From contig DISH01000004.1 in NCBI GenBank assembly GCA_002421665.1, positions 381,900-445,899 of the forward strand: a stretch of 64,000 nucleotides of DNA. The letters are read 5' to 3'. A program made the position numbers and the translations under genes. This DNA comes from Candidatus Omnitrophica bacterium UBA6215. Lineage in GTDB: Bacteria; Omnitrophota; Gorgyraeia; Pluralincolimonadales; Pluralincolimonadaceae. A model generated the notes under the pieces. It was not told the DNA's origin. It searched no databases and saw nothing but the letters and a program-made list of their open reading frames with translations. Every line of letters begins with the position of its first letter. Position 1 is the first letter of the stretch. This document shows, piece after piece, positions 1 through 64,000 of this stretch.

Positions 1-17
1 GAGGCCGTAAAAGCCAG

Positions 18-746
18 ATGGAATCAATCGGGTCGAGATTAAGATCCGCTCGCGAATCTAAAGGCATTACCCTTGACCAGGCGCAAAGGGACACGCGAAT
101 AAGCTCAAGGATACTGTCAGCCCTCGAGAGCGACAGGATCGCCGAGATCGTATCCGGGCCGGTCTATATCAAGAGTTTCATAAAAAAATATGCCAATTAC
201 CTCGGTCTCAACGGCACCGACCTGGCCGAAGGTTTTACCGGTGAAAAACCCGGCTTCAAGGACCAAATATCGATATTAGCCAAGGACAACAGCCCCGGTC
301 AATTTCCCGTAAAGAAAATAATTTTATGGATCGTCGCGGCCGTTGTGCTGGTACTCGCCGTAAAACTGGCCGTTCTTGCCGTATCCAAGACAGCAGCATT
401 CTTTAGATCAAGGCCTGAGGTAGCAAAGAAGGAGCCTGCCGCAGCGGCCGCTAAACCCGCGCCCAAACAGGAAAAGGCGGTCGAAAGGCCTGTTGTTAAT
501 ATCCCTAAATACGATGTCCTGGTCCTGACCGTCAAGTCGCGTGCGGATGTTTACCTTAAGATCAAATCCGACGGGAGATTGATCTTCGAAGGGACCCTCA
601 AGAAAGGCTTGGAGGAGAAGTGGGAAGCCAGGAATTCTTTCGAATTATCGACAAGCAAAGCCGAATACCTCACTTTGGATCTGAACGGTACTTCGCTGGG
701 TTCTCTCGGCAAAGGTGTCGTAAAAGGTCTCAAACTGCCCAAATAG
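18..746 (+). CDS. HTH (XRE-type) domain membrane protein, RodZ-like
   Basis: N-terminal helix-turn-helix (SRLRSARESKGITLDQAQRDTRISSRIL), a central TM helix, a Pro/Ala/Lys-rich linker and a C-terminal beta-rich domain. This matches RodZ architecture. Confidence 0.55.
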   Translation: MESIGSRLRSARESKGITLDQAQRDTRISSRILSALESDRIAEIVSGPVYIKSFIKKYANYLGLNGTDLAEGFTGEKPGFKDQISILAKDNSPGQFPVKKIILWIVAAVVLVLAVKLAVLAVSKTAAFFRSRPEVAKKEPAAAAAKPAPKQEKAVERPVVNIPKYDVLVLTVKSRADVYLKIKSDGRLIFEGTLKKGLEEKWEARNSFELSTSKAEYLTLDLNGTSLGSLGKGVVKGLKLPK

Positions 747-758
747 CTAATTCCGAAT

Positions 759-2102
759 ATGATTAAAAAAATTGCCCTGGTCTCGCTGGGCTGCGCGAGA
801 AACCTGGTAGACTCTGAACTGATACTTGGAACTTTAAAAAAGTCCGGTTACAAGATAGCAGGCTCGCCATCCGGTTCTGATGTAACCGTAGTCAATACCT
901 GCGCATTCATCGAAGACGCTAAAAAAGAATCTATCGACGAGATACTGGAACTTATAGAGCTGAAGGAGAAGAAGAAGCTCAAGTACCTGCTGGTGGTTGG
1001 GTGCCTTTCCCAGAGATACGCAGGGGTCCTTAAAAAAGAGTTTCCCGAGATAGACGGTTTTGCAGGAGTTGACGCGGTGCAGGTTCTGCCCGGCATGATA
1101 AAAAAGCTTGCCAGGGGCGGAAGGCCGGATATAATTATAAATGAACCGCGATACCTCCATGATGATAAAAGCCCCAGGCTGGGGCTGACTCCCGTGCATT
1201 ACTCCTATGTTAAGGTCTCCGAAGGATGTTCGCATAAATGCTCTTTCTGCATAATTCCCAGGATACGCGGTCGCCACAGGAGCAGGAACCCTGCTTCGAT
1301 AATCAGGGAAGCGAAGGACCTGGTTGCCCGCGGGGCGAAGGAATTGGATATAATCGGCCAGGATACGACCTTGTACGGCAGAGACCTTCCCGGCAAACAC
1401 AATTTAGCCGGCCTTCTCAGGGATTTGTCCCGCCAGAGCGGGGCTAAATGGATACGGCTGCTTTATACGCATCCGGCCCATTTTACGGACGAACTTATAT
1501 CGGTCATTGCGGGGGAAAAGAATATTTGTAAATATATCGACCTTCCCATACAGCACATAAATGACGGGATACTCCGGCGAATGGGCAGGGGTTCGACCGG
1601 TGCAGGTATCAGGAGACTGATCTCGCATATCAGATCCTCGATACCGGGTGTAGCATTGCGGACTTCCGTGATAGTCGGCTTTCCGGGCGAGAGCAGGAAA
1701 AATTTCCGGGAACTGCTTGATTTTATAAAAGAAGTGAAATTCGAGAGATTAGGCGCTTTTGTATATTCGGCTGAAGAAGGGACTGCGGCTTCCAGATTCG
1801 ATGGATCAGTCCCGGCGGACGAAAAGGCCGAAAGATGGGACATGATCATGGGCGCCCAAAGGGATGTTTCGGCTGGGATCAACGCAGCGCTTGTAGGCAG
1901 GCAGATGAGCGTCCTTATAGACGAAAAGGTATCCGGTGAAGATGATCTGTTCACAGGCCGGTCGTATATGGATGCTCCCGAGATCGACGGCAATGTATTC
2001 GTAAAGGGACATAATATCAGGCGGGGTGATATGGTGGAGGTTGAGATCGCGGACGGTTATGAGTACGATCTGGTCGGAAAAGAGATAAAAAGGAGGCGGT
2101 AA
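759..2102 (+). CDS. rimO: ribosomal protein S12 methylthiotransferase RimO (radical SAM, MiaB family, C-terminal TRAM)
   Basis: N-terminus MIKKIALVSLGCARNLVDSE is typical of RimO. Radical-SAM cysteine motif CSHKCSFC is present, with a TRAM-like C-terminus. Confidence 0.9.
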   Translation: MIKKIALVSLGCARNLVDSELILGTLKKSGYKIAGSPSGSDVTVVNTCAFIEDAKKESIDEILELIELKEKKKLKYLLVVGCLSQRYAGVLKKEFPEIDGFAGVDAVQVLPGMIKKLARGGRPDIIINEPRYLHDDKSPRLGLTPVHYSYVKVSEGCSHKCSFCIIPRIRGRHRSRNPASIIREAKDLVARGAKELDIIGQDTTLYGRDLPGKHNLAGLLRDLSRQSGAKWIRLLYTHPAHFTDELISVIAGEKNICKYIDLPIQHINDGILRRMGRGSTGAGIRRLISHIRSSIPGVALRTSVIVGFPGESRKNFRELLDFIKEVKFERLGAFVYSAEEGTAASRFDGSVPADEKAERWDMIMGAQRDVSAGINAALVGRQMSVLIDEKVSGEDDLFTGRSYMDAPEIDGNVFVKGHNIRRGDMVEVEIADGYEYDLVGKEIKRRR

Positions 2103-2887
2103 TGCGCGACACCAGGAGCGGTATCGAAAGGGAAAAGAGGATACGTGAGATAGCCGAGGCTGTATACGCCGATAACAGGAAGAAGGGCATGGCCGAGGAT
2201 CCCATGAGGGATTGGAAACAGGCGGAACAGATCTACGACGATAAGACCGTATATTACGGTTGGTGGCTGCCTTCCAGATTCATCAACAGGTATTACTACA
2301 AAATAATCGCGTGCGCGGTGACTATGATAGTATTTCTTTTCGCCTGGAACGTCAAAAGCGGCCTCGATTTTAAAGAAGTTGACGTAAGGCCTTATGTCAC
2401 GATAAAGATCATAGACCCCATACAGATCAGCGACAACGGAACGAATAGCGTATATTTCGGAAATTATATGATATTGGACAACAACGGCAAAACACCGGCC
2501 GCCAATGTTACGGCTAAATATATCCTTACGACCGAACTGGACAAACAAAAACAAAGCGGGCAAAAATGGATAGATGAAAGGCAGGAAGGCATAGGCTCGC
2601 TTGGTTTTATCTCTCCGGGAGGCATGATAAAGGAGCCGGGCTTCAAGTCACTCTCCCCCGTAGCTAAGTATTATTATTTTGAAGCTATCGTATCATACCA
2701 GGGGTTGTCCTCGTCCAAACGCTATTGGACCCGCGTAAGGAAGGTATTCAGGATGGACAAAACCTCCGGCAGGTTCATTGAAGTACTATCCGAGAGCGAA
2801 TGGGACAATAACAGGGTTTTTTCCGTCCCCCAGATATCAGGTGACGGACAGATCCGGAATCTCCTCTCGGCTATGGGTAATAAATGA
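2102..2887 (+). CDS. hypothetical membrane protein with N-terminal DUF2934-like motif
   Basis: ORF overlaps the rimO stop (ATGA-type coupling). N-terminal IREIAEAVYADNRKKGMAEDPMRDWKQAEQIY resembles DUF2934. One TM helix (IIACAVTMIVFLFAW). Confidence 0.45.
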   Translation: MRDTRSGIEREKRIREIAEAVYADNRKKGMAEDPMRDWKQAEQIYDDKTVYYGWWLPSRFINRYYYKIIACAVTMIVFLFAWNVKSGLDFKEVDVRPYVTIKIIDPIQISDNGTNSVYFGNYMILDNNGKTPAANVTAKYILTTELDKQKQSGQKWIDERQEGIGSLGFISPGGMIKEPGFKSLSPVAKYYYFEAIVSYQGLSSSKRYWTRVRKVFRMDKTSGRFIEVLSESEWDNNRVFSVPQISGDGQIRNLLSAMGNK

Positions 2888-3456
2888 ATATCTCTAATGC
2901 GCTTACCGTATCGCGCATATTCCTGACGTTCATTTTCATGTATTTCCTGTTCGCCGGGTTCGCCGGAGCAAAGTATTTCGCTTTTTTAGTCTTCCTGTCG
3001 GCTTCGCTTACGGACTATTATGACGGTTACTTTGCCCGTAAAAGCGGGAAGATCACGGACTTCGGGAAGCTTATGGACCCTATAGCGGACAAGATTTTGG
3101 TCCTTTCGGCCTTCCTGGCCTTTGTCGAACTTAAACTTATACCCGCCTGGATGGTCCTGATAATAGTAGCAAGGGAGGTAACCGTTACCGGGCTCAGGAT
3201 CTTCGCTCTTTCGAAAGGGAAGGTGATCGAAGCTGAAGAGGCCGGTAAGCATAAAACCGTATCTCAAATGATAGCGATATTCATGATATTGATATTCCTC
3301 ATGTTCAAGGAAGCCGGAAAATCTCTCTATTTCTGGAATTTGGATACCGAGATATGGTTCAAGAACCTTATATTCATAGTAATGCTTATAACGGCGGCGC
3401 TTACGCTTACCTCCGGAATATCGTTCTTCACGAAGAATAAGAGGTTGTTCTCTTGA
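2884..3456 (+). CDS. pgsA: CDP-diacylglycerol--glycerol-3-phosphate 3-phosphatidyltransferase
   Basis: CDP-alcohol phosphatidyltransferase motif DYYDGYFARKSGKITDFGKLMDPIADK. Multi-TM. Confidence 0.85.
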   Translation: MNISNALTVSRIFLTFIFMYFLFAGFAGAKYFAFLVFLSASLTDYYDGYFARKSGKITDFGKLMDPIADKILVLSAFLAFVELKLIPAWMVLIIVAREVTVTGLRIFALSKGKVIEAEEAGKHKTVSQMIAIFMILIFLMFKEAGKSLYFWNLDTEIWFKNLIFIVMLITAALTLTSGISFFTKNKRLFS

Positions 3457-3896
3457 AGGCTTTGGTAAAACTTACCAGTACGTTCTTTTATGCCGGGTTC
3501 TTCCCCAAAATGCCCGGGACTGCGGGTTCTGCGGCCGGGCTTTTGCTGGCATTGCTCGTCAGCGGTAACGTAGCGGTATATCTGGCAACTTTAGCGATAC
3601 TTGTAATTCTTTCCATCCTGGTCATAAGACCGGCGGAGATCCTTTTCGGCAAGAAAGATTCCGGACATATAGTAATTGACGAAGCCGCAGGCATAATGAC
3701 TGCCCTTTTGTTGATCCCCGCCAGGCCGGTGCCTGTAATAATTGCTTTCGTGCTTTTCAGGGCTTTTGACATAATAAAACCTTTTCCGGTAAGACGCCTC
3801 GAAGGAATCCATAGTCCGTTCGGGGTCATACTCGACGATATTGCAGCCGGTATCTATGCCAACCTTATGGTGCGTGTGGCGCTAATCTGGTTTTGA
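3453..3896 (+). CDS. pgpA: phosphatidylglycerophosphatase A
   Basis: PgpA-like sequence (FFYAGFFPKMPGTAGSAAG ... IDEAAG ... FRAFDIIKPFP). Start overlaps the pgsA stop. Confidence 0.8.
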   Translation: MKALVKLTSTFFYAGFFPKMPGTAGSAAGLLLALLVSGNVAVYLATLAILVILSILVIRPAEILFGKKDSGHIVIDEAAGIMTALLLIPARPVPVIIAFVLFRAFDIIKPFPVRRLEGIHSPFGVILDDIAAGIYANLMVRVALIWF

Positions 3897-4446
3897 AAAG
3901 GGGGGTATAGGAAGGTCCCGCCGGACCGAGACGGCTCTCGAACAGGACAACACGGTCTATATTACTCTGCGATAGGCCCGAGAAAGCCTCGGAATCAATG
4001 GCCTGCCTTAACCTGTCCAGCTTATTTGCACCGCGGACCCTCCCAAGCGTAACATGTGCCGAGAACTTCCTGTCTTCTAAGACTATTCCGAGATCTTTTA
4101 GCGGGGCCTTCAACGCAAGGGATAACCTTTTGCAGCTGTCCATGCCATCTTTTACGCCTGCCCATATAACTTTTGGGGAGAACCTGTCGGGGTAGGCTCC
4201 GATACCCTCGAGCTTAAGCTTAAAAGCGGGGACCGAAGCGGCTATGTTACTCAGCGTCCCGCTGATCGCAGAGACCATAGAGGGACTGATATTGCCCAGG
4301 AAGCATATGGTCAGGTGCATACAGCCGGGATCCGTCCACTTTACTTCTGCCCCTGAAGTTTTTAACCTTGCCTGGGCAGAGGAAAGCTCCTCGACCGCTG
4401 CAGATGAGAGCTCAACGGCTATAAAGGCCCTTATAGCTTTATCCAT
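3865..4446 (-). CDS. thpR: RNA 2',3'-cyclic phosphodiesterase (2H phosphoesterase, LigT/ThpR)
   Basis: Two H-x-T/S-x motifs (HLTICFLG and HVTLGRV) in a ~190-aa protein. Convergent overlap with pgpA. Confidence 0.8.
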   Translation of the reverse strand: MDKAIRAFIAVELSSAAVEELSSAQARLKTSGAEVKWTDPGCMHLTICFLGNISPSMVSAISGTLSNIAASVPAFKLKLEGIGAYPDRFSPKVIWAGVKDGMDSCKRLSLALKAPLKDLGIVLEDRKFSAHVTLGRVRGANKLDRLRQAIDSEAFSGLSQSNIDRVVLFESRLGPAGPSYTPLFKTRLAPHAP

Positions 4447-4468
4447 CGCAAGGATTATACATTATGAT

Positions 4469-4496
4469 TTGACTTTAATCAACCCGATGGTATAAT
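4469..4496 (+). promoter_or_regulatory. sigma70-like promoter: TTGACT, 16 nt spacer, TATAAT. It sits only 7 nt upstream of the ATG, so the transcript is probably leaderless.
   Basis: TTGACT at 4469-4474 and TATAAT at 4491-4496. ATG at 4504 has no Shine-Dalgarno. Confidence 0.4.
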
Positions 4497-4503
4497 CCTA
4501 AAT

Positions 4504-5760
4504 ATGCAGAAAGCGACCTATCTGAAATTCTGGATAATGCCTGTCGGAGGCAACGATACCAGCCAGATAATAGGCAGGGAGATAGAAGAATTCGAGAAGT
4601 CGCATCCGGGAATTAAGGTCGATCTTTCGGTCGTACCCTGGACCCAGGCGTGGAAAGACATTATCACGGCGGCAAAGAGAAGGCAGCTTCCTGACATATT
4701 CCAGATCGGCAACACCTGGACGAAAACCCTGACATCCATAAGCTCACTTGCAGATCTCACCGAGCGGGTTTCTGAAGACAAGATGAAAAGTAAGTTCCAT
4801 CCGGTAGCATGGTCTACATGCGAGGATGAAGCGACGGGAAATGTCTTTGCCGTCCCTTGGGGGGCGGAAGCCAGGATGCTCTTCTACCGTAAGGATATAT
4901 TCAAAAAAGCCAAACTATCCATTGAAGATGTATCGACCTGGGATCAATTCTATAATACCTGCAAGACCATAAACGGCTGTGACGGAGGGAACGGCCCCAT
5001 AGGGGCCCTGGGTATCCCGGATATCAAAGATCAGGGACTTGTCCATGATGTGGCCCCATGGGTATGGTCGGGGGGAGGCGACTACCTTACCAAAGACGGG
5101 CTTTATGCGGCTTTCAACAAGCCCGAAGCGGTCAAGGGTATAAAGTTGTATTTTGACCTTATGGAAAAAGATTATGCTCCCATAAGGGACAGGAAGGTCC
5201 CCGGTTACGCCGTATACGATTTCTTCGTTTCCGGGAAATACGGTATGTGCATCGCGGGTGCTTTTGTCGCTGCCGGTTACCTGCCCGGTTTCTTCGGGAC
5301 ATCATTATCGTGCAGGAGCCAGGAGATGATGGATAAATTCGGCGTAGCCGCTTTGCCTGCGGGCCCGGGCGGAAGATTCAGCTTCCTCGGCGGCAGCGAC
5401 CTTGCGATATCGAACCATTCCATGAATAAGCATGAGGCCTGGCAATTCATCAAATTCCTTACCTCAAACGACACCCAGATAAGGTTATATAAGAATATCG
5501 GCGCCCTGCCTTCCGGGATCGAACCTTTCGCATCGCTATTTTGCCAGGGCACGGAGCAGGAGAAGATATTAAAACAGACGTATAGCGATTACGGAAGGAG
5601 TTACAGGCAGATAGATTTCTGGGGCGGCGTTGAGTTCATAATATCTGAACTTTTCGGCAGCCTGATAGATTCGATAAAATCCCGTAAATACGACGAGAGA
5701 CTGTTATCTGCGGAGATAGCCAAGTACGCGGGACAGGTGGATTATATACTTTCTTTATAG
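4504..5760 (+). CDS. ABC-transporter-type solute-binding protein (family 1, sugar-binding-like) without signal peptide
   Basis: Family-1 SBP fold features (WTQAWKDIITAAKRRQLPDIFQIGNTW ... AVPWGAEARMLFYRKD). No hydrophobic N-terminal signal. No permease or ATPase genes adjacent. Confidence 0.7.
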   Translation: MQKATYLKFWIMPVGGNDTSQIIGREIEEFEKSHPGIKVDLSVVPWTQAWKDIITAAKRRQLPDIFQIGNTWTKTLTSISSLADLTERVSEDKMKSKFHPVAWSTCEDEATGNVFAVPWGAEARMLFYRKDIFKKAKLSIEDVSTWDQFYNTCKTINGCDGGNGPIGALGIPDIKDQGLVHDVAPWVWSGGGDYLTKDGLYAAFNKPEAVKGIKLYFDLMEKDYAPIRDRKVPGYAVYDFFVSGKYGMCIAGAFVAAGYLPGFFGTSLSCRSQEMMDKFGVAALPAGPGGRFSFLGGSDLAISNHSMNKHEAWQFIKFLTSNDTQIRLYKNIGALPSGIEPFASLFCQGTEQEKILKQTYSDYGRSYRQIDFWGGVEFIISELFGSLIDSIKSRKYDERLLSAEIAKYAGQVDYILSL

Positions 5761-5772
5761 GCGGGTTTTAGA

Positions 5773-7296
5773 ATGGATGTATCCGGAGGACAAGAAAGAT
5801 TCCAAAAGCACCTGAGGGTACTTCAGGAGGCCGTGAGGGCTTTTTTCCAGTTTGAGATAGGCCTCGATGAAACATTGAAGATAGGCCTGAAGGCCCTGCT
5901 TGACGACATAGATTTTGACTCTGTCTACATTTTCCTCTATGATGAGCCCAGCATATCCCTAGAGTGCGTCCAGGCAAGGATGAAAGGTAAGGGTATAATC
6001 GCCGGTGAAAGCAGGATAACGGTAAAAGAAGACGGCGGGGGCATACTTAGCGATGTCTTTACCGGCAAGAGCGACTCCGCGGTATGGGACGATGGTTTGC
6101 AGGTCTGCCTGCCGCTAAGGACTTTTGATGACAAGATCGGGGTTATTATAGCGGACAAACTTATCAGCCGGAACAAGATAACCAATGAAGAGATAGATAT
6201 GCTCTCGGATTACGCCAGGGAATTCAGCCGCGGGATAAGGCATATAAAGGTATTCCAGACAAACCTGTGCAAGATCGAGATGCTCTTGGCTTTGTCCAAG
6301 ATAAGCGAGGCGATGGCCAGCGCCATTGAGCTAAATCCCGTGCTGGAGATCATATTGAAGAGTGCGGTCGAAGTGCTGCGCTTTGACAGGGCGAAACTTT
6401 ACCTTATGGATACGGACAACAACCTTTTAAAAGGAGTCGCAAGCGCGGATATACGCAAAGTTGTCAGGCCTATTGAAATGGAGCAGTATAAGATCGAAAA
6501 GGGGGTTAACAGGATAGTCTCGGCCTTATTCGATGAGAATACTTCAACCTCGGGTGTGCACAGGACGGATGACCTGTTCCTGTGTATTCCCCTGATGGTA
6601 AAAAAAGTGAAGATCGGGGTGTTGGTCGTGGATAACGTCTTTAGCCAGCAGCCGATAACCGCCGAGGACAAGGAAAACCTCGATATACTCGCTAACCAGG
6701 CGGCTATCACTATAGAAAAGGCCAGGCTCTACGAGGAGGTAAGAGAGCTTTCGATACGGGACAGCCTGACCGGCCTGTTTGTGCATAACTTTTTCCTGAC
6801 AAGGCTTGAAGAGGAGGTCAAGAGATCCGGCCGTGAAAAAAAGAGCTTCGCGCTGATAATAATAGACATAGACGGGTTCAAAAGGTACAACGATCTTTAC
6901 GGGCACCAGGTCGGCGATACCGTAATAACGACCTTGTCGCAGATACTCAAGCAGAATATCAGGACCTTTGACGTCAAGGGAAGGCCGATTGATGCCATAG
7001 GCAGGTACGGCGGGGACGAGTTCGTGGTTCTGCTCACTAATTCCGGCAAAGAGAGTTCTTGCGTAGTGAGTAAAAGGCTTAGGGATGCCGTAAAAGCGCA
7101 AAAGCTTGAAGTAGGAGATAAACCCGTTGCGTTTACGGTGAGTCTGGGCATATCCATATATCCGCAGGACGGTTCAACCCCGCATCAATTGTTCAAAAAA
7201 GCAGACGACGCTCTTTATTGGGCCAAGCAGCACGGTAAAGACCAGCTCTGTTTTTCCGAGGACATCGGGAAGGAAAATTCTAAAGAGATACTCTGA
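5773..7296 (+). CDS. GAF domain-containing diguanylate cyclase (GGDEF)
   Basis: C-terminal GGDEF domain with intact RYGGDEFVVLL motif. Upstream GAF-like region(s). Confidence 0.85.
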   Translation: MDVSGGQERFQKHLRVLQEAVRAFFQFEIGLDETLKIGLKALLDDIDFDSVYIFLYDEPSISLECVQARMKGKGIIAGESRITVKEDGGGILSDVFTGKSDSAVWDDGLQVCLPLRTFDDKIGVIIADKLISRNKITNEEIDMLSDYAREFSRGIRHIKVFQTNLCKIEMLLALSKISEAMASAIELNPVLEIILKSAVEVLRFDRAKLYLMDTDNNLLKGVASADIRKVVRPIEMEQYKIEKGVNRIVSALFDENTSTSGVHRTDDLFLCIPLMVKKVKIGVLVVDNVFSQQPITAEDKENLDILANQAAITIEKARLYEEVRELSIRDSLTGLFVHNFFLTRLEEEVKRSGREKKSFALIIIDIDGFKRYNDLYGHQVGDTVITTLSQILKQNIRTFDVKGRPIDAIGRYGGDEFVVLLTNSGKESSCVVSKRLRDAVKAQKLEVGDKPVAFTVSLGISIYPQDGSTPHQLFKKADDALYWAKQHGKDQLCFSEDIGKENSKEIL

Positions 7297-8410
7297 TAAG
7301 GTCAAGGGCGGCTTGGGATGCTTTCGATCTTATGGCGCTTCTGTTGCCCCTGAAACGGAATTCCTTGCATACGGATCTCCCGGGACCAGCCAGCGAAACA
7401 TAAACAAGGCCGATAGGCTTATTTTTCGTGGACCCGGACGGCCCCGCTATTCCCGTTACGGATAAGCCGTATGAAGTCCCTGCCAGTCTCATGACCCCCG
7501 ACGCCATTTCCCCGGCCGTCTGCCTGCTGACGGCGCCGAACTTCCTAATGGTAGAAGGCCTTACGCCCAGGATCGAAATCTTCATTTCGTTGGAATAAGC
7601 TATAACCGCCCCCTTGAAATATACGGAGCTGCCGGGGAGATCGGTCAATCGCCCTGATATAAGGCCGCCCGTGCAGGATTCCGCTACTGCAACTGTCTTT
7701 CGCGCGGCCGTAAGTTTGCGGCCGACGACTTCTTCAAGCGTTTCTCCGTCTCTGCCGAATATGTGACCGCCCAGTAGGGAGGATATCTTCTTATCTGCCT
7801 TGTCTATCATCCTGTCGGCGAGGCGCTCGTTCCGTGCCTGTGCAGTTATCTTCAATTCAACGAGAGAAGGCTTGGAATATATTCCTACCGTAAGCGGTGG
7901 CGGGCTCTTTAAGAGAGATTTTACCTTAATGTCAACTTTTGACTCAGGCAGACCGGCAACCTTAAGCGTCCTTGTCCTTATGACCCCGGAACCTTTGAAT
8001 CTCCGTTTGAGGAAAGGCGCGACTTTGTTCTCGAACATCGGGTTGAGCTCTCTCGGTGGACCGGGCAGGGCAATGACAAGTTTCTGCGCGTTCTCAAACA
8101 GGTATCCCGGGGCGGTTCCGACATCGTTCTCGAAGGTCCTGACGAATCCCTGCGGGAAAAGGCTCAATATCGAGGAGAGGGTTATGTCGTCAACGGTGGG
8201 GCCAAGCCCTCCCGAAGTGATGACTATATCCGAGCGCAGGAGGCCGAGACCGACCGCCTCGGCAAGTCTTTCAGGGTTGTCCCCCACGGTGGATTGGTAG
8301 TATACGCCTATACCGCACTCTGCAAGTTTTTGAGACAACCATTGCTGGTTGGTATTCAGTATCTGTCCAAGGAGTATTTCGGTGCCTACACAGATTATCT
8401 CAGCCTTCAT
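7280..8410 (-). CDS. cinA: competence/damage-inducible protein CinA (MoCF-like N-domain + NMN deamidase PncC C-domain)
   Basis: N-terminus MKAEIICVGTEILLGQILNTNQQWLSQKL is typical of CinA. C-terminal AVAESCTGGLISGRLTDLPGSS. Confidence 0.88.
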   Translation of the reverse strand: MKAEIICVGTEILLGQILNTNQQWLSQKLAECGIGVYYQSTVGDNPERLAEAVGLGLLRSDIVITSGGLGPTVDDITLSSILSLFPQGFVRTFENDVGTAPGYLFENAQKLVIALPGPPRELNPMFENKVAPFLKRRFKGSGVIRTRTLKVAGLPESKVDIKVKSLLKSPPPLTVGIYSKPSLVELKITAQARNERLADRMIDKADKKISSLLGGHIFGRDGETLEEVVGRKLTAARKTVAVAESCTGGLISGRLTDLPGSSVYFKGAVIAYSNEMKISILGVRPSTIRKFGAVSRQTAGEMASGVMRLAGTSYGLSVTGIAGPSGSTKNKPIGLVYVSLAGPGRSVCKEFRFRGNRSAIRSKASQAALDLIRVSL

Positions 8411-8501
8411 AGGAGGGATTATAGCACAAATGGCTTGCCTTATGGTAAGTATTCAGATATCATAATAACCTATTGGGGGATGTACAACTCAGGAGGAATG
8501 G

Positions 8502-11500
8502 ATGTATAAGTTCATCGCGCTCTTTGCCGTTCTGACCGTGTTTTTGTCCGTCGCTCAACTCGCCTTTGCCGATAAGGCATGGAAAGCTTCTGCTTCTACC
8601 ATCGAAGATAAATTTGAGCCCCAGTTTGCCATAGATGGGGACCTTTCTACCCGCTGGTCCAGCCAATTTGCCGATAACCAATGGTGGAAAGTCGATTTGG
8701 GCGGGCCTGTAAATATCAAAAAAATAACGATAATCTGGGAGGACGCCTATGCCGTTGAATACAGGATACTGTATTCAACGGATGGCAAGCAATGGCAGCA
8801 GGTGTTCGAAAATAAGCAGGGCAAAGGCGGTTGTGAAACGTTGGTTATCCAGAGCCCGATAGAGCCCCGTTATATAAGGATGGACTTTGTAAAAAGGGCG
8901 ACCGAATGGGGGAATTCCATAAGGGAGATAAGGTTCAATGACCCGGACCCGATAAAGGTCAGGGCAACCGCTTCTTCGGGGGATTCCGATTACAGCGCGG
9001 ATAAAGCTATTGACGGGAACGTGCAGACCCGTTGGTCAAGCAACTTCGAGGACAACCAATGGTGGCAGGCTGAGTTCGATACTTCCCACAGGATATGCGG
9101 GGTTATACTGAAGTGGGAAACCGCCTTCTCCGAGATATATAATATCGAGGTAAAGGACGCCTCGGGTAAATGGAAAAAAGTATACGAGACCGCAGACGGC
9201 GACGGCAATACGGACATAATCTATTTTACCCCAATAGAGACATCCGCATTGAAGATAAACTGCATACAGAGGGGAACGGGTTGGGGCAATTCACTCTGGG
9301 AGGTCACTTTTCTGGACGGTAGTAACCCTCCCCTTATCTCTTCAACAGGTAAAGTTATAGATATCGGTCTTCCTTCGAGGATGGACCTCGGGGGCATAGT
9401 ACTGTCCTGGGGGGAGAGATATCCAAAAGACTATACGCTCGAGATATCGCCGGACGGTCAGTCCTGGAAAGAAGTGTTTAAGACGTCGGAAGGCAACGGT
9501 AAGAAAGACTGGATATATTTCAAGTCTTCGCCGGTAAAATTGTTCAGGATCAATTGCGCGGGCGCCGTGCCCAAGGGAGGTTTCGAGCTTAAGGGTTTTG
9601 AACCCAAGAGTTCCGAGGAACAGGCTACCCCCATAAAGAGCTACCAGGCGCTGGCCAAGGAGGCGCCTGCGGGATACTACCCGATGTGGCTCAGGAGACT
9701 GCAGGAGTTCTGGACGGTGGTAGGCACCGCAGACTCCAATGATGAAGGCCTGTTGAGTGAAACGGGGACATTCGAACCGTATAAGAACGGTTTTTCGATC
9801 ATGCCTTTCGTTTACGATGGCAGAGAACTTGCAACTTCCGAGAACTGTAAACTTGATCAGAGCCTGCTTGACGATAACCTGCCTATACCGACCGCGAGAT
9901 GGGACCATGGCGATTGGATACTGGATATAACGGCTGTAGCGGTATCTTCGTCGTCATCAGAGGTCAGGTACCGCTTTAAGAATACCGGTAAACAGGTTTT
10001 TACCGGGAATTTGTTCCTGGCCGTAAGGCCCGTCCAGGTCAATCCTGTATGGCAGAGGGGCGGGTTCAGCCCGATTAACAAAGCGGAATGCAGACCCCCG
10101 GTTTTATCCATCAACGGACAGGACAAGATATTATCGGCTGAGCAGGACGTCAAGATGGGTGTCGCCGGGATCGCCTCCGGCGATGTGGTCGAATACATGA
10201 AGAGAGGAGGCCTGCCAACCGCGCAGGAGCTAACTGACCAGGAAGGGATGATTTCCGCCGGGCTCTGCTATGACCTGGTAGCCGCTCCCGGAGAAGTCAG
10301 GGATTTTGTGATACAGGTACCGGCTTCCCGTCCGGCAGAGGATTTCACGAAAGCTTTCGGCCAGCAGCGCGCGTACTGGTCCGATATCGAGAACAGGATA
10401 TTGATAGATATCCCGGAGAAGAGGCTGATAGACGTGATGAGGACGAATATCGCCTATATATTGATCAACAAGGATGGCCCTTGGATAAAGCCCGGGTCGC
10501 GTAATTACAGCCATTCATGGATACGCGACGGCGCGCTTACCAGCGCGGCCCTCCTGAAAATGGGTATCGATAAACCGGTAAAACAGTGGCTCGACGCAGT
10601 TGCGTCGAAAGTTGCGGTTAATGGTTACGTCCCCTACATAGTATTCGAGGACGGTAATCCCGTAGGTTTTAACGATAACGGTTCGGGCGAAGGGGTGGAA
10701 TGGGATGCACAGGGAGAGTTCGTATACGCGGTCCGCAACTATGTGGATTATTCCGGGGACAGGGAGTACCTTCCTGCCGTATATCCAAAAGTTGTAAAGG
10801 CTCTAGAGTTCATAAGGACGCTTCGCCGCCGTAATATGACGAGTGAATTCTCCGGCGATCCCGCCAAGAAAGCTTATTACGGGATATTGCCGAAATCCAA
10901 CAGCCATGAAGGATATTATCCCGCTCAGCATAGTTACTGGGACGATTTCTTCGCGATAAGGGGATTCAAGGACGGCATCTATCTCGCCGAAATGATGGGA
11001 GATACCGAGAATGCCGCATGGATGCAGGAAGAGCTCGATGACTTGCGCAAATGCGTATACGGTTCAATAGAAATCGTTGTAAAGAGGGATAAGCTCGATT
11101 ATATCCCAGGTTGCGTGGAAAAAGGCGATTTTGACGCCACATCCACGGCGATAGCCATAGTTGCCGCCGGAGAGCTTGATTATATGCCAAAGGACCTGCT
11201 GAAAAAGACGTTCGATAAGTACTATAATGATTTCAAGAAAGGGATGGTGCCAGGGCACGAGAGGACATTTACCCCGTACGAGGTCCGTTCCGCCAATGCT
11301 TTCTTCAAGATGGGCATGCGTGACCACGGGTTGACGATGCTGCGTTACTTCGTAAAGGATTCGGTCAGGCCTTACGGATGGAACCACATGGCAGAGGTTG
11401 TGCACGCCAAGCCCCGGGCGCCGTCGTATATCGGAGACATGCCCCATACATGGGTGGGTTCCGGTTACATAGACGCCGTCCGGACGATGTTTGTATATGA

Positions 11501-11732
11501 GGACAACGGTAAGCTTGTGCTCGGCGCCGGCCTTGACCCGGAATGGTTCGAGAAGGGTATAGAGGTAAGGGATCTTCCCACGCTTTACGGCAAAGTATGT
11601 TATAAAATAGTAAAAAAGGAAGATAAAATAGAATATTTTATATATGGCAACGCCAAGCCTCCACGGGGTTTCAAGTTTGTCCTGCCAAAAGAACTTGAGG
11701 GTTGTAAGATCGAGGAGATGCGGGCTGAATGA
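8502..11732 (+). CDS. secreted multi-discoidin (F5/8 type C) domain glycoside hydrolase, six-hairpin / GH15-like catalytic region
   Basis: Signal peptide cleaved after AFA. Three clear ~130-aa discoidin repeats (AIDG..TRWSS.F.DNQWW...I..I.I.WE.A....Y.I..S.DG..W) plus a fourth divergent one. C-terminal ~700 aa carries glucoamylase-like motifs (YSHSWIRDGALTSAALLKMG). Confidence 0.7.
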   Translation: MYKFIALFAVLTVFLSVAQLAFADKAWKASASTIEDKFEPQFAIDGDLSTRWSSQFADNQWWKVDLGGPVNIKKITIIWEDAYAVEYRILYSTDGKQWQQVFENKQGKGGCETLVIQSPIEPRYIRMDFVKRATEWGNSIREIRFNDPDPIKVRATASSGDSDYSADKAIDGNVQTRWSSNFEDNQWWQAEFDTSHRICGVILKWETAFSEIYNIEVKDASGKWKKVYETADGDGNTDIIYFTPIETSALKINCIQRGTGWGNSLWEVTFLDGSNPPLISSTGKVIDIGLPSRMDLGGIVLSWGERYPKDYTLEISPDGQSWKEVFKTSEGNGKKDWIYFKSSPVKLFRINCAGAVPKGGFELKGFEPKSSEEQATPIKSYQALAKEAPAGYYPMWLRRLQEFWTVVGTADSNDEGLLSETGTFEPYKNGFSIMPFVYDGRELATSENCKLDQSLLDDNLPIPTARWDHGDWILDITAVAVSSSSSEVRYRFKNTGKQVFTGNLFLAVRPVQVNPVWQRGGFSPINKAECRPPVLSINGQDKILSAEQDVKMGVAGIASGDVVEYMKRGGLPTAQELTDQEGMISAGLCYDLVAAPGEVRDFVIQVPASRPAEDFTKAFGQQRAYWSDIENRILIDIPEKRLIDVMRTNIAYILINKDGPWIKPGSRNYSHSWIRDGALTSAALLKMGIDKPVKQWLDAVASKVAVNGYVPYIVFEDGNPVGFNDNGSGEGVEWDAQGEFVYAVRNYVDYSGDREYLPAVYPKVVKALEFIRTLRRRNMTSEFSGDPAKKAYYGILPKSNSHEGYYPAQHSYWDDFFAIRGFKDGIYLAEMMGDTENAAWMQEELDDLRKCVYGSIEIVVKRDKLDYIPGCVEKGDFDATSTAIAIVAAGELDYMPKDLLKKTFDKYYNDFKKGMVPGHERTFTPYEVRSANAFFKMGMRDHGLTMLRYFVKDSVRPYGWNHMAEVVHAKPRAPSYIGDMPHTWVGSGYIDAVRTMFVYEDNGKLVLGAGLDPEWFEKGIEVRDLPTLYGKVCYKIVKKEDKIEYFIYGNAKPPRGFKFVLPKELEGCKIEEMRAE

Positions 11733-12526
11733 TAATCGATATCCATACGCATGCCTGGCCCGGTAAGGTATCGGAAAGGGCCAGAGACAATCTTGAATCG
11801 CTGTTCGGCGAGAAGATGGTCTGCGACCCCACGGCAGATAATCTTCTCCGGCATATGGACAAAAATTCCATAGACGTGAGCGTCATATGTTCCGTGGCCA
11901 CGAAACCGGTACAGGTCCCGGCGATAAATGACTGGCTCTTTAAGACCCGCGACAAAAGGTTGCGGGTCTTTTGCTCCATACACCCGGCTTACGATAAATG
12001 GAAGGAAGAGCTTAGGAAGATAAAAGACTCGGGAGACGGCATAAAGCTGCAGCCGGAGTTCCAGGATTTTTTCGTCGATGACGATATATTAATGCCGCTT
12101 TACGAGGAAATGGAAGCACTTGATATTCCTGTATTGTTCCATTGCGGCGAAGAACTTTCAGGGACGATGAAGGTGCATTCGTCCCCGTCCAGGATATTGC
12201 GCATAAGGGAGAAATTCCCTCGCCTGAGGATGGTAGGCGCTCATTTCGGCGGTTTTAGGCTTTGGAAAGAGACCAAAGAATATCTGATAGGCAAGGATAT
12301 ATATCTTGATACTTCGTTCTTCTTCGGCTACTTGCCCGATGCGGATGCCAGGCAGATGTTGTTGGCTCATCGGCCGGACAGGATACTCTTCGGAACGGAT
12401 TTCCCCCTCGTTGATCAGCGTAAGGACCTGGAGTATATCAGGAAGATGGATATTCCCGCAGAACTCAAAGAAAGGATACTGGGGCTTAACGCCGAAAGAT
12501 TATTGGAACAGAAGGCGGGTGTTTGA
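11729..12526 (+). CDS. amidohydrolase-2 family metal-dependent hydrolase (TIM barrel)
   Basis: N-terminus MIIDIHTHAWPG with conserved His/Asp ladder (HCGEE, GAHFGG, FGTDFP). Start overlaps the upstream stop. Confidence 0.7.
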   Translation: MIIDIHTHAWPGKVSERARDNLESLFGEKMVCDPTADNLLRHMDKNSIDVSVICSVATKPVQVPAINDWLFKTRDKRLRVFCSIHPAYDKWKEELRKIKDSGDGIKLQPEFQDFFVDDDILMPLYEEMEALDIPVLFHCGEELSGTMKVHSSPSRILRIREKFPRLRMVGAHFGGFRLWKETKEYLIGKDIYLDTSFFFGYLPDADARQMLLAHRPDRILFGTDFPLVDQRKDLEYIRKMDIPAELKERILGLNAERLLEQKAGV

Positions 12527-12554
12527 GTTGCGATAAAACATTTCCCTGATTTTT

Positions 12555-12583
12555 CTTTACAACACGGCTTCCCAATCGTATAA
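12555..12583 (+). promoter_or_regulatory. near-consensus sigma70 promoter for recA: TTTACA, 17 nt spacer, TATAAT
   Basis: TTTACA at 12555-12560 and TATAAT at 12578-12583. Leaves a ~125-nt leader with an imperfect hairpin (cttcgtcat...atgacaggcgaag) before the SD AAGGAGGG. Confidence 0.5.
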
Positions 12584-12713
12584 TATTTACATAAAATCGG
12601 AGAAAAACAGCCCGCCAAGCGATTAATTTGAAAGAAAATCCCTCAAAGCTTCGTCATTATATGACAGGCGAAGTCCTTTGATCATAACCCGTAAAACTTA
12701 AGGAGGGTAAGAT

Positions 12714-13739
12714 ATGGCAAGGAAGGAAGATAAGCAGCAGGATAAAGAGAAGGCGACTTCGGAGCGCACCAAGGCCCTTGAGCTTGCGCTGGCACACATT
12801 GAAAAACAGTTCGGCAAGGGCTCTATAATGAAGCTCGGCGAAGAGACTCATGCAAAGGTCGAATCCATTCCTACCGGGGCGCTGTCGCTGGATACGGCCA
12901 TCGGAGTAGGAGGCATACCCAGAGGCCGCGTAATAGAGATATACGGGCCGGAATCATCCGGGAAGACCACCCTCTCACTGAGCATAATATCGGAGGCGCA
13001 GAAGAAGGGCGGCGTGGCAGCTTTCATAGATGCAGAGCATGCTTTTGACTCAGCATATGCGAGGAAACTCGGCGTGAACCTCGATGACCTTTTGATATCG
13101 CAGCCCGACTCCGGAGAACAGGCGCTGGAGATCTGCGAGACCCTGGTAAAATCGAGTGCGGTTGACGTAGTTGTCGTAGATTCCGTCGCAGCTCTTGTCC
13201 CGCGCGCCGAAATAGAGGGCGAGATGGGTGATTCCCACGTAGGTCTGCAGGCAAGGCTCATGTCACAGGCCCTTCGCAAGCTGACCTCTTCGATAAGCAA
13301 ATCTAAGACCGCTGTCATATTCATCAATCAGATAAGGGAAAAGATAGGCGTTATGTTCGGTAACCCGGAGACCACGCCTGGAGGCCGTGCCTTGAAATTC
13401 TACTCATCGGTCAGGCTTGATATAAGACGCATAGACAATATTAAGCAAAATGACCAATCGGTAGGCAGCAGGGTGAGGGTCAAGGTCGTAAAGAACAAAG
13501 TCGCTGCGCCTTTCAGGCAGGCGGAATTTGATATAATTTTCAACGAGGGCATATCAAGAACGGGTGACATTATAGACATAGCCGCCAACCTCGGGATAAT
13601 CGAGAAGAGCGGGTCCTGGCTGACTTACGGTGATGAAAAGATAGGTCAGGGAAGGGAGAATGCCAAGACCTTCCTAAAAGAAAACCCGAAGCTTTTACAT
13701 GAACTCGAGAAGAAGATCAGGGAAACGGCTATCGCATAA
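12714..13739 (+). CDS. recA: recombinase RecA
   Basis: Walker [10 protein letters not shown], RecA core IDAEHAFD, L2 loop region. SD AAGGAGGG 6 nt upstream. Confidence 0.97.
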
Positions 13740-13767
13740 TAAATGGAATTTTAAGGGGGGGATCGAA

Positions 13768-15174
13768 ATGTTTAGGCGATCGGTCATAGCAGTCTTTGGC
13801 ATTTTGTTGTTGTTCTGGTTTGGTTATGGCGTTTCTGCCGAAATGCAGGACCTCGCCGCCGTAAAATCACTGGAGAATGCCTTTGCGAACGTCGCGGACA
13901 GTGTTGGCCCGTCAGTGGTCTCTATCTCGACCGTACATACAGCGAAGATAGGTGGTTCAAGGCTCGGGAACGATGAGACGTTCCGGCAATTCTTCAAGGA
14001 TTTTTTCGGCGATATCCCGGAACGCGAATATATGCAAAGGGGAATCGGATCGGGTTTTATAATAGATAAAGACGGATATATATTGACCAACCAGCATGTT
14101 GTAGGATCGGCCGACAAGATCGAGGTAATACTGTCTGACGGCAGGAAGTTTCCCGCGAAGATAATGGGCCAGGATATGAGAGCAGACCTGGCGGTGCTGA
14201 AGATAAACGCAGCCGATCTTAAGGCCCTTGGACTTGACGACTCGGACAAGGTCAGGATCGGCCAATTTGCGATAGCCATAGGTAACCCGTTCGGCATAGC
14301 CGCCAAACCTACGGTCACTGTAGGTGTAGTAAGCGCCCTTAACAGGTCGCTGCCCAGGTCCTCAAGGGGCGATCGTGATTACTCGGACCTTATACAGACA
14401 GATGCGGCCATCAATCCCGGTAACAGCGGCGGTCCGCTTGTCGATATCGACGGAAAGGTAATCGGCATCAATGTGGCGATAATATCGACTACCGGAGGCT
14501 ATCAGGGAATAGGATTTGCCATACCCATAAACGTAGCCAAGAGGGTCCTTAATGACCTTATATCGGGCAAGAAGGTGCTTTACGGTTGGCTCGGTGTAAA
14601 CGTCCAGGATATCGACGAGGACCTTGCCAAGAGCTTTGGGATCACGGACACCAAAGGCGTTGTAGTCGCCAAGGTCATGGCGGACAGCCCCGCCGAAAGA
14701 GGCAAGATGAAGACAGGTGACATCATAAAGAGCTTTGACGGTAAACCGGTTGAAAATGTGCGCGAGCTTTTGAAGCTGGTGGGACGGGCTCCGATAGGCA
14801 ATAAGATAAAGGTCGGCGTCATCAGGGACAAGAGGGATATAATCCTCGATATAGTAATTGCCCAGAGACCGGATTCGCTTGAGGATACCGCAGGAGATGA
14901 GCCGGGAGGAGGAGCCTGGCGCGGCATAAATGTTACCGAGAAAGAAGGTCAGGTCATAGTCTCGGATGTTGAACCCGGGAGTCCGGCTGATATGGCAGGC
15001 CTGAGGCCGGGAGACAGGATAATCGAGCTCAACAGGCAATCCATAAAATCTGCGGCTGACTACAATAAAGTAATAAAGGCTGCCAAGGGGGATGTCCTGT
15101 TATTGACCGCAAGGGGTTACGCCGTTATCAAGGAAGAGATTAAAGAAGGGCGGGAAAACGACGGGAACCGTTAA
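13768..15174 (+). CDS. htrA: Do/DegP/HtrA family periplasmic serine protease with two PDZ domains
   Basis: Signal peptide MFRRSVIAVFGILLLFWFGYGVSA. Catalytic triad context (TNQHVV, DLAVLKI, GNSGGPL). Two PDZ domains. SD GGGGGG 7 nt upstream of the ATG at 13768. The track ORF start 13699 would overlap recA. Confidence 0.9.
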   Translation: MFRRSVIAVFGILLLFWFGYGVSAEMQDLAAVKSLENAFANVADSVGPSVVSISTVHTAKIGGSRLGNDETFRQFFKDFFGDIPEREYMQRGIGSGFIIDKDGYILTNQHVVGSADKIEVILSDGRKFPAKIMGQDMRADLAVLKINAADLKALGLDDSDKVRIGQFAIAIGNPFGIAAKPTVTVGVVSALNRSLPRSSRGDRDYSDLIQTDAAINPGNSGGPLVDIDGKVIGINVAIISTTGGYQGIGFAIPINVAKRVLNDLISGKKVLYGWLGVNVQDIDEDLAKSFGITDTKGVVVAKVMADSPAERGKMKTGDIIKSFDGKPVENVRELLKLVGRAPIGNKIKVGVIRDKRDIILDIVIAQRPDSLEDTAGDEPGGGAWRGINVTEKEGQVIVSDVEPGSPADMAGLRPGDRIIELNRQSIKSAADYNKVIKAAKGDVLLLTARGYAVIKEEIKEGRENDGNR

Positions 15175-15256
15175 CAGCGGAGAGGACAAGGAATTACAAA
15201 AAGCGAGGGCGGACGCCTTAAGGCTTTTAAGGTTCCGCCCCCGCAGTATCAAGGAG

Positions 15257-15664
15257 ATGGCCCTGCGCTTGAAGCAGAAGGGCCATCGCGGCGTTATAAT
15301 AGCTGTAACGATAGACAGCCTCAAAACTAAGGGCATGCTTGACGATCTGGCTTTCGCGAAGTTGTGGATAGGCAACAGGATGTCGCTGAAACCTGCAGGG
15401 AAGAGCCTTATAATTGGGGAACTGAGGTCTAAAGGTATCAACGATGCTACGATTGATGAGGCTTTCGGCGGGTACGAAGGTTCATACAAAGAATACGAGT
15501 TGGCGCTGCCGCTTGCCCGAAAAAAGATAAGAACGATCAAAGGGGTTGAGCCCGAAAAGGCCAAGAGGAAGGTCTTCGATTTTTTAGTAAGAAGGGGCTT
15601 TTCCCGTAACACCATCTGGAAGGTTATCAAAGATAATTATGACTACGGACCAACTGAGGAGTAA
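15257..15664 (+). CDS. recX: recombination regulator RecX. Coordinates run from the first ATG, but the true N-terminus probably lies upstream near 15180.
   Basis: RecX three-helix repeats. The conserved N-terminal helix (ARADALRLLRFRPRSIKEMALRLKQKG) is encoded in-frame upstream of the first ATG with no ATG, GTG or TTG available. Confidence 0.75.
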   Translation: MALRLKQKGHRGVIIAVTIDSLKTKGMLDDLAFAKLWIGNRMSLKPAGKSLIIGELRSKGINDATIDEAFGGYEGSYKEYELALPLARKKIRTIKGVEPEKAKRKVFDFLVRRGFSRNTIWKVIKDNYDYGPTEE

Positions 15665-18266
15665 ATTCCTGGCCTTTTTTGAGAGCAAAGGGCATCCTGC
15701 AATCCCATCGGATTCCCTTGTCCCCAAGGACGACCCTACGGTCCTCTTTACAAGTGCCGGTATGAACCAGTTCAAAGATTATTTTCTCGGCAAGCGCAAG
15801 GACCTCAAGCGCGCAGCCAGCTGCCAGAAATGCTTAAGGACCGGAGACCTGGATAATGTCGGAAAAACCCCTTCGCACCATTCCTTCTTCGAGATGCTGG
15901 GCAACTTCTCTTTTGGGGACTATTTCAAGGAAGAGGCGATAGCCTGGGCATGGGAATTCCTCACGAAAGAGCTTGGAATGAAAGAAGAGGACCTGTGGGT
16001 ATCCGTTTACAAGGATGACGATGAAGCCCGCAGGATATGGAAGGACAAAATAAAGGTCCCGGAAGAGCGAATAGTCAAGTTCGGAGCTAAAGATAATTTT
16101 TGGCCCGCTAATGCGCCTGAAGACGGCCCAAACGGCCCATGCGGGCCGTGTTCCGAGATATATTTTGACCGTGGCGAAAAATACGGGTGCGGGAAACCCG
16201 GCTGCAAACCGGGATGTTGCCGCAGGCATGTGGAGGTTTGGAACCTGGTCTTTACACAATTCAACAGGACCGGCCTGAATACATTGGAACCTTTGCCCAA
16301 TAAGAACATCGATACCGGTATGGGCCTTGAGAGGCTTGCATCGGTCATGCAGGGAGTTTCTACAAATTTTGAGACGGATATATTCAAGCCTGTAATCGAT
16401 GAGATCGAATGTCTGGCCGGAAAAGCGGATATTACCCACAGGAATGCTATCGCAGACCATGCAAGGGCCGCGGTGTTCTGTATAGCCGATGGTGTCCTGC
16501 CTGCCAATACCGGCAGAGGCTATGTGCTCAAGACCCTTATAAGGCGTTCTCTCGTACACGGCAAGTTCCTCGGCCTTAATGAGCCTTTTCTCTATAAGCT
16601 AGTGGATAGTGTCATACGGGCCATGAAAGGCGGATACCCGGATATAGCCGAACGCAGGGAGAATATCAGTATAATAATAAAGTCCGAAGAGGAAAAATTT
16701 TTTCGGATAAACGAGGATGTCAGGGCCGACCTCGAGATACTTGCCGCCGCGCTCAAAGAGGCCGGTAAAGATTTAATACCGGGCAACAGGGTATTCTATT
16801 TCCATGATACCCGCGGACTTCCAATAGACCTGATGAGGGAGTTCGCCTCCGATGAAGGCCTGGCGCTCGATATGGACGGCTATGAAAAACTTATGGATGA
16901 GCAGCGCAGGAAATCCCGCGGGTCGACAAAATTGACCGGGGAGGTCTTCGCCGAGACCCTTAGCGCGGCGGTCCTGGGAACCGGCAGCAGTTCAAAGTTT
17001 ACCGGTTACGAGACATTGGCCTGTGACGCCAAGATCATTGCCTTGCTTAAGGATAATAAGACAGTGGGATCGATAACAGTCCCCTGTGAATTTGCGGTCG
17101 TTCTTGATGTCACTCCTTTTTACGGCGAGACCGGCGGGCAGGTGGGGGATACAGGCGTTATAAAAGGGGACGGATACGAGGTAGAGGTTACGGATACCAA
17201 GCTCGTAGAAAGGATCCCCGTGCACATATGCCGCATAAAATCCGGTGAAGTAAAGACCGGAGACAAGGTAAAAGCGGAGGTAGACGGTACAAGGAGGGCG
17301 GCGATAGCGCGCCATCATACCGCCACTCATCTATTGCAAGCTGCCTTAAGGCAGGTTTTAGGGAAACACGTTAACCAATCGGGTTCCCTTGTCGCGCCTG
17401 ACAGGCTGAGGTTCGATTTTACCCATTTCAAACCAATGAGCGCCGAAGAGATCAGGGCCGTCGAAGCCCTGGTAAATGAGAATATACGAAAAAATTCTGC
17501 GCTCAGCGTAAGCATCATGGACATAGGCGAAGCGAAGAAGGCCGGAGCTACGGCATTGTTCGGTGAAAAATACGACAAGAATGTCCGTGTTATCGATATA
17601 AGAGGCGTATCAAAAGAACTTTGCGGCGGTACCCATCTGCGGGCTACCGGAGAGATAGGCCTCTTCAAGATCGTGGGCGAGGGTTCTGTCGCCGCCGGGA
17701 TAAGGAGGATCGAGGCGGTAGCCGGTGAAGCGGCATATAAGAACATAAAGGAATCGGAAGCCCTCCTGAAAGAGATTGCGGATTCCCTGATGGTAAGACC
17801 TGAAATGCTGCCCAAGCAGATCGAAGAGCTTATTTTTAAAGTCGGAGGTCTCGAGAAGAAGCTTAAGAATTTCCAGTCAGGATGGATTAAAGATAAAGCA
17901 AAAGAACTTGTCTCCGGAAAGGAATTATTGGATAATGGTATTGCTATTGTAGCAGGCAGGATAGACGGTTGCGGCCCTGACACGCTCGTAAATCTTACCG
18001 ATGCTGTCAAATCCTCTCTCGGGAATAGGGTTGTAAGTATCTTTGCCGGTGCTTATGAAGGCAAGGCGTTCATAGTCTCCGGGATAACAAAGGACTTGGC
18101 CGGGGAGGGTCTTGATGCGCGCTTAACGGTAAAAGCAATGTCGAAGCTGATATCCGGCGGCGGAGGCGGGCGTCCGGATCTCTCGCAAGCAGGAGGCAGG
18201 GACATATCCAGGATCGATGAAGCGATAAAGGCCGGGGTCGAGGCCGTAAAAGGGATGGTCAAATGA
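15639..18266 (+). CDS. alaS: alanine--tRNA ligase
   Basis: Class II AlaRS N-terminus (FLAFFESKGH...LFTSAGMNQFK). Editing domain HxxxH (HHTATHLL). C-terminal DHHA1-like region (GGGGGRPDLSQAGG). Confidence 0.97.
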   Translation: MTTDQLRSKFLAFFESKGHPAIPSDSLVPKDDPTVLFTSAGMNQFKDYFLGKRKDLKRAASCQKCLRTGDLDNVGKTPSHHSFFEMLGNFSFGDYFKEEAIAWAWEFLTKELGMKEEDLWVSVYKDDDEARRIWKDKIKVPEERIVKFGAKDNFWPANAPEDGPNGPCGPCSEIYFDRGEKYGCGKPGCKPGCCRRHVEVWNLVFTQFNRTGLNTLEPLPNKNIDTGMGLERLASVMQGVSTNFETDIFKPVIDEIECLAGKADITHRNAIADHARAAVFCIADGVLPANTGRGYVLKTLIRRSLVHGKFLGLNEPFLYKLVDSVIRAMKGGYPDIAERRENISIIIKSEEEKFFRINEDVRADLEILAAALKEAGKDLIPGNRVFYFHDTRGLPIDLMREFASDEGLALDMDGYEKLMDEQRRKSRGSTKLTGEVFAETLSAAVLGTGSSSKFTGYETLACDAKIIALLKDNKTVGSITVPCEFAVVLDVTPFYGETGGQVGDTGVIKGDGYEVEVTDTKLVERIPVHICRIKSGEVKTGDKVKAEVDGTRRAAIARHHTATHLLQAALRQVLGKHVNQSGSLVAPDRLRFDFTHFKPMSAEEIRAVEALVNENIRKNSALSVSIMDIGEAKKAGATALFGEKYDKNVRVIDIRGVSKELCGGTHLRATGEIGLFKIVGEGSVAAGIRRIEAVAGEAAYKNIKESEALLKEIADSLMVRPEMLPKQIEELIFKVGGLEKKLKNFQSGWIKDKAKELVSGKELLDNGIAIVAGRIDGCGPDTLVNLTDAVKSSLGNRVVSIFAGAYEGKAFIVSGITKDLAGEGLDARLTVKAMSKLISGGGGGRPDLSQAGGRDISRIDEAIKAGVEAVKGMVK

Positions 18267-19486
18267 AGATAGTCAAGATATACGGTAAAGAATTCGAGAA
18301 ACTTTGCAACAGATATAACAACCGCAAGAAGAGGGTAACGGATAGCGTTTCTAAGATAGTTGAGGATGTAAGGCTCGATGGTGATGAAGCTCTCATAAAA
18401 TATACCAGGAAATTCGATAAGGTAAAACTTTCCCAGAGGCAGCTGCGCGTTACCGAGAGCGAGGCAAGCGGGGCTTTCCAGGATATAGACTCCGAGTTCA
18501 TCTCCGAGCTTAAGAATATAATTGATAATGTCACGAAGTTCTATAAGAAACAGGTCAGAAGCAAAAAATCCTGGAGGATTGTCGATGAAGACGGTGTCGT
18601 TCTCGGGGAGAAATATGAACCCATAGAAAGGGTAGGCATATACGTGCCTGCCGGTACCGCTCCTTTGGTATCCACGGTCTATATGACCGTGCTTCCGGCC
18701 AGGGTCGCGGGGGTAAAGTCCATAGTCCTGTGCACGCCCCCTAACAAGTTCCAAAGCGTCGATCCGTACATATTGGCCGTTGCGAACCTGTTGAAGGTCG
18801 ACGAGATATACAAGGTCGGCGGTGCCCAGGCTATCGCTGCACTTGCTTTCGGGACTAAGACCATCCCGAAGGTGGATAAGATAGTCGGTCCCGGCAACGA
18901 CTACGTGACGGAAGCCAAGAGACAGGTTTTCGGTTATGCGGATATCGACATGATAGCCGGTCCTTCGGAAGTCGTTATTATGGCGAACAGGTCCACTAAT
19001 CCGCTTTATGTCATCAAGGACCTTGAAGCGCAAAGCGAACACTATAAGGGCCTCTCAATACTTGTGACTACTTCCAAACCCCTGGCCAAGACCGTGAAGA
19101 AGGAGGTCTCCGGAGGCTATATTATACTCGTTAAGAATATGGAAGAAGCCTGCGATGTGGTGAACAAGCTTGCGCCCGAGCACTTGCAGATAATGGTCAA
19201 GAACCCGCAAACATGGTCCAAGAGGATCAATAACGCGGGAGCTATATTCCTGGGGCAGTATTCGCCCACCGCGATCGGTGATTATGTTGCAGGCCCGAGT
19301 CATGTGCTTCCGACAAGCGGTACGGCCCGTTTCTTTTCCGGGCTTGGCATAGAGGATTTCATGAAATCATCGCATATTGTCTCGTATTCAAAAAAGGCCC
19401 TGGAGAAGACCAGGAGGTCCATAGAGAAGATAACCAAGCTTGAGGGCCTCAACAAGCACATGGAATCGATCAAAGCGAGGTTTTAG
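18263..19486 (+). CDS. hisD: histidinol dehydrogenase
   Basis: HisD family length and motifs. Start overlaps the alaS stop (ATGA). Confidence 0.93.
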   Translation: MKIVKIYGKEFEKLCNRYNNRKKRVTDSVSKIVEDVRLDGDEALIKYTRKFDKVKLSQRQLRVTESEASGAFQDIDSEFISELKNIIDNVTKFYKKQVRSKKSWRIVDEDGVVLGEKYEPIERVGIYVPAGTAPLVSTVYMTVLPARVAGVKSIVLCTPPNKFQSVDPYILAVANLLKVDEIYKVGGAQAIAALAFGTKTIPKVDKIVGPGNDYVTEAKRQVFGYADIDMIAGPSEVVIMANRSTNPLYVIKDLEAQSEHYKGLSILVTTSKPLAKTVKKEVSGGYIILVKNMEEACDVVNKLAPEHLQIMVKNPQTWSKRINNAGAIFLGQYSPTAIGDYVAGPSHVLPTSGTARFFSGLGIEDFMKSSHIVSYSKKALEKTRRSIEKITKLEGLNKHMESIKARF

Positions 19487-20095
19487 ATGAAGAACAGGCT
19501 CGTAAGGCACAAGAGGAAGACTACCGAGACAAATATTTCGGTCGAGCTCAATATCGACGGGTCCGGCAAATTCCGTATTTATACCGGTATAGGTTTTCTT
19601 GACCATATGTTATCTCTTTTTGCCAGGCACGGTTGTTTCGACTTAAAGGTCATGGCCAAAGGCGACCTGGACGTGGATATCCATCATACCAACGAGGATG
19701 TCGGAATAGTTTTAGGCGAAGCATTTGCCAAGGCCCTTGGCGACAAGAAGGGTATACGCCGTTTCGGGTCCAGAGATATCGCGGTGCCTATGGAAGAGGC
19801 CTTGGCCCGCATAGCTTTGGATATAAGCGGAAGGCCGTCACTATATATGCGCTGTGCGGGTAAGCCTGTGCCTCCTACTCTGCTGGACAGGCAGGGTTAT
19901 AATTTATCAAGCGCCAAACAGTTCCTTGAAGCTTTCGTCAGGAACTCGGGGGTCAACCTTCATGTCGAATACCGCGGAGAAGACCTGCACCATGTACTTG
20001 AGGCGGTATTCAAGGGATTCGGAAGGGCATTATGCGATGCAACCAGGAGAGACCCCAGGATAAAAGGCGTTCCTTCCACAAAAGGGAGACTATGA
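19487..20095 (+). CDS. hisB: imidazoleglycerol-phosphate dehydratase
   Basis: RKTTETNISVELNIDGSG...GIGFLDHMLSLFARHG, the classic IGPD motifs. Confidence 0.95.
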   Translation: MKNRLVRHKRKTTETNISVELNIDGSGKFRIYTGIGFLDHMLSLFARHGCFDLKVMAKGDLDVDIHHTNEDVGIVLGEAFAKALGDKKGIRRFGSRDIAVPMEEALARIALDISGRPSLYMRCAGKPVPPTLLDRQGYNLSSAKQFLEAFVRNSGVNLHVEYRGEDLHHVLEAVFKGFGRALCDATRRDPRIKGVPSTKGRL

Positions 20096-20703
20096 AACAA
20101 AGTATAGCCGTTGTAGATTATGGCATGGGCAACCTGAGGAGCGCATCCAAGGCCTTGGAGGCCGTCGGGGCCAAGGTTCAGGTTTCCGGCAAGGCCCGGG
20201 ATATACTCAAGGCTGATAAACTGGTATTTCCCGGAGTAGGGGCTTTCAAAGATGCCATGGAAGAACTCAGGACGCGTAAACTTATAGACCCTATAAAAGA
20301 GTTCGTTTCTTCGGGAAGACCTTTTTTGGGGCTCTGCCTGGGGTTGCAATTGTTGTTTCCCAAAAGCGAAGAAGCAGGTTCATGCAGGGGCCTGAGTCTT
20401 ATCGAAGGGAAGGTCCTTAAATTCAAGCCCGGGAAATTAAAAGTACCCCACATGGGATGGAACCGGATTTATGCTATGAACGGTTGTCCTCTCTTTAAAG
20501 GTATACGCGATGGGGCATACGTTTATTTCGTCCACTCATACTATGCTTTACCTGAAGACAAGGGATTCGTAGCCGCTTACACCGATTATGGGGTTAAATT
20601 CGCATCGGCTATTTGGTCTGATAACATATACGCGACCCAGTTCCACCCTGAAAAGAGCCAGGAGTTGGGCCTGCAAATACTGAGGAATTTTTTGAAGATA
20701 TGA
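20092..20703 (+). CDS. hisH: imidazole glycerol phosphate synthase glutamine amidotransferase subunit HisH
   Basis: MKQSIAVVDYGMGNLRS start with a 4-nt ATGA overlap on hisB. Class-I GATase with catalytic Cys (GLCLGLQ) and His (HPEKS). Confidence 0.9.
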   Translation: MKQSIAVVDYGMGNLRSASKALEAVGAKVQVSGKARDILKADKLVFPGVGAFKDAMEELRTRKLIDPIKEFVSSGRPFLGLCLGLQLLFPKSEEAGSCRGLSLIEGKVLKFKPGKLKVPHMGWNRIYAMNGCPLFKGIRDGAYVYFVHSYYALPEDKGFVAAYTDYGVKFASAIWSDNIYATQFHPEKSQELGLQILRNFLKI

Positions 20704-21431
20704 TAGTGATACCTGCTGTTGACATAAGGGGCGGTAATGTCGTGAGGCTTTTTAGGGGGGATTTTTCCAGGGAGACCGTATATTCGGATAACCCCGTAAA
20801 GATGGCGCTCTGGTGGCAGAGCGAAGGCGCAAAACGGTTGCATGTAGTAGACCTGGACGGGGCGCTGGAGGGAAAGCTCAAGAACCTCAACTGGATAAGG
20901 AAAATAACGGCTTCACTGGATATTCCCATAGAAGTAGGGGGCGGCATAAGGACCGAGTCCGATCTGCAGACGGTGATAAAGGCCGGGGCTTCCTATGCGA
21001 TACTTGGGACAAAGGCCTGCGAGGACGAGGAATTCCTCAGAAAAGCGGTCGATAAGTACAAGGATAAGATAATCGTGAGCCTTGATGTAAGGGACGGGTT
21101 TCTCCAGACAAAGGGATGGGTAAACCCGACCGAGATAAAGGCAATAGACTTCGCTCAAAGGATAAAAACACTCGGTGTACAGACTGTCGAATATACCGAT
21201 ATCTCCCGCGACGGGACACTCCAAGGTCCGGGTTTCGGCAATATCCTCAAATTCCTGGGCGATGTAAAGATCGATATGATAGTTTCCGGCGGGATATCGA
21301 CCCTTGCCGACCTGAGGATACTTAGGGATTACAACAGGAAAGAGATAACTGGTGTAATAGTGGGCCGCGCCCTGTACGATAAGAAGATATTGATAAAGGA
21401 TGCCAACAAGATATGCTCGCAAAAAGGATAA
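20700..21431 (+). CDS. hisA: ProFAR isomerase HisA
   Basis: [17 protein letters not shown]...HVVDLDGA and a (beta-alpha)8 barrel. Confidence 0.93.
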
Positions 21432-22168
21432 TACCCTGTCTGGATGTGAAGGACGGCAGGGTAGTAAAAGGAGTTAACTTCGTCAATCTGCGCGATGCGG
21501 GAGACCCTGTCGTCAACGCTTCTTTCTATGAAAGAGAGGGTGCCGACGAGCTCGTATTCCTGGATATCACGGCAAGTTATGAGGACAGGGACACGATGGT
21601 CAGCGTAGTGCGCAGAACGGCGGAACAGGTCTTTATGCCCCTGACTGTCGGCGGAGGCATAAGGAACATATCGGATATCAGGAACCTGCTTAACGCGGGT
21701 GCGGACAAGGTTTCGATCAATACGGCTGCCGTCAAGGATCCCGGGCTTATATCCGAATCATCCAGAAGGTTTGGCAGCCAATGCATAGTTGTTGCTATAG
21801 ATGCCAAGAGACGGGCCGGAGGCTGGGAAGTTTTTATCCACGGAGGCAGGACACCGACCGGAATAGATGCCGTAAAATGGGCAAGGCAGGCCGAAAGAAG
21901 GGGTGCAGGAGAGATACTGTTGACATCCATGGACAGGGATGGTACCAAGGCGGGTTATGACCTGCCTTTGACCAGGGAGATATCAATGAATGTCAGGGTA
22001 CCTGTTATTGCTTCGGGAGGGGCAGGGTCCCCTAAACACCTGCTGGACGGCCTGACCGAGGGAAAAGCGGATGCCGTTCTCGCGGCATCGATCTTCCACT
22101 TCAGGGAATATACCGTAAAGCAGATAAAGCGATACTTAAAGAGAAAGGGAGTAGCGGTAAGAATATGA
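21413..22168 (+). CDS. hisF: imidazole glycerol phosphate synthase cyclase subunit HisF
   Basis: [20 protein letters not shown]...[11 protein letters not shown]. Overlaps hisA by 19 nt. Confidence 0.95.
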
Positions 22169-22554
22169 ACAGATTCGTTAAAGGATTGAAATTTGACGAG
22201 AACGGGCTGATACCGGCGGTCATACAGGACGCAAAGAACAACGAAGTACTCATGGTCGCTTATATGAACGATGAAGCCGCGGAGAAGACATTAAAGACAA
22301 AGAAAGCTCATTTTTATTCCAGGTCAAGGAAGAAACTCTGGCTTAAAGGTGAGTCATCGGGGCATGTTCAGAGGGTAAAAGAGATACGTTTTGACTGCGA
22401 TGCCGATTGCCTGCTCGTAAAGGTCGACCAGGTCGGCGGCGCATGCCATACGGGTTACAGGTCATGTTTTTACAGAAAACTTAAGGACAATAAAGGCAGT
22501 ATTTGCATATCCGGAAAGAAAATGTTCGATCCGGATAAAGTCTATAAAAAATGA
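22165..22554 (+). CDS. hisI: phosphoribosyl-AMP cyclohydrolase (monofunctional HisI)
   Basis: GLIPAVIQD...[45 protein letters not shown]. No HisE-like C-terminal extension. Confidence 0.9.
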
Positions 22555-24029
22555 CAGATTATAAGCCGTCAAAAGATGAATTTATAAGGCTCTCGAGAAA
22601 AGGGAATCTTATTCCTGTTTTCAGGGAGATAACCGCCGACCTGGAGACGCCCGTTTCTGCCTTCATGAAGATAGATAGAGGCGGTTATTCGTTCCTGCTG
22701 GAGTCGGTCGAGGGAGGGGAAAAAATAGCGAGGTATTCTTTCCTGGGCTCGAACCCTTACCTTGTCTTCAAGAGCAAGGGGAGGAACGTCGAGATAACCG
22801 AGGGCGGTAAAAAGAAATGTTTCAAGACGGCCTCCGATCCCTTGGCCGAGATGAAAAAAGTAATGCAAAGATACAGATTTGTTCGTACCGGGGGTCTTCC
22901 TCGTTTTTGCGGAGGGCTTGTCGGTTTCATGGGATACGATATGGTGCGCTTTTTCGAAAACCTCCCGTCAAAGAACCCCGATAACCTTGGATTGCCGGAT
23001 TCCGTATTCCTGCTTACAGACACCATACTTATATTTGATCACGTCATGCATAAGATAAAAGTAGTTTCGAACGCTTTTGTCGATAATGATCCTTCCGGGG
23101 CCTATAATGAAGCCGTGAGGAAGATCGATGCCCTTATAAAGCTCATGAATGTTCCCCTGAAGGTAAAATATGCGGGGGACCGCCGCCCGGAACCAAAAGT
23201 TACATCGAATTTTACCAGGGAAGGTTTCATGGGCATAGTCAAGAAGGCGAAGAGTTATATCAGGATAGGTGACATAATCCAGGTAGTGCCTTCCCAGAGG
23301 TTTGCTACTGCAACCAGATGTAAGGGGATAGACCTTTACAGGTCCTTAAGAATGATCAACCCGTCGCCTTATATGTATTACCTTAAACTCGGCGATATGG
23401 CGCTTATAGGTGCTTCGCCGGAACTCATGGTAAGGTGCGAAGACAGCACCGTCGAGCTCAGACCTATCGCGGGTACACGCCCCAGAGGAAAGACGGAAGA
23501 AGAAGAAAGACGTTTGGAAAAGAACCTCCTCTCCAGTATCAAGGAAAGGGCCGAACATATAATGCTTGTCGACCTGGGCCGCAATGATATCGGGAGGGTT
23601 TGCAGGTACGGCAGCGTAAAGGTATCCGAACTTATGGTAATAGAGAAATATTCCCATGTCATGCATATAGTCAGCGAATGTACGGGAAAGCTCAAACAAA
23701 ACAAGGACATGTTCGACGTAATAAGGGCGACTTTCCCTGCCGGGACCGTTTCGGGTGCACCAAAGGTAAGGGCAATGGAGATCATAGATGAGCTCGAGAA
23801 TACCATGCGCGGCCCGTATGCAGGTCTTGTAGGCTACTTTAGCTTTTCGGGAAATACGGACACCTGTATCAATATCAGGACTATCGTCCTTAAAGGCGGT
23901 ATGGCATATGTGCAGGCAGGCGGCGGTGTTGTGGCTGATTCGGATCCCGCAAGGGAATACCAGGAAACGGTCAACAAGGCAAAGGCGACCATAAAAGCCA
24001 TCGAAGCCGCAGAGAGAGGTATCCTGTAA
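22551..24029 (+). CDS. trpE: anthranilate synthase component I
   Basis: Chorismate-binding enzyme motifs ([38 protein letters not shown]). Confidence 0.93.
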
Positions 24030-24030
24030 T

Positions 24031-24600
24031 ATGATATTGATGATAGATAACTATGATTCTTTCACTTATAATCTCGTCCAGTACTTCGGGGAGATGGGCG
24101 CATCGCTGAAAGTCATCAGGAACGACAAGATATCGCTCAGGGAAATAGCGGGCATGAAACCGGATGGTATAGTGATCTCGCCCGGACCGGGGTTCCCTAA
24201 AGACGCGGGGATCTCGAACTCCGTTATAAAGGAATTTGCAGGAAAGATACCGTTGCTGGGAGTTTGTCTCGGACACCAATGCATAGGCGAAGTGTTCGGG
24301 GGCCGGGTGATCAAAGCAACACGGCCAATGCACGGGAAGACTTCAAAGATACATCACGACGGTAAAGGCATATTCAGGGGCCTGCCGAACCCTTTTGAGG
24401 CTATAAGGTACCATTCGCTTGTGGTCGAGCGCAAGTCCCTGCCGGAGTGCCTGGAAATAACCGCCCAGACCAAGGAAAAAGAGATAATGGGGCTCAAGCA
24501 CGGGAAATATCCGGTTTGGGGGGTGCAATTCCATCCGGAATCCATCCTTACGTCCGGCGGGAAGAAAATGCTGAAAAATTTTATGGAGCTTTCCCGATGA
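24031..24600 (+). CDS. trpG: anthranilate synthase component II (glutamine amidotransferase)
   Basis: [25 protein letters not shown] catalytic Cys, HPES. Confidence 0.9.
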
Positions 24601-25607
24601 TAAGAGAGGCTATCTCCAAACTCGTCAGGTCTGAAGACCTTACAAAAAAAGAGATCGAATTGACCATGGACGAGATCATGACGGGCCAGGCCCTGCCTGC
24701 GCAGATCTCATCGTTCCTTACCGCCATGAGGATGAAAGGCGAGACCATAGACGAGATAGCCGGCGCGGCAGGAGTAATGAGGAAGTATGCGACATATATA
24801 AGGACAAGGCATCCATGCGTCCTTGATACCTGCGGTACGGGAGGGGACGAGTCCCAAACATTCAATGTATCTACCGTCGCAGCTTTTGTTGCAGCCGGGG
24901 CCGGAGTCGCGGTCGCGAAACACGGTAACAAATCGGTCTCGTCAAAATGCGGCAGCGCGGACCTTCTTAACGCCCTTGGTGTAAATATCGACGTAAGCGA
25001 ACATATGGTATCCAGATGTCTCGATGAACTTGGCATAGGTTTCCTTTTCGCGCCGGCATTACATAAGGCAATGCGATATGCCATAGGCCCGCGCAAGGAG
25101 ATAGGCATACGTACCATATTCAATATTTTGGGTCCCCTGACGAACCCTGCGAAGGCCTCTTACCAGCTGCTTGGGGTTTACGATCATAAGCTGACCGAAC
25201 CCATAGCGCGGGCTCTGGGTAAATTGGGTTCCAGGCACGCATTGGTAGTCCACGGCGAGGACGGTCTCGACGAGGTCACGACAACGGATATAACGCAGGT
25301 ATCGGAACTAAAGAATGGGAAGGTAAAGAATTACGAGATCTCCCCTAAGCATTTCGGCATAAAGAAAGCAAAACCTGCAGACTTAAAAGGAGGCGACGCC
25401 GCCTATAATGCAAAGCTGGCGATGTCAATCCTCGGAGGGGAAACAGGCCCCCAATACGATATAGTGATATTTAACGCCGGTTGCGCAATTTATGCCGCAG
25501 ACAGGGCGCAAAGCATAAAAGAAGGCATAGAACTGGCTGGAGAATCCGTCGAGTCCGGAGAAGCCTTGAAAAAACTCGAACAGCTCAAGGAGGTGACTAA
25601 CTCATGA
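24597..25607 (+). CDS. trpD: anthranilate phosphoribosyltransferase
   Basis: MIREAISKL start with an ATGA overlap on trpG. GTGGD motif, KHGN. Confidence 0.9.
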
Positions 25608-26380
25608 TAACCCTCGATGAGATAATAGAACATAAAAAACATAAGTTGGAACGCTTACAGGAAACGCTTTCCCTGCCCGATATCGAAAAGAAAGCCTCAC
25701 CCGTAAAGAACAGGGGTTTTAAAGCCGCGATATCCCGCGGCAACAGGGTGAACTTGGTAGCTGAAATAAAAAAAGCTTCGCCCTCGCACGGCATAATAAG
25801 GCATGATTTTGACCCGGTAAGCATAGCCTCCGTATACAAGGAAAGCGGAGCAAGCGCCCTTTCCATCCTGACGGAGGATAAATATTTCCAGGGCAGCCTG
25901 GAGATACTCTCCAATGTAAGAGATGCGGTAAATCTTCCGGTAATGCGCAAAGACTTCATAATATCGGAATACCAGATATTCGAATCGGCCATTGCGGGCG
26001 CAGACGCGGTTCTCCTTATTGCTGCAGCACTGGACAGGGGTATGCTCAAAGCGCTTTTACATGAGGCATCTTCCCTGGGAATGGAGACCATGGTCGAAGT
26101 CCATGACGAACGCGACCTTGATAAGGCCCTCGGCGCAGGCGCAGGCATAATAGGTATAAACAACCGCAACCTAAGGACCATGGAAGTAGATTTGGCCGCT
26201 ACCATCGAACTTATTCCAAAAATCCCGGATGGTAAAATAACCGTGTCGGAAAGCGGCATAAGGGAGCCTGAGGATATCAGGACCTTGTCCCAATACGGGA
26301 TAAAAGCGGTCCTTGTGGGCACTGCGTTCATGGAGGCGAATGATATTGCCTCAGAGGTCAAACGGGTGATGGATTGGTAA
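25604..26380 (+). CDS. trpC: indole-3-glycerol phosphate synthase
   Basis: VAEIKKASPS.G.I, LSILTEDKYFQGS, NNRNL motifs. Confidence 0.93.
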   Translation: MITLDEIIEHKKHKLERLQETLSLPDIEKKASPVKNRGFKAAISRGNRVNLVAEIKKASPSHGIIRHDFDPVSIASVYKESGASALSILTEDKYFQGSLEILSNVRDAVNLPVMRKDFIISEYQIFESAIAGADAVLLIAAALDRGMLKALLHEASSLGMETMVEVHDERDLDKALGAGAGIIGINNRNLRTMEVDLAATIELIPKIPDGKITVSESGIREPEDIRTLSQYGIKAVLVGTAFMEANDIASEVKRVMDW

Positions 26381-27006
26381 GAGTAAAGATATGCGGGATC
26401 ACTAATCTTACCGACGCCCAAGCCGCGTGCAGGCTTGGGGCCGATGCTATCGGTTTTATATTTACGGAGAGTCCGAGGAGGGTGAACGCCGCAAAAGTAA
26501 GGGCTATATCGGCAAAACTCCCTCCTTATGTCACTACGGTCGGGGTATTCGCCGATGAAAAAATGTCTAATGTCTTAAGGATGGCAAAAAAATGCAGGCT
26601 CGACTGTCTCCAACTGCACGGAGATGAACCGCCGGACTATTGCAGGAAGCTTAAGAAGTATTATAAAATAATAAAAGTGATAAGGGTAAAAGATGCAGGG
26701 AGCATAAACGAGGCAAGGAGTACGGATGCCGATGCGTTCCTGCTTGATGCATATATTAGCGGGAAGAAAGGCGGCACAGGAACGGTTTTTGACTGGAAAT
26801 TGGTTTCCAGGGCTAAAAGATTGGGGAAGCCTGTCATATTATCGGGCGGTTTGAATCCCGGGAACATCCGGAAGGCCGTAAAGCGGTCAAGACCTTACGC
26901 CGTCGATGTCTCCAGCGGCGTGGAAACCCGGCCCGGAAAAAAAGATATAATGCTTATGGGTGATTTCATCAGGAAAGTAAGGTCGGACAACTCAGGAAAG
27001 GAATGA
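26374..27006 (+). CDS. trpF: phosphoribosylanthranilate isomerase
   Basis: MVRVKICGIT...ADAIGFIF...LLD...GGTG. Confidence 0.9.
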   Translation: MVRVKICGITNLTDAQAACRLGADAIGFIFTESPRRVNAAKVRAISAKLPPYVTTVGVFADEKMSNVLRMAKKCRLDCLQLHGDEPPDYCRKLKKYYKIIKVIRVKDAGSINEARSTDADAFLLDAYISGKKGGTGTVFDWKLVSRAKRLGKPVILSGGLNPGNIRKAVKRSRPYAVDVSSGVETRPGKKDIMLMGDFIRKVRSDNSGKE

Positions 27007-27009
27007 TAA

Positions 27010-27552
27010 ATGAGTTCGAATAAACGCATGCACCGTCGCCTGGCGCTTGACGTAGAAGTCAAGTGGCACAGGAAAAAGGACAAATCCTCAAGCAGCAAAG
27101 CTTACATGTTAAGAAGCAAGAATTTCGCTCAACACGGGCTGTTCCTGAAGACGGACAAGAAGTTCAGGATCGGGATGGATATGGACCTCGAATTCATCCT
27201 TCCGACCATATCCCACCCCGTCTGCGTATCGGGAAAAGTTGCATGGATCGCGGACAAGGACAGAAACCCTACATATTATCCGGGCATAGGAGTAAAATTC
27301 GTTAAAATTGACCCGGAAGACAAGAAAGAACTCATGAAATTCCTTAACCGTAAGTTCCGCAATTATAAAGACGCACAGGAGCTTAAAAAAATGTACCTGA
27401 CCCTTATAGATATGGGCGCAAGGCTTGTGGAACTCGGAGAAAGGCATCCCGGAGCCATCTATTTCAAGAAGGCGGTGGATAATTCGATAAAAGAGATCTC
27501 CGAGGTGGCCCACCTTATAGACAAGGAAGTATCCGAGATTAAGAACCTTTAG
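27010..27552 (+). CDS. PilZ domain-containing protein (putative c-di-GMP receptor)
   Basis: RxxxR motif (RMHRR) near the N-terminus, N-x-A-x-x-G at the second motif position, and G-I-G-V-K-F characteristic of the PilZ C-terminal strand. Starts 4 nt after the trpF stop. Confidence 0.55.
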   Translation: MSSNKRMHRRLALDVEVKWHRKKDKSSSSKAYMLRSKNFAQHGLFLKTDKKFRIGMDMDLEFILPTISHPVCVSGKVAWIADKDRNPTYYPGIGVKFVKIDPEDKKELMKFLNRKFRNYKDAQELKKMYLTLIDMGARLVELGERHPGAIYFKKAVDNSIKEISEVAHLIDKEVSEIKNL

Positions 27553-27561
27553 GAGGTTTTT

Positions 27562-28413
27562 TTGATGAATGTATTTAAGACCGTCCTGTTCCTGAGCCTC
27601 CTTACGCTGCTTCTTATTTTCGTCGGCGACATGATAGGAGGCAGGCAAGGCATGATAATTGCTTTTGCTTTGGCCTTGGTAATGAATTTTGCATCTTACT
27701 GGTTCTCCGATAAGATAGTCCTGGCTATGTACAGGGCGAAAGAGGTGAACAGGCAAGAGTACCCCAAGCTTGCCACGATAGTCTCAAACTTATCCACGAA
27801 AGCGGGTTTACCTTTACCCAGAATTTATATTATCCCTACGCAAGCTCCCAATGCCTTCGCAACGGGCAGGGATCCTTCCCACGCAGCAGTAGCAGTGACA
27901 TCGGGTATAATGGATATCCTTTCCGACGATGAACTCGAAGGGGTTATATCCCACGAACTTTCCCACGTCAGGAACAGGGATACGCTTGTAATGACGCTTG
28001 TCGCCACCATCGCCGGCGCCATATACATGCTTTCTAATATGGCCAGGTGGGCCATGATACTCGGGGGGAGGGATGACGACAGGGAAGGCGGGAACGTGTT
28101 TGGTATACTCATAATAGCGATACTTGCCCCTATCGTGGCGACCCTTATCCAGCTGGCCATATCGCGCTCGCGCGAATATATGGCGGATGAATCCGGCGCA
28201 GGCATCAGCGGCAGGCCTCTTTCGCTTGCCAGTGCCCTCAGGAAATTGCACCAATATTCAAAACAGGTCCCGATGAACGCTAACCCTACCACCGCGCACT
28301 TATTTATTGTCAACCCGCTTACGGGCGGGGGCCTGCTTTCCCTTTTCAGTACGCATCCTCCCGTAGAGCGCAGGATAGCGCGATTGGAAGAATTCGCTAT
28401 AAGACCGAAATAA
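27562..28413 (+). CDS. htpX: membrane zinc metalloprotease HtpX (peptidase M48)
   Basis: HELSHV zinc motif (HExxH), 4 TM helices and conserved HtpX C-terminus ([14 protein letters not shown]). Confidence 0.9.
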
Positions 28414-28414
28414 G

Positions 28415-30400
28415 ATGATCCTGCCGAGCGGTCTGTTCGCCAACAAGGACCCGGTCGCAGAAGAAGGGTTCTCCTGTTCCCGTACTTTCGGAAAAGGAGG
28501 AATACTTTCAAAGGTTTTCCGGGATTATGAGTTCAGGCCGCAGCAGAAAGAGATGGCCGAATCCGTGGAAAGGGCAATCCGGGCAGCCCGCCATCTTATT
28601 GTCGAGGCCGGCACCGGGGTCGGAAAATCGTTCGCATATCTTGTGCCCGCGGCTGATTTTGCTATAAACTCAGGCAGGAAAACCGTCATATCTACCGATA
28701 CCATCAGCCTGCAGGAGCAGCTTGTAAGAAAAGACCTTCCTCTTGTTTCGAGGATACTTCCGGACGAATTTAAGTTCTGCCTGGTGAAGGGCCGGTCCAA
28801 TTATCTTTGCCTTAGGAGGCTCAACAGGGTCTTCTCCTCGAAGAATGACCTCTTCGATTCAAAACAGGAGGCCGGGGAGGTGGGTGATATACTCGCGTGG
28901 TCAAAAGTCACTACTGACGGCTCCCTATCGGACTTTGCCGCTGAACCTTCGCGCAAGGTATGGGAAAAAGTATGTTGCGAACACGATACCTGCCTGAGCA
29001 AGAAATGTCCGCACAGGAACGAATGTTTCCTTATGCAAGCCCGCCGGAACATGCAGGAATCCGACCTGATAGTCGTGAACCATCACCTGTTCTTCTCCGA
29101 CCTGGCTCTGCGCAAATCCGACTGGGCCCTGCTGCCTGATTATTCATGCGTGATATTCGATGAGGCCCATACCATCGAGGATGTCGCGACAGAACATCTG
29201 GGCTTTGAGGTATCTAATTACAAAGTAAAATATCTTTTGGACTCCCTTTACAACCCCTCAAAAAAGAAAGGGTTCCTTGTATCGGTAAAGAATAGCTCTC
29301 TTAAAAGAACGGTAACTGCTGTCCGTGAAGCTTCGGAAAATTTCTTCGCGGATATCTCGGATTGGCTTGGCGCCTACGGCGTAAAAAGGGTAAGGGAACC
29401 GGGTTTTATAGATGACACGCTATCCGGACCCATGAAAGAACTTTACGAAAGCCTTAAAAAGGCCATGAAAGGTTCCCGCTCCAAGGATGAAGAACTGGAT
29501 TTCAGGTACTATATGAATAGGCTGGAAGGATTATCCCAGGAATTGGAGATCTTCATGGACCAGAAATTGGGAGATTATGTTTATTGGTCCGAAGTATCGG
29601 GCAGCAGGTCCCGCAGGACGGCGCTCGATTGCGCTCCGGTCAATATAGCCGCGGCTCTAAGGGAAAACCTTTTCTCGAAGACAGGGACCGTGATCCTTAC
29701 AAGCGCTACCCTGTCAACCGAAGGTAATTTTGAATATATAAAGGGCAGGCTCGGCCTCGATAAGTGCTCGGAAAAACTGCTCGGTTCGCCGTTCGATTAT
29801 GAGAATAACGTCAAGATATACATTCCCAGGAACATGCCGGACCCTAACGATTATGCAAAATACAAGACGGAGGCCGTAGCCAGGATAAAGGACTATGTAT
29901 CAAGGACCGAAGGCAGGGCATTCGTCCTTTTTACCAGTTACAGGTTTATGGACGATGCCTATAATGAGACGGCTGATTTTTTCGAGAATATGGGCATCCC
30001 GATACTTAAACAGGGCGCCGGTTTGCCCAGGACGAAGATGTTGGAAGCCTTCAAGCGGGACAAGGGCTCCGTGATATTCGGGGTGGACTCTTTCTGGACA
30101 GGCGTGGACGTACCCGGTGAAGCCCTCAGCAACGTAATAATAACAAAACTTCCTTTTGCCGTGCCTGACCACCCCATATCGGAAGCCAGGATGGAAAGGA
30201 TAAAGGAGGCGGGGGGAGATCCCTTCAACATGTACAGCCTCCCGCAGGCGATACTCAAGCTCAAACAGGGTTTCGGGAGGCTTATCCGCACGAAACTCGA
30301 TACCGGCATGGTCGTCATACTCGACAGCAGGATACTCCACAAACCTTACGGAAGAAAGTTTTTGTCGGCGCTGCCTAATTGTGAGATAATAATCCAATGA
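28415..30400 (+). CDS. dinG: ATP-dependent DNA helicase, DinG/Rad3 (XPD) family with Fe-S cluster
   Basis: Walker A GTGVGKS, DEAH box (VIFDEAHTIED), four-Cys Fe-S insertion (CCEHDTCLSKKCPHRNEC) and helicase C_2 domain. Confidence 0.85.
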   Translation: MILPSGLFANKDPVAEEGFSCSRTFGKGGILSKVFRDYEFRPQQKEMAESVERAIRAARHLIVEAGTGVGKSFAYLVPAADFAINSGRKTVISTDTISLQEQLVRKDLPLVSRILPDEFKFCLVKGRSNYLCLRRLNRVFSSKNDLFDSKQEAGEVGDILAWSKVTTDGSLSDFAAEPSRKVWEKVCCEHDTCLSKKCPHRNECFLMQARRNMQESDLIVVNHHLFFSDLALRKSDWALLPDYSCVIFDEAHTIEDVATEHLGFEVSNYKVKYLLDSLYNPSKKKGFLVSVKNSSLKRTVTAVREASENFFADISDWLGAYGVKRVREPGFIDDTLSGPMKELYESLKKAMKGSRSKDEELDFRYYMNRLEGLSQELEIFMDQKLGDYVYWSEVSGSRSRRTALDCAPVNIAAALRENLFSKTGTVILTSATLSTEGNFEYIKGRLGLDKCSEKLLGSPFDYENNVKIYIPRNMPDPNDYAKYKTEAVARIKDYVSRTEGRAFVLFTSYRFMDDAYNETADFFENMGIPILKQGAGLPRTKMLEAFKRDKGSVIFGVDSFWTGVDVPGEALSNVIITKLPFAVPDHPISEARMERIKEAGGDPFNMYSLPQAILKLKQGFGRLIRTKLDTGMVVILDSRILHKPYGRKFLSALPNCEIIIQ

Positions 30401-32295
30401 TGAAGAAACACGGCGGGATAATTATAGGGCTCATTTGCGCTGTTGCCATAGCCATACCTTACTTCCTGGGGTTTTTTGAGCTTGCGGAATACCAGGGACT
30501 CGATCTCCTGTTCAAGGTACGCGGGCCAAGGCAGGTCAGCCAGGATATAGTTATCGTGGAAATAGACGACAGGGCAATAAATGATTTCGGCCGGTGGCCG
30601 TGGCCGAGAGGCTATCACGCCGAGTTCCTGGACATGATAGAAGAATTCGAGCCGAAAGCCGTCGTCTTTGATATCCTTTTCAGCGAAAAAGATGCGGAAC
30701 ACCCTGATGATGACATGCAGCTCGCTGCTATGACGAAGAAGCTGGGGAACGTATTCTTCGCCTCGTTCTTTGACTTAAGCAGTGACAAAGTTGCCAAGAG
30801 AAAGAACCTCAGGGCCCATAAGGAAACTATACCTTTCAAGATTCTGGCGGATAACGCCAGGGGATTCGGCTTCGTGAATATACTGGTGGAACCCGACGGG
30901 AAAGTAAGGAAAATACCTCTTTTTATCTCGCGTGACGGGCAGCTCAAACCCTCGATAGACATTCTTGCCGCCTCATATTTCACGGAATCGGACCCTTTTA
31001 AGCTATACGCCCCGACTGACGGAAAAGGGTTTATGTGGATCAATTATCCCGGGTCATTCGACCTTTTCAAGAAAATATCCTTCTCTGATATACCCATATC
31101 CATAGATCAGATGGAAAGAGGGGAGGAACCCGCCTTAAACCTCAATATACTCAAGGGAAAGATAGTCCTCGTTGGTTTAACCTCTACGGCATCAGAGGAT
31201 TACTGGTCGACATCTTTCTCGGCCCTATACCCCGGGGTAGGCATAAGAGCAAGCTCTATCGATACCATGCTCAGGAAAGATTATCTTTACCGCATATTCG
31301 TACCGGAGGTATGCCTTATTATCGTGGCTATAGGCCTGGCATTCGGTATCGTACTTCCGAAACGTACTCCCATGCAGGGGCTCATCTTCTTCTTTGTGAT
31401 TATTGCCGGAGTATCTGCCCTTGCAATAATAGATTTTGCGTTTTTTAACATCTGGATGGATTTTGTGTCGATAATCATCCTTTGCTTAATAGCCTATCCT
31501 GCCATAACCTTGAACCAATTCATAATAACCCGGTTCGAAAAAGGTATGATCGAGAAGGAACTGCAGATAGCCAGCCGTATACAGCAATCCATATTGCCGC
31601 AGGGCCTGCCACAGGTCCCCGGAGTGGATGTCGGCGTCAAATGCATGCCCGCGAAACATGTAGGAGGGGATTTTTACGATTTCATCAAGCTCTTCTATGA
31701 TTTTGTAAAGTTAAAAGAGGACAGGCTGGGGGTAGTAATAGGCGATGTCTCCGGCAAAGGCGTTCCTGCCGCTCTTTTTATGGCAAAATCCATGGCGGAT
31801 TTCAGAGGCATTTCCCATAATTTTAACGAAACTGACCGGGCGCTTTCCGCCATAAACGACAGGCTTACGGAAGAAGGTGTTTCAGGCATGTTCGTGACTA
31901 TGCAGTACCTGATCTATAAACCCCGGGAACGCAAGATAGAATATTCAAACGGAGGGCATAACCCGCTGGTAAAAGTAGACGCCGCAGGCAATGCCTTCCT
32001 CTTGACCCTGTCCGTGGGTACCCCTATAGGCATAATACCGGGATCTGATTTTACCTCAGACGAATTTCCGGTAGCAGCTGGAGAGCTTTTCCTGATGTAT
32101 ACTGACGGCATTTCTGAGGCAAGGGACAAGAACGGCAAGGAGTTTGGCGAAGACAGGATATTGGAAAGCGCCAAAAAATACAGGAATGGCAAAGCGCAGG
32201 AAATTGCAGATAAAATAGTAGCGGATGTCGTAGAATTCAGCAGGGGGATGCCCCAGCACGACGATATGACGGTAATCGCGCTGAAGATATTATGA
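30397..32295 (+). CDS. CHASE2 sensor domain / PP2C (SpoIIE-type) serine phosphatase membrane protein
   Basis: N-terminal TM + CHASE2 (IVIVEIDDRAINDFGRWPWPRGYHAEFL), central multi-TM block, C-terminal PP2C domain (GDFYDF, VVIGDVSGKGVPAALFMA, MYTDGISEA, HDDMTVIAL). Confidence 0.75.
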   Translation: MMKKHGGIIIGLICAVAIAIPYFLGFFELAEYQGLDLLFKVRGPRQVSQDIVIVEIDDRAINDFGRWPWPRGYHAEFLDMIEEFEPKAVVFDILFSEKDAEHPDDDMQLAAMTKKLGNVFFASFFDLSSDKVAKRKNLRAHKETIPFKILADNARGFGFVNILVEPDGKVRKIPLFISRDGQLKPSIDILAASYFTESDPFKLYAPTDGKGFMWINYPGSFDLFKKISFSDIPISIDQMERGEEPALNLNILKGKIVLVGLTSTASEDYWSTSFSALYPGVGIRASSIDTMLRKDYLYRIFVPEVCLIIVAIGLAFGIVLPKRTPMQGLIFFFVIIAGVSALAIIDFAFFNIWMDFVSIIILCLIAYPAITLNQFIITRFEKGMIEKELQIASRIQQSILPQGLPQVPGVDVGVKCMPAKHVGGDFYDFIKLFYDFVKLKEDRLGVVIGDVSGKGVPAALFMAKSMADFRGISHNFNETDRALSAINDRLTEEGVSGMFVTMQYLIYKPRERKIEYSNGGHNPLVKVDAAGNAFLLTLSVGTPIGIIPGSDFTSDEFPVAAGELFLMYTDGISEARDKNGKEFGEDRILESAKKYRNGKAQEIADKIVADVVEFSRGMPQHDDMTVIALKIL

Positions 32296-32808
32296 GAGAT
32301 GCCTTCTTTTTATCAAACGCCTCGCGCCAAGAACGGATCCGCCCGCGACAAAAAGAATTGTGCTGATCGGCTCGGGGACGGAAGTGGGGGAGCCCGCGAT
32401 ATTGAACCAGGTCGAACCTTCACCTGAATCAAGGACCTGGGAAGACCCTATCCTAAAATAATACCAATCGGCGTCAATTGTCCATTTACCCGCGTTCGAA
32501 GGGTCGGACCAGTCGTAAGTACCCGACAAGTCTATCCAGTATGTTTGCTTGAGCCCGTAGCTGCTATCTTCCGCTTTTAGCGAAGAACCCAGGTACCAAT
32601 CTGATTCAACCCTTGATGTCCAATAACCTTCCGGAGCTTCGGGAAGTTTAACATATAAATAGGGAATCTCCCCGAGCTTAAAATCCCAGTTAGGTTCGGT
32701 AGCCATCTCGCTCTTAACCGGATAGATCACTATCCCGCTGTCGGCGAAAGATATGCAGGGGAAAAGAAAAAACATAACCGCTACTGCGCTTATCAAGATC
32801 TTATTCAT
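32290..32808 (-). CDS. small secreted aromatic-rich protein with C-terminal PEP-CTERM sorting signal
   Basis: Signal peptide. C-terminus VPEP-ISTILFVAGGSVLGA-RRLIKRR matches PEP, a hydrophobic span and an Arg-rich tail. Mature part is W/Y/D/S-rich. Confidence 0.6.
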   Translation of the reverse strand: MNKILISAVAVMFFLFPCISFADSGIVIYPVKSEMATEPNWDFKLGEIPYLYVKLPEAPEGYWTSRVESDWYLGSSLKAEDSSYGLKQTYWIDLSGTYDWSDPSNAGKWTIDADWYYFRIGSSQVLDSGEGSTWFNIAGSPTSVPEPISTILFVAGGSVLGARRLIKRRHLS

Positions 32809-32865
32809 TCAAGGCCTCATTTATTGGTATGAAATATACTGATATAGTAGGCTATAAATTGCGGA

Positions 32866-32890
32866 ATGTCAAGTTATTTTACCTTGACAT
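32866..32890. promoter_or_regulatory. palindromic operator-like site ATGTCAAG-(9 nt)-CTTGACAT overlapping the -35 box. A third TGTCAA half-site lies at 32897-32902.
   Basis: Perfect 8-bp inverted repeat read directly from the sequence, in the divergent intergenic region between the PEP-CTERM gene and the TPR-barrel gene. Confidence 0.45.
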
Positions 32891-32912
32891 AATATATGTC
32901 AAATGATATACT
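32884..32912 (+). promoter_or_regulatory. sigma70 promoter TTGACA, 17 nt spacer, TATACT, driving the TPR-barrel / giant protein / SurA-N-like cassette
   Basis: TTGACA at 32884-32889 and TATACT at 32907-32912, ~75 nt upstream of the ATG at 32986. Confidence 0.5.
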
Positions 32913-32985
32913 TATCACATTGTAAATCAAACTTCTGATATCTTCTTTAAAAACAAACCTAAGTTAACCAAAAGGGGTTCCCGTA

Positions 32986-34503
32986 ATGCCGGTAAGGTCC
33001 AAGTCTACGGTGGTAGTTTTGGTAATTTTGTCAACGCTTTTTTCCATTATCCCTCTACAACAGGCCTGTTGCGAAACAAATCCCGACATAGAACAAGGTG
33101 TAAAACTTTACAGGCAGGAAAATTTTGATGAAGCTGTGCCCATATTACAAAAGGCCAGGAAAGAAAACCCCGATTCCTCGCTGGCCGCGTATTACCTGGG
33201 TATTACTTACAAGCAGCTTCAGGATTACAGGCAGGCCAGATCACAGCTCATTGACGCCGTCACGCTTACTCCCCGTATAAAAGAAGCTTTGGTCGAGCTG
33301 ATAGATGTAATGTACCAGCTGGGGGATTTCAAGGGAGCGAAAGAATATATTGAAATTGCAGAGAGGGAAAATATCAAACCTGCGCAGGTTGCTTTCCTTA
33401 AAGGCCTTGTCCTCCTGAAAGACGGAGAGGCAGCCGATGCCATAACAGCTTTCGAACAGGCAAAAGGCCTGGATAACTCCTTAACCCAGGCCGCTGATTA
33501 CCAAATCGGCATCGCGAATTTAAAAGAAAAGAATTATAAGGACGCCAAGAAGGTTTTCCAGGAGATAATAATACTCGATCCTAATTCCGACCTCGCGGGC
33601 CTGTCATATGAATATATGGATGCCCTGAAGCGCAAGGAGGAGGCCGAGAGGCCGTTCAGGGCCACGCTTAACGTCTCGGGCCAATACGACACTAATGTAT
33701 TGCTGAAGCCGGGAGACGATACCGTAGCTACCGGGATAACCAATGAAAGCGACTGGAGGGAAGTAACTAATTTCATGGGCCAATACAGGCAGAAGATCGG
33801 AGAAAAATTCGGCATAGACAGCCAGTATTCGATGTACTGGGCCCACCAGAACAAGATCGGCGCGTACGATGTCATGAGCCATACCGTGACGGTAACGCCC
33901 AACTATTACATAAAGAACGGGACTATCGGTGTGGCTGCCGGCTACAACTACACTGATGTCGGAGAATCCAAATATATGACTACTATTACCGCCAGCCCGG
34001 TCGTTAACTACGTTATCAGGAATAACCATATGCTTCAGGCGAATTTCAAGTACCAGAAGAAAGATTTCGCAAGGGAATCTTTCATTGACGATGAGAACAG
34101 GGATTCCAATGATTATGGCGGAGGTTTGGGCTATTTCTTTTTCTTTGCCCAGAACAAGGGTTTCTTCGGGCTGCACTATGGTTTAAATAAGGAAGATACC
34201 AAAGGGCGGAACTGGGAGTATCTCGGCAACAGGATCACCGCCACGGCATTGATACCTTTCCTTAAGAAATTCAGATTGAGTCTCGCCGGCGATGTTTTAC
34301 TCCAGGATTTCTCCAACACGAACAGTATATTTAATGTTAAACGTAATGATGAGACCTATACGGCATCTTCCATGCTCGGTTATACATTTTGGAAAGAGGC
34401 GGAACTGCAGTTCAGGTATACGTACATAAAGGACCATTCAAATATAAAAGTATATGATTATGACAGAAGCATCTACAGCGTTGGGATCGAGTATAAATTT
34501 TAA
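32986..34503 (+). CDS. outer-membrane protein with N-terminal TPR domain and C-terminal beta-barrel (Slam/DUF560-like architecture)
   Basis: Signal peptide, ~190 aa of TPR-like repeats (AAYYLGITYKQLQDYRQA..., VAFLKGLVLLKDGEAADAITAFEQA...), then ~290 aa of amphipathic beta strands ending in the canonical OMP beta-signal (IYSVGIEYKF, alternating hydrophobics, terminal Phe). Confidence 0.6.
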   Translation: MPVRSKSTVVVLVILSTLFSIIPLQQACCETNPDIEQGVKLYRQENFDEAVPILQKARKENPDSSLAAYYLGITYKQLQDYRQARSQLIDAVTLTPRIKEALVELIDVMYQLGDFKGAKEYIEIAERENIKPAQVAFLKGLVLLKDGEAADAITAFEQAKGLDNSLTQAADYQIGIANLKEKNYKDAKKVFQEIIILDPNSDLAGLSYEYMDALKRKEEAERPFRATLNVSGQYDTNVLLKPGDDTVATGITNESDWREVTNFMGQYRQKIGEKFGIDSQYSMYWAHQNKIGAYDVMSHTVTVTPNYYIKNGTIGVAAGYNYTDVGESKYMTTITASPVVNYVIRNNHMLQANFKYQKKDFARESFIDDENRDSNDYGGGLGYFFFFAQNKGFFGLHYGLNKEDTKGRNWEYLGNRITATALIPFLKKFRLSLAGDVLLQDFSNTNSIFNVKRNDETYTASSMLGYTFWKEAELQFRYTYIKDHSNIKVYDYDRSIYSVGIEYKF

Positions 34504-34520
34504 CAGAGGAGACGCCTGAT

Positions 34521-37500
34521 ATGAAGAAATTTTGCGTAAAACTACTGGCCCTGGTAACGGTAATGGGAGGGATATTCCTTACCTGTTCACCGTATTCTCT
34601 CGCGGATGTTATCGGAAAAATATCCGCTACCGAGGGAAGGGTTGACCTGTTGAAATCCGGCGGCGATACCGCCTCCGAAGTCAGGGTCGGTGATTGCGTA
34701 TCCTCAGGGGACATACTAAGGACCAAGAGCGGATCCAAGGCGGAGATCGCCTTTACCGATACGTCCGTAGTCAGGTTATCCGAAAACACCAGGCTGGAGA
34801 TCACAGATTACGGTTTTGGTCCAGGCGGAAAAAGAGCTGACGCTGCCCTTTTTCTTGATAGGGGCAAGATCAGAGCTATACTCTCAAGATCAGCGGAAGG
34901 GAGCTTCGTGATCAACACCCCTAACGCTGCCGGAGCGGTAAAAGGTACGGATATAGTGGCGATATACCAGAGGTCTTCGACCTCAATCGCCGCGCTCAAC
35001 GGCAAAGTTTTGGTCTCAGGAATGTCACCCTCAGGTAAACCGGTTGAACTGACAAGCGGTCAAACATCCGTAATCTCCGGAGAGACAGCTCCAAGCGCGC
35101 CCAGAATACTGCTTTCCATGGAGATTAAAGCGCACGAATCAGATACGGGAATATCCAAAGGATCTATGGCGGCGGAAAAATCTTCCGATGATAAGATGAC
35201 TGCTGAAGGTTATAGCGCACCCGATGGTATGAAAGCCGTAGTAACAAAAACCGCCGGCGGCGTAAGGATAAAGAACCGCGGATCAATAACGTGGCATGAC
35301 GCCAGAGAAAATGAAGTCCTCGCCGCGGGTGATTCCGTAGAAACTAAGGATAACGGAAAGATAGAGATAAGACTTGAGAACGGTAACGTAATAACATTGC
35401 AGCAGAACTCCAGCCTTATAATTCAAAAACTTTCATCCGACAGCAAGACCGGCAATTACGAGAACCTTCTTGAGTCCGGCGGCGGAAAACTCCGGGCCCA
35501 GGTACAGAAGATAAAGGGCAATTCGAAGTTCGAGGTCAAGACCCCTAATGCAGTTGCTTGCGTTCGCGGTACGATAATGTACCTGAACATATTACCTGGC
35601 CTGACAAACTCATATTTCGAAGAAGGCAACGGAACGCTTCGAAATCTAATCTCGGGGACAGTAAAAGACGTCCCTATCGGAACGGGCGCTGCCGCGGACG
35701 GCAATGGTAATATATCGGACCCGGTCCCGCCAAGCGATGACCAGAAATCGCAATGGCACCAGGGTTGGGATGTCGGCGGTGAAGCCGAAGGCTATTCAGC
35801 TCCTTCCGGGGACTTGGGTCAGGGCGGCGACTCAGACAACAACAGCGGAGATACAGGTTTCCAGAACGTCGTTTTCGACGAAAAACCGGTAACGGATATT
35901 ATCGGCACTACGGAGAGCGGGGGCGGTCCGGGCGGCAGCGAAGGCGAAGGGGGCATAACTAACCCCTATATAACAGGAACTTCATCCGGCAGTTTCGGGT
36001 TCGTCGAACCGGACGAGTATAATAATTTTGACGCTGTTCTCTCCAGCAACACCGTATTATCTTCGCCGTGGGCCGGGCAACTCGATCTTCACGTAAGCGG
36101 CGAATTCATGAGTCCGGGATACAGGATATTCGAAGGCAATATCACCGCTGCGAGCGTTGATGGAGGTACGTCCTTCGGATGGGTAGGCGGCATAATGCAC
36201 AGTTGGGAAGGAATATTATCTTCTATATATATAGATCCTTCCGGCAGGGCAGGCAACCTGTTCGGGTATTTATCCGGTACGAACACCGTAGAAACCGGGA
36301 CCGGATCCTATTACGGCGATTTCTCGGGCAGCGGTGATATTTTTGTTATCCAGATGGCTCAATTAGAGGCTGGCATCGAGTATCCGGTAGAATACGGTGA
36401 AGGATATGGTGACCTGCGCTTGGCTTTCAATAACGGGAACGGCTTGTTCTACGCTGATTTCGACAGGCAGCTGGCCAGGATAGAGGGACAGGATTGGGGG
36501 ATCTGGAGGGATGCTTACCGCGGGAGTTATTATAATCCGGATAATTTGAATGAATGGATCGGAAATGCAGGCGGCCGTTACGGAGAAAAAGGTTATTTCT
36601 TCGCGACTGTCGAAGGCATTGACGATCTTGAGGGCGGAGTCAGGATGGACATGACCGGCGCCTATCTGGATATGTATACGCTTGGGGCATACTACGGCTC
36701 TATTCTCGCCGGCTATGGAGAAGGAACGGAAGGAATCGGGTTGGGCGGATATACTGAAGAAGCCCTTACCTCCAGCGCAATACACGGAAACTACAGTTAT
36801 TCGGGACAATTAAGCGGCATTTTAGGCACTACAGGCTCGCTTTGGTCTGGCAGTCCGTTCTATCTGACATCCATAGGCAATCTTGAGGATGAGTACGATG
36901 GCGAATTTGATAATTTTATATGGTATACCGATTTCATAAGCACCGACAACGATAACGAAAGATATACGGCCTACTCGGCGGAAGAAGGAATAGGCTCTTA
37001 CTACGGCACTACCTCAGGCGTAGGCAAAGACAACACCATGAAGGGGTTCAGCAGGTTCATCTATATAGATCCCTCCGGGTATGCCGGAGTATTCAAGGGA
37101 AGTGTTGACGGCGCTTATTCGCAGGCAATAGGCATGTATATTTTTGACGGAAAGGCCGCAAGAGATACCTCGGTGGATCCAGTGTTTGTAAGCCTGTCCC
37201 CGGAAGCCCTCAACTATTCCATATGGCTTAATTCCGGCGAAGGTAACCTTGAGGGTTATTATTCGGATGGAGGGCGCGTATATGGTTATGACAACCTCTA
37301 TTCAGCCTCAATCGCCGATTTCGGGAACGGGACAGCCCAGAACTGGGGTATTTATAACCAGCGGATAATCGGACAATCCTACATGGAACTCGCGGACGAC
37401 TTTTCCGCTAAGATGGGCGGCAAAGACAGTTTTGGTTGTTATAATCCTACGATAATGCACTATAATACATATAATTCCGGCGACGGGGCCTCTTATAGCT

Positions 37501-40500
37501 GCGAATATTCGGAAAATAACAGGTACGGGTATTCTTACAGGTACGAACCGGGCCCGGACACATATAAGTATACCTATACTTATTATTACGCGGACGGCAC
37601 AACATACACGAACACATGCATTTATGACAGCGGCTGGAATTACCTTTCCGGCGACGGGGTATATGATACTTGGGATACTTCATCTTCTTTAGCGGACCTG
37701 TTAAGCGCGGCACCGGAAGGCTACAGCCTTTCATCTGAAAGCTCATATTCTTATGCCGAAAATGATTACGGCTTTTGGATAGCCGATGTGAACGCTTCCG
37801 GAAGCGATTGGTTTGACGGGACTCTTAACGGCGCGTTCATTACATATACAAAGATGGGCCTGATGCAGGGTGATCTCACCGGTTCATATACAGATGATAC
37901 CGGCGGGTGGATAGCCGCCGGCTCAGGCACTTGGAATGGCAACCGGCTTACCATGAGCGGCATGTGGGGTGAGGACACAAGTAGTCTGTACGAGAACAGT
38001 TACGGATATCCGTCCTTAGCCGGTGAAGAATACGGGCTTCTCGGCTCTACGGTCGAGGAGTGGTGGAATAAAACCTCTTTCCCTGTATTGGCGATGGGCA
38101 GATACTATTCTTACGGCACGGACGATCAGCCTATAATCTGGATAACACCGTTCAACAGCTATAACGCCGAGATGGATAACCATACCTCTCTCGACGGTTC
38201 AGCGTTCTACGGTCTTACCGCGGGCATATGGAAAGACGGCTTGATGTCGGACGCAAAGGCTGTTGCAATATACGCTGCCCCGGATGGAAGTATGGGTATA
38301 ATCAAGGGAAACCTTGGCGGAGAATACTATCCGGGTCTGGATATGTGGATGGCAACCGGATCTTTGTCCGCCCTGCAAAAAAGCGGAGAATCAATAGACC
38401 CGGCATCCCTTTACGAGAGTATAACTACCTCGGATATGCCGTATTTATACGCCGGGGGTTCGATTGATGGAGCGGTCGTTTACGGTGAATCTTCCGACGG
38501 ATACTTATATTCAGTCGACGAAGGTCAGTGGGGCATATTTGATTTCAAGACCGGCGGCAACTATAACGACGAATGGGTTGAATCCAAAGAGAAGGGCCTT
38601 GCCTTCGGATTCACGGACGGTCTTTACGGGCCTTCCATGCTCCTGACATCGACCGACGCGTCCGTCGGTGACGGTACCATCGCCGGCACTCTTTCCGGAT
38701 CTTGCATAGACCTTCTCGAAGGAACTATAAGCAAGCTGAACGGCGATATCCGCGGAATTTACGACAGCGATAATAATACCTGGATCGCCGCGGCCATCGG
38801 CGAATGGGAAAAGAAATTACTCGCCTACAGCGGTGTCGTAATGGAAGGCGGGTTCGGTTATTTTTACGGCGAAAACGAAGGACCTTATCTGGATGACGGC
38901 GGGCTTGACGCGATAATGGGCGGCTCCGACGACCTCTTTGACGGTTCAGCCGAGATCTCGATAGTCGGGAACGCGTGGAACCCGGACTACAATGAGGATT
39001 GGACGGGCGACGATAAGCTGTGGGCAGGCGATTTCTTCATAACTACCGACGATAACGCCGCAGCCACGGGTACGATAGGAGGTACCAGCCTGAACAACAG
39101 CTTCAAAGGCGCTTTGCTTGGTCTGTACATCCGCCAGACGCAGGACGGTTACAAAGCAGGATATATAACTTCTTCCGACGCCTTCGGGAACCGCGACTTC
39201 CTTTCGGGGAATTTCTATCCGTCATTATCAATGTTCAGCGCCGAAGGCAGCCTAACGGCTTTCATGGATACTCCTACGGAATTCACGCCGGAAGATATAC
39301 TTTTTGGCAATGAATCCGCTTTGCTGAGCGATGACTTCTATGACCCGATCGTCGGGGACCTCAACGGCGACCTTTACGGTGAGGACCTCCAGATAGCGGA
39401 CCAACAGTGGGGAGTCTGGCGCGCGGGATGCGGCGGTTGGCTCGATTCCGTCCCGGCCGGCAATTGGAATTCTTACATAGCCGAAAGCTTTGAAGACCAA
39501 TACGGGGAATATTCGTTCCCGTATTATTCACTCATCTATATCGACGGAACCACTACCGCGGACAACGGGCTTGAGGCCGTTATACACGGTTACGACCTCG
39601 GTATGACATACCTAAGCGAGGCTTCGGGGTTGATGGCCGGCGATTATGATACCGGCGAGATGAGATGGGAAGGCCTTAGTTTGGGGACTTGGGTTGAGAA
39701 GGAATTAACTCTCAGCGGACTCGCCTCCGGGGGAATAAGAGCCGCCGGAGACTGGGATAACTGGTTTGACCCGGGCGACAGTTATGAAGACTTCTCCGGA
39801 GAATTCTCCGGTATAATAGGATCTACGCAGACCGGATGGCAGGACGGAAGTTTTAAGGCCGTAGCAATGGGTGATTATGCGATCAACGAGTCCGCCAATT
39901 CATACCTGCTCAACGCTGAAATGGGAAGTTTTAATGCACGCGAGATATCTCCGGTTACCCTCGACGGGGAAGGTGCTTTCTACGGGTTTGCCCACGCGGC
40001 TGTCGGAGATTCTGCCGATGGCAGGCTGACGGATACCGCTTCGGGATTGAGGCTGGCCGCCATATATATAGCTTCTAACGGGACCGGCGGCTATAATGCG
40101 GGAGTGCTAAGGGGCGGGCTTGACATGGATCTAGTGGAGATCCCCTACGACGGTGAAGTCGGCATGTGGATAGCCGAAGGCTACCTGACCCCTTACGCAA
40201 TGGAAACCGATATCGGCATCTCTCCGGAAGAACTACCGGATTATATATCCTGGGACTGGGAAGTGCTCGGTGCTTCGGGTGTCGGCTCGTTCTCAAACGG
40301 CGGCGCCATCCAGGCCGATTACTTTACCGGGGACACGATGTCCATAGAAGGCTACGACCAGTGGGGGATAATGCAGGCTGCCCTTACCGGACAAACATCC
40401 TCGGTCGTAGATTCGGATTGGAGATTGGCCTTGGGAGGCGCTTCTTATACCGACGATTCGCATGAGATTGCGGACGGTTATTTCCTTATCTCGGCCGGCG

Positions 40501-41126
40501 GAGATTCCTGGTCGAACAACGTATTTGACGGGACCTTCAGGGGCGTATACTTGAGCGAGATAGACGAAAATACCTTTAACGTCGGAAAGATAGAAGGTGA
40601 TGTCGTAGGCAATTACCAGCAGGTTGAAGGGGTAGATACCGTCTTCCAGGCACAGATGCTCGGAGAATGGGTAGATCTTGCGGAATTGAGCACGGATGTG
40701 CTTGGATTCAATAACGATGCGTTAGCCGAGATGGTCCAGATACCCGTCACGGAAACCTATACAGCGCTTCTGCAGGGTGCCGGCGGATTCGGACCCGCCG
40801 GGGATATCGGGGCTATAACATCCAATATGGACATAAGCTTCTATGCCCAGCAGGCAACCGACCTCAGCGGCATATGGGCTGCCCTGATAAACGGGAACTA
40901 CTCCGGGTATACCGGAAGCGACAATTGGTCTGTCAATTATTCCAATAACGGCGTTAACGCCACGCTTACGGGTACGCAGTGGAATGACGGACAATGGCTC
41001 GCGAACGTATCCGGAAATAACGGAAATTCTACATTTACCGGACAGGCGGGCGGCACCTATACCGGCACAGACAGCGGTACTTTTGATGGTGCAGGCGCCG
41101 GGACATGGAACACCCCGACTCCGTAA
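34521..41126 (+). CDS. giant (2201 aa) secreted protein with tandem N-terminal FecR domains and a ~1700-aa Gly/Tyr/Asp/Ser/Thr/Trp-rich degenerate-repeat region
   Basis: Sec signal (cleavage after SLA). First FecR-like domain at ~aa 35-160 (...FVINTPNAAGAVKGTDI) and second at ~aa 245-360 (...FEVKTPNAVACVRGTIMYL). The rest has extreme composition, almost no K or R, and recurring IYIDPSG.G..G and (Q/D)WG(I/V)(W/F) motifs. SD GAGGAG 7 nt upstream, 17 nt after the upstream gene. Confidence 0.7.
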   Translation: MKKFCVKLLALVTVMGGIFLTCSPYSLADVIGKISATEGRVDLLKSGGDTASEVRVGDCVSSGDILRTKSGSKAEIAFTDTSVVRLSENTRLEITDYGFGPGGKRADAALFLDRGKIRAILSRSAEGSFVINTPNAAGAVKGTDIVAIYQRSSTSIAALNGKVLVSGMSPSGKPVELTSGQTSVISGETAPSAPRILLSMEIKAHESDTGISKGSMAAEKSSDDKMTAEGYSAPDGMKAVVTKTAGGVRIKNRGSITWHDARENEVLAAGDSVETKDNGKIEIRLENGNVITLQQNSSLIIQKLSSDSKTGNYENLLESGGGKLRAQVQKIKGNSKFEVKTPNAVACVRGTIMYLNILPGLTNSYFEEGNGTLRNLISGTVKDVPIGTGAAADGNGNISDPVPPSDDQKSQWHQGWDVGGEAEGYSAPSGDLGQGGDSDNNSGDTGFQNVVFDEKPVTDIIGTTESGGGPGGSEGEGGITNPYITGTSSGSFGFVEPDEYNNFDAVLSSNTVLSSPWAGQLDLHVSGEFMSPGYRIFEGNITAASVDGGTSFGWVGGIMHSWEGILSSIYIDPSGRAGNLFGYLSGTNTVETGTGSYYGDFSGSGDIFVIQMAQLEAGIEYPVEYGEGYGDLRLAFNNGNGLFYADFDRQLARIEGQDWGIWRDAYRGSYYNPDNLNEWIGNAGGRYGEKGYFFATVEGIDDLEGGVRMDMTGAYLDMYTLGAYYGSILAGYGEGTEGIGLGGYTEEALTSSAIHGNYSYSGQLSGILGTTGSLWSGSPFYLTSIGNLEDEYDGEFDNFIWYTDFISTDNDNERYTAYSAEEGIGSYYGTTSGVGKDNTMKGFSRFIYIDPSGYAGVFKGSVDGAYSQAIGMYIFDGKAARDTSVDPVFVSLSPEALNYSIWLNSGEGNLEGYYSDGGRVYGYDNLYSASIADFGNGTAQNWGIYNQRIIGQSYMELADDFSAKMGGKDSFGCYNPTIMHYNTYNSGDGASYSCEYSENNRYGYSYRYEPGPDTYKYTYTYYYADGTTYTNTCIYDSGWNYLSGDGVYDTWDTSSSLADLLSAAPEGYSLSSESSYSYAENDYGFWIADVNASGSDWFDGTLNGAFITYTKMGLMQGDLTGSYTDDTGGWIAAGSGTWNGNRLTMSGMWGEDTSSLYENSYGYPSLAGEEYGLLGSTVEEWWNKTSFPVLAMGRYYSYGTDDQPIIWITPFNSYNAEMDNHTSLDGSAFYGLTAGIWKDGLMSDAKAVAIYAAPDGSMGIIKGNLGGEYYPGLDMWMATGSLSALQKSGESIDPASLYESITTSDMPYLYAGGSIDGAVVYGESSDGYLYSVDEGQWGIFDFKTGGNYNDEWVESKEKGLAFGFTDGLYGPSMLLTSTDASVGDGTIAGTLSGSCIDLLEGTISKLNGDIRGIYDSDNNTWIAAAIGEWEKKLLAYSGVVMEGGFGYFYGENEGPYLDDGGLDAIMGGSDDLFDGSAEISIVGNAWNPDYNEDWTGDDKLWAGDFFITTDDNAAATGTIGGTSLNNSFKGALLGLYIRQTQDGYKAGYITSSDAFGNRDFLSGNFYPSLSMFSAEGSLTAFMDTPTEFTPEDILFGNESALLSDDFYDPIVGDLNGDLYGEDLQIADQQWGVWRAGCGGWLDSVPAGNWNSYIAESFEDQYGEYSFPYYSLIYIDGTTTADNGLEAVIHGYDLGMTYLSEASGLMAGDYDTGEMRWEGLSLGTWVEKELTLSGLASGGIRAAGDWDNWFDPGDSYEDFSGEFSGIIGSTQTGWQDGSFKAVAMGDYAINESANSYLLNAEMGSFNAREISPVTLDGEGAFYGFAHAAVGDSADGRLTDTASGLRLAAIYIASNGTGGYNAGVLRGGLDMDLVEIPYDGEVGMWIAEGYLTPYAMETDIGISPEELPDYISWDWEVLGASGVGSFSNGGAIQADYFTGDTMSIEGYDQWGIMQAALTGQTSSVVDSDWRLALGGASYTDDSHEIADGYFLISAGGDSWSNNVFDGTFRGVYLSEIDENTFNVGKIEGDVVGNYQQVEGVDTVFQAQMLGEWVDLAELSTDVLGFNNDALAEMVQIPVTETYTALLQGAGGFGPAGDIGAITSNMDISFYAQQATDLSGIWAALINGNYSGYTGSDNWSVNYSNNGVNATLTGTQWNDGQWLANVSGNNGNSTFTGQAGGTYTGTDSGTFDGAGAGTWNTPTP
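36140..41090 (+). repeat. in-frame degenerate protein-level tandem repeat (about 6 units of ~250-350 aa) inside the giant ORF
   Basis: Module A copies: SIYIDPSGRAGNLFGY, FIYIDPSGYAGVFKGS, AIYAAPDGSMGIIKGN, SLIYIDGTTTADNG, AAIYIASNGTGGYNAG. Module B copies: QDWGIWRDAYRG, QNWGIYNQRIIG, GQWGIFDFKTGG, QQWGVWRAGCGG, DQWGIMQAALTG, LSGIWAALINGN. They alternate at roughly regular spacing. Confidence 0.4.
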
Positions 41127-41416
41127 TGATACGTTATATAGCCCTGGTGTCAATTCTGGCTATTTTATTTCCCGGTTGCGGGAAGCCGGCCGCTAATCCG
41201 GCTTCCGCGCAGCCCGCGCCAAGGGTGCTCGCGACGGTTAACGGCGAACCTATATCCGATAAAGACCTGAAACTTTCCCTTGCCATACGCCTTATGGATG
41301 ATCCAGATTTCAAGGTAACTCCTTCCACTAAGAACGAACAGATACAGATGATCATCGACGAACGCCTGGAACTGCAGCGCAAGGACAGGGCTTCTTCGGA
41401 CATTAAGATATTCTGA
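41126..41416 (+). CDS. small lipoprotein/periplasmic protein with SurA N-terminal-like chaperone motif
   Basis: Start codon overlaps the giant ORF stop (TAATG). Signal MIRYIALVSILAILFPGC followed by VLATVNGEPISDKDLKLSLAIRL..., resembling the SurA/PpiD N-terminal domain. Only ~96 aa. Confidence 0.45.
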   Translation: MIRYIALVSILAILFPGCGKPAANPASAQPAPRVLATVNGEPISDKDLKLSLAIRLMDDPDFKVTPSTKNEQIQMIIDERLELQRKDRASSDIKIF

Positions 41417-41444
41417 AATTTCTTCCGCCTATCCCCGTAATATG

Positions 41445-41499
41445 ATTGACTAAGACCTTACTCTGTGATAAACTTTATTTTTATTCAATCAAAATAAAG
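41445..41499 (+). promoter_or_regulatory. putative internal promoter (TTGACT, 17 nt spacer, TAAACT) followed by a perfect 9-bp A/T inverted repeat CTTTATTTT-(9 nt)-AAAATAAAG directly upstream of trpB
   Basis: TTGACT at 41445-41450. TAAACT at 41468-41473. Inverted-repeat arms at 41473-41481 and 41491-41499. trpB SD AAAGAGG at 41496-41502. Confidence 0.35.
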
Positions 41500-41509
41500 A
41501 GGTTATGAC

Positions 41510-42700
41510 GTGAAACTGCCCGATAAGAAAGGCCATTTCGGCGTTTTCGGAGGAAAGTATGTCCCGGAAACCCTGATGGCGGCCCTGGAAGAGCTTGAGG
41601 CGGAATATTCCGCCGCTAAAAACAACAGAAGGTTTGCCGAGAAATTCCGTTATTACCTGGAAGCATACGCCGGCAGGCCGAGCGGTCTTTATTTTGCCGA
41701 AAAATTGACCAAAACCCTTAAGGGCCCAAAAATATACCTGAAGAGGGAAGACCTGCTGCATACCGGTTCCCATAAAATAAACAATACCCTGGGCCAAGGT
41801 CTGCTTACCGTACGCATGGGGAAGAAAAGGATAATTGCCGAAACCGGCGCCGGACAGCACGGCGTAGCCACCGCGACCGTAGCGGCTCTCTTCGACCTTG
41901 ATTGCGAGGTATTTATGGGAGAAGAAGACATTCGCCGGCAGGCCCTTAACGTCTTCAGGATGAAACTCCTGGGCGCGAAAGTCACTCCGGTCACAAGCGG
42001 CAGCAAGACGCTGAAGGACGCTATGAACGAAACGATGAGGGACTGGGTCACTAATGTGCGCGCCACCCATTATTGCATCGGATCGGTCGCCGGGCCGCAT
42101 CCGTTCCCAATGATGGTAAGGGATTTCCAGTCGGTTATCGGAAAAGAGACGCGGCGCCAAATACTAAAAGCAGAAGGCAGGCTCCCCGACTATCTTATTG
42201 CCTGCGTGGGAGGCGGGTCTAATTCCATGGGGCTCTTCTATGATTTCCTTGACGACAGGAAGGTTAATTTTATAGGGGTTGAGGCCGCGGGCAAGGGCTT
42301 GAATACAGGCCTGCACGCAGCCACTCTGGAAAAGGGCGATATCGGCGTGCTCCACGGCAGTAAGAGTTATCTGCTGCAAGACGACTTTGGACAGATAAAG
42401 ATAGCGCACTCGGTATCCGCCGGGCTGGATTATCCCGGAGTAGGCCCGGAACACTCATTTTTCAAGGACGCGGGCAGGGCAAAGTATGTATCGGCCACGG
42501 ACACGGAGGCATTGGAAGCTTTCCGTCTTCTTTCAGAGACTGAAGGTATAATACCGGCCCTTGAGTCGTCGCACGCCATAGCTTACCTCATAAAAGCGGC
42601 CAAAAAGATGAAAAAAAGCGACCTTGCGGTAGTCTGCTTGTCGGGCAGGGGCGATAAGGACGTGGACATGGTCTCGCAGGTCCTCGCAGACAAAATATGA
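41510..42700 (+). CDS. trpB: tryptophan synthase beta chain
   Basis: GTG start. [14 protein letters not shown] and [12 protein letters not shown]-lysine motif. GGGSNS. Confidence 0.95.
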
Positions 42701-43494
42701 ACAGAATAGATAAGAAATTCTCCGATCTCAGGAAAAACGGCAGGAAGGCCCTTATAGCCTTCTTTACGGCAGGTGACTTCGGGCTCACGGCCACGAAAAA
42801 ATTCGTCATTGAATTCGAACAGAGGGGCGTAGATATCATTGAGCTGGGCGTCCCTTTTTCGGACCCCGTTGCTGACGGACCTACTATACAGTCTTCCTCT
42901 GAAAGGTCCCTGAAAAGGGGCACAAGGCTCAAGGACATAATATCCCTCGTCGGGCAACTGCGAAAGAAAACCCAGATACCCATAGTCCTGATGGGTTACT
43001 ATAACCCTATACTCAAATACGGCCCCGCCAGGTTCATTTCAGACTGCGTAAAGAACGGCGTTGACGGTGCGATAATCCCTGATCTGCCCCCCGAAGAATC
43101 TGGTGAATTGACGGCGGCGGCAAAAGGCAGGAATTTCGACATAATATTCTTCCTGAGCCCGACAAGCTCCCTCAAGAGGATAAAGATGGTCTCCGGGATG
43201 ACCAGGGGTTTTATCTACTACGTTTCCCTTACGGGAATCACCGGGGCAAGGTCTTCATTGCCCGCCGGGTTCGCTGCACGAGTAAAGTTGATAAAAAAAA
43301 CCTCCGATAAACCGGTGTGTGTCGGTTTTGGAGTCTCGATGCCGGAACAGGCAAAGCGCATCAGCGCCGTAGCTGACGGTGTTATCGTGGGTTCGGCTAT
43401 AGTAAAACAGATGGAAAAGAATTCCTCGAATAAGAAGTTCGTAAAGAATGTAGGCAATTATGTCCATAAACTTGCGGAGGCTACCCATCAATAA
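42697..43494 (+). CDS. trpA: tryptophan synthase alpha chain
   Basis: ATGA overlap with trpB. TrpA motifs ([30 protein letters not shown]). Confidence 0.93.
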
Positions 43495-44581
43495 GAATAT
43501 CTATGCCGTAATAATTGCCGGAGGAAGAGGAGAGAGGTTCTGGCCTAAGAGCAGGACCAAAACACCCAAGCAGACCCTCAAGCTTATGGGAAAGCGATCC
43601 CTGATACAGGAGACGGTATCGAGGATAAAGACAATCGCACCTAATGACCATATATTCGTAATAACCAATAAAGAACAACTGGGCTCTATAAGGGCCGATC
43701 TTCCTAATATAAAGAACATAATAGCCGAACCCGCTGCCAGGAATACCGCGGCAGCCTGCGGCCTCGCGGCCATGTTGATAAAAAAAGCCGATCCTCGCGC
43801 AACCATGATAGTACTTCCCTCCGACCACTTAATAAAAGAAAAAGATAAATTCATAGATGCGCTGATGACCGGCGTAAAGGTCGCGGAAGCCTCCAACGGG
43901 CTGGTGACGATAGGGGTTAAACCGACTTTCCCTGCTACCGGATACGGCTATATGCGTATAGATACCAGCGGCCAGTTCAAGATAAGGGGCCCGGGACTAA
44001 AAGCCGTTGTCCACAGGGTACTGGCTTTTGTGGAGAAACCCAGTTACCTCAACGCCGTGAAATTCCTTAAGGAGAAGAGGTACTACTGGAACAGCGGCAT
44101 CTTCATATGGAAGGCCACAAGTATACTTGACGCCATAAAAGAGAACCTCCCCAGGCTTTACCTGGGCTTACAGCTTCTTGAACCGAGCATCGGCCGTTTG
44201 AATTTCAATTGCAAATTGAACGAGGTCTATCCCAACCTGGAAGAGATATCCATAGACTACGGCATCCTCGAGAGGGAAAAGAGGATATTCGCCGTAGAAG
44301 GCAAATTCTATTGGGATGACCTTGGTTCGTGGGACTCCCTGGCAAGGCACCTTTCTACGGATAAGTCCGGGAATTTCGCTATAGGTGCCCACAAAGCCAT
44401 TGACACCAGGGATTCCGTCATAGTCTCCGAACAGGGTGTTATCGGGACCATAGGGATCGATAATGTCATAGTGGTAAGGGACGGGGATTGCGTTCTTGTC
44501 TGTCACAGGGACAGGGCACAGGACGTAAAGAGGCTAGTCGCCCTGATGAAGGAAGGCAAGGAGCTGAAAAAATACCTCTAA
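43460..44581 (+). CDS. manC: mannose-1-phosphate guanylyltransferase (GDP-mannose pyrophosphorylase, no PMI domain)
   Basis: AVIIAGGRGERFWP nucleotidyltransferase motif and a C-terminal left-handed beta-helix-like region. Start uncertain (43460 ATG or 43472 TTG), overlaps trpA. Confidence 0.82.
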   Translation: MSINLRRLPINKNIYAVIIAGGRGERFWPKSRTKTPKQTLKLMGKRSLIQETVSRIKTIAPNDHIFVITNKEQLGSIRADLPNIKNIIAEPAARNTAAACGLAAMLIKKADPRATMIVLPSDHLIKEKDKFIDALMTGVKVAEASNGLVTIGVKPTFPATGYGYMRIDTSGQFKIRGPGLKAVVHRVLAFVEKPSYLNAVKFLKEKRYYWNSGIFIWKATSILDAIKENLPRLYLGLQLLEPSIGRLNFNCKLNEVYPNLEEISIDYGILEREKRIFAVEGKFYWDDLGSWDSLARHLSTDKSGNFAIGAHKAIDTRDSVIVSEQGVIGTIGIDNVIVVRDGDCVLVCHRDRAQDVKRLVALMKEGKELKKYL

Positions 44582-45006
44582 TGAGAATAATAGGCTTGGA
44601 CGTCGGTGAGAAAAGGATCGGGGTGGCGGTAAGCGACCCCCTCGGGATAATAGCCCAGGGACTGACGGTAATCGAAAGGAAAGTCCCCGGAGAAGATATC
44701 TGCGCAATTGTGGATATCATAAACGAGTTCAAAGCGGATTCGGTAGTAGTAGGTATGCCCATAAATATGGACGGCACGCGGGGCAAGAGCGCCGATAAGG
44801 TAACGGAGTTCGTGGACACGCTAAAGGCCGCGGTGAAGATACCCGTCAACACCTATGATGAACGGCTCTCCACAAAAGAGAGCGAACGGTTCCTGATATC
44901 TTCGGATGTATCGCGCAAGAAACGCAAAAACGTCATAGACAAGATAGCCGCCCAGCTGATACTTGAATCATACCTGGAAAGAATAAAGAACAATGTACGA
45001 ACTTAA
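44581..45006 (+). CDS. ruvX: Holliday junction resolvase-like protein RuvX (YqgF)
   Basis: MRIIGLDVGEKRIGVAVSD...GMPINMDGT. Start ATG overlaps the manC stop (TAATG). Confidence 0.85.
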   Translation: MRIIGLDVGEKRIGVAVSDPLGIIAQGLTVIERKVPGEDICAIVDIINEFKADSVVVGMPINMDGTRGKSADKVTEFVDTLKAAVKIPVNTYDERLSTKESERFLISSDVSRKKRKNVIDKIAAQLILESYLERIKNNVRT

Positions 45007-46264
45007 ATCTTTCAAGAACGGTGCGCGTTGCGCTGCAAGGAGCCTCTCCGACAGGGATTCGGTTGCTATCGGCGTCTGGCTCAGTACCGGCGGACGTTAC
45101 GAGCCGAAAAAAATGTCCGGGGTATCACACTTTATCGAGCACCTGCTCTTTAAGGGAACGAATAAGCGTTCCGCCGAACAGATCAAACAGGCGATAGAAG
45201 GCCGCGGCGGCGCTATGAACGGTTTTACTTCGGAAGAGTTCACCTGCTACCTGGTGAAAGTCCTGAGCAGGGACATGGATAACGCGCTGGACATTCTTTC
45301 TGACATGGTCTTCAACGCACGGCTTTCTCCGCGGGACATAAATAAGGAGAGGCAGGTAATAAAAGAAGAGATCAAGCTCTATGTTGACCTCCCAAACCAC
45401 CACGTCCATGACCTCCTGATGGAACTTATGTGGCCCGGACAGCCGCTCGGAAGGAACCTTGCAGGCACATACGATACCGTAGGCGACATGATGCGGGAAG
45501 GCATAACCGGTTATAAACGCAAACATTATATCCCCCGCAATATCGTAATAGCCGCATGCGGGGACCTGGACACGCCAAGATATCTATCCTGCTGTGAAAA
45601 GTATTTCGGCGCTGCGCCCGGAGCAGGTAAGTCGACTTACGGGAAAGCGGTTGAAGCACAGAAGAGGCCTATGCTCAGGACCCTTTCCAAAGAAACTGAA
45701 CAAGCCCACATGGCCGTCGGTTTCCGCGCGTTCGGCAGGAGCGATCCCGATAGGTACGCTCTTACCTTGCTGCACATTATCCTTGGCGGGAATATGTCAA
45801 GCCGCCTTTTCAGGGAGGTAAGGGAAAAGAAGGGTTTGGCTTACGAGATATCTACTTCCACAAAAAAATTCCACGATACCGGAGCGTTCTTCATCTCAGC
45901 CGGTCTTGACAATAAGAATATCGTCAAAACACTGGATATAATAATGAGGGAGTTGAAAAAGATCAAGACGGCGTACGTAGGCAAAGACGAGTTCGAAAGG
46001 GCGCGCGAATACTACAAGGGCCAGATGCTCCTGGGCTTGGAAGATACCCTGGACCAGATGCTGTGGATGGGAGAACATCTGTCTTCCAGGGGTGAGATAC
46101 CGACCCCGCAGGAAGTCGTGAGCAGGATATCCTCCATCACGAGGGAAGATATAGAGCGGGTGGCAGGAAAGGTGCTTACTAATTCGCGCCTAAACATGGC
46201 TTTAATAGGTTCGATTGACGATAAATCGGAGAAGGAGATCTCCAAAGCGCTTAATATCGGGTGA
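44993..46264 (+). CDS. M16 family zinc peptidase (insulinase/pitrilysin-like)
   Basis: Inverted zinc motif HFIEHLLFKGT (HxxEH) with a downstream E. M16 N- and C-domains. Confidence 0.8.
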   Translation: MYELKSFKNGARCAARSLSDRDSVAIGVWLSTGGRYEPKKMSGVSHFIEHLLFKGTNKRSAEQIKQAIEGRGGAMNGFTSEEFTCYLVKVLSRDMDNALDILSDMVFNARLSPRDINKERQVIKEEIKLYVDLPNHHVHDLLMELMWPGQPLGRNLAGTYDTVGDMMREGITGYKRKHYIPRNIVIAACGDLDTPRYLSCCEKYFGAAPGAGKSTYGKAVEAQKRPMLRTLSKETEQAHMAVGFRAFGRSDPDRYALTLLHIILGGNMSSRLFREVREKKGLAYEISTSTKKFHDTGAFFISAGLDNKNIVKTLDIIMRELKKIKTAYVGKDEFERAREYYKGQMLLGLEDTLDQMLWMGEHLSSRGEIPTPQEVVSRISSITREDIERVAGKVLTNSRLNMALIGSIDDKSEKEISKALNIG

Positions 46265-46290
46265 GGGAGCGCAACCAAAGGAGACCTGGA

Positions 46291-47742
46291 ATGGCAAGAG
46301 AGAAGAAAGAGCAGGCACAAGCTATAAAGTTCGGGACAGACGGCTGGAGAGGGCTTATCGCTGATGACTTCACTTTTGATAACCTTAGGATAGTCGCCCA
46401 GGCGTGCGCGGAATATTTCAACAGGGAGTTCAAGGCAAAACGCGGGATAATTGTCGGCTATGATACCCGGTTCATCTCGGACAAATTCGCACAGGCAGTC
46501 GCGGAAGTCCTTGCCGCCAACGGTATAAAGGTATATCTCTCGGACAGGCCTTCCCCGACGCCGACTACCAGCTATAATATCAGGCTGTTGGGATTAAACG
46601 GCGGGCTTATAATAACGGCAAGCCATAATCCCGGCCGATTCAGCGGTCTCAAGATAAAGACTCCGCAGGGTTCACCGGCCGATCAGACCGTAACCCATAA
46701 GGTCGAATCCTATCTTTACAAAACCAAGGTAAAATCCATCCCTCTCTCTGAAGCTGTCGAGGCAGGCAAGATCGAGGTCATAAACCCGATGCCTAAATAT
46801 ATAGAAGCGGTAAGGAAGTACCTCGACCTCGACCTGCTCAAAAACTGCGATCTCAAGGTGCTTGCGGAAGCAATGCATGGCGCCGGCGACAGTTACCACG
46901 CGCAGGTGCTCAAGGGTACAAAGGTAGCGATCGACGTCATCAACTCGGAGCCTAACCCGTCGTTCGAAGGACTTAAACCCGAGCCTCTGCCGCATAACAT
47001 GCCGAAATTCATGGTTATAATGAAAGAGGGCGAATACGATATCGGCATAGCCACCGACGGGGACGCGGACAGGGTGGGAGCAGCAGCACCGGGCGGCAGG
47101 TTCATAACTCCGGGCGAGATAATGTGCCTGATAGCCTTGCATTTCATTGAGAACAGGCGTTGGAGAGGGGCCCTCGTTAAGAATATCGCGGGTCCTATGC
47201 TTATGAACAAGATTGCCAAATATTATAACCTTAAATTTTTTGAAACTCCGGTAGGCTTCAAACACATCGCCAAACTCATGCAGACCGACAACGTCCTGGT
47301 CGGCGGTGAGGAGTCGGGCGGCATAGGCGTAAAGAATTACATACCCGAAAGGGACGGCATACTCACAGGACTCCTGCTTGTCGAGATGATGCAGCAAAGG
47401 AAAAAACCCATTCTCGCGCTTATCGAGGATATGGAAAAGAGGTTCGGCAAGTTCAGATACCACAGGCAGGATATCGAAATACCGTTAAAGACCAGAGAGA
47501 GGATCGTCAAGACACTCTTTGCCAAACTCCAGGGTAAGGAATCCGCTAAGATATTCAAGAGGAAGATAATCGATACCAAGACATATGACGGGCTTAAATT
47601 CATATTCGATGACGAAAGCTGGCTGCTTATCAGGCCTTCGGGCACCGAACCTATCCTCAGGGTGTACAGTGAAGCCCACACCGATAAAGAGGCGAAAGAC
47701 CTTATCGGGACCGTGGACAAACTGTCAAAAAGCATCAAATAA
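46291..47742 (+). CDS. phosphoglucomutase/phosphomannomutase family protein
   Basis: Active-site [23 protein letters not shown] metal-binding loop. GEESGG sugar-binding loop. SD AAGGAG upstream of the ATG at 46291. Confidence 0.85.
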
Positions 47743-49535
47743 TGGATAAATCCCTGATCCGTAATTTCTGCATCATTGCGCACATCGATCATGGCAAGTC
47801 GACCCTTGCGGACAGGCTGCTGCTAAAGACCGGCGCCATCTCCCAAAGGGAATTCCACGACCAGATGCTCGACGGTATGGACCTGGAAAGAGAGCGAGGC
47901 ATCACCATCAAGGCAAAAGCCGTAAGGCTCCTGCACCGGGACGATGACGACAAGGAATATGTGCTTAACCTTATAGATACACCCGGCCATGTCGACTTCA
48001 CCTATGAGGTATCGAAAGCCCTTGCGGCGTGCGAGGGGGCGCTCCTGGTCGTTGATGCCGCGCAGGGCGTTGAGGCGCAGACTGTGGCAAACCTCTACCT
48101 TGCCCGCGAGCATGGCCTTAAGATAATCCCTGTGATCAACAAGATAGACCTCCCGAGCGCTGAACCTGACCGTATACGCCAGCAGCTTAAGGATACCCTG
48201 CACATCTCCGGCATGGAGCCTATAATGGCAAGCGCCAAGACCGGCATCGGCGTCGACGAGATAATGCACTCCATTGTCGAACTGGTTCCCCCTCCGAAGG
48301 GGGAACAGGACAATCCCTTGCAGGCCCTGATCTTTGATTCCGCGTTCGACACCTTCAGGGGCGTGGTGGTATACATAAGGGTAAAGAATGGCGCGATAAG
48401 AAAAGGCATGAAGATAAAAATGATGGGTACCGGCAGGGTCTACGACGTTGAAGAGGCCGGCATCTTCAAGCCCGCACCTACCGCAATCGATGAACTCGGC
48501 TGCGGCGAGGTAGGCTACATAACCTGTAATATAAAAGACCCCAAGGACATCAATGTGGGCGACACGGTCACAGATTTCCGCAGGCCCGCTGCCGATGCTC
48601 TCCCCGGTTATAAAAAAGTAAGACCCCTGGTTTTCTGCGGATTGTACCCGGTAAACGCGAAGGACTTCCCGTTCCTCAGGGACGCGCTTGAAAAACTTGA
48701 ATTAAGCGATTCATCGTTCATATATGAGGTGGAATCCTCCGTATCCTTCGGGTTCGGTTTCAGGTGCGGGTTCCTCGGGCTCCTGCATATGGAGATAATA
48801 CAGGAGCGCCTCGAACGGGAGTACGGCCTGAACCTTATAGCCACCACGCCAAGCGTCGTCTATAAGGTGAAGAAAAAAGGCGGGCAGGTGGTAGAGATAG
48901 AGAACCCCAGCAAATTGCCTGCTCCCCAGGAAATCGAGCATATCGAGGAGCCTTATATACGCGGGTTCATAATTAGCCCCGCAGATGCCCTTGGCAGCGT
49001 AATGCAACTCTGTCAGGAGAGAAGGGGGATATACAAATCCACCGAATACCTCGACCAGACACGCGCGATGCTCATATACGAATTTCCTTTATCTGAGATA
49101 ATTGTCGATTTTTATGATAAAATAAAGTCGATGACCAGAGGCTACGGTTCCCTTGATTACGAATTCAAGGAATATGTGATAAGCGACCTGGTCAAGCTTG
49201 ATATACTGATCAACGGTAAGCCTTGCGATGCCCTGTCCTTCATAGTACATAAGGATAGCGCATATACAAAAGGTAACCAGCTTGTCACCAAGCTAAGGGA
49301 ACTCATTCCCAGGCAGCTCTTTGAGGTAGCCTTGCAGGCCGCCATAGGGAGCAAGATAATCGCCAGGGAGACTGTCAGGCCCGTGGGTAAGAATGTGACG
49401 GCCAAATGCTACGGCGGTGACATAACCAGGAAACGCAAACTCTGGGAAAAGCAAAAAGAAGGCAAAAGGAGGATGAAACAGTTCGGCAAGGTGGAGATCC
49501 CGCAGGAAGCCTTCATGGCAATACTGAAAATATAA
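47742..49535 (+). CDS. lepA: elongation factor 4 (LepA)
   Basis: [21 protein letters not shown]1 motif. DTPGHVDF. LepA-specific C-terminal domain. Confidence 0.97.
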
Positions 49536-49544
49536 GGAGAACTA

Positions 49545-50144
49545 ATGGCTAAGGGGACAACGGGTCAACGTAAGAAGACATGGCTCAGGGAAATGGCGGA
49601 AATAATCATAACCGCTTTTATCCTGGCATTTTTCATAAAGGTTTTCGTCTTCGAGCTCTATAAAATACCTACGGGTTCCATGATCCCGACACTGCTGGTC
49701 GGCGACAGGATCATCGTAGTCAAGTATGTTTACGGCACCAGATTGCCCGGCATTAATATCCGCCTTCCAGGCTTAAGGGAACCGAAGAGGGGCGAGATAG
49801 TCGTGTTCAAATCACCTGAAGACCCGGGCAAATCCTTCATAAAGAGGTTCGTTGCTACCGGCGGCGAGACCGTTGAAATAAAGGACGGCAAGATACTGGT
49901 AAACGGAAAGGCTGTCGAGGACCCTCCGGCTTTCAGGCAGGTATATTACTACAACAGGGGCCAGTTCGGTGAAGAAGGCAAACCGATAACCGTACCGAAA
50001 GACTGCTATTTCGTGCTTGGTGACAACTCCGCTTTCAGCAAGGACAGCAGGTATTGGGGATTCGTGCCAAAGAATTACCTTATAGGCAAAGCGGTAATTA
50101 TAGTCCTGCCGCTTAACAGGATGCAACTTATAACCGATAAATAG
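49545..50144 (+). CDS. lepB: signal peptidase I
   Basis: GSMIPTL (catalytic Ser), VKYVYGTR..., RFVATGGETV, GDNSAFSKDSRYWGFV boxes. Confidence 0.9.
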   Translation: MAKGTTGQRKKTWLREMAEIIITAFILAFFIKVFVFELYKIPTGSMIPTLLVGDRIIVVKYVYGTRLPGINIRLPGLREPKRGEIVVFKSPEDPGKSFIKRFVATGGETVEIKDGKILVNGKAVEDPPAFRQVYYYNRGQFGEEGKPITVPKDCYFVLGDNSAFSKDSRYWGFVPKNYLIGKAVIIVLPLNRMQLITDK

Positions 50145-50696
50145 ATGAATCTGGCTAACAAGATCACTATACTAAGGGTACTGTTGACGCCCTTCTTTGT
50201 GGGCCTTGTTCTTTATTATAAACCTGATCAGGATTATTTAAGATATATAGCCCTGTGCGTTTTTAGCATAGCCGTCCTTACCGATGCCCTCGATGGTTTT
50301 CTGGCAAGGTTCCTGAAGCAAAAAACGACCTTGGGCACGATAATGGACCCCATAGCCGATAAACTCCTGCTGATAACTGCATTCATCAGCCTTACGGTAT
50401 GGGACGCGGCCGTGAAACTCCCGCTTTGGCTGCCCATAATTGTGGTAAGCAGAGATATCATAATAGTCATCGGCGTGCTGGTGATATTCCTGCTTCACAG
50501 TGACATAAAGATATCTCCCAGTCCTCTTGGGAAAATCACTACTTTCACCCAGATGTCGGCTATAATCAGCGTATTGCTGCTATGGGACCGCTCTGAATAT
50601 GTCTGGAACACCGCGGTCGTTTTTACGGCGCTTTCCGGGATAGATTATATCTATCGCGGGACCAAGCTCATGAACGGCAATAACGGGAAAAAATAA
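50145..50696 (+). CDS. pgsA: CDP-alcohol phosphatidyltransferase (second PgsA-like paralog)
   Basis: NLANKITILRV...LTDALDGFLARFLKQKTTLGTIMDPIADK, the same family as the ORF at 2884. Confidence 0.78.
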   Translation: MNLANKITILRVLLTPFFVGLVLYYKPDQDYLRYIALCVFSIAVLTDALDGFLARFLKQKTTLGTIMDPIADKLLLITAFISLTVWDAAVKLPLWLPIIVVSRDIIIVIGVLVIFLLHSDIKISPSPLGKITTFTQMSAIISVLLLWDRSEYVWNTAVVFTALSGIDYIYRGTKLMNGNNGKK

Positions 50697-50697
50697 T

Positions 50698-51318
50698 ATG
50701 GCGTTTATCATATCCTTGTTCGTGTGTTACGTTATAGGATCCATACCTACAAGCTACATTGTGGCCAAATACCTGAAGGGTATAGATATAAGGCAGCATG
50801 GCAGCGGAAACGTAGGCGCTACGAATACCGCAAGGGTCGTAGGCAAAGGATGGGGCCTCCTGGTCCTCGTTTTCGACATACTCAAGGGTCTTGTCTGCGT
50901 AACTTTAGCAGCCAGGTTCTTTTTCAGGTTCGGCGTCCCTGTAAGCATGGATGTATATCCCCTTATGCTGGGCGCAATGGCCATAATAGGCCACATATGG
51001 AGCGTGTTCCTGGGTTTCAACGGGGGAAAAGGTATAGCGACCTCTTCCGGTGTCTTCATCGGAGTTGCACCCGGAGTATTCCTTGCGGCGCTTTGTATCT
51101 GGATAGCAGTATTCGTGTGGCGCAGGTATGTATCGCTGGCATCGATCATAAGTGCCGTTTCGATACCTATCATGCTTTCAGCCGAAGGATACCGCGCTCC
51201 TTTTGTAGCTATAGCGTCCCTGTTGAGTATAATCACCGTATTGAAACATTATCCCAACATAAAGAGACTGGTGCGCGGGGAAGAGCACCGTTTCGAACTG
51301 AGGAAAAATGCAGACTAA
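50698..51318 (+). CDS. plsY: glycerol-3-phosphate acyltransferase PlsY
   Basis: GSIPTSYIVAKY...GSGNVGATN...FKGGKG motifs. Confidence 0.9.
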   Translation: MAFIISLFVCYVIGSIPTSYIVAKYLKGIDIRQHGSGNVGATNTARVVGKGWGLLVLVFDILKGLVCVTLAARFFFRFGVPVSMDVYPLMLGAMAIIGHIWSVFLGFNGGKGIATSSGVFIGVAPGVFLAALCIWIAVFVWRRYVSLASIISAVSIPIMLSAEGYRAPFVAIASLLSIITVLKHYPNIKRLVRGEEHRFELRKNAD

Positions 51319-52309
51319 AAAGATCGCGGTGATCGGCGACGGAGGCTGGGGGACTACTCTCGCAATGCTGCTTGTATCGAACGGGCATAAGGTAAGCATG
51401 TGGGGTGCCTTCCCAAACTACATCAGGCAGATGGAAAAAACCAGACAGAACGACAAGTTCCTGCCTGGAATAAATCTGCCGGACTCGCTTGAGCTCGCCT
51501 CTGAGATCGTCCCTGTCGTAAACGGCAGCGAGGTGGTCATTACCGCGGTCCCGTCGCAGCATATGCGGGAAGTGATGAACAAACTAAAGGGCCTGGACCT
51601 GAAAGGCAAACTTATCGTAAGCGTATCGAAAGGCATAGAGAAACAGAGCCTGATGAGGATGTCGGAAATAATAACCGATGTTCTCGGCAACGTGAAGACA
51701 GGGGTGCTTTCCGGTCCGACGATATCATATGAAGTTGCGCGCGGGCTTCCGACTACGGTGGTCGCCGCCTCTGAAGATGAAGCGGCCGCAAGGCAGATAC
51801 AGGACCTTTTCATGTCGGATAGCTTCAGGATATATACCAATACCGACATCATAGGGGTCGAGCTTGGCGGTTCGCTCAAAAACGTCATAGCTATTGCCGC
51901 CGGCATATCCGACGGCCTCGGTTTCGGGGTCAACACCAAATCCGGACTTCTTGTCAGGGGTATAGTAGAGATCTCCAGGCTTGGGATCGCCCTTGGGGCA
52001 AAATCCGATACGTTCTACGGTATAAGCGGCCTCGGCGACCTGGTAACGACCTGTGTAAGCTCCCACGGCAGGAACAGGTGGTTCGGAGAGGAGATAGGTA
52101 AGGGCAGGGCCTCCCGGGATATCCTAGGGAGTACGGAGATGGTCATCGAGGGCGTGGATACGGCGAAGTCATGCCACGAGCTTTGCATAAAGAACGGCAT
52201 CGAGATGCCTATTGCCAATGAGGTTTACAGCGTAATATTTGAGGGGAAAGACCCTTTGACCGCCGTAAAGAACCTGATGACGCGCAAAAAGAAATCGGAA
52301 GACCGGTAG
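51308..52309 (+). CDS. gpsA: NAD(P)H-dependent glycerol-3-phosphate dehydrogenase
   Basis: KIAVIGDGGWGTTLA Rossmann motif and GpsA C-terminal domain. Confidence 0.95.
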   Translation: MQTKKIAVIGDGGWGTTLAMLLVSNGHKVSMWGAFPNYIRQMEKTRQNDKFLPGINLPDSLELASEIVPVVNGSEVVITAVPSQHMREVMNKLKGLDLKGKLIVSVSKGIEKQSLMRMSEIITDVLGNVKTGVLSGPTISYEVARGLPTTVVAASEDEAAARQIQDLFMSDSFRIYTNTDIIGVELGGSLKNVIAIAAGISDGLGFGVNTKSGLLVRGIVEISRLGIALGAKSDTFYGISGLGDLVTTCVSSHGRNRWFGEEIGKGRASRDILGSTEMVIEGVDTAKSCHELCIKNGIEMPIANEVYSVIFEGKDPLTAVKNLMTRKKKSEDR

Positions 52310-52337
52310 ATATCTTTCCTTCGATTCCCACTATACA

Positions 52338-52366
52338 TTTACACCGCAATTTGATATAATTTATAA
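52338..52366 (+). promoter_or_regulatory. putative promoter for tRNA-Pro (TTTACA, 17-18 nt spacer, TATAAT)
   Basis: TTTACA at 52338-52343. AT-rich -10 TTATAAT ~25 nt upstream of the tRNA 5' end. Confidence 0.35.
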
Positions 52367-52388
52367 TCTAAACTTATAAGCATATCCT

Positions 52389-52466
52389 CGGGGCGTGGCT
52401 CAGTTTGGTAGAGCACTTGTATGGGGTACAAGTGGTCAGCGGTTCGAGTCCGCTCGCCCCGACCAT
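52389..52466 (+). tRNA. tRNA-Pro (anticodon GGG), CCA encoded
   Basis: Manual fold: acceptor CGGGGCG/CGCCCCG, U8, D-arm GCTC-AGTTTGGTA-GAGC, anticodon stem CTTGT/ACAAG, loop ATGGGGT (U33, G34 G35 G36, G37), T-arm AGCGG-TTCGAGT-CCGCT, discriminator A, CCA. Confidence 0.82.
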
Positions 52467-52489
52467 CTTTTTTTGCGGGAGAAACTCAA

Positions 52490-53782
52490 ATGGAAAAGAT
52501 CAACGTAGGATTGGTAGGCTTCGGTACCGTAGGAGGCGGGGTTGCCCGTGCTCTTATCGAAAAGTCCGCCCATATCGAGCGGCTGGTCGGTGCTAAAGTT
52601 TCGCTCAAGGTTATATGTGACAATAACTTAAGAAGGAAACGCGCCGTTAAGGTCAACAAGAAGATACTGACCAACGACATTAACAGGGTCGTCGGCAACC
52701 CGGATATAGATATCGTGGTCGAGCTTATAGGAGGCATACACCCGGCCAAGGAATTCGTCCTTAAAGCCATAAAGTCCGGCCAGCATGTCGTTACCGCGAA
52801 CAAGGCGTTGATAACCGAACACGGACAGGAGATATTTGACGCCGCGAACAAGGCCGGGGTAGAGGTCTTCTACGAGGCATCCGTCGGCGGCGGCATTCCG
52901 ATAATCAAGGCCATGCGTGAAGGGCTCGTGGCTAATGAGATAGATACCATACTCGGCATAGTCAACGGTACCTCCAACTATATTTTGTCGTGTATGGCTG
53001 AAGAGGGATTGAGCTTTTCAGATGCCCTGGACCAGGCGAAGAAAAAGGGATACGCCGAACGCAATCCCGCGCTGGACATCGAGGGATACGACTCTGCCCA
53101 TAAACTTGCCATACTGGCGCTGCTCGGTTTCGGGAAATTCGTCAAGATCGACGATATCTACGTCGAAGGCATCCTCGATATCTCACAGAACGATATCAGG
53201 TATGCCGATGAGTTCGGCTACGCCATAAAGCTCCTCGCGATAGCAAAAAGGAACGGCAAGGACCTTGAAGTCAGGGTCCACCCGACACTGCTGTCGAAGG
53301 AACACCTTTTGGCTAATGTCAACGGTGTATATAACGCGATATACGTACACGGAGACATGGTAGGCGGCACTCTCTTCTATGGCAGAGGAGCGGGGCAGAG
53401 CCCGGCTGCAAGCTCCGTTGTCGGCGACGTAATAGACCTGGCCCGCAACCTAAGGTTTAACACCGTCGGCAGGGTCCCGATATACATGAAAGACAAGTCT
53501 ATCAACAGGATCAGCAGGATGGACGAGATAGAAGCCAGTTATTACATACGAATATCCTGCATAGACAAGCCGGGCATACTCGGGAAGATCGCGGGCATCC
53601 TGGGACGCCACAAGATATCCATAGCCAGCGTGGGCCAGAAGGAAAGGAAGAAAGCAAGGATAGTTCCTGTTGTCATGATGACCCATGAGGCAAAAGAAAA
53701 GAACATGAGACAGGCGCTGGATGAGATAGACAGGCTGTCTGCCATAAGGCGCAAGACAGTGGCCATAAGGGTGGAGAGGTAG
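52490..53782 (+). CDS. hom: homoserine dehydrogenase (with C-terminal ACT domain)
   Basis: MEKINVGLVGFGTVGGGV NAD-binding motif. Catalytic domain. ACT domain (YYIRISCIDKPGILGKIAGILG). The first 23 codons of the track ORF overlap the tRNA and are rejected. Confidence 0.92.
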   Translation: MEKINVGLVGFGTVGGGVARALIEKSAHIERLVGAKVSLKVICDNNLRRKRAVKVNKKILTNDINRVVGNPDIDIVVELIGGIHPAKEFVLKAIKSGQHVVTANKALITEHGQEIFDAANKAGVEVFYEASVGGGIPIIKAMREGLVANEIDTILGIVNGTSNYILSCMAEEGLSFSDALDQAKKKGYAERNPALDIEGYDSAHKLAILALLGFGKFVKIDDIYVEGILDISQNDIRYADEFGYAIKLLAIAKRNGKDLEVRVHPTLLSKEHLLANVNGVYNAIYVHGDMVGGTLFYGRGAGQSPAASSVVGDVIDLARNLRFNTVGRVPIYMKDKSINRISRMDEIEASYYIRISCIDKPGILGKIAGILGRHKISIASVGQKERKKARIVPVVMMTHEAKEKNMRQALDEIDRLSAIRRKTVAIRVER

Positions 53783-53785
53783 GAC

Positions 53786-54850
53786 ATGTGGAAAGGACTG
53801 ATACACAGATACGGGAAATATCTCCCGGTATCTTCCAATACACCGGTTATAACCTTAAACGAGGGTGATACCCCGCTTATATATTCTTGCTGTCTGAGCG
53901 AAAAGATCGGAAAGGGCTACGAGGTATACCTGAAATTTGACGGGGCAAACCCTACCGGATCGTTCAAGGACAGGGGCATGACCATGGCTGTCTCCAAGGC
54001 GCTTGAGGAAGGCTCGAAAGCTGTGATGTGCGCATCCACCGGGAACACTTCGGCGTCTGCTGCCGCTTATGCGGCGCGGGCAGGCATGAAATGTGTCGTC
54101 CTGATACCTAACGGGAAGATAGCCCTCGGGAAATTGGCGCAGGCCATAATATACGGGGCGCAGGTCCTTGAAATAGACGGTAACTTCGATGATGCGCTCG
54201 AGATAGTCAGGAAGATCACCACGGATTATCCCATAACTCTGGTAAACTCCATAAACCCTTACAGGATAGAAGGACAAAAGACCGGGGCCTTCGAGATATG
54301 CGATGCGCTCGAAGAAAATCCGGATTTTCATTTCATACCGGTGGGCAATGCCGGCAATATTACCGCCTATTGGAAGGGCTACAAAGAATATAAGGAACTG
54401 GGCAAGATCAAATCGTTGCCCAAGATGATGGGTTTCCAGGCTGAAGGGTCCGCTCCGATAGTCAAAGGGCGCATCATAGAAAAACCCGAGACCATCGCCA
54501 CTGCCATCAGAATAGGCAATCCCGCCAGCTGGAAACAGGCTGAAGCTGCGCGTGACGAATCCGGCGGCATCATAGATTCCGTGACTGACGATGAGATAAT
54601 CGATGCCTACAAAATGCTGGCGGCAAAAGAAGGCGTATTTGCCGAACCTGCCTCGGCCGCGTCAGTAGCCGGACTGATAAAGATGGTCGAGGGGGGATTT
54701 TTTAAAACCTCTCCCGAGAAGAAAACCAGGATAGTATGTATCCTTACCGGCCACGGCCTTAAGGACCCGGACAGGGCAATATCGACTCTCAGCAGACCAA
54801 GATCGGTAAAAGCTGAGATGAGAGCCGTCCTGAATGCCATCGGCTTATGA
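53786..54850 (+). CDS. thrC: threonine synthase
   Basis: PLP-lysine motif region ([14 protein letters not shown]). ThrC short form. Confidence 0.93.
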
Positions 54851-56049
54851 AATATATCTTGCTTGTCGGTGACGGGATGGCTGATTATCCGGTCAGGGAG
54901 CTCGGCAATAAAACACCTCTCGAGACCGCCAAGATCCCTAACATGGATTTACTTGCCAAGAACGGCAAGGTCGGCCTGGTCAATACCGTTCCGAAAGGTT
55001 TTGCCCCGGCCTCGGACGTGGCAAACCTTTCCATAATCGGCTACGACCCCAGGAAATACTATTCCGGGAGAGGGCCTTTGGAAGCGGCCAATATGGGCAT
55101 AAAACTGGGGCCGGACGATATAGCCTTCAGGTGCAACCTCGTGACTATAGATAACGGTTTGATGGCGGATTATTCCGCAGGACATATAACCACCGAAGAA
55201 GCTTCGACCCTGATCAAGCTGCTGGATAAGAAGCTCGGTTCTGATAAAATTAAGTTTTATCCCGGCGTAAGTTACAGGCACCTTATGATCGTCAGCGATG
55301 CCTCGCTCAAGGATACGCTTATGGATCTTGAATGCATCCCTCCCCATGATATTACCGGGGAAGCGATCAAAGGCCGTCTCCCGAAGGGCAAGGGAAGCGA
55401 ATTTCTCGCGAAATTGATGGAAGATTCGAAGCCGGTACTTTCATCGCACGAGATCAACCAGGTAAGGATAGACCTGAAGGAAAATCCCGCGAACATGATA
55501 TGGCTGTGGGGGCAGGGAGTGGACGCCCGCATGCCGAGATTCAAGGACCTTTTCGGTGTCGAGGGCTCCGTAATATCGGCGGTCGACCTCATAAAAGGCA
55601 TAGGGAAGATAATAGGCCTTGAGGTGATCGAGGTCCCGGGCGCCACAGGTTATTACGATACCAACTACCAGGGGAAAGCAAGGCACGCGGTCGATTCCCT
55701 CGAACGTAAGGATTTTGTCTTTGTGCATGTCGAAGCTCCGGACGAGGCAGGCCATAACGGCGACCTCAGGGCTAAGATAAACGCTATCGAGAACTTCGAC
55801 AGGTTTGTCGTAGGAGGCATTCTCGAAAAGTTCTCGGGCAGGAAAGATTTCAGGATAATGGTCCTTCCGGACCATTTTACCCCGGTGACCTTGAGGACAC
55901 ACACCAGGGAACCCGTGCCGTTCCTAATGTTCGGGAACGGGATCGGCGCGAACGGGGCAGAAGGGTTCAGTGAAGCCTCCGCGAAGAACAGCGGTATAAG
56001 TTTTCCGCACGGCGAAGAACTCATGCGGGATTTCATGGCTTCAAATTAG
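54847..56049 (+). CDS. cofactor-independent phosphoglycerate mutase homolog (ApgM family), likely the proposed non-orthologous homoserine kinase
   Basis: [15 protein letters not shown]... metalloenzyme domain of the archaeal-type iPGM family. Sits between thrC and lysC with overlapping start, and no thrB is present. Confidence 0.75.
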
Positions 56050-56068
56050 AGGAGGAAGCGGAATAAAA

Positions 56069-57316
<1,248 letters not shown>

Positions 57317-57317
57317 A

Positions 57318-58877
57318 ATGAAGCACGTCACGCTTTATGATACTACGCTCCGTGACGGGGCACAGACAGAAGGCATTTCATATTCCGTGAACGATAAGCT
57401 CCATATCACGGAAAAACTGGACCAACTGGGTATCCGCTTTATCGAGGGCGGATGGCCGGCTACCCCAAAGGAGATGGCTTTTTTCAAGGCCGCAAAGAAA
57501 CTTAAGCTGAAGAACTCCGAAGTCACCGCGTTCGGCTCGACGAGGAGGCCTGAGACTGACGTAAAACGCGACGTATTCGTTAAAGGTCTGCTCGATTCCG
57601 GGACGCGCTGCGTTACTATTTTCGGTAAGACGTGGGACCTCCACGTAAAGGAAGTCTTCAGGGTCCCCCTGGATGAGAACCTCAGGATGATCGGCGAAAC
57701 CGTCTCTTACCTTAAGTCAAAGGGCAGGACGGTCTTCTATGATGCCGAACATTTCTTTGACGGTTATAAGAACAATCCCGAGTACGCGATGAAGACCATT
57801 TTCGCTGCCCGCGACGCTGGAGCCGACTGCGTGGTTTTATGCGATACGAACGGCGGCACGATAATGCCCGCGCTCGGCGAAATCGTTAAAGAGGTGACAG
57901 CCAAGCTTGATTGCGAGGTAGGCATCCATTGCCATAATGACTGCGACATGGCTGTCGCCAACTCTATTGCCGCGGTCCAGGCCGGATGCATGCAAGTTCA
58001 GGGCACGTTCAACGGTTACGGGGAACGCTGCGGAAATGCAGATCTGGTATCTATCATCGGGAACCTCAGATTGAAAATCGGCATCGATTGCGTCAGCGAT
58101 GAACAGCTCAAGTCCCTGACGGAAGTATCCCGCTATGTTGCGGAAGTAAGCAACGTGAAACAGCGCGACAACCAACCGTTCGTAGGGAACACCGCCTTTA
58201 CCCATAAGGGCGGCGTGCACATCAACGCTATGATGAAAAATCCCGTTACGTACGAGCATATTGATCCCCATCTGGTTGGCAATAAAAGGAAACTGTTGGT
58301 TTCGGAGATGTCGGGCAAGAGCTCTATCATGATGAAGGCCAAGTCCCTCGAGCTGGACCTTGAAAGCAAGGCAAACAGCACGAAGAAGATCCTCAATACG
58401 CTGCAAAAACTCGAACATGAGGGTTATCATTTCGAGGTTGCCGAGGGCTCCCTTGAGCTCCTTATAAAGCGCGCCCTCAAGAAATACAAAAAGTTCTTCG
58501 AGCTCGAAGGTTTCAAGGTCGTCACGGAGAACAAGGGCAGCAAGCTCCTATCGGAAGCGACCATCAAGGTAAAGGTCAATAAGGTCATCGAGCACACGGC
58601 AGCCGAAGGCGACGGCCCGGTCAACGCCCTCGATGCGGCGCTTCGTAAGGCCCTTATTGAATTCTATCCGTCACTGGCCGAGATGCGTCTTTCAGACTTC
58701 AGGGTACGCGTCCTGGACGAAAAAGCCGGCACCGCGGCAAAAGTCCGCGTACTTATCCAGTCTTCGGACTCAAAGGACTCGTGGTGGACCATAGGCGTTT
58801 CGGAGAACATAATCGAGGCGTCATGGGAAGCCCTGGTCGACTCCATAGAATATAAACTGCTCAAAGACCATAAATAA
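57318..58877 (+). CDS. cimA: (R)-citramalate synthase / 2-isopropylmalate synthase family (CimA-like)
   Basis: LYDTTLRDGAQTEG...IEGGWPATPKE signature typical of the CimA clade. HxH motif (HCHND). C-terminal LeuA-dimer regulatory domain. Confidence 0.82.
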   Translation: MKHVTLYDTTLRDGAQTEGISYSVNDKLHITEKLDQLGIRFIEGGWPATPKEMAFFKAAKKLKLKNSEVTAFGSTRRPETDVKRDVFVKGLLDSGTRCVTIFGKTWDLHVKEVFRVPLDENLRMIGETVSYLKSKGRTVFYDAEHFFDGYKNNPEYAMKTIFAARDAGADCVVLCDTNGGTIMPALGEIVKEVTAKLDCEVGIHCHNDCDMAVANSIAAVQAGCMQVQGTFNGYGERCGNADLVSIIGNLRLKIGIDCVSDEQLKSLTEVSRYVAEVSNVKQRDNQPFVGNTAFTHKGGVHINAMMKNPVTYEHIDPHLVGNKRKLLVSEMSGKSSIMMKAKSLELDLESKANSTKKILNTLQKLEHEGYHFEVAEGSLELLIKRALKKYKKFFELEGFKVVTENKGSKLLSEATIKVKVNKVIEHTAAEGDGPVNALDAALRKALIEFYPSLAEMRLSDFRVRVLDEKAGTAAKVRVLIQSSDSKDSWWTIGVSENIIEASWEALVDSIEYKLLKDHK

Positions 58878-58881
58878 TAAA

Positions 58882-61557
58882 ATGCGAGAGATACCTTCGG
58901 CTTACAATCCGAAAGATACGGAAAAGAAATGGTACAGGGCCTGGGAGGCCGCGGGATATTTCCACGCGGAACCTTCCGACACTAAAAAACCGTATACCAT
59001 CGTCATACCGCCGCCTAACGTGACAGGCATCCTGCATATGGGCCACGCGCTCAACGATACAGTGCAAGATATCCTCATCAGGTGGAGGAGGATGCAGGGT
59101 TGGAACGCCGAATGGCTCCCCGGGACTGACCACGCCGGTATAGCGACACAGAATGTCGTCGAAAAAAAGATAGCCAAAGAGGGTTTAAAGCGCCAGGACC
59201 TCGGCAGGGAGGAGTTCATCAAGAGGGTATGGCAATGGCGCGAAGAATACGGCTCGACCATCATAAACCAGCTCAAACGCCTCGGTTGCTCATGCGATTG
59301 GGACCGCACAAGATTCACTATGGATGAAGGGCTCTCCAATGCGGTTAAGGAAGTCTTTGTCCGCCTTTATGAAAAAGACCTCATCTATCGCGGTAACTAC
59401 ATAATCAACTGGTGCCCGAGGTGCCAGACTGCCCTGAGTGACGAAGAAGCGCAGCACAAGGACCTGAACGGTTCCCTTTATTATATTAAATACCCGGTAA
59501 AGGGTGAGAAGAGGCATGTGACCGTGGCCACTACGCGTCCCGAGACTATGCTTGGGGACATTGCGGTCGCGGTAAACCCCGCCGACCCGCGCTTCAAAAA
59601 CCTTATAGGCGAAACACTGGTGCTCCCGATGATCGGCAGGGAGATAAAGGTCATTGCAGACGGTTTCGTTGACATGGAGTTTGGCACGGGCGCCGTAAAG
59701 GTCACCCCTGCACATGACCCCAACGACTTTGAAATGGGCAGGCGCCATGGCCTTGAACCCGTGGTGGTTATGTCACCGGACGGCACGATGAACGACAAAG
59801 CCGGCGATTATGCCGGGATGGACAGGTTCGAGGCGCGCGAGGCCATAATAGAGGACCTTAAGGATCTAAAACTACTCGAAAAGGTCGATCCTCACTCCCA
59901 CTCGGTAGGCCACTGTTACAGGTGTCACACCGTCGTGGAGCCGTATCTTTCGGAACAATGGTTCGTGAGGATGAAACCCCTCGCTAAGCCCGGCATTGAA
60001 GCGATAAGGAGCGGGAAGATAAAGTTCCACCCCGAACGCTGGACTAAAGTCTACCTCGAATGGATGGAGAACATCCGCGACTGGTGCATCTCACGCCAGA
60101 TATGGTGGGGCCACAGGATACCCGTATATTATTGCAGTAAGTGTAAAACTGCCGGGAAGAAAGGGATAATAGTATCCCGCGTAAGGCCCGAAAAATGCCC
60201 GGAATGTTCGAATACTGAGCTCTTCCAGGATGAGGACGTGCTCGATACCTGGTTCTCGTCATGGCTCTGGCCGTTCTCGACATTCGGTTGGCCGGAAAAG
60301 ACCAAAGACCTTTCGTATTTTTACCCGACTTCCACGCTTGCCACGGCACAGGAGATAATATTTTTCTGGGTCGCGAGAATGATAATGGCGGGGTACGAGT
60401 TCATGGGAGATGCACCTTTCCGCGACATCTACATCCACGGGACGGTAAGGGATGAGACCGGAGCGAAGATGTCAAAATCGCTCGGCAACATCATAGACCC
60501 TATAGATATAATAAACGAGTACGGCACCGACGCGCTGCGTTTCAGCCTTATATCGATCACCGCAAGCGGCCAGGACGTATATCTTTCCAGGGAAAAATTC
60601 GAGCTCGGAAGGAACTTCGCCAACAAGGTATGGAATGCTTCGCGCTTCATACTGATGAACATTAACGGTAATATCATCCTGCCGCAAGAGCTCCCCGGAG
60701 CAGGGCTTTCCTTTGCCGATAAATGGATACTCTCGCGCCTGAACAGGACGGCCTCTTCGGTCGATTCCTCGCTTGAGAACTTCAGGTTCAACGAAGCTGC
60801 CAACACCATCTACGAGTTCTTCTGGCACGAATTCTGCGACTGGTACGTCGAACTGGTAAAACCGGAAATGACAAAAGACGAGTTCAGGGCTTCCGCAAGA
60901 AAGAAGGTTGTCCAGTCAGTGCTCATACACTGTATCGACAGCACCCTCAGGATGCTGCATCCGTTCATGCCGTTCGTGACCGAAGAGATATGGCAGAGCC
61001 TGCCGATAAATGACGGCCGCGAGACCGGCTCCATAATGTTCGCCGAATGGCCTCAGGCGCAGCCTTCCCTGCTCGATGAAAACATCGAAAGTGAGATGGC
61101 CGTTATCATAGGCGTTATAACCTCCATACGCAATATACGCTCCGAGCTGAACATACAACCACAGAAGTTATGCAAAGCTTTAGTGTCCGGGAACGTCAAA
61201 ACCCGCTCAATGCTCGGCGCTTCCGCGGAATATATAAAGAACCTTGCGCGCCTAGAGTCGTTCGAAGTAACAGAAAAACTCGTACGCCCAAAGGTATCAT
61301 CTGTGGCCGTTTTCGGGGATTGCGAGATATGCGTACCTCTTGAAGGCCTGGTAGACCTCGAGGCCGAGAAGAAAAAGTTATCCGGCAGGATAGGAGAGCT
61401 TGAAAAATACGCCAAATCAATTGAAACCAAGCTCAATAACAGGAGTTTTGCCGAAAAGGCGCCAAAGGCAGTGGTCGACGGCGAGAAGGCGAAACTTTCC
61501 GAAACAAGGGTATCGCTGGATAAATTGAAGGAGAACCTAAAACGATTAGAGACCTAG
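58882..61557 (+). CDS. valS: valine--tRNA ligase
   Basis: HIGH (PNVTGILHMGHALN), KMSKS, and a C-terminal coiled coil. Confidence 0.97.
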   Translation: MREIPSAYNPKDTEKKWYRAWEAAGYFHAEPSDTKKPYTIVIPPPNVTGILHMGHALNDTVQDILIRWRRMQGWNAEWLPGTDHAGIATQNVVEKKIAKEGLKRQDLGREEFIKRVWQWREEYGSTIINQLKRLGCSCDWDRTRFTMDEGLSNAVKEVFVRLYEKDLIYRGNYIINWCPRCQTALSDEEAQHKDLNGSLYYIKYPVKGEKRHVTVATTRPETMLGDIAVAVNPADPRFKNLIGETLVLPMIGREIKVIADGFVDMEFGTGAVKVTPAHDPNDFEMGRRHGLEPVVVMSPDGTMNDKAGDYAGMDRFEAREAIIEDLKDLKLLEKVDPHSHSVGHCYRCHTVVEPYLSEQWFVRMKPLAKPGIEAIRSGKIKFHPERWTKVYLEWMENIRDWCISRQIWWGHRIPVYYCSKCKTAGKKGIIVSRVRPEKCPECSNTELFQDEDVLDTWFSSWLWPFSTFGWPEKTKDLSYFYPTSTLATAQEIIFFWVARMIMAGYEFMGDAPFRDIYIHGTVRDETGAKMSKSLGNIIDPIDIINEYGTDALRFSLISITASGQDVYLSREKFELGRNFANKVWNASRFILMNINGNIILPQELPGAGLSFADKWILSRLNRTASSVDSSLENFRFNEAANTIYEFFWHEFCDWYVELVKPEMTKDEFRASARKKVVQSVLIHCIDSTLRMLHPFMPFVTEEIWQSLPINDGRETGSIMFAEWPQAQPSLLDENIESEMAVIIGVITSIRNIRSELNIQPQKLCKALVSGNVKTRSMLGASAEYIKNLARLESFEVTEKLVRPKVSSVAVFGDCEICVPLEGLVDLEAEKKKLSGRIGELEKYAKSIETKLNNRSFAEKAPKAVVDGEKAKLSETRVSLDKLKENLKRLET

Positions 61558-61700
61558 CCGACAAAGAGATACTTGACCTTATCCGCCGGGCGATCGAAGA
61601 GGATGTCAACGGCGGCGATATAACTTCCCGACTGCTGTTCCCCGGGTCCGGTAAAGCGCAGGCAGTAATAACCGCAAAGGAGGAAGGTATAGTCGCCGGC

Positions 61701-62405
61701 ATGACGGTCGCGATGGCAGTCTTTGTTATGCGCGACTCGAAAGCGAAATTCATGCCTCTCGTCCGGGACGGAAACAGGGTAAAGCCCGGGCAGCAAATAG
61801 CCTATATAGAATCGGAGCTGGGCTCAATACTGACCGCCGAAAGGACTGCCCTCAATTTCCTGAGCAGGCTCTCCGGGATAGCCACCCTTACAGCCAGGTT
61901 CGTAGATGCGGTGGTCCCATACAAGACCAGGATATTGGATACAAGAAAAACCACTCCCGGAATGAGGCTGCTTGAAAAATACGCCGTAAGTACAGGAGGC
62001 GGGACCAACCACAGGATAGGTCTCTTCGACCAGGTACTCATAAAAGATAACCATATAGCCGCGGCCAAAAACAACTGGGACCTGATAGCCGAAGCAGTAA
62101 AGTCCGCCAGGAAGAAAAGGATAAAATCCGAGGTAGAGGTCCAGGACCTTACCCAATTCAAGAGGGTCCTTGAAATGGGCCCGGATATAATAATGCTCGA
62201 TAACATGACCCTGAAGGAAATAAAACAGGCCGTAAAGCTGCGTGATAACGGGTATTTCGAAGTGAAACTTGAAATTTCCGGAGGGGTGAACCTTAGGAAT
62301 ATAAGAAAATTCGCTTCATCTGGCGTGGATCTTGTATCCATAGGTGCCTTGACCCATTCCGCAAAAGCAATAGATTTTTCTCTCGAGATAGTAGAAAACC
62401 CATGA
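61701..62405 (+). CDS. nadC: nicotinate-nucleotide pyrophosphorylase (carboxylating). Coordinates run from the first ATG, and the real N-terminus probably starts near 61557.
   Basis: QAPRTase motifs (LDTRKTTPGMR, DNHI, MLDNM). The conserved N-terminal region (ILDLIRRAIEEDVNGGDITSRLLFPG...) is in-frame upstream with no ATG, GTG or TTG. Confidence 0.85.
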   Translation: MTVAMAVFVMRDSKAKFMPLVRDGNRVKPGQQIAYIESELGSILTAERTALNFLSRLSGIATLTARFVDAVVPYKTRILDTRKTTPGMRLLEKYAVSTGGGTNHRIGLFDQVLIKDNHIAAAKNNWDLIAEAVKSARKKRIKSEVEVQDLTQFKRVLEMGPDIIMLDNMTLKEIKQAVKLRDNGYFEVKLEISGGVNLRNIRKFASSGVDLVSIGALTHSAKAIDFSLEIVENP

Positions 62406-62776
62406 GCCAGCTGCTACAAATTATAATTGGCGGCGCACTCGGGACGGTTTCCAGGTATGCCGTCTCCGTGCTCGTTTACAGGTCCGCCGGCACCGACTTT
62501 CCTTACGGCACCCTGGTCGTCAACTTAACGGGATGTTTTCTCATCGGTTTCCTGGCATCGGTCACGGAAGACCGGCTTCTCCTCGGCTCCAATATCAGGG
62601 CTTTCCTGATGATAGGATTTTGCGGGGCTTTCACTACGTTTTCCACATTCATACTCGAAACCGCCAACCTGATAAAGGATGGGGAGACATCCAGGGCGCT
62701 TGTCAATGTCCTTTTAAGTGTAATTGCCGGGTTCATCGTATTCAGGCTGGGAGTGCTGGCCGGAGACCTGGTATAG
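62402..62776 (+). CDS. crcB: fluoride ion channel CrcB (Fluc)
   Basis: GGALGTVSRY...PYGTLVVNLTGCFLIGF...GFCGAFTTFSTF signature. ATGA overlap with nadC. Confidence 0.9.
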   Translation: MSQLLQIIIGGALGTVSRYAVSVLVYRSAGTDFPYGTLVVNLTGCFLIGFLASVTEDRLLLGSNIRAFLMIGFCGAFTTFSTFILETANLIKDGETSRALVNVLLSVIAGFIVFRLGVLAGDLV

Positions 62777-62793
62777 ATAAAGGGGGATAATAC

Positions 62794-63132
62794 ATGAAGA
62801 TACCGGCGGACGGAAAACTGCTAAGGATATTCATTGGCGAAGCCGATAAATTTAACGGCAGGCCGCTTTACGAAGAGATAGTCCTACTCGCAAGGAAGGA
62901 AGGCATGGCGGGTGCCACGGTCATCAAGGGATCTATGGGTTTTGGCTGCAAGAGCCGTATGCATACCGCAAAATTACTTGAGTTGTCTTCGGACCTGCCC
63001 GTGGTCATCGAAATAGTCGATAGCGAAGAAAAGATAGGCGGTTTCATACCTCATCTGGATGAAATGGTAAAGGAGGGCCTCGTGACGCTTGAAAAGGCTA
63101 ACGTTATAATGTACAGGGCCGGGAGCAAGTAG
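62794..63132 (+). CDS. DUF190 (PII-like) protein commonly paired with CrcB
   Basis: LLRIFIGEADKFNGRPLYEEIV...GATVIKGSMGFG...LPVVIEIVD are typical DUF190 motifs. Confidence 0.8.
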   Translation: MKIPADGKLLRIFIGEADKFNGRPLYEEIVLLARKEGMAGATVIKGSMGFGCKSRMHTAKLLELSSDLPVVIEIVDSEEKIGGFIPHLDEMVKEGLVTLEKANVIMYRAGSK

Positions 63133-63147
63133 GCCTCGCAGGCTGCC

Positions 63148-64000
63148 ATGAAAAAGATCGAACCCAAGAACTGGGAAGAGATAGCCGAGCATAAGGGCAT
63201 GGACAAAGCCAGGGGGCTCGCAGGATGGGAAGGCAGCTGCGACAGGACATTCATAGGCAAGGACGGCTCCTTCGCCGTTTACCCGTATCCTTTCAGGTTG
63301 AGCTTCTGGATATACGACAGGCACGCCGACAGGTTGTACACCCCTGAGACCTTTGAAACGCAATGGAGGCTGGTCGAAGGCGGCTATCCCGTCACCATCA
63401 TCAGTTGGAAAAACGGCGATATCGAAGCATCTACCACTATATTCTCGTGGCTCGATGAAAAACTGGGAAAGGTACTGACCTATGCCAGGGAGTCGGTAAC
63501 CAATACCGGAAAGAAGGATAAAGAGGTTTCCGTATATGCGGTAATACGCGAGAACCCGCTATACCCAAAATGGAAGGTAGAAGGCATAAAAACGGTAGAA
63601 TATGATTCCGACCATACCGTCACCATAAACGGCGTGGCACGCCTTTTCCTGGACGAAAGAGCTGACGGGCCTTTCGGCAAAGATATCAAGGGCTGCCTGT
63701 CTTTTACCAGAAAGATACCGGCGGCGGGCACCGAAAGCCTCGACTTCATGGTCCCCTCCCGGGAAGGCAAGCCGATAAATTTCAATGACATAAAAGATCT
63801 GGGTTTTGACGAGGCGCTTGATTTGACGATCGCCTTCTGGAAAGAACGGATCCCCGTAAAACTCGTCCTTCCCGATAAGAGATACTCCGATTGTTTTTAT
63901 TCTTCGCTCTATTATATTCTCATAATGAATGAACAGCACAAACTCTATCCCGGGCCCTATGAATACGTATCGCTCTTCCTGCACGACGCCATAGACATGG
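63148..64000 (+). CDS. partial (3'-truncated by window) GH15-like / six-hairpin glycosidase family protein, paralog of the C-terminal region of the ORF at 8502
   Basis: Open frame from the ATG at 63148 to the window end. Beta-sandwich N-domain pattern (TQWRLVEGGYPVTIISWKNGDIEASTTIFSW) parallels ARWDHGDWILDITAVAV in the 8502 protein. Confidence 0.5.
   Translation, partial: MKKIEPKNWEEIAEHKGMDKARGLAGWEGSCDRTFIGKDGSFAVYPYPFRLSFWIYDRHADRLYTPETFETQWRLVEGGYPVTIISWKNGDIEASTTIFSWLDEKLGKVLTYARESVTNTGKKDKEVSVYAVIRENPLYPKWKVEGIKTVEYDSDHTVTINGVARLFLDERADGPFGKDIKGCLSFTRKIPAAGTESLDFMVPSREGKPINFNDIKDLGFDEALDLTIAFWKERIPVKLVLPDKRYSDCFYSSLYYILIMNEQHKLYPGPYEYVSLFLHDAIDM

Follow-up and report, generated by a model that had tools for sequence, protein, structure and literature searches.

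The open reading frame at 34521..41126 on the forward strand of the window, a stretch of 64,000 nucleotides from Candidatus Omnitrophica bacterium UBA6215, encodes a giant protein of 2201 residues. Behind a Sec signal and two FecR domains, this protein carries five double-barrel units and ends in an eight-stranded barrel. The family that contains this protein is undescribed, and we infer that the protein is the FecR arm of the known CHASE2-FecR-TPR module, grown into a beads-on-a-string fibre. All window features given below are on the same (+) strand.

Overall layout

The gene starts with ATG, and a Shine-Dalgarno-like AGAGGAG is located 8 nt 5' of the start codon. A Sec-type signal peptide was read from the sequence at residues 1-28 (34521..34604), namely MKKFCVKLLALVTVMGGIFLTCSPYSLA followed by DV, with the cleavage site between them inferred, and the N-termini of homologues are equivalent to this region. 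The tandem FecR domains of the original prediction were recovered at residues 29-200 and 201-420 (34605..35780), where Pfam FecR matched in two stretches with 92 bits against a cut-off of 24. The Lsa33, LipL45 and LapA-retention-module models also matched the FecR region, below their cut-offs. Apart from the cleavable signal peptide, neither a transmembrane helix nor a cytoplasmic anti-sigma domain was found in the protein. A Gly/Ser/Asp/Asn-rich linker (residues 421-469, 35781..35927), again read from the sequence, lies between the FecR and unit HMM envelopes. The region past the FecR domains had been described as rich in Gly, Tyr and Trp, acidic and poor in Lys and Arg, and the composition of residues 431-2201 agrees with this: 15.5% G, 7.4% Y, 8.5% D, 9.5% S, 2.8% W, 1.5% K, 1.7% R and 0.3% C, with 250 Asp+Glu, a net charge of -193 and a GRAVY of -0.30.

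Repeat units

Five units of ~285 residues were found in this region, instead of the roughly six copies proposed originally. The unit HMM placed unit 1 at residues 470-745 (35928..36755), unit 2 at 749-1148 (36765..37964), unit 4 at 1436-1725 (38826..39695) and unit 5 at 1747-2051 (39759..40673); unit 3, at 1149-1430 (37965..38810), was the one chosen for structure modelling. The two predicted motif families do alternate, and they mark the two halves of each unit. Motif A (IYIDPSG-like) is found at residues ~568, 846, 1243, 1534 and 1847, and motif B (WGI[WYFM]) at 659, 942, 1337, 1630 and 1948. The five occurrences of motif B compare with 0.13 expected from composition-preserving shuffles (maximum 3 in 2000).

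The internal periodicity was confirmed by self-alignment. BLASTP between segments of the protein aligned 180-280 residues at 22-32% identity with E values of 1e-9 to 1e-4, and in leave-one-out HMM searches every unit scored 11-38 bits, compared with a maximum of 5 bits in 200 shuffles of that unit (15.5 against 3.9 for unit 1, 11.4 against 4.7 for unit 4 and 38.3 against 5.0 for unit 5). An HMM built from these five units alone recovered the units of nine independent homologues with E values of 1e-17 to 1e-47. The units share 20-28% identity with one another, whereas each is 40-55% identical to the colinear unit of orthologues, as expected for the ancient, heavily diverged repeat that had been suggested. 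No repeat was detected in the gene at the DNA level.

The long spacing of unit 2 is due to a facultative Tyr-rich insert of ~105 residues in its second half (residues ~975-1080, 37443..37760). The insert lies between FGCY and DYGFWI, and the second half picks up again past it at ...DYGFWIADV. Homologous inserts are present in orthologues P0001, P0002, P0004 and P0005, and an insert HMM found 60 copies in 36 of the 159 family representatives. Orthologue P0003 does not have unit 2 at all.

Predicted fold

The repeats were thought to fall outside recognised families, and this held: Pfam and NCBIfam matched the FecR region only, and a profile search of the PDB gave no significant result. In AlphaFold2 models (pLDDT 87 for the unit and 85 for the C-terminal domain), the unit was all-beta with long antiparallel strands, and its pTM of 0.87 indicated two tightly packed barrels per unit. 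The only structural neighbours were eight-stranded barrels, including the type 11 cargo proteins hemophilin, TbpB, LbpB and HpuA. A beta-roll or beta-helix, the folds proposed for checking, was ruled out for the units by the long strands and by these neighbours; a search for the GGxGxD motif of RTX repeats in the giant protein was likewise negative. Each unit is most simply read from the model as two eight-stranded meander barrels, which match modules A and B.

Beyond the units, residues 2052-2201 (40674..41123) form a conserved C-terminal domain, which was absent from the original description. It was modelled as one helix followed by exactly eight meander strands, and we read it as a further eight-stranded beta-barrel. 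In total, eleven small beta-barrels are thus predicted to follow the two FecR domains, like beads on a string.

Alternatively, the eight-stranded barrels could themselves be inserted in the membrane like OmpA or OmpW, in which case BAM would assemble the protein as a polyprotein of transmembrane barrels. The Gly/Tyr/Trp-rich, Lys/Arg-poor composition is indeed typical of outer-membrane proteins, but the acidic residues and GRAVY given above count against insertion, and a tightly packed barrel pair is hard to square with independent insertion. Moreover, the protein ends in ...NTPTP and lacks the terminal aromatic beta-signal, an end that the partner protein described below does carry. We regard membrane insertion of the units as highly improbable.

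Distribution and conservation of the family

The unit profile search retrieved 607 protein clusters, with as many as ~18 units and 6991 residues, from uncultured members of the Omnitrophota, Desulfobacterota (Syntrophales and relatives) and Nitrospirota. Among 159 family representatives the number of units ranges from 1 to ~18; 115 carry FecR at the N-terminus, and 141 have the C-terminal domain as their very last part. The FecR-(A-B)n-C-terminal barrel architecture is therefore conserved and is the hallmark of the family. The most conserved parts are the two ends: the terminal barrel ranks first and FecR-2 next, with 64-65% identity to orthologues P0001 and P0002; the units between them vary in sequence and number, and their acidity and Gly/Tyr/Trp richness are kept across the family.

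The outer-membrane partner

The genomic context was not considered in the original prediction, which missed a TPR and beta-barrel partner, a CHASE2 sensor and periplasmic-chaperone-like genes downstream. The partner gene (32986..34503) encodes 505 residues with a signal peptide, an N-terminal TPR region (TPR families with E down to 1e-19) and a C-terminal beta-barrel of ~280 residues ending in ...EYKF. Its stop codon is 17 nt from the start of the giant gene, and in 23 of the 25 distinct loci, which come from three phyla, a partner gene immediately precedes the FecR-barrel gene. A consensus scan also marked an element at 32884..32912 (11/12 matches), a pattern match only. The window's partner barrel matched DUF2860 with 24-26 bits (cut-off 22.9), while BBP2_2 and TPR_Slam stayed below cut-off and that of Pfam SlipAM was not reached. 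In 17 partner orthologues the barrel matched BBP2_2 in 15, DUF2860 in eight and SlipAM (Slam/T11SS) in three; the best SlipAM match had an E value of 5e-9, and that in locus L025 spans the full model length. TPR_Slam matched 17 of 19 partner proteins below cut-off.

These data bear on whether the giant protein ever leaves the periplasm. It could be a wholly periplasmic scaffold or ruler between the CHASE2 sensor and the TPR of the partner, or a ligand-binding array, never exposed at the surface. In favour of this, the protein carries a Sec signal and nothing recognisable as a signal for outer-membrane targeting, and its C-terminus is the one noted above. FecR is a classical periplasmic domain, the TPR part of outer-membrane proteins points into the periplasm, and SMc02177, a FecR-domain protein of the Clr regulon of S. 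meliloti, is predicted to be extracytoplasmic (PMC5498481). Nevertheless, we consider a purely periplasmic location unlikely. With 11 predicted barrels here and ~35 in P0010, the chain would far exceed the width of the periplasm, the nearly universal and best conserved terminal barrel fits targeting or anchoring, and the dedicated barrel-forming partner suggests that the protein crosses the outer membrane or is anchored in it.

CHASE2 and downstream genes

A gene at 30397..32295 encodes a CHASE2 membrane sensor fused to a PP2C (SpoIIE-type) phosphatase (632 residues; Pfam CHASE2 E 4.8e-50, SpoIIE E 2.7e-48), which is a candidate signalling partner of the giant protein. Among the Omnitrophota, loci L003 and L018 likewise have the CHASE2-PP2C gene 5' of the module, and CHASE2-adenylate cyclase genes adjoin family members in L023, L025, L026, L027, L029, L031 and L036. 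In total, 10 loci have a CHASE2 gene next to the module, which it may precede or follow; these loci come from three phyla, and their CHASE2 proteins have one of two output domains. No CHASE2 gene is found in about half of the loci with sufficient flanking sequence, among them all those of Syntrophales.

The latter loci favour a surface fibre, adhesin or S-layer-like coat with a structural role only, for which the partner would serve in export or anchoring only and CHASE2 would be unrelated. The binding targets of the acidic, aromatic-rich barrels would then be surfaces, minerals, polysaccharide, or the cells of a host or prey. The composition kept across the family and the variable unit number, as in many adhesins, agree with such a coat, and the Leptospira FecR-domain proteins Lsa33 and Lsa19, whose models match the FecR region below cut-off, are annotated as adhesins. 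The CHASE2 adjacency is, however, hard to obtain by chance, a CHASE2, FecR and TPR cluster recurs in unrelated bacteria (PMC9239204), and the conservation of FecR-2 suggests a specific periplasmic partner. A coat with no signalling function is thus rather doubtful. Judged by its genomic context, the giant protein is more likely an envelope protein with an outer-membrane partner and a link to signalling than the free S-layer first suggested, and an adhesin or surface role is compatible with this.

Downstream, a small lipoprotein-like ORF of 103 residues (41105..41416) overlaps the end of the giant gene by 22 nt and shows weak similarity to the N-terminal domain of SurA. It is conserved downstream in L003 and L018, and homologues of 265-273 residues are found directly downstream in L015 and within 0.7-2 kb in L022 and L028; in L032 the homologue is upstream on the opposite strand. 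SurA_N_2 matched the L028 homologue with 28.8 bits against a cut-off of 28.5, and the window copy, with 12.7 bits, is far below it. Judged by sequence similarity, the small protein is possibly a periplasmic chaperone. The scanned neighbouring genes included no ECF sigma gene, no TonB-dependent receptor and no type 1 secretion component (ABC transporter, membrane-fusion protein or TolC-like protein).

A proposed envelope signalling module

We tentatively propose the giant protein as a surface antenna or adhesin wired to signalling from the outside in, a reading that we hold to be quite possible. Beyond Sec export, we infer each step as follows. Periplasmic chaperones (SurA-like here, Skp in Syntrophales) would hold the exported protein unfolded, and its C-terminal barrel would be recognised by the partner, which would then translocate or anchor the acidic barrel array at the cell surface. 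This handling is modelled on Slam/type 11 secretion, in which the cargo has a C-terminal eight-stranded barrel, and by this analogy export is possibly type-11-secretion-like. The N-terminal FecR modules would remain periplasmic, touching the TPR domain and/or the CHASE2 domain, and binding or strain of the external fibre would thereby be passed on to the CHASE2 output. In Omnitrophota this output is a PP2C phosphatase; in Desulfobacterota and Nitrospirota it is a cAMP-forming cyclase. The chaperone-like genes downstream, the greater conservation of the ends than of the middle and the below-cut-off likeness of the FecR region to the LapA retention module were counted in favour of the signalling module. 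The loci without CHASE2, the lack of sequence similarity between the barrels and known type 11 cargo domains, and the more frequent matches of partner orthologues to BBP2_2 and DUF2860 than to SlipAM were counted against it. To our knowledge, type 11 secretion has been described in Proteobacteria only and for far smaller cargo, which also counts against a type-11-like export.

Comparison with known systems

LapA/MpIBP-type adhesins are also giant repetitive surface proteins, and the N-terminal FecR-like module of the giant protein could likewise remain periplasmic, serving as a plug; NCBIfam retention_LapA matched residues 31-97 with an E value of 5.6e-10 and 39.6 bits, below the cut-off of 50. 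In contrast to them, the giant protein has a Sec signal peptide, no RTX/GGxGxD repeats and no type 1 secretion gene among the scanned neighbours. FecA-FecR-FecI similarly places a periplasmic FecR domain (PF04773) beside an outer-membrane barrel protein and relays a signal across the envelope, but the anti-sigma domain, transmembrane helix, nearby ECF sigma gene and TonB-dependent receptor are missing here.

In type 11 secretion, a DUF560/SlipAM outer-membrane protein handles cargo such as TbpB, LbpB, fHbp, HpuA and hemophilin (PMC8406197, PMC12282271). The partner shares the N-terminal TPR, the ~280-residue barrel and the adjacent cargo gene with Slam systems, and TbpB, too, has a duplicated barrel. 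Unlike Slam, the window's partner is below the SlipAM cut-off and its orthologues lean to BBP2_2 and DUF2860. The cargo differs as well: it has 11-35 barrels and 230-700 kDa, does not match the cargo domains TbpBBD or lipoprotein C by sequence, carries FecR domains, is tied to CHASE2 signalling and occurs in phyla outside Proteobacteria.

A precedent for the proposed function is NsrA of S. meliloti, an outer-membrane protein that is described as handing on a protein signal from outside the cell to CHASE2 cyclases (PMC7529298, PMC13001267). NsrA has acidic exposed parts and signals to inner-membrane CHASE2 enzymes (CyaK/CyaD); it is described as a single protein with its beta-barrel portion in the membrane, and the likeness is one of function.

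Among the closest counterparts are clusters in which genes for a CHASE2 sensor and a TPR protein adjoin that of a secreted FecR-domain protein. Such clusters were noted independently among Campylobacterota adenylate cyclase clusters (PMC9239204), and the Burkholderia 'BiofilmReg' operon combines a LysM-FecR protein with a CHASE2 histidine kinase (PMC5192318). Neither description mentions double-barrel units or a terminal barrel, whereas the FecR protein here has five such units (1 to ~18 in the family) and the terminal barrel, the TPR protein has its own outer-membrane barrel, and a PP2C phosphatase provides the output in the window. The relatives in Desulfobacterota and Nitrospirota have an adenylate/guanylate cyclase as output, like the Campylobacterota clusters.

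Architecture of the giant protein

The open reading frame at 34521-41126 (forward strand) is intact and encodes a protein of 2201 amino acids, with a Shine-Dalgarno-like AGAGGAG 8 nt 5′ of its ATG. The protein starts with a cleavable signal peptide, and the FecR region begins at about residue 30. In Pfam, FecR (PF04773) was the only family matched, with 92 bits against a gathering score of 24, which classifies the product as a FecR domain protein; the match falls into two stretches, the better one being residues 65-163. The NCBIfam matches were confined to FecR-type models (Lsa33, LipL45, Lsa19 and the LapA retention module); each scored below its cut-off and lay within the first ~360 residues. 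No Pfam or NCBIfam family was matched outside the FecR region.

From residue 431 onward the protein contains 15.5% Gly, 7.4% Tyr, 8.5% Asp, 9.5% Ser and 2.8% Trp, and 1.5% Lys, 1.7% Arg and 0.3% Cys, in agreement with the original prediction of a sequence rich in the former residues and poor in the latter. The 250 acidic and 57 basic residues of this repeat and C-terminal region give it a net charge of -193.

Five ancient repeat units and a C-terminal domain

Two motif families had been described as alternating along the protein, and their alternation is strict: motif A (IYIDPSG-like) was found at residues ~568, 846, 1243, 1534 and 1847, and motif B (WGI[WYFM]) at 659, 942, 1337, 1630 and 1948. 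Each pair marks one unit, and the number of units is five (aa 470-745, 749-1148, 1149-1430, 1436-1725 and 1747-2051) rather than the roughly six first estimated. Self-alignment revealed significant internal periodicity. BLASTP between segments aligned them in register over 180-280 residues at 22-32% identity (E 1e-9 to 1e-4), and profiles built from four units recovered the fifth with 11-38 bits, while 200 shuffles of the tested unit never exceeded 5 bits. The shuffles and leave-one-out profiles rule out a compositional artefact as the source of the repeats. The five-unit profile also matched units of nine independent homologues with E values of 1e-17 to 1e-47.

The units are 20-28% identical to each other and 40-55% identical to the colinear unit in orthologues, and no tandem repeat was found in the gene at the DNA level. 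Judged from these identities the units are old, as had been supposed. A Tyr-rich insert of ~105 aa in the second half of unit 2 (37443-37760, aa ~975-1080) accounts for that unit's odd spacing of 397 aa. The insert follows the pattern Y.Y..G..Y.Y.Y..N.YGY...YTYYY.DGT...GTWD and has the conserved elements FG[AC]Y and GYW[LI] of this half on either side. It is facultative in the family: 36 of 159 representatives carry it, up to six times per protein and in 60 copies altogether.

A separate domain of 150 aa follows unit 5 and is common to all homologues. In comparison with the orthologous proteins P0001 and P0002, conservation of the giant protein is highest at both ends: identity is 64-65% in the second FecR domain and 65-71% in the C-terminal barrel, and 39-52% in the units. 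The units differ among orthologues, and unit 2 is missing from one of them. This pattern fits interactions kept at both ends of the protein and a variable, extendable middle.

Predicted fold of the repeat unit

An AlphaFold2 model of unit 3, computed from an alignment of 22 units, reached a pLDDT of 87.3 and a pTM of 0.87. The model is all-β, with ~17 antiparallel strands, mostly of 10-14 residues, arranged in two blocks with one short helix between them. Motif A falls within the hairpin of strands 93-104 and 110-122 in the first block, and motif B within strand 190-201 of the second. The predicted fold is thus one of antiparallel meander barrels, and not the β-roll or β-helix for which a check had been suggested. 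On the basis of the model, together with the lack of profile matches and of any GGxGxD motif in the protein, β-roll, β-helix, RTX and Rhs/YD repeats were rejected. The original prediction had recognised no Rhs/YD, VCBS, cadherin or Big repeat, and these families indeed had no Pfam or NCBIfam match in the repeat region.

Structural neighbours of the model include outer-membrane barrels and designs (PcoB, OmpW, OprF-N, NspA, OmpA and de novo barrels) as well as cargo of type 11 secretion (hemophilin, the TbpB and LbpB lobes and the HpuA barrel). Three observations speak against a reading in which the units are themselves inserted in the membrane: the 250 acidic residues, the absence of a β-signal from the giant protein and the close packing of both halves of the unit in the model. 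An eight-stranded outer-membrane barrel of the OmpA/OmpW/NspA type, which is membrane-embedded and ends in a C-terminal aromatic β-signal, was likewise rejected.

The two halves of the unit matched each other weakly but in register (hhalign, E 2e-3), and they may share a common origin. A match of the C-terminal domain to the second half (E 3e-9) is not taken as evidence of relationship, because it is confined to 31 columns in which the alignment of this domain still includes the final strands of unit 5. Separately, positions 242-283 of the unit alignment A1, the last strands of the second half, gave a borderline match to the ricin-type xylan-binding CBM13 module 1knl (E 0.0011 over 42 profile positions), and the designed protein ThreeFoil also matched. 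This was dismissed as a motif-level coincidence, probably caused by a G...G....TWQ-like motif and not by a common fold. A PDB profile search with the C-terminal domain alignment returned nothing significant. By profile comparison, the ~285-aa double-barrel unit and the terminal barrel constitute a new domain family, missing from Pfam, NCBIfam and the PDB.

Size and distribution of the family

Word-indexed homologue searches yielded only 9, 23 and 1 proteins; among 5.8 billion proteins only nine relatives of the giant protein were found, all with an N-terminal FecR region, and the five with a named source include three Candidatus Omnitrophota MAGs and one Syntrophales MAG. In 1.84 billion cluster representatives, searched exhaustively by profile, 607 proteins matched at E ≤1e-3 and 353 at E ≤1e-30, with up to 20 matched stretches and up to 6991 aa. 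The best 150 of the 607 matches were combined with the earlier ones into 159 family representatives. The C-terminal domain lies at the extreme C-terminus in 141 of these, the FecR region is N-terminal in 115 (many of the remainder being fragments), and the number of units ranges from 1 to ~18. The largest member found, P0010 (6991 aa), has ~17-18 double-barrel units, or ~35 barrels, between the same FecR start and C-terminal barrel. An entirely periplasmic scaffold is disfavoured as a reading of the giant protein, both because its barrel chain is long and because its terminal barrel is conserved.

When each GTDB species was scanned through one genome, 34 loci were found, every one of them in a MAG or a single-cell genome. 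They belong to Syntrophales, Syntrophorhabdaceae, Smithella, Desulfobacterales and other Thermodesulfobacteriota, to Omnitrophota, and to Thermodesulfovibrionales and Nitrospira. The unit and terminal barrel define several hundred giant proteins of uncultured anaerobes (Omnitrophota, Syntrophales and relatives, and Nitrospirota). Papers on giant genes of Omnitrophota make no mention of FecR.

Genomic context and CHASE2 neighbours

The gene order in the window is trpE, trpD, trpC, trpF; PilZ; M48 peptidase; DinG-like helicase; CHASE2-PP2C; PEP-CTERM (reverse strand); TPR + barrel; the giant gene; a SurA-N-like ORF; trpB, trpA. It is repeated in another Omnitrophota genome, in which the giant protein shares 47% identity. 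The genes of the tryptophan operon stand in two groups, trpE/D/C/F (22551-27006) and trpB/trpA (41510-43494) with a block of ~14.5 kb between, an arrangement also seen in another Omnitrophota genome (loci L003/L004).

The fetched loci were scanned with profiles built from the window's proteins. Of 25 distinct loci with a visible 5′ end, all but L008 and L019 (23 loci) have a gene for a TPR + β-barrel outer-membrane protein, at 32986-34503 in the window, directly upstream of the family gene and in the same orientation. Two FecR-barrel genes stand in tandem behind a single TPR outer-membrane gene in L016 (2-12583), L023 (2530-13234) and L026 (2223-13249), and in the last two a pair of CHASE2 genes follows ~2 kb downstream.

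A CHASE2 gene adjoins the family gene in 10 loci. In three Omnitrophota loci it encodes CHASE2-PP2C and lies upstream (30397-32295 in the window), and in seven Desulfobacterota and Nitrospirota loci it encodes a CHASE2-adenylate/guanylate cyclase and lies downstream; the output domain is accordingly SpoIIE/PP2C in the window and Guanylate_cyc in the relatives. CHASE2, FecR and TPR genes form an adjacent trio in the window and in L003, L018, L023, L025, L026, L027, L029, L031 and L036. CHASE2 was not seen in about nine other loci with enough flank, and its link to the family is frequent, not universal. The loci without CHASE2, like the composition of the giant protein, agree with a purely structural adhesin or S-layer-like coat as first proposed. 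Through the recurrent CHASE2 neighbour, a sensor domain that is poorly understood becomes linked to one specific partner outside the cytoplasm; CHASE2 is widespread, and to our knowledge its signals are largely unknown.

The window's PP2C domain weakly resembles SiaA, a biofilm-regulating phosphatase. Genes for a PilZ protein (PilZ being a c-di-GMP receptor family), the M48 peptidase and the DinG-like helicase (27010-30400) lie directly upstream of CHASE2-PP2C, in the same order in L003. Between the CHASE2 and outer-membrane protein genes, a secreted PEP-CTERM-like protein of 172 aa is encoded on the reverse strand (32290-32808); its C-terminal sorting signal VPEP...RRLIKRR scored 18.2 bits with TIGR02595 (cut-off 16), and the protein is kept in L003. 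A small lipoprotein-like ORF (41105-41416, forward strand) shares 22 nt with the end of the giant gene and bears a weak resemblance to the SurA N-terminal domain. Near family genes, several loci encode relatives of 265-273 aa that are similar to SurA_N and rotamase: directly downstream in L015, within 0.7-2 kb in L022 as well as L028, and in L032 upstream but on the other strand. An OmpH/Skp chaperone gene lies downstream of the Syntrophales homologue.

The outer-membrane partner

In the partner protein a signal peptide precedes a TPR part of ~200 residues, and the barrel region of ~280 aa has ...EYKF as its last residues. In the window its barrel passed the DUF2860 cut-off with 24-26 bits and matched BBP2_2 below cut-off, and SlipAM (Pfam) gave no match. 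When 17 orthologous barrels were scanned alone against Pfam, BBP2_2 was found in 15 (best E 1.5e-8), DUF2860 in 8 (9.8e-7), OMP_b-brl in 6 (7.2e-5) and SlipAM, the Slam/type 11 barrel, in 3 (5.2e-9). The SlipAM match of L025 scored 24.5 bits against a cut-off of 22 and spanned the whole model. TPR_Slam matched 17 of 19 partner orthologues, always below cut-off, and PDB profile searches with the partner barrel gave no matches. From the Pfam barrel and TPR matches, the architecture is judged Slam-like, with sequence matches spread over BBP2_2, DUF2860, OMP_b-brl and SlipAM. A TPR + barrel arrangement also fits polysaccharide secretins such as PgaA and BcsC; secretins of this type gave weak, TPR-level matches only. 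The near-obligate pairing offers a testable candidate for how giant β-rich proteins reach or cross the outer membrane.

Proposed model

Alongside the observed architecture, family and synteny of the giant protein, we infer its localisation, export route and signalling as follows. The protein would be a fibre of barrels partnered with the outer membrane, in which the C-terminal barrel would serve as the handle for the outer-membrane protein and the FecR modules would remain periplasmic, coupling to the TPR and/or CHASE2 domains. In its full form, which we consider rather unlikely, the model would be the first type-11-like (Slam-like) export outside Proteobacteria, with a giant eight-stranded-barrel cargo tethered by periplasmic FecR "plug" domains that report surface contact to CHASE2. 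If true, it would provide a physical input mechanism for CHASE2 and could be a candidate sensor of host or prey contact in Omnitrophota. A relay from the fibre to CHASE2, should it hold, would account for the function of the widespread CHASE2-FecR-TPR clusters. If the structural reading alone were true, the proteins would still be a new family of envelope fibres. We know of no type 11 system in the phyla of the FecR-barrel family.

Comparison with known systems

Type 11 secretion is defined, among other features, by a TPR + DUF560 outer-membrane protein and an adjacent cargo gene (PMC8406197, PMC12282271). Its outer-membrane protein joins periplasmic TPR to a 14-stranded DUF560/SlipAM (PF04575) barrel, and the TPR is clearly present in the window's partner. 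As in type 11 systems, the putative cargo gene adjoins the partner gene, here with a gap of 17 nt on the same strand, and encodes a Sec signal peptide, and the giant protein ends in a predicted eight-stranded β-barrel domain. Unlike type 11 cargo, this barrel falls outside the TbpBBD and lipoprotein C families, neither of which had a Pfam match in the giant protein even at E up to 1, and the host lies outside Proteobacteria. The pair thus appears to agree with type 11 systems in context and predicted structure and to differ in the sequence of the cargo barrel.

FecIRA anti-sigma factors have an N-terminal cytoplasmic anti-sigma domain, one transmembrane helix, and an adjacent ECF sigma factor and TonB-dependent receptor. 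The giant protein was rejected as a FecR-type anti-sigma factor, since it has a cleavable signal peptide with FecR from about residue 30 and other neighbours (helicase, CHASE2-PP2C, TPR outer-membrane protein and trp genes), which include neither a sigma factor nor a TonB-dependent receptor. LapA-like type 1 adhesins combine an N-terminal retention module with C-terminal RTX repeats and a secretion signal, without a Sec signal. This class was also rejected: retention_LapA scored 39.6 bits against a cut-off of 50, GGxGxD is absent and a Sec signal is present.

Gene clusters that combine CHASE2, a FecR domain and TPR are on record from Campylobacterota (PMC9239204), as are operons of FecR and CHASE2 kinase genes from Burkholderia (PMC5192318). 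In S. meliloti, a protein signal from outside reaches CHASE2 cyclases through an outer-membrane protein (PMC7529298, PMC13001267). All three genes of the CHASE2-FecR-TPR cluster are adjacent in the window, whereas the CHASE2 output there is SpoIIE/PP2C and not the adenylate cyclase with phosphodiesterase of the Campylobacterota cluster. The module represents a new, giant form of this cluster, which is known but uncharacterised, and it may be linked to type 11 secretion.
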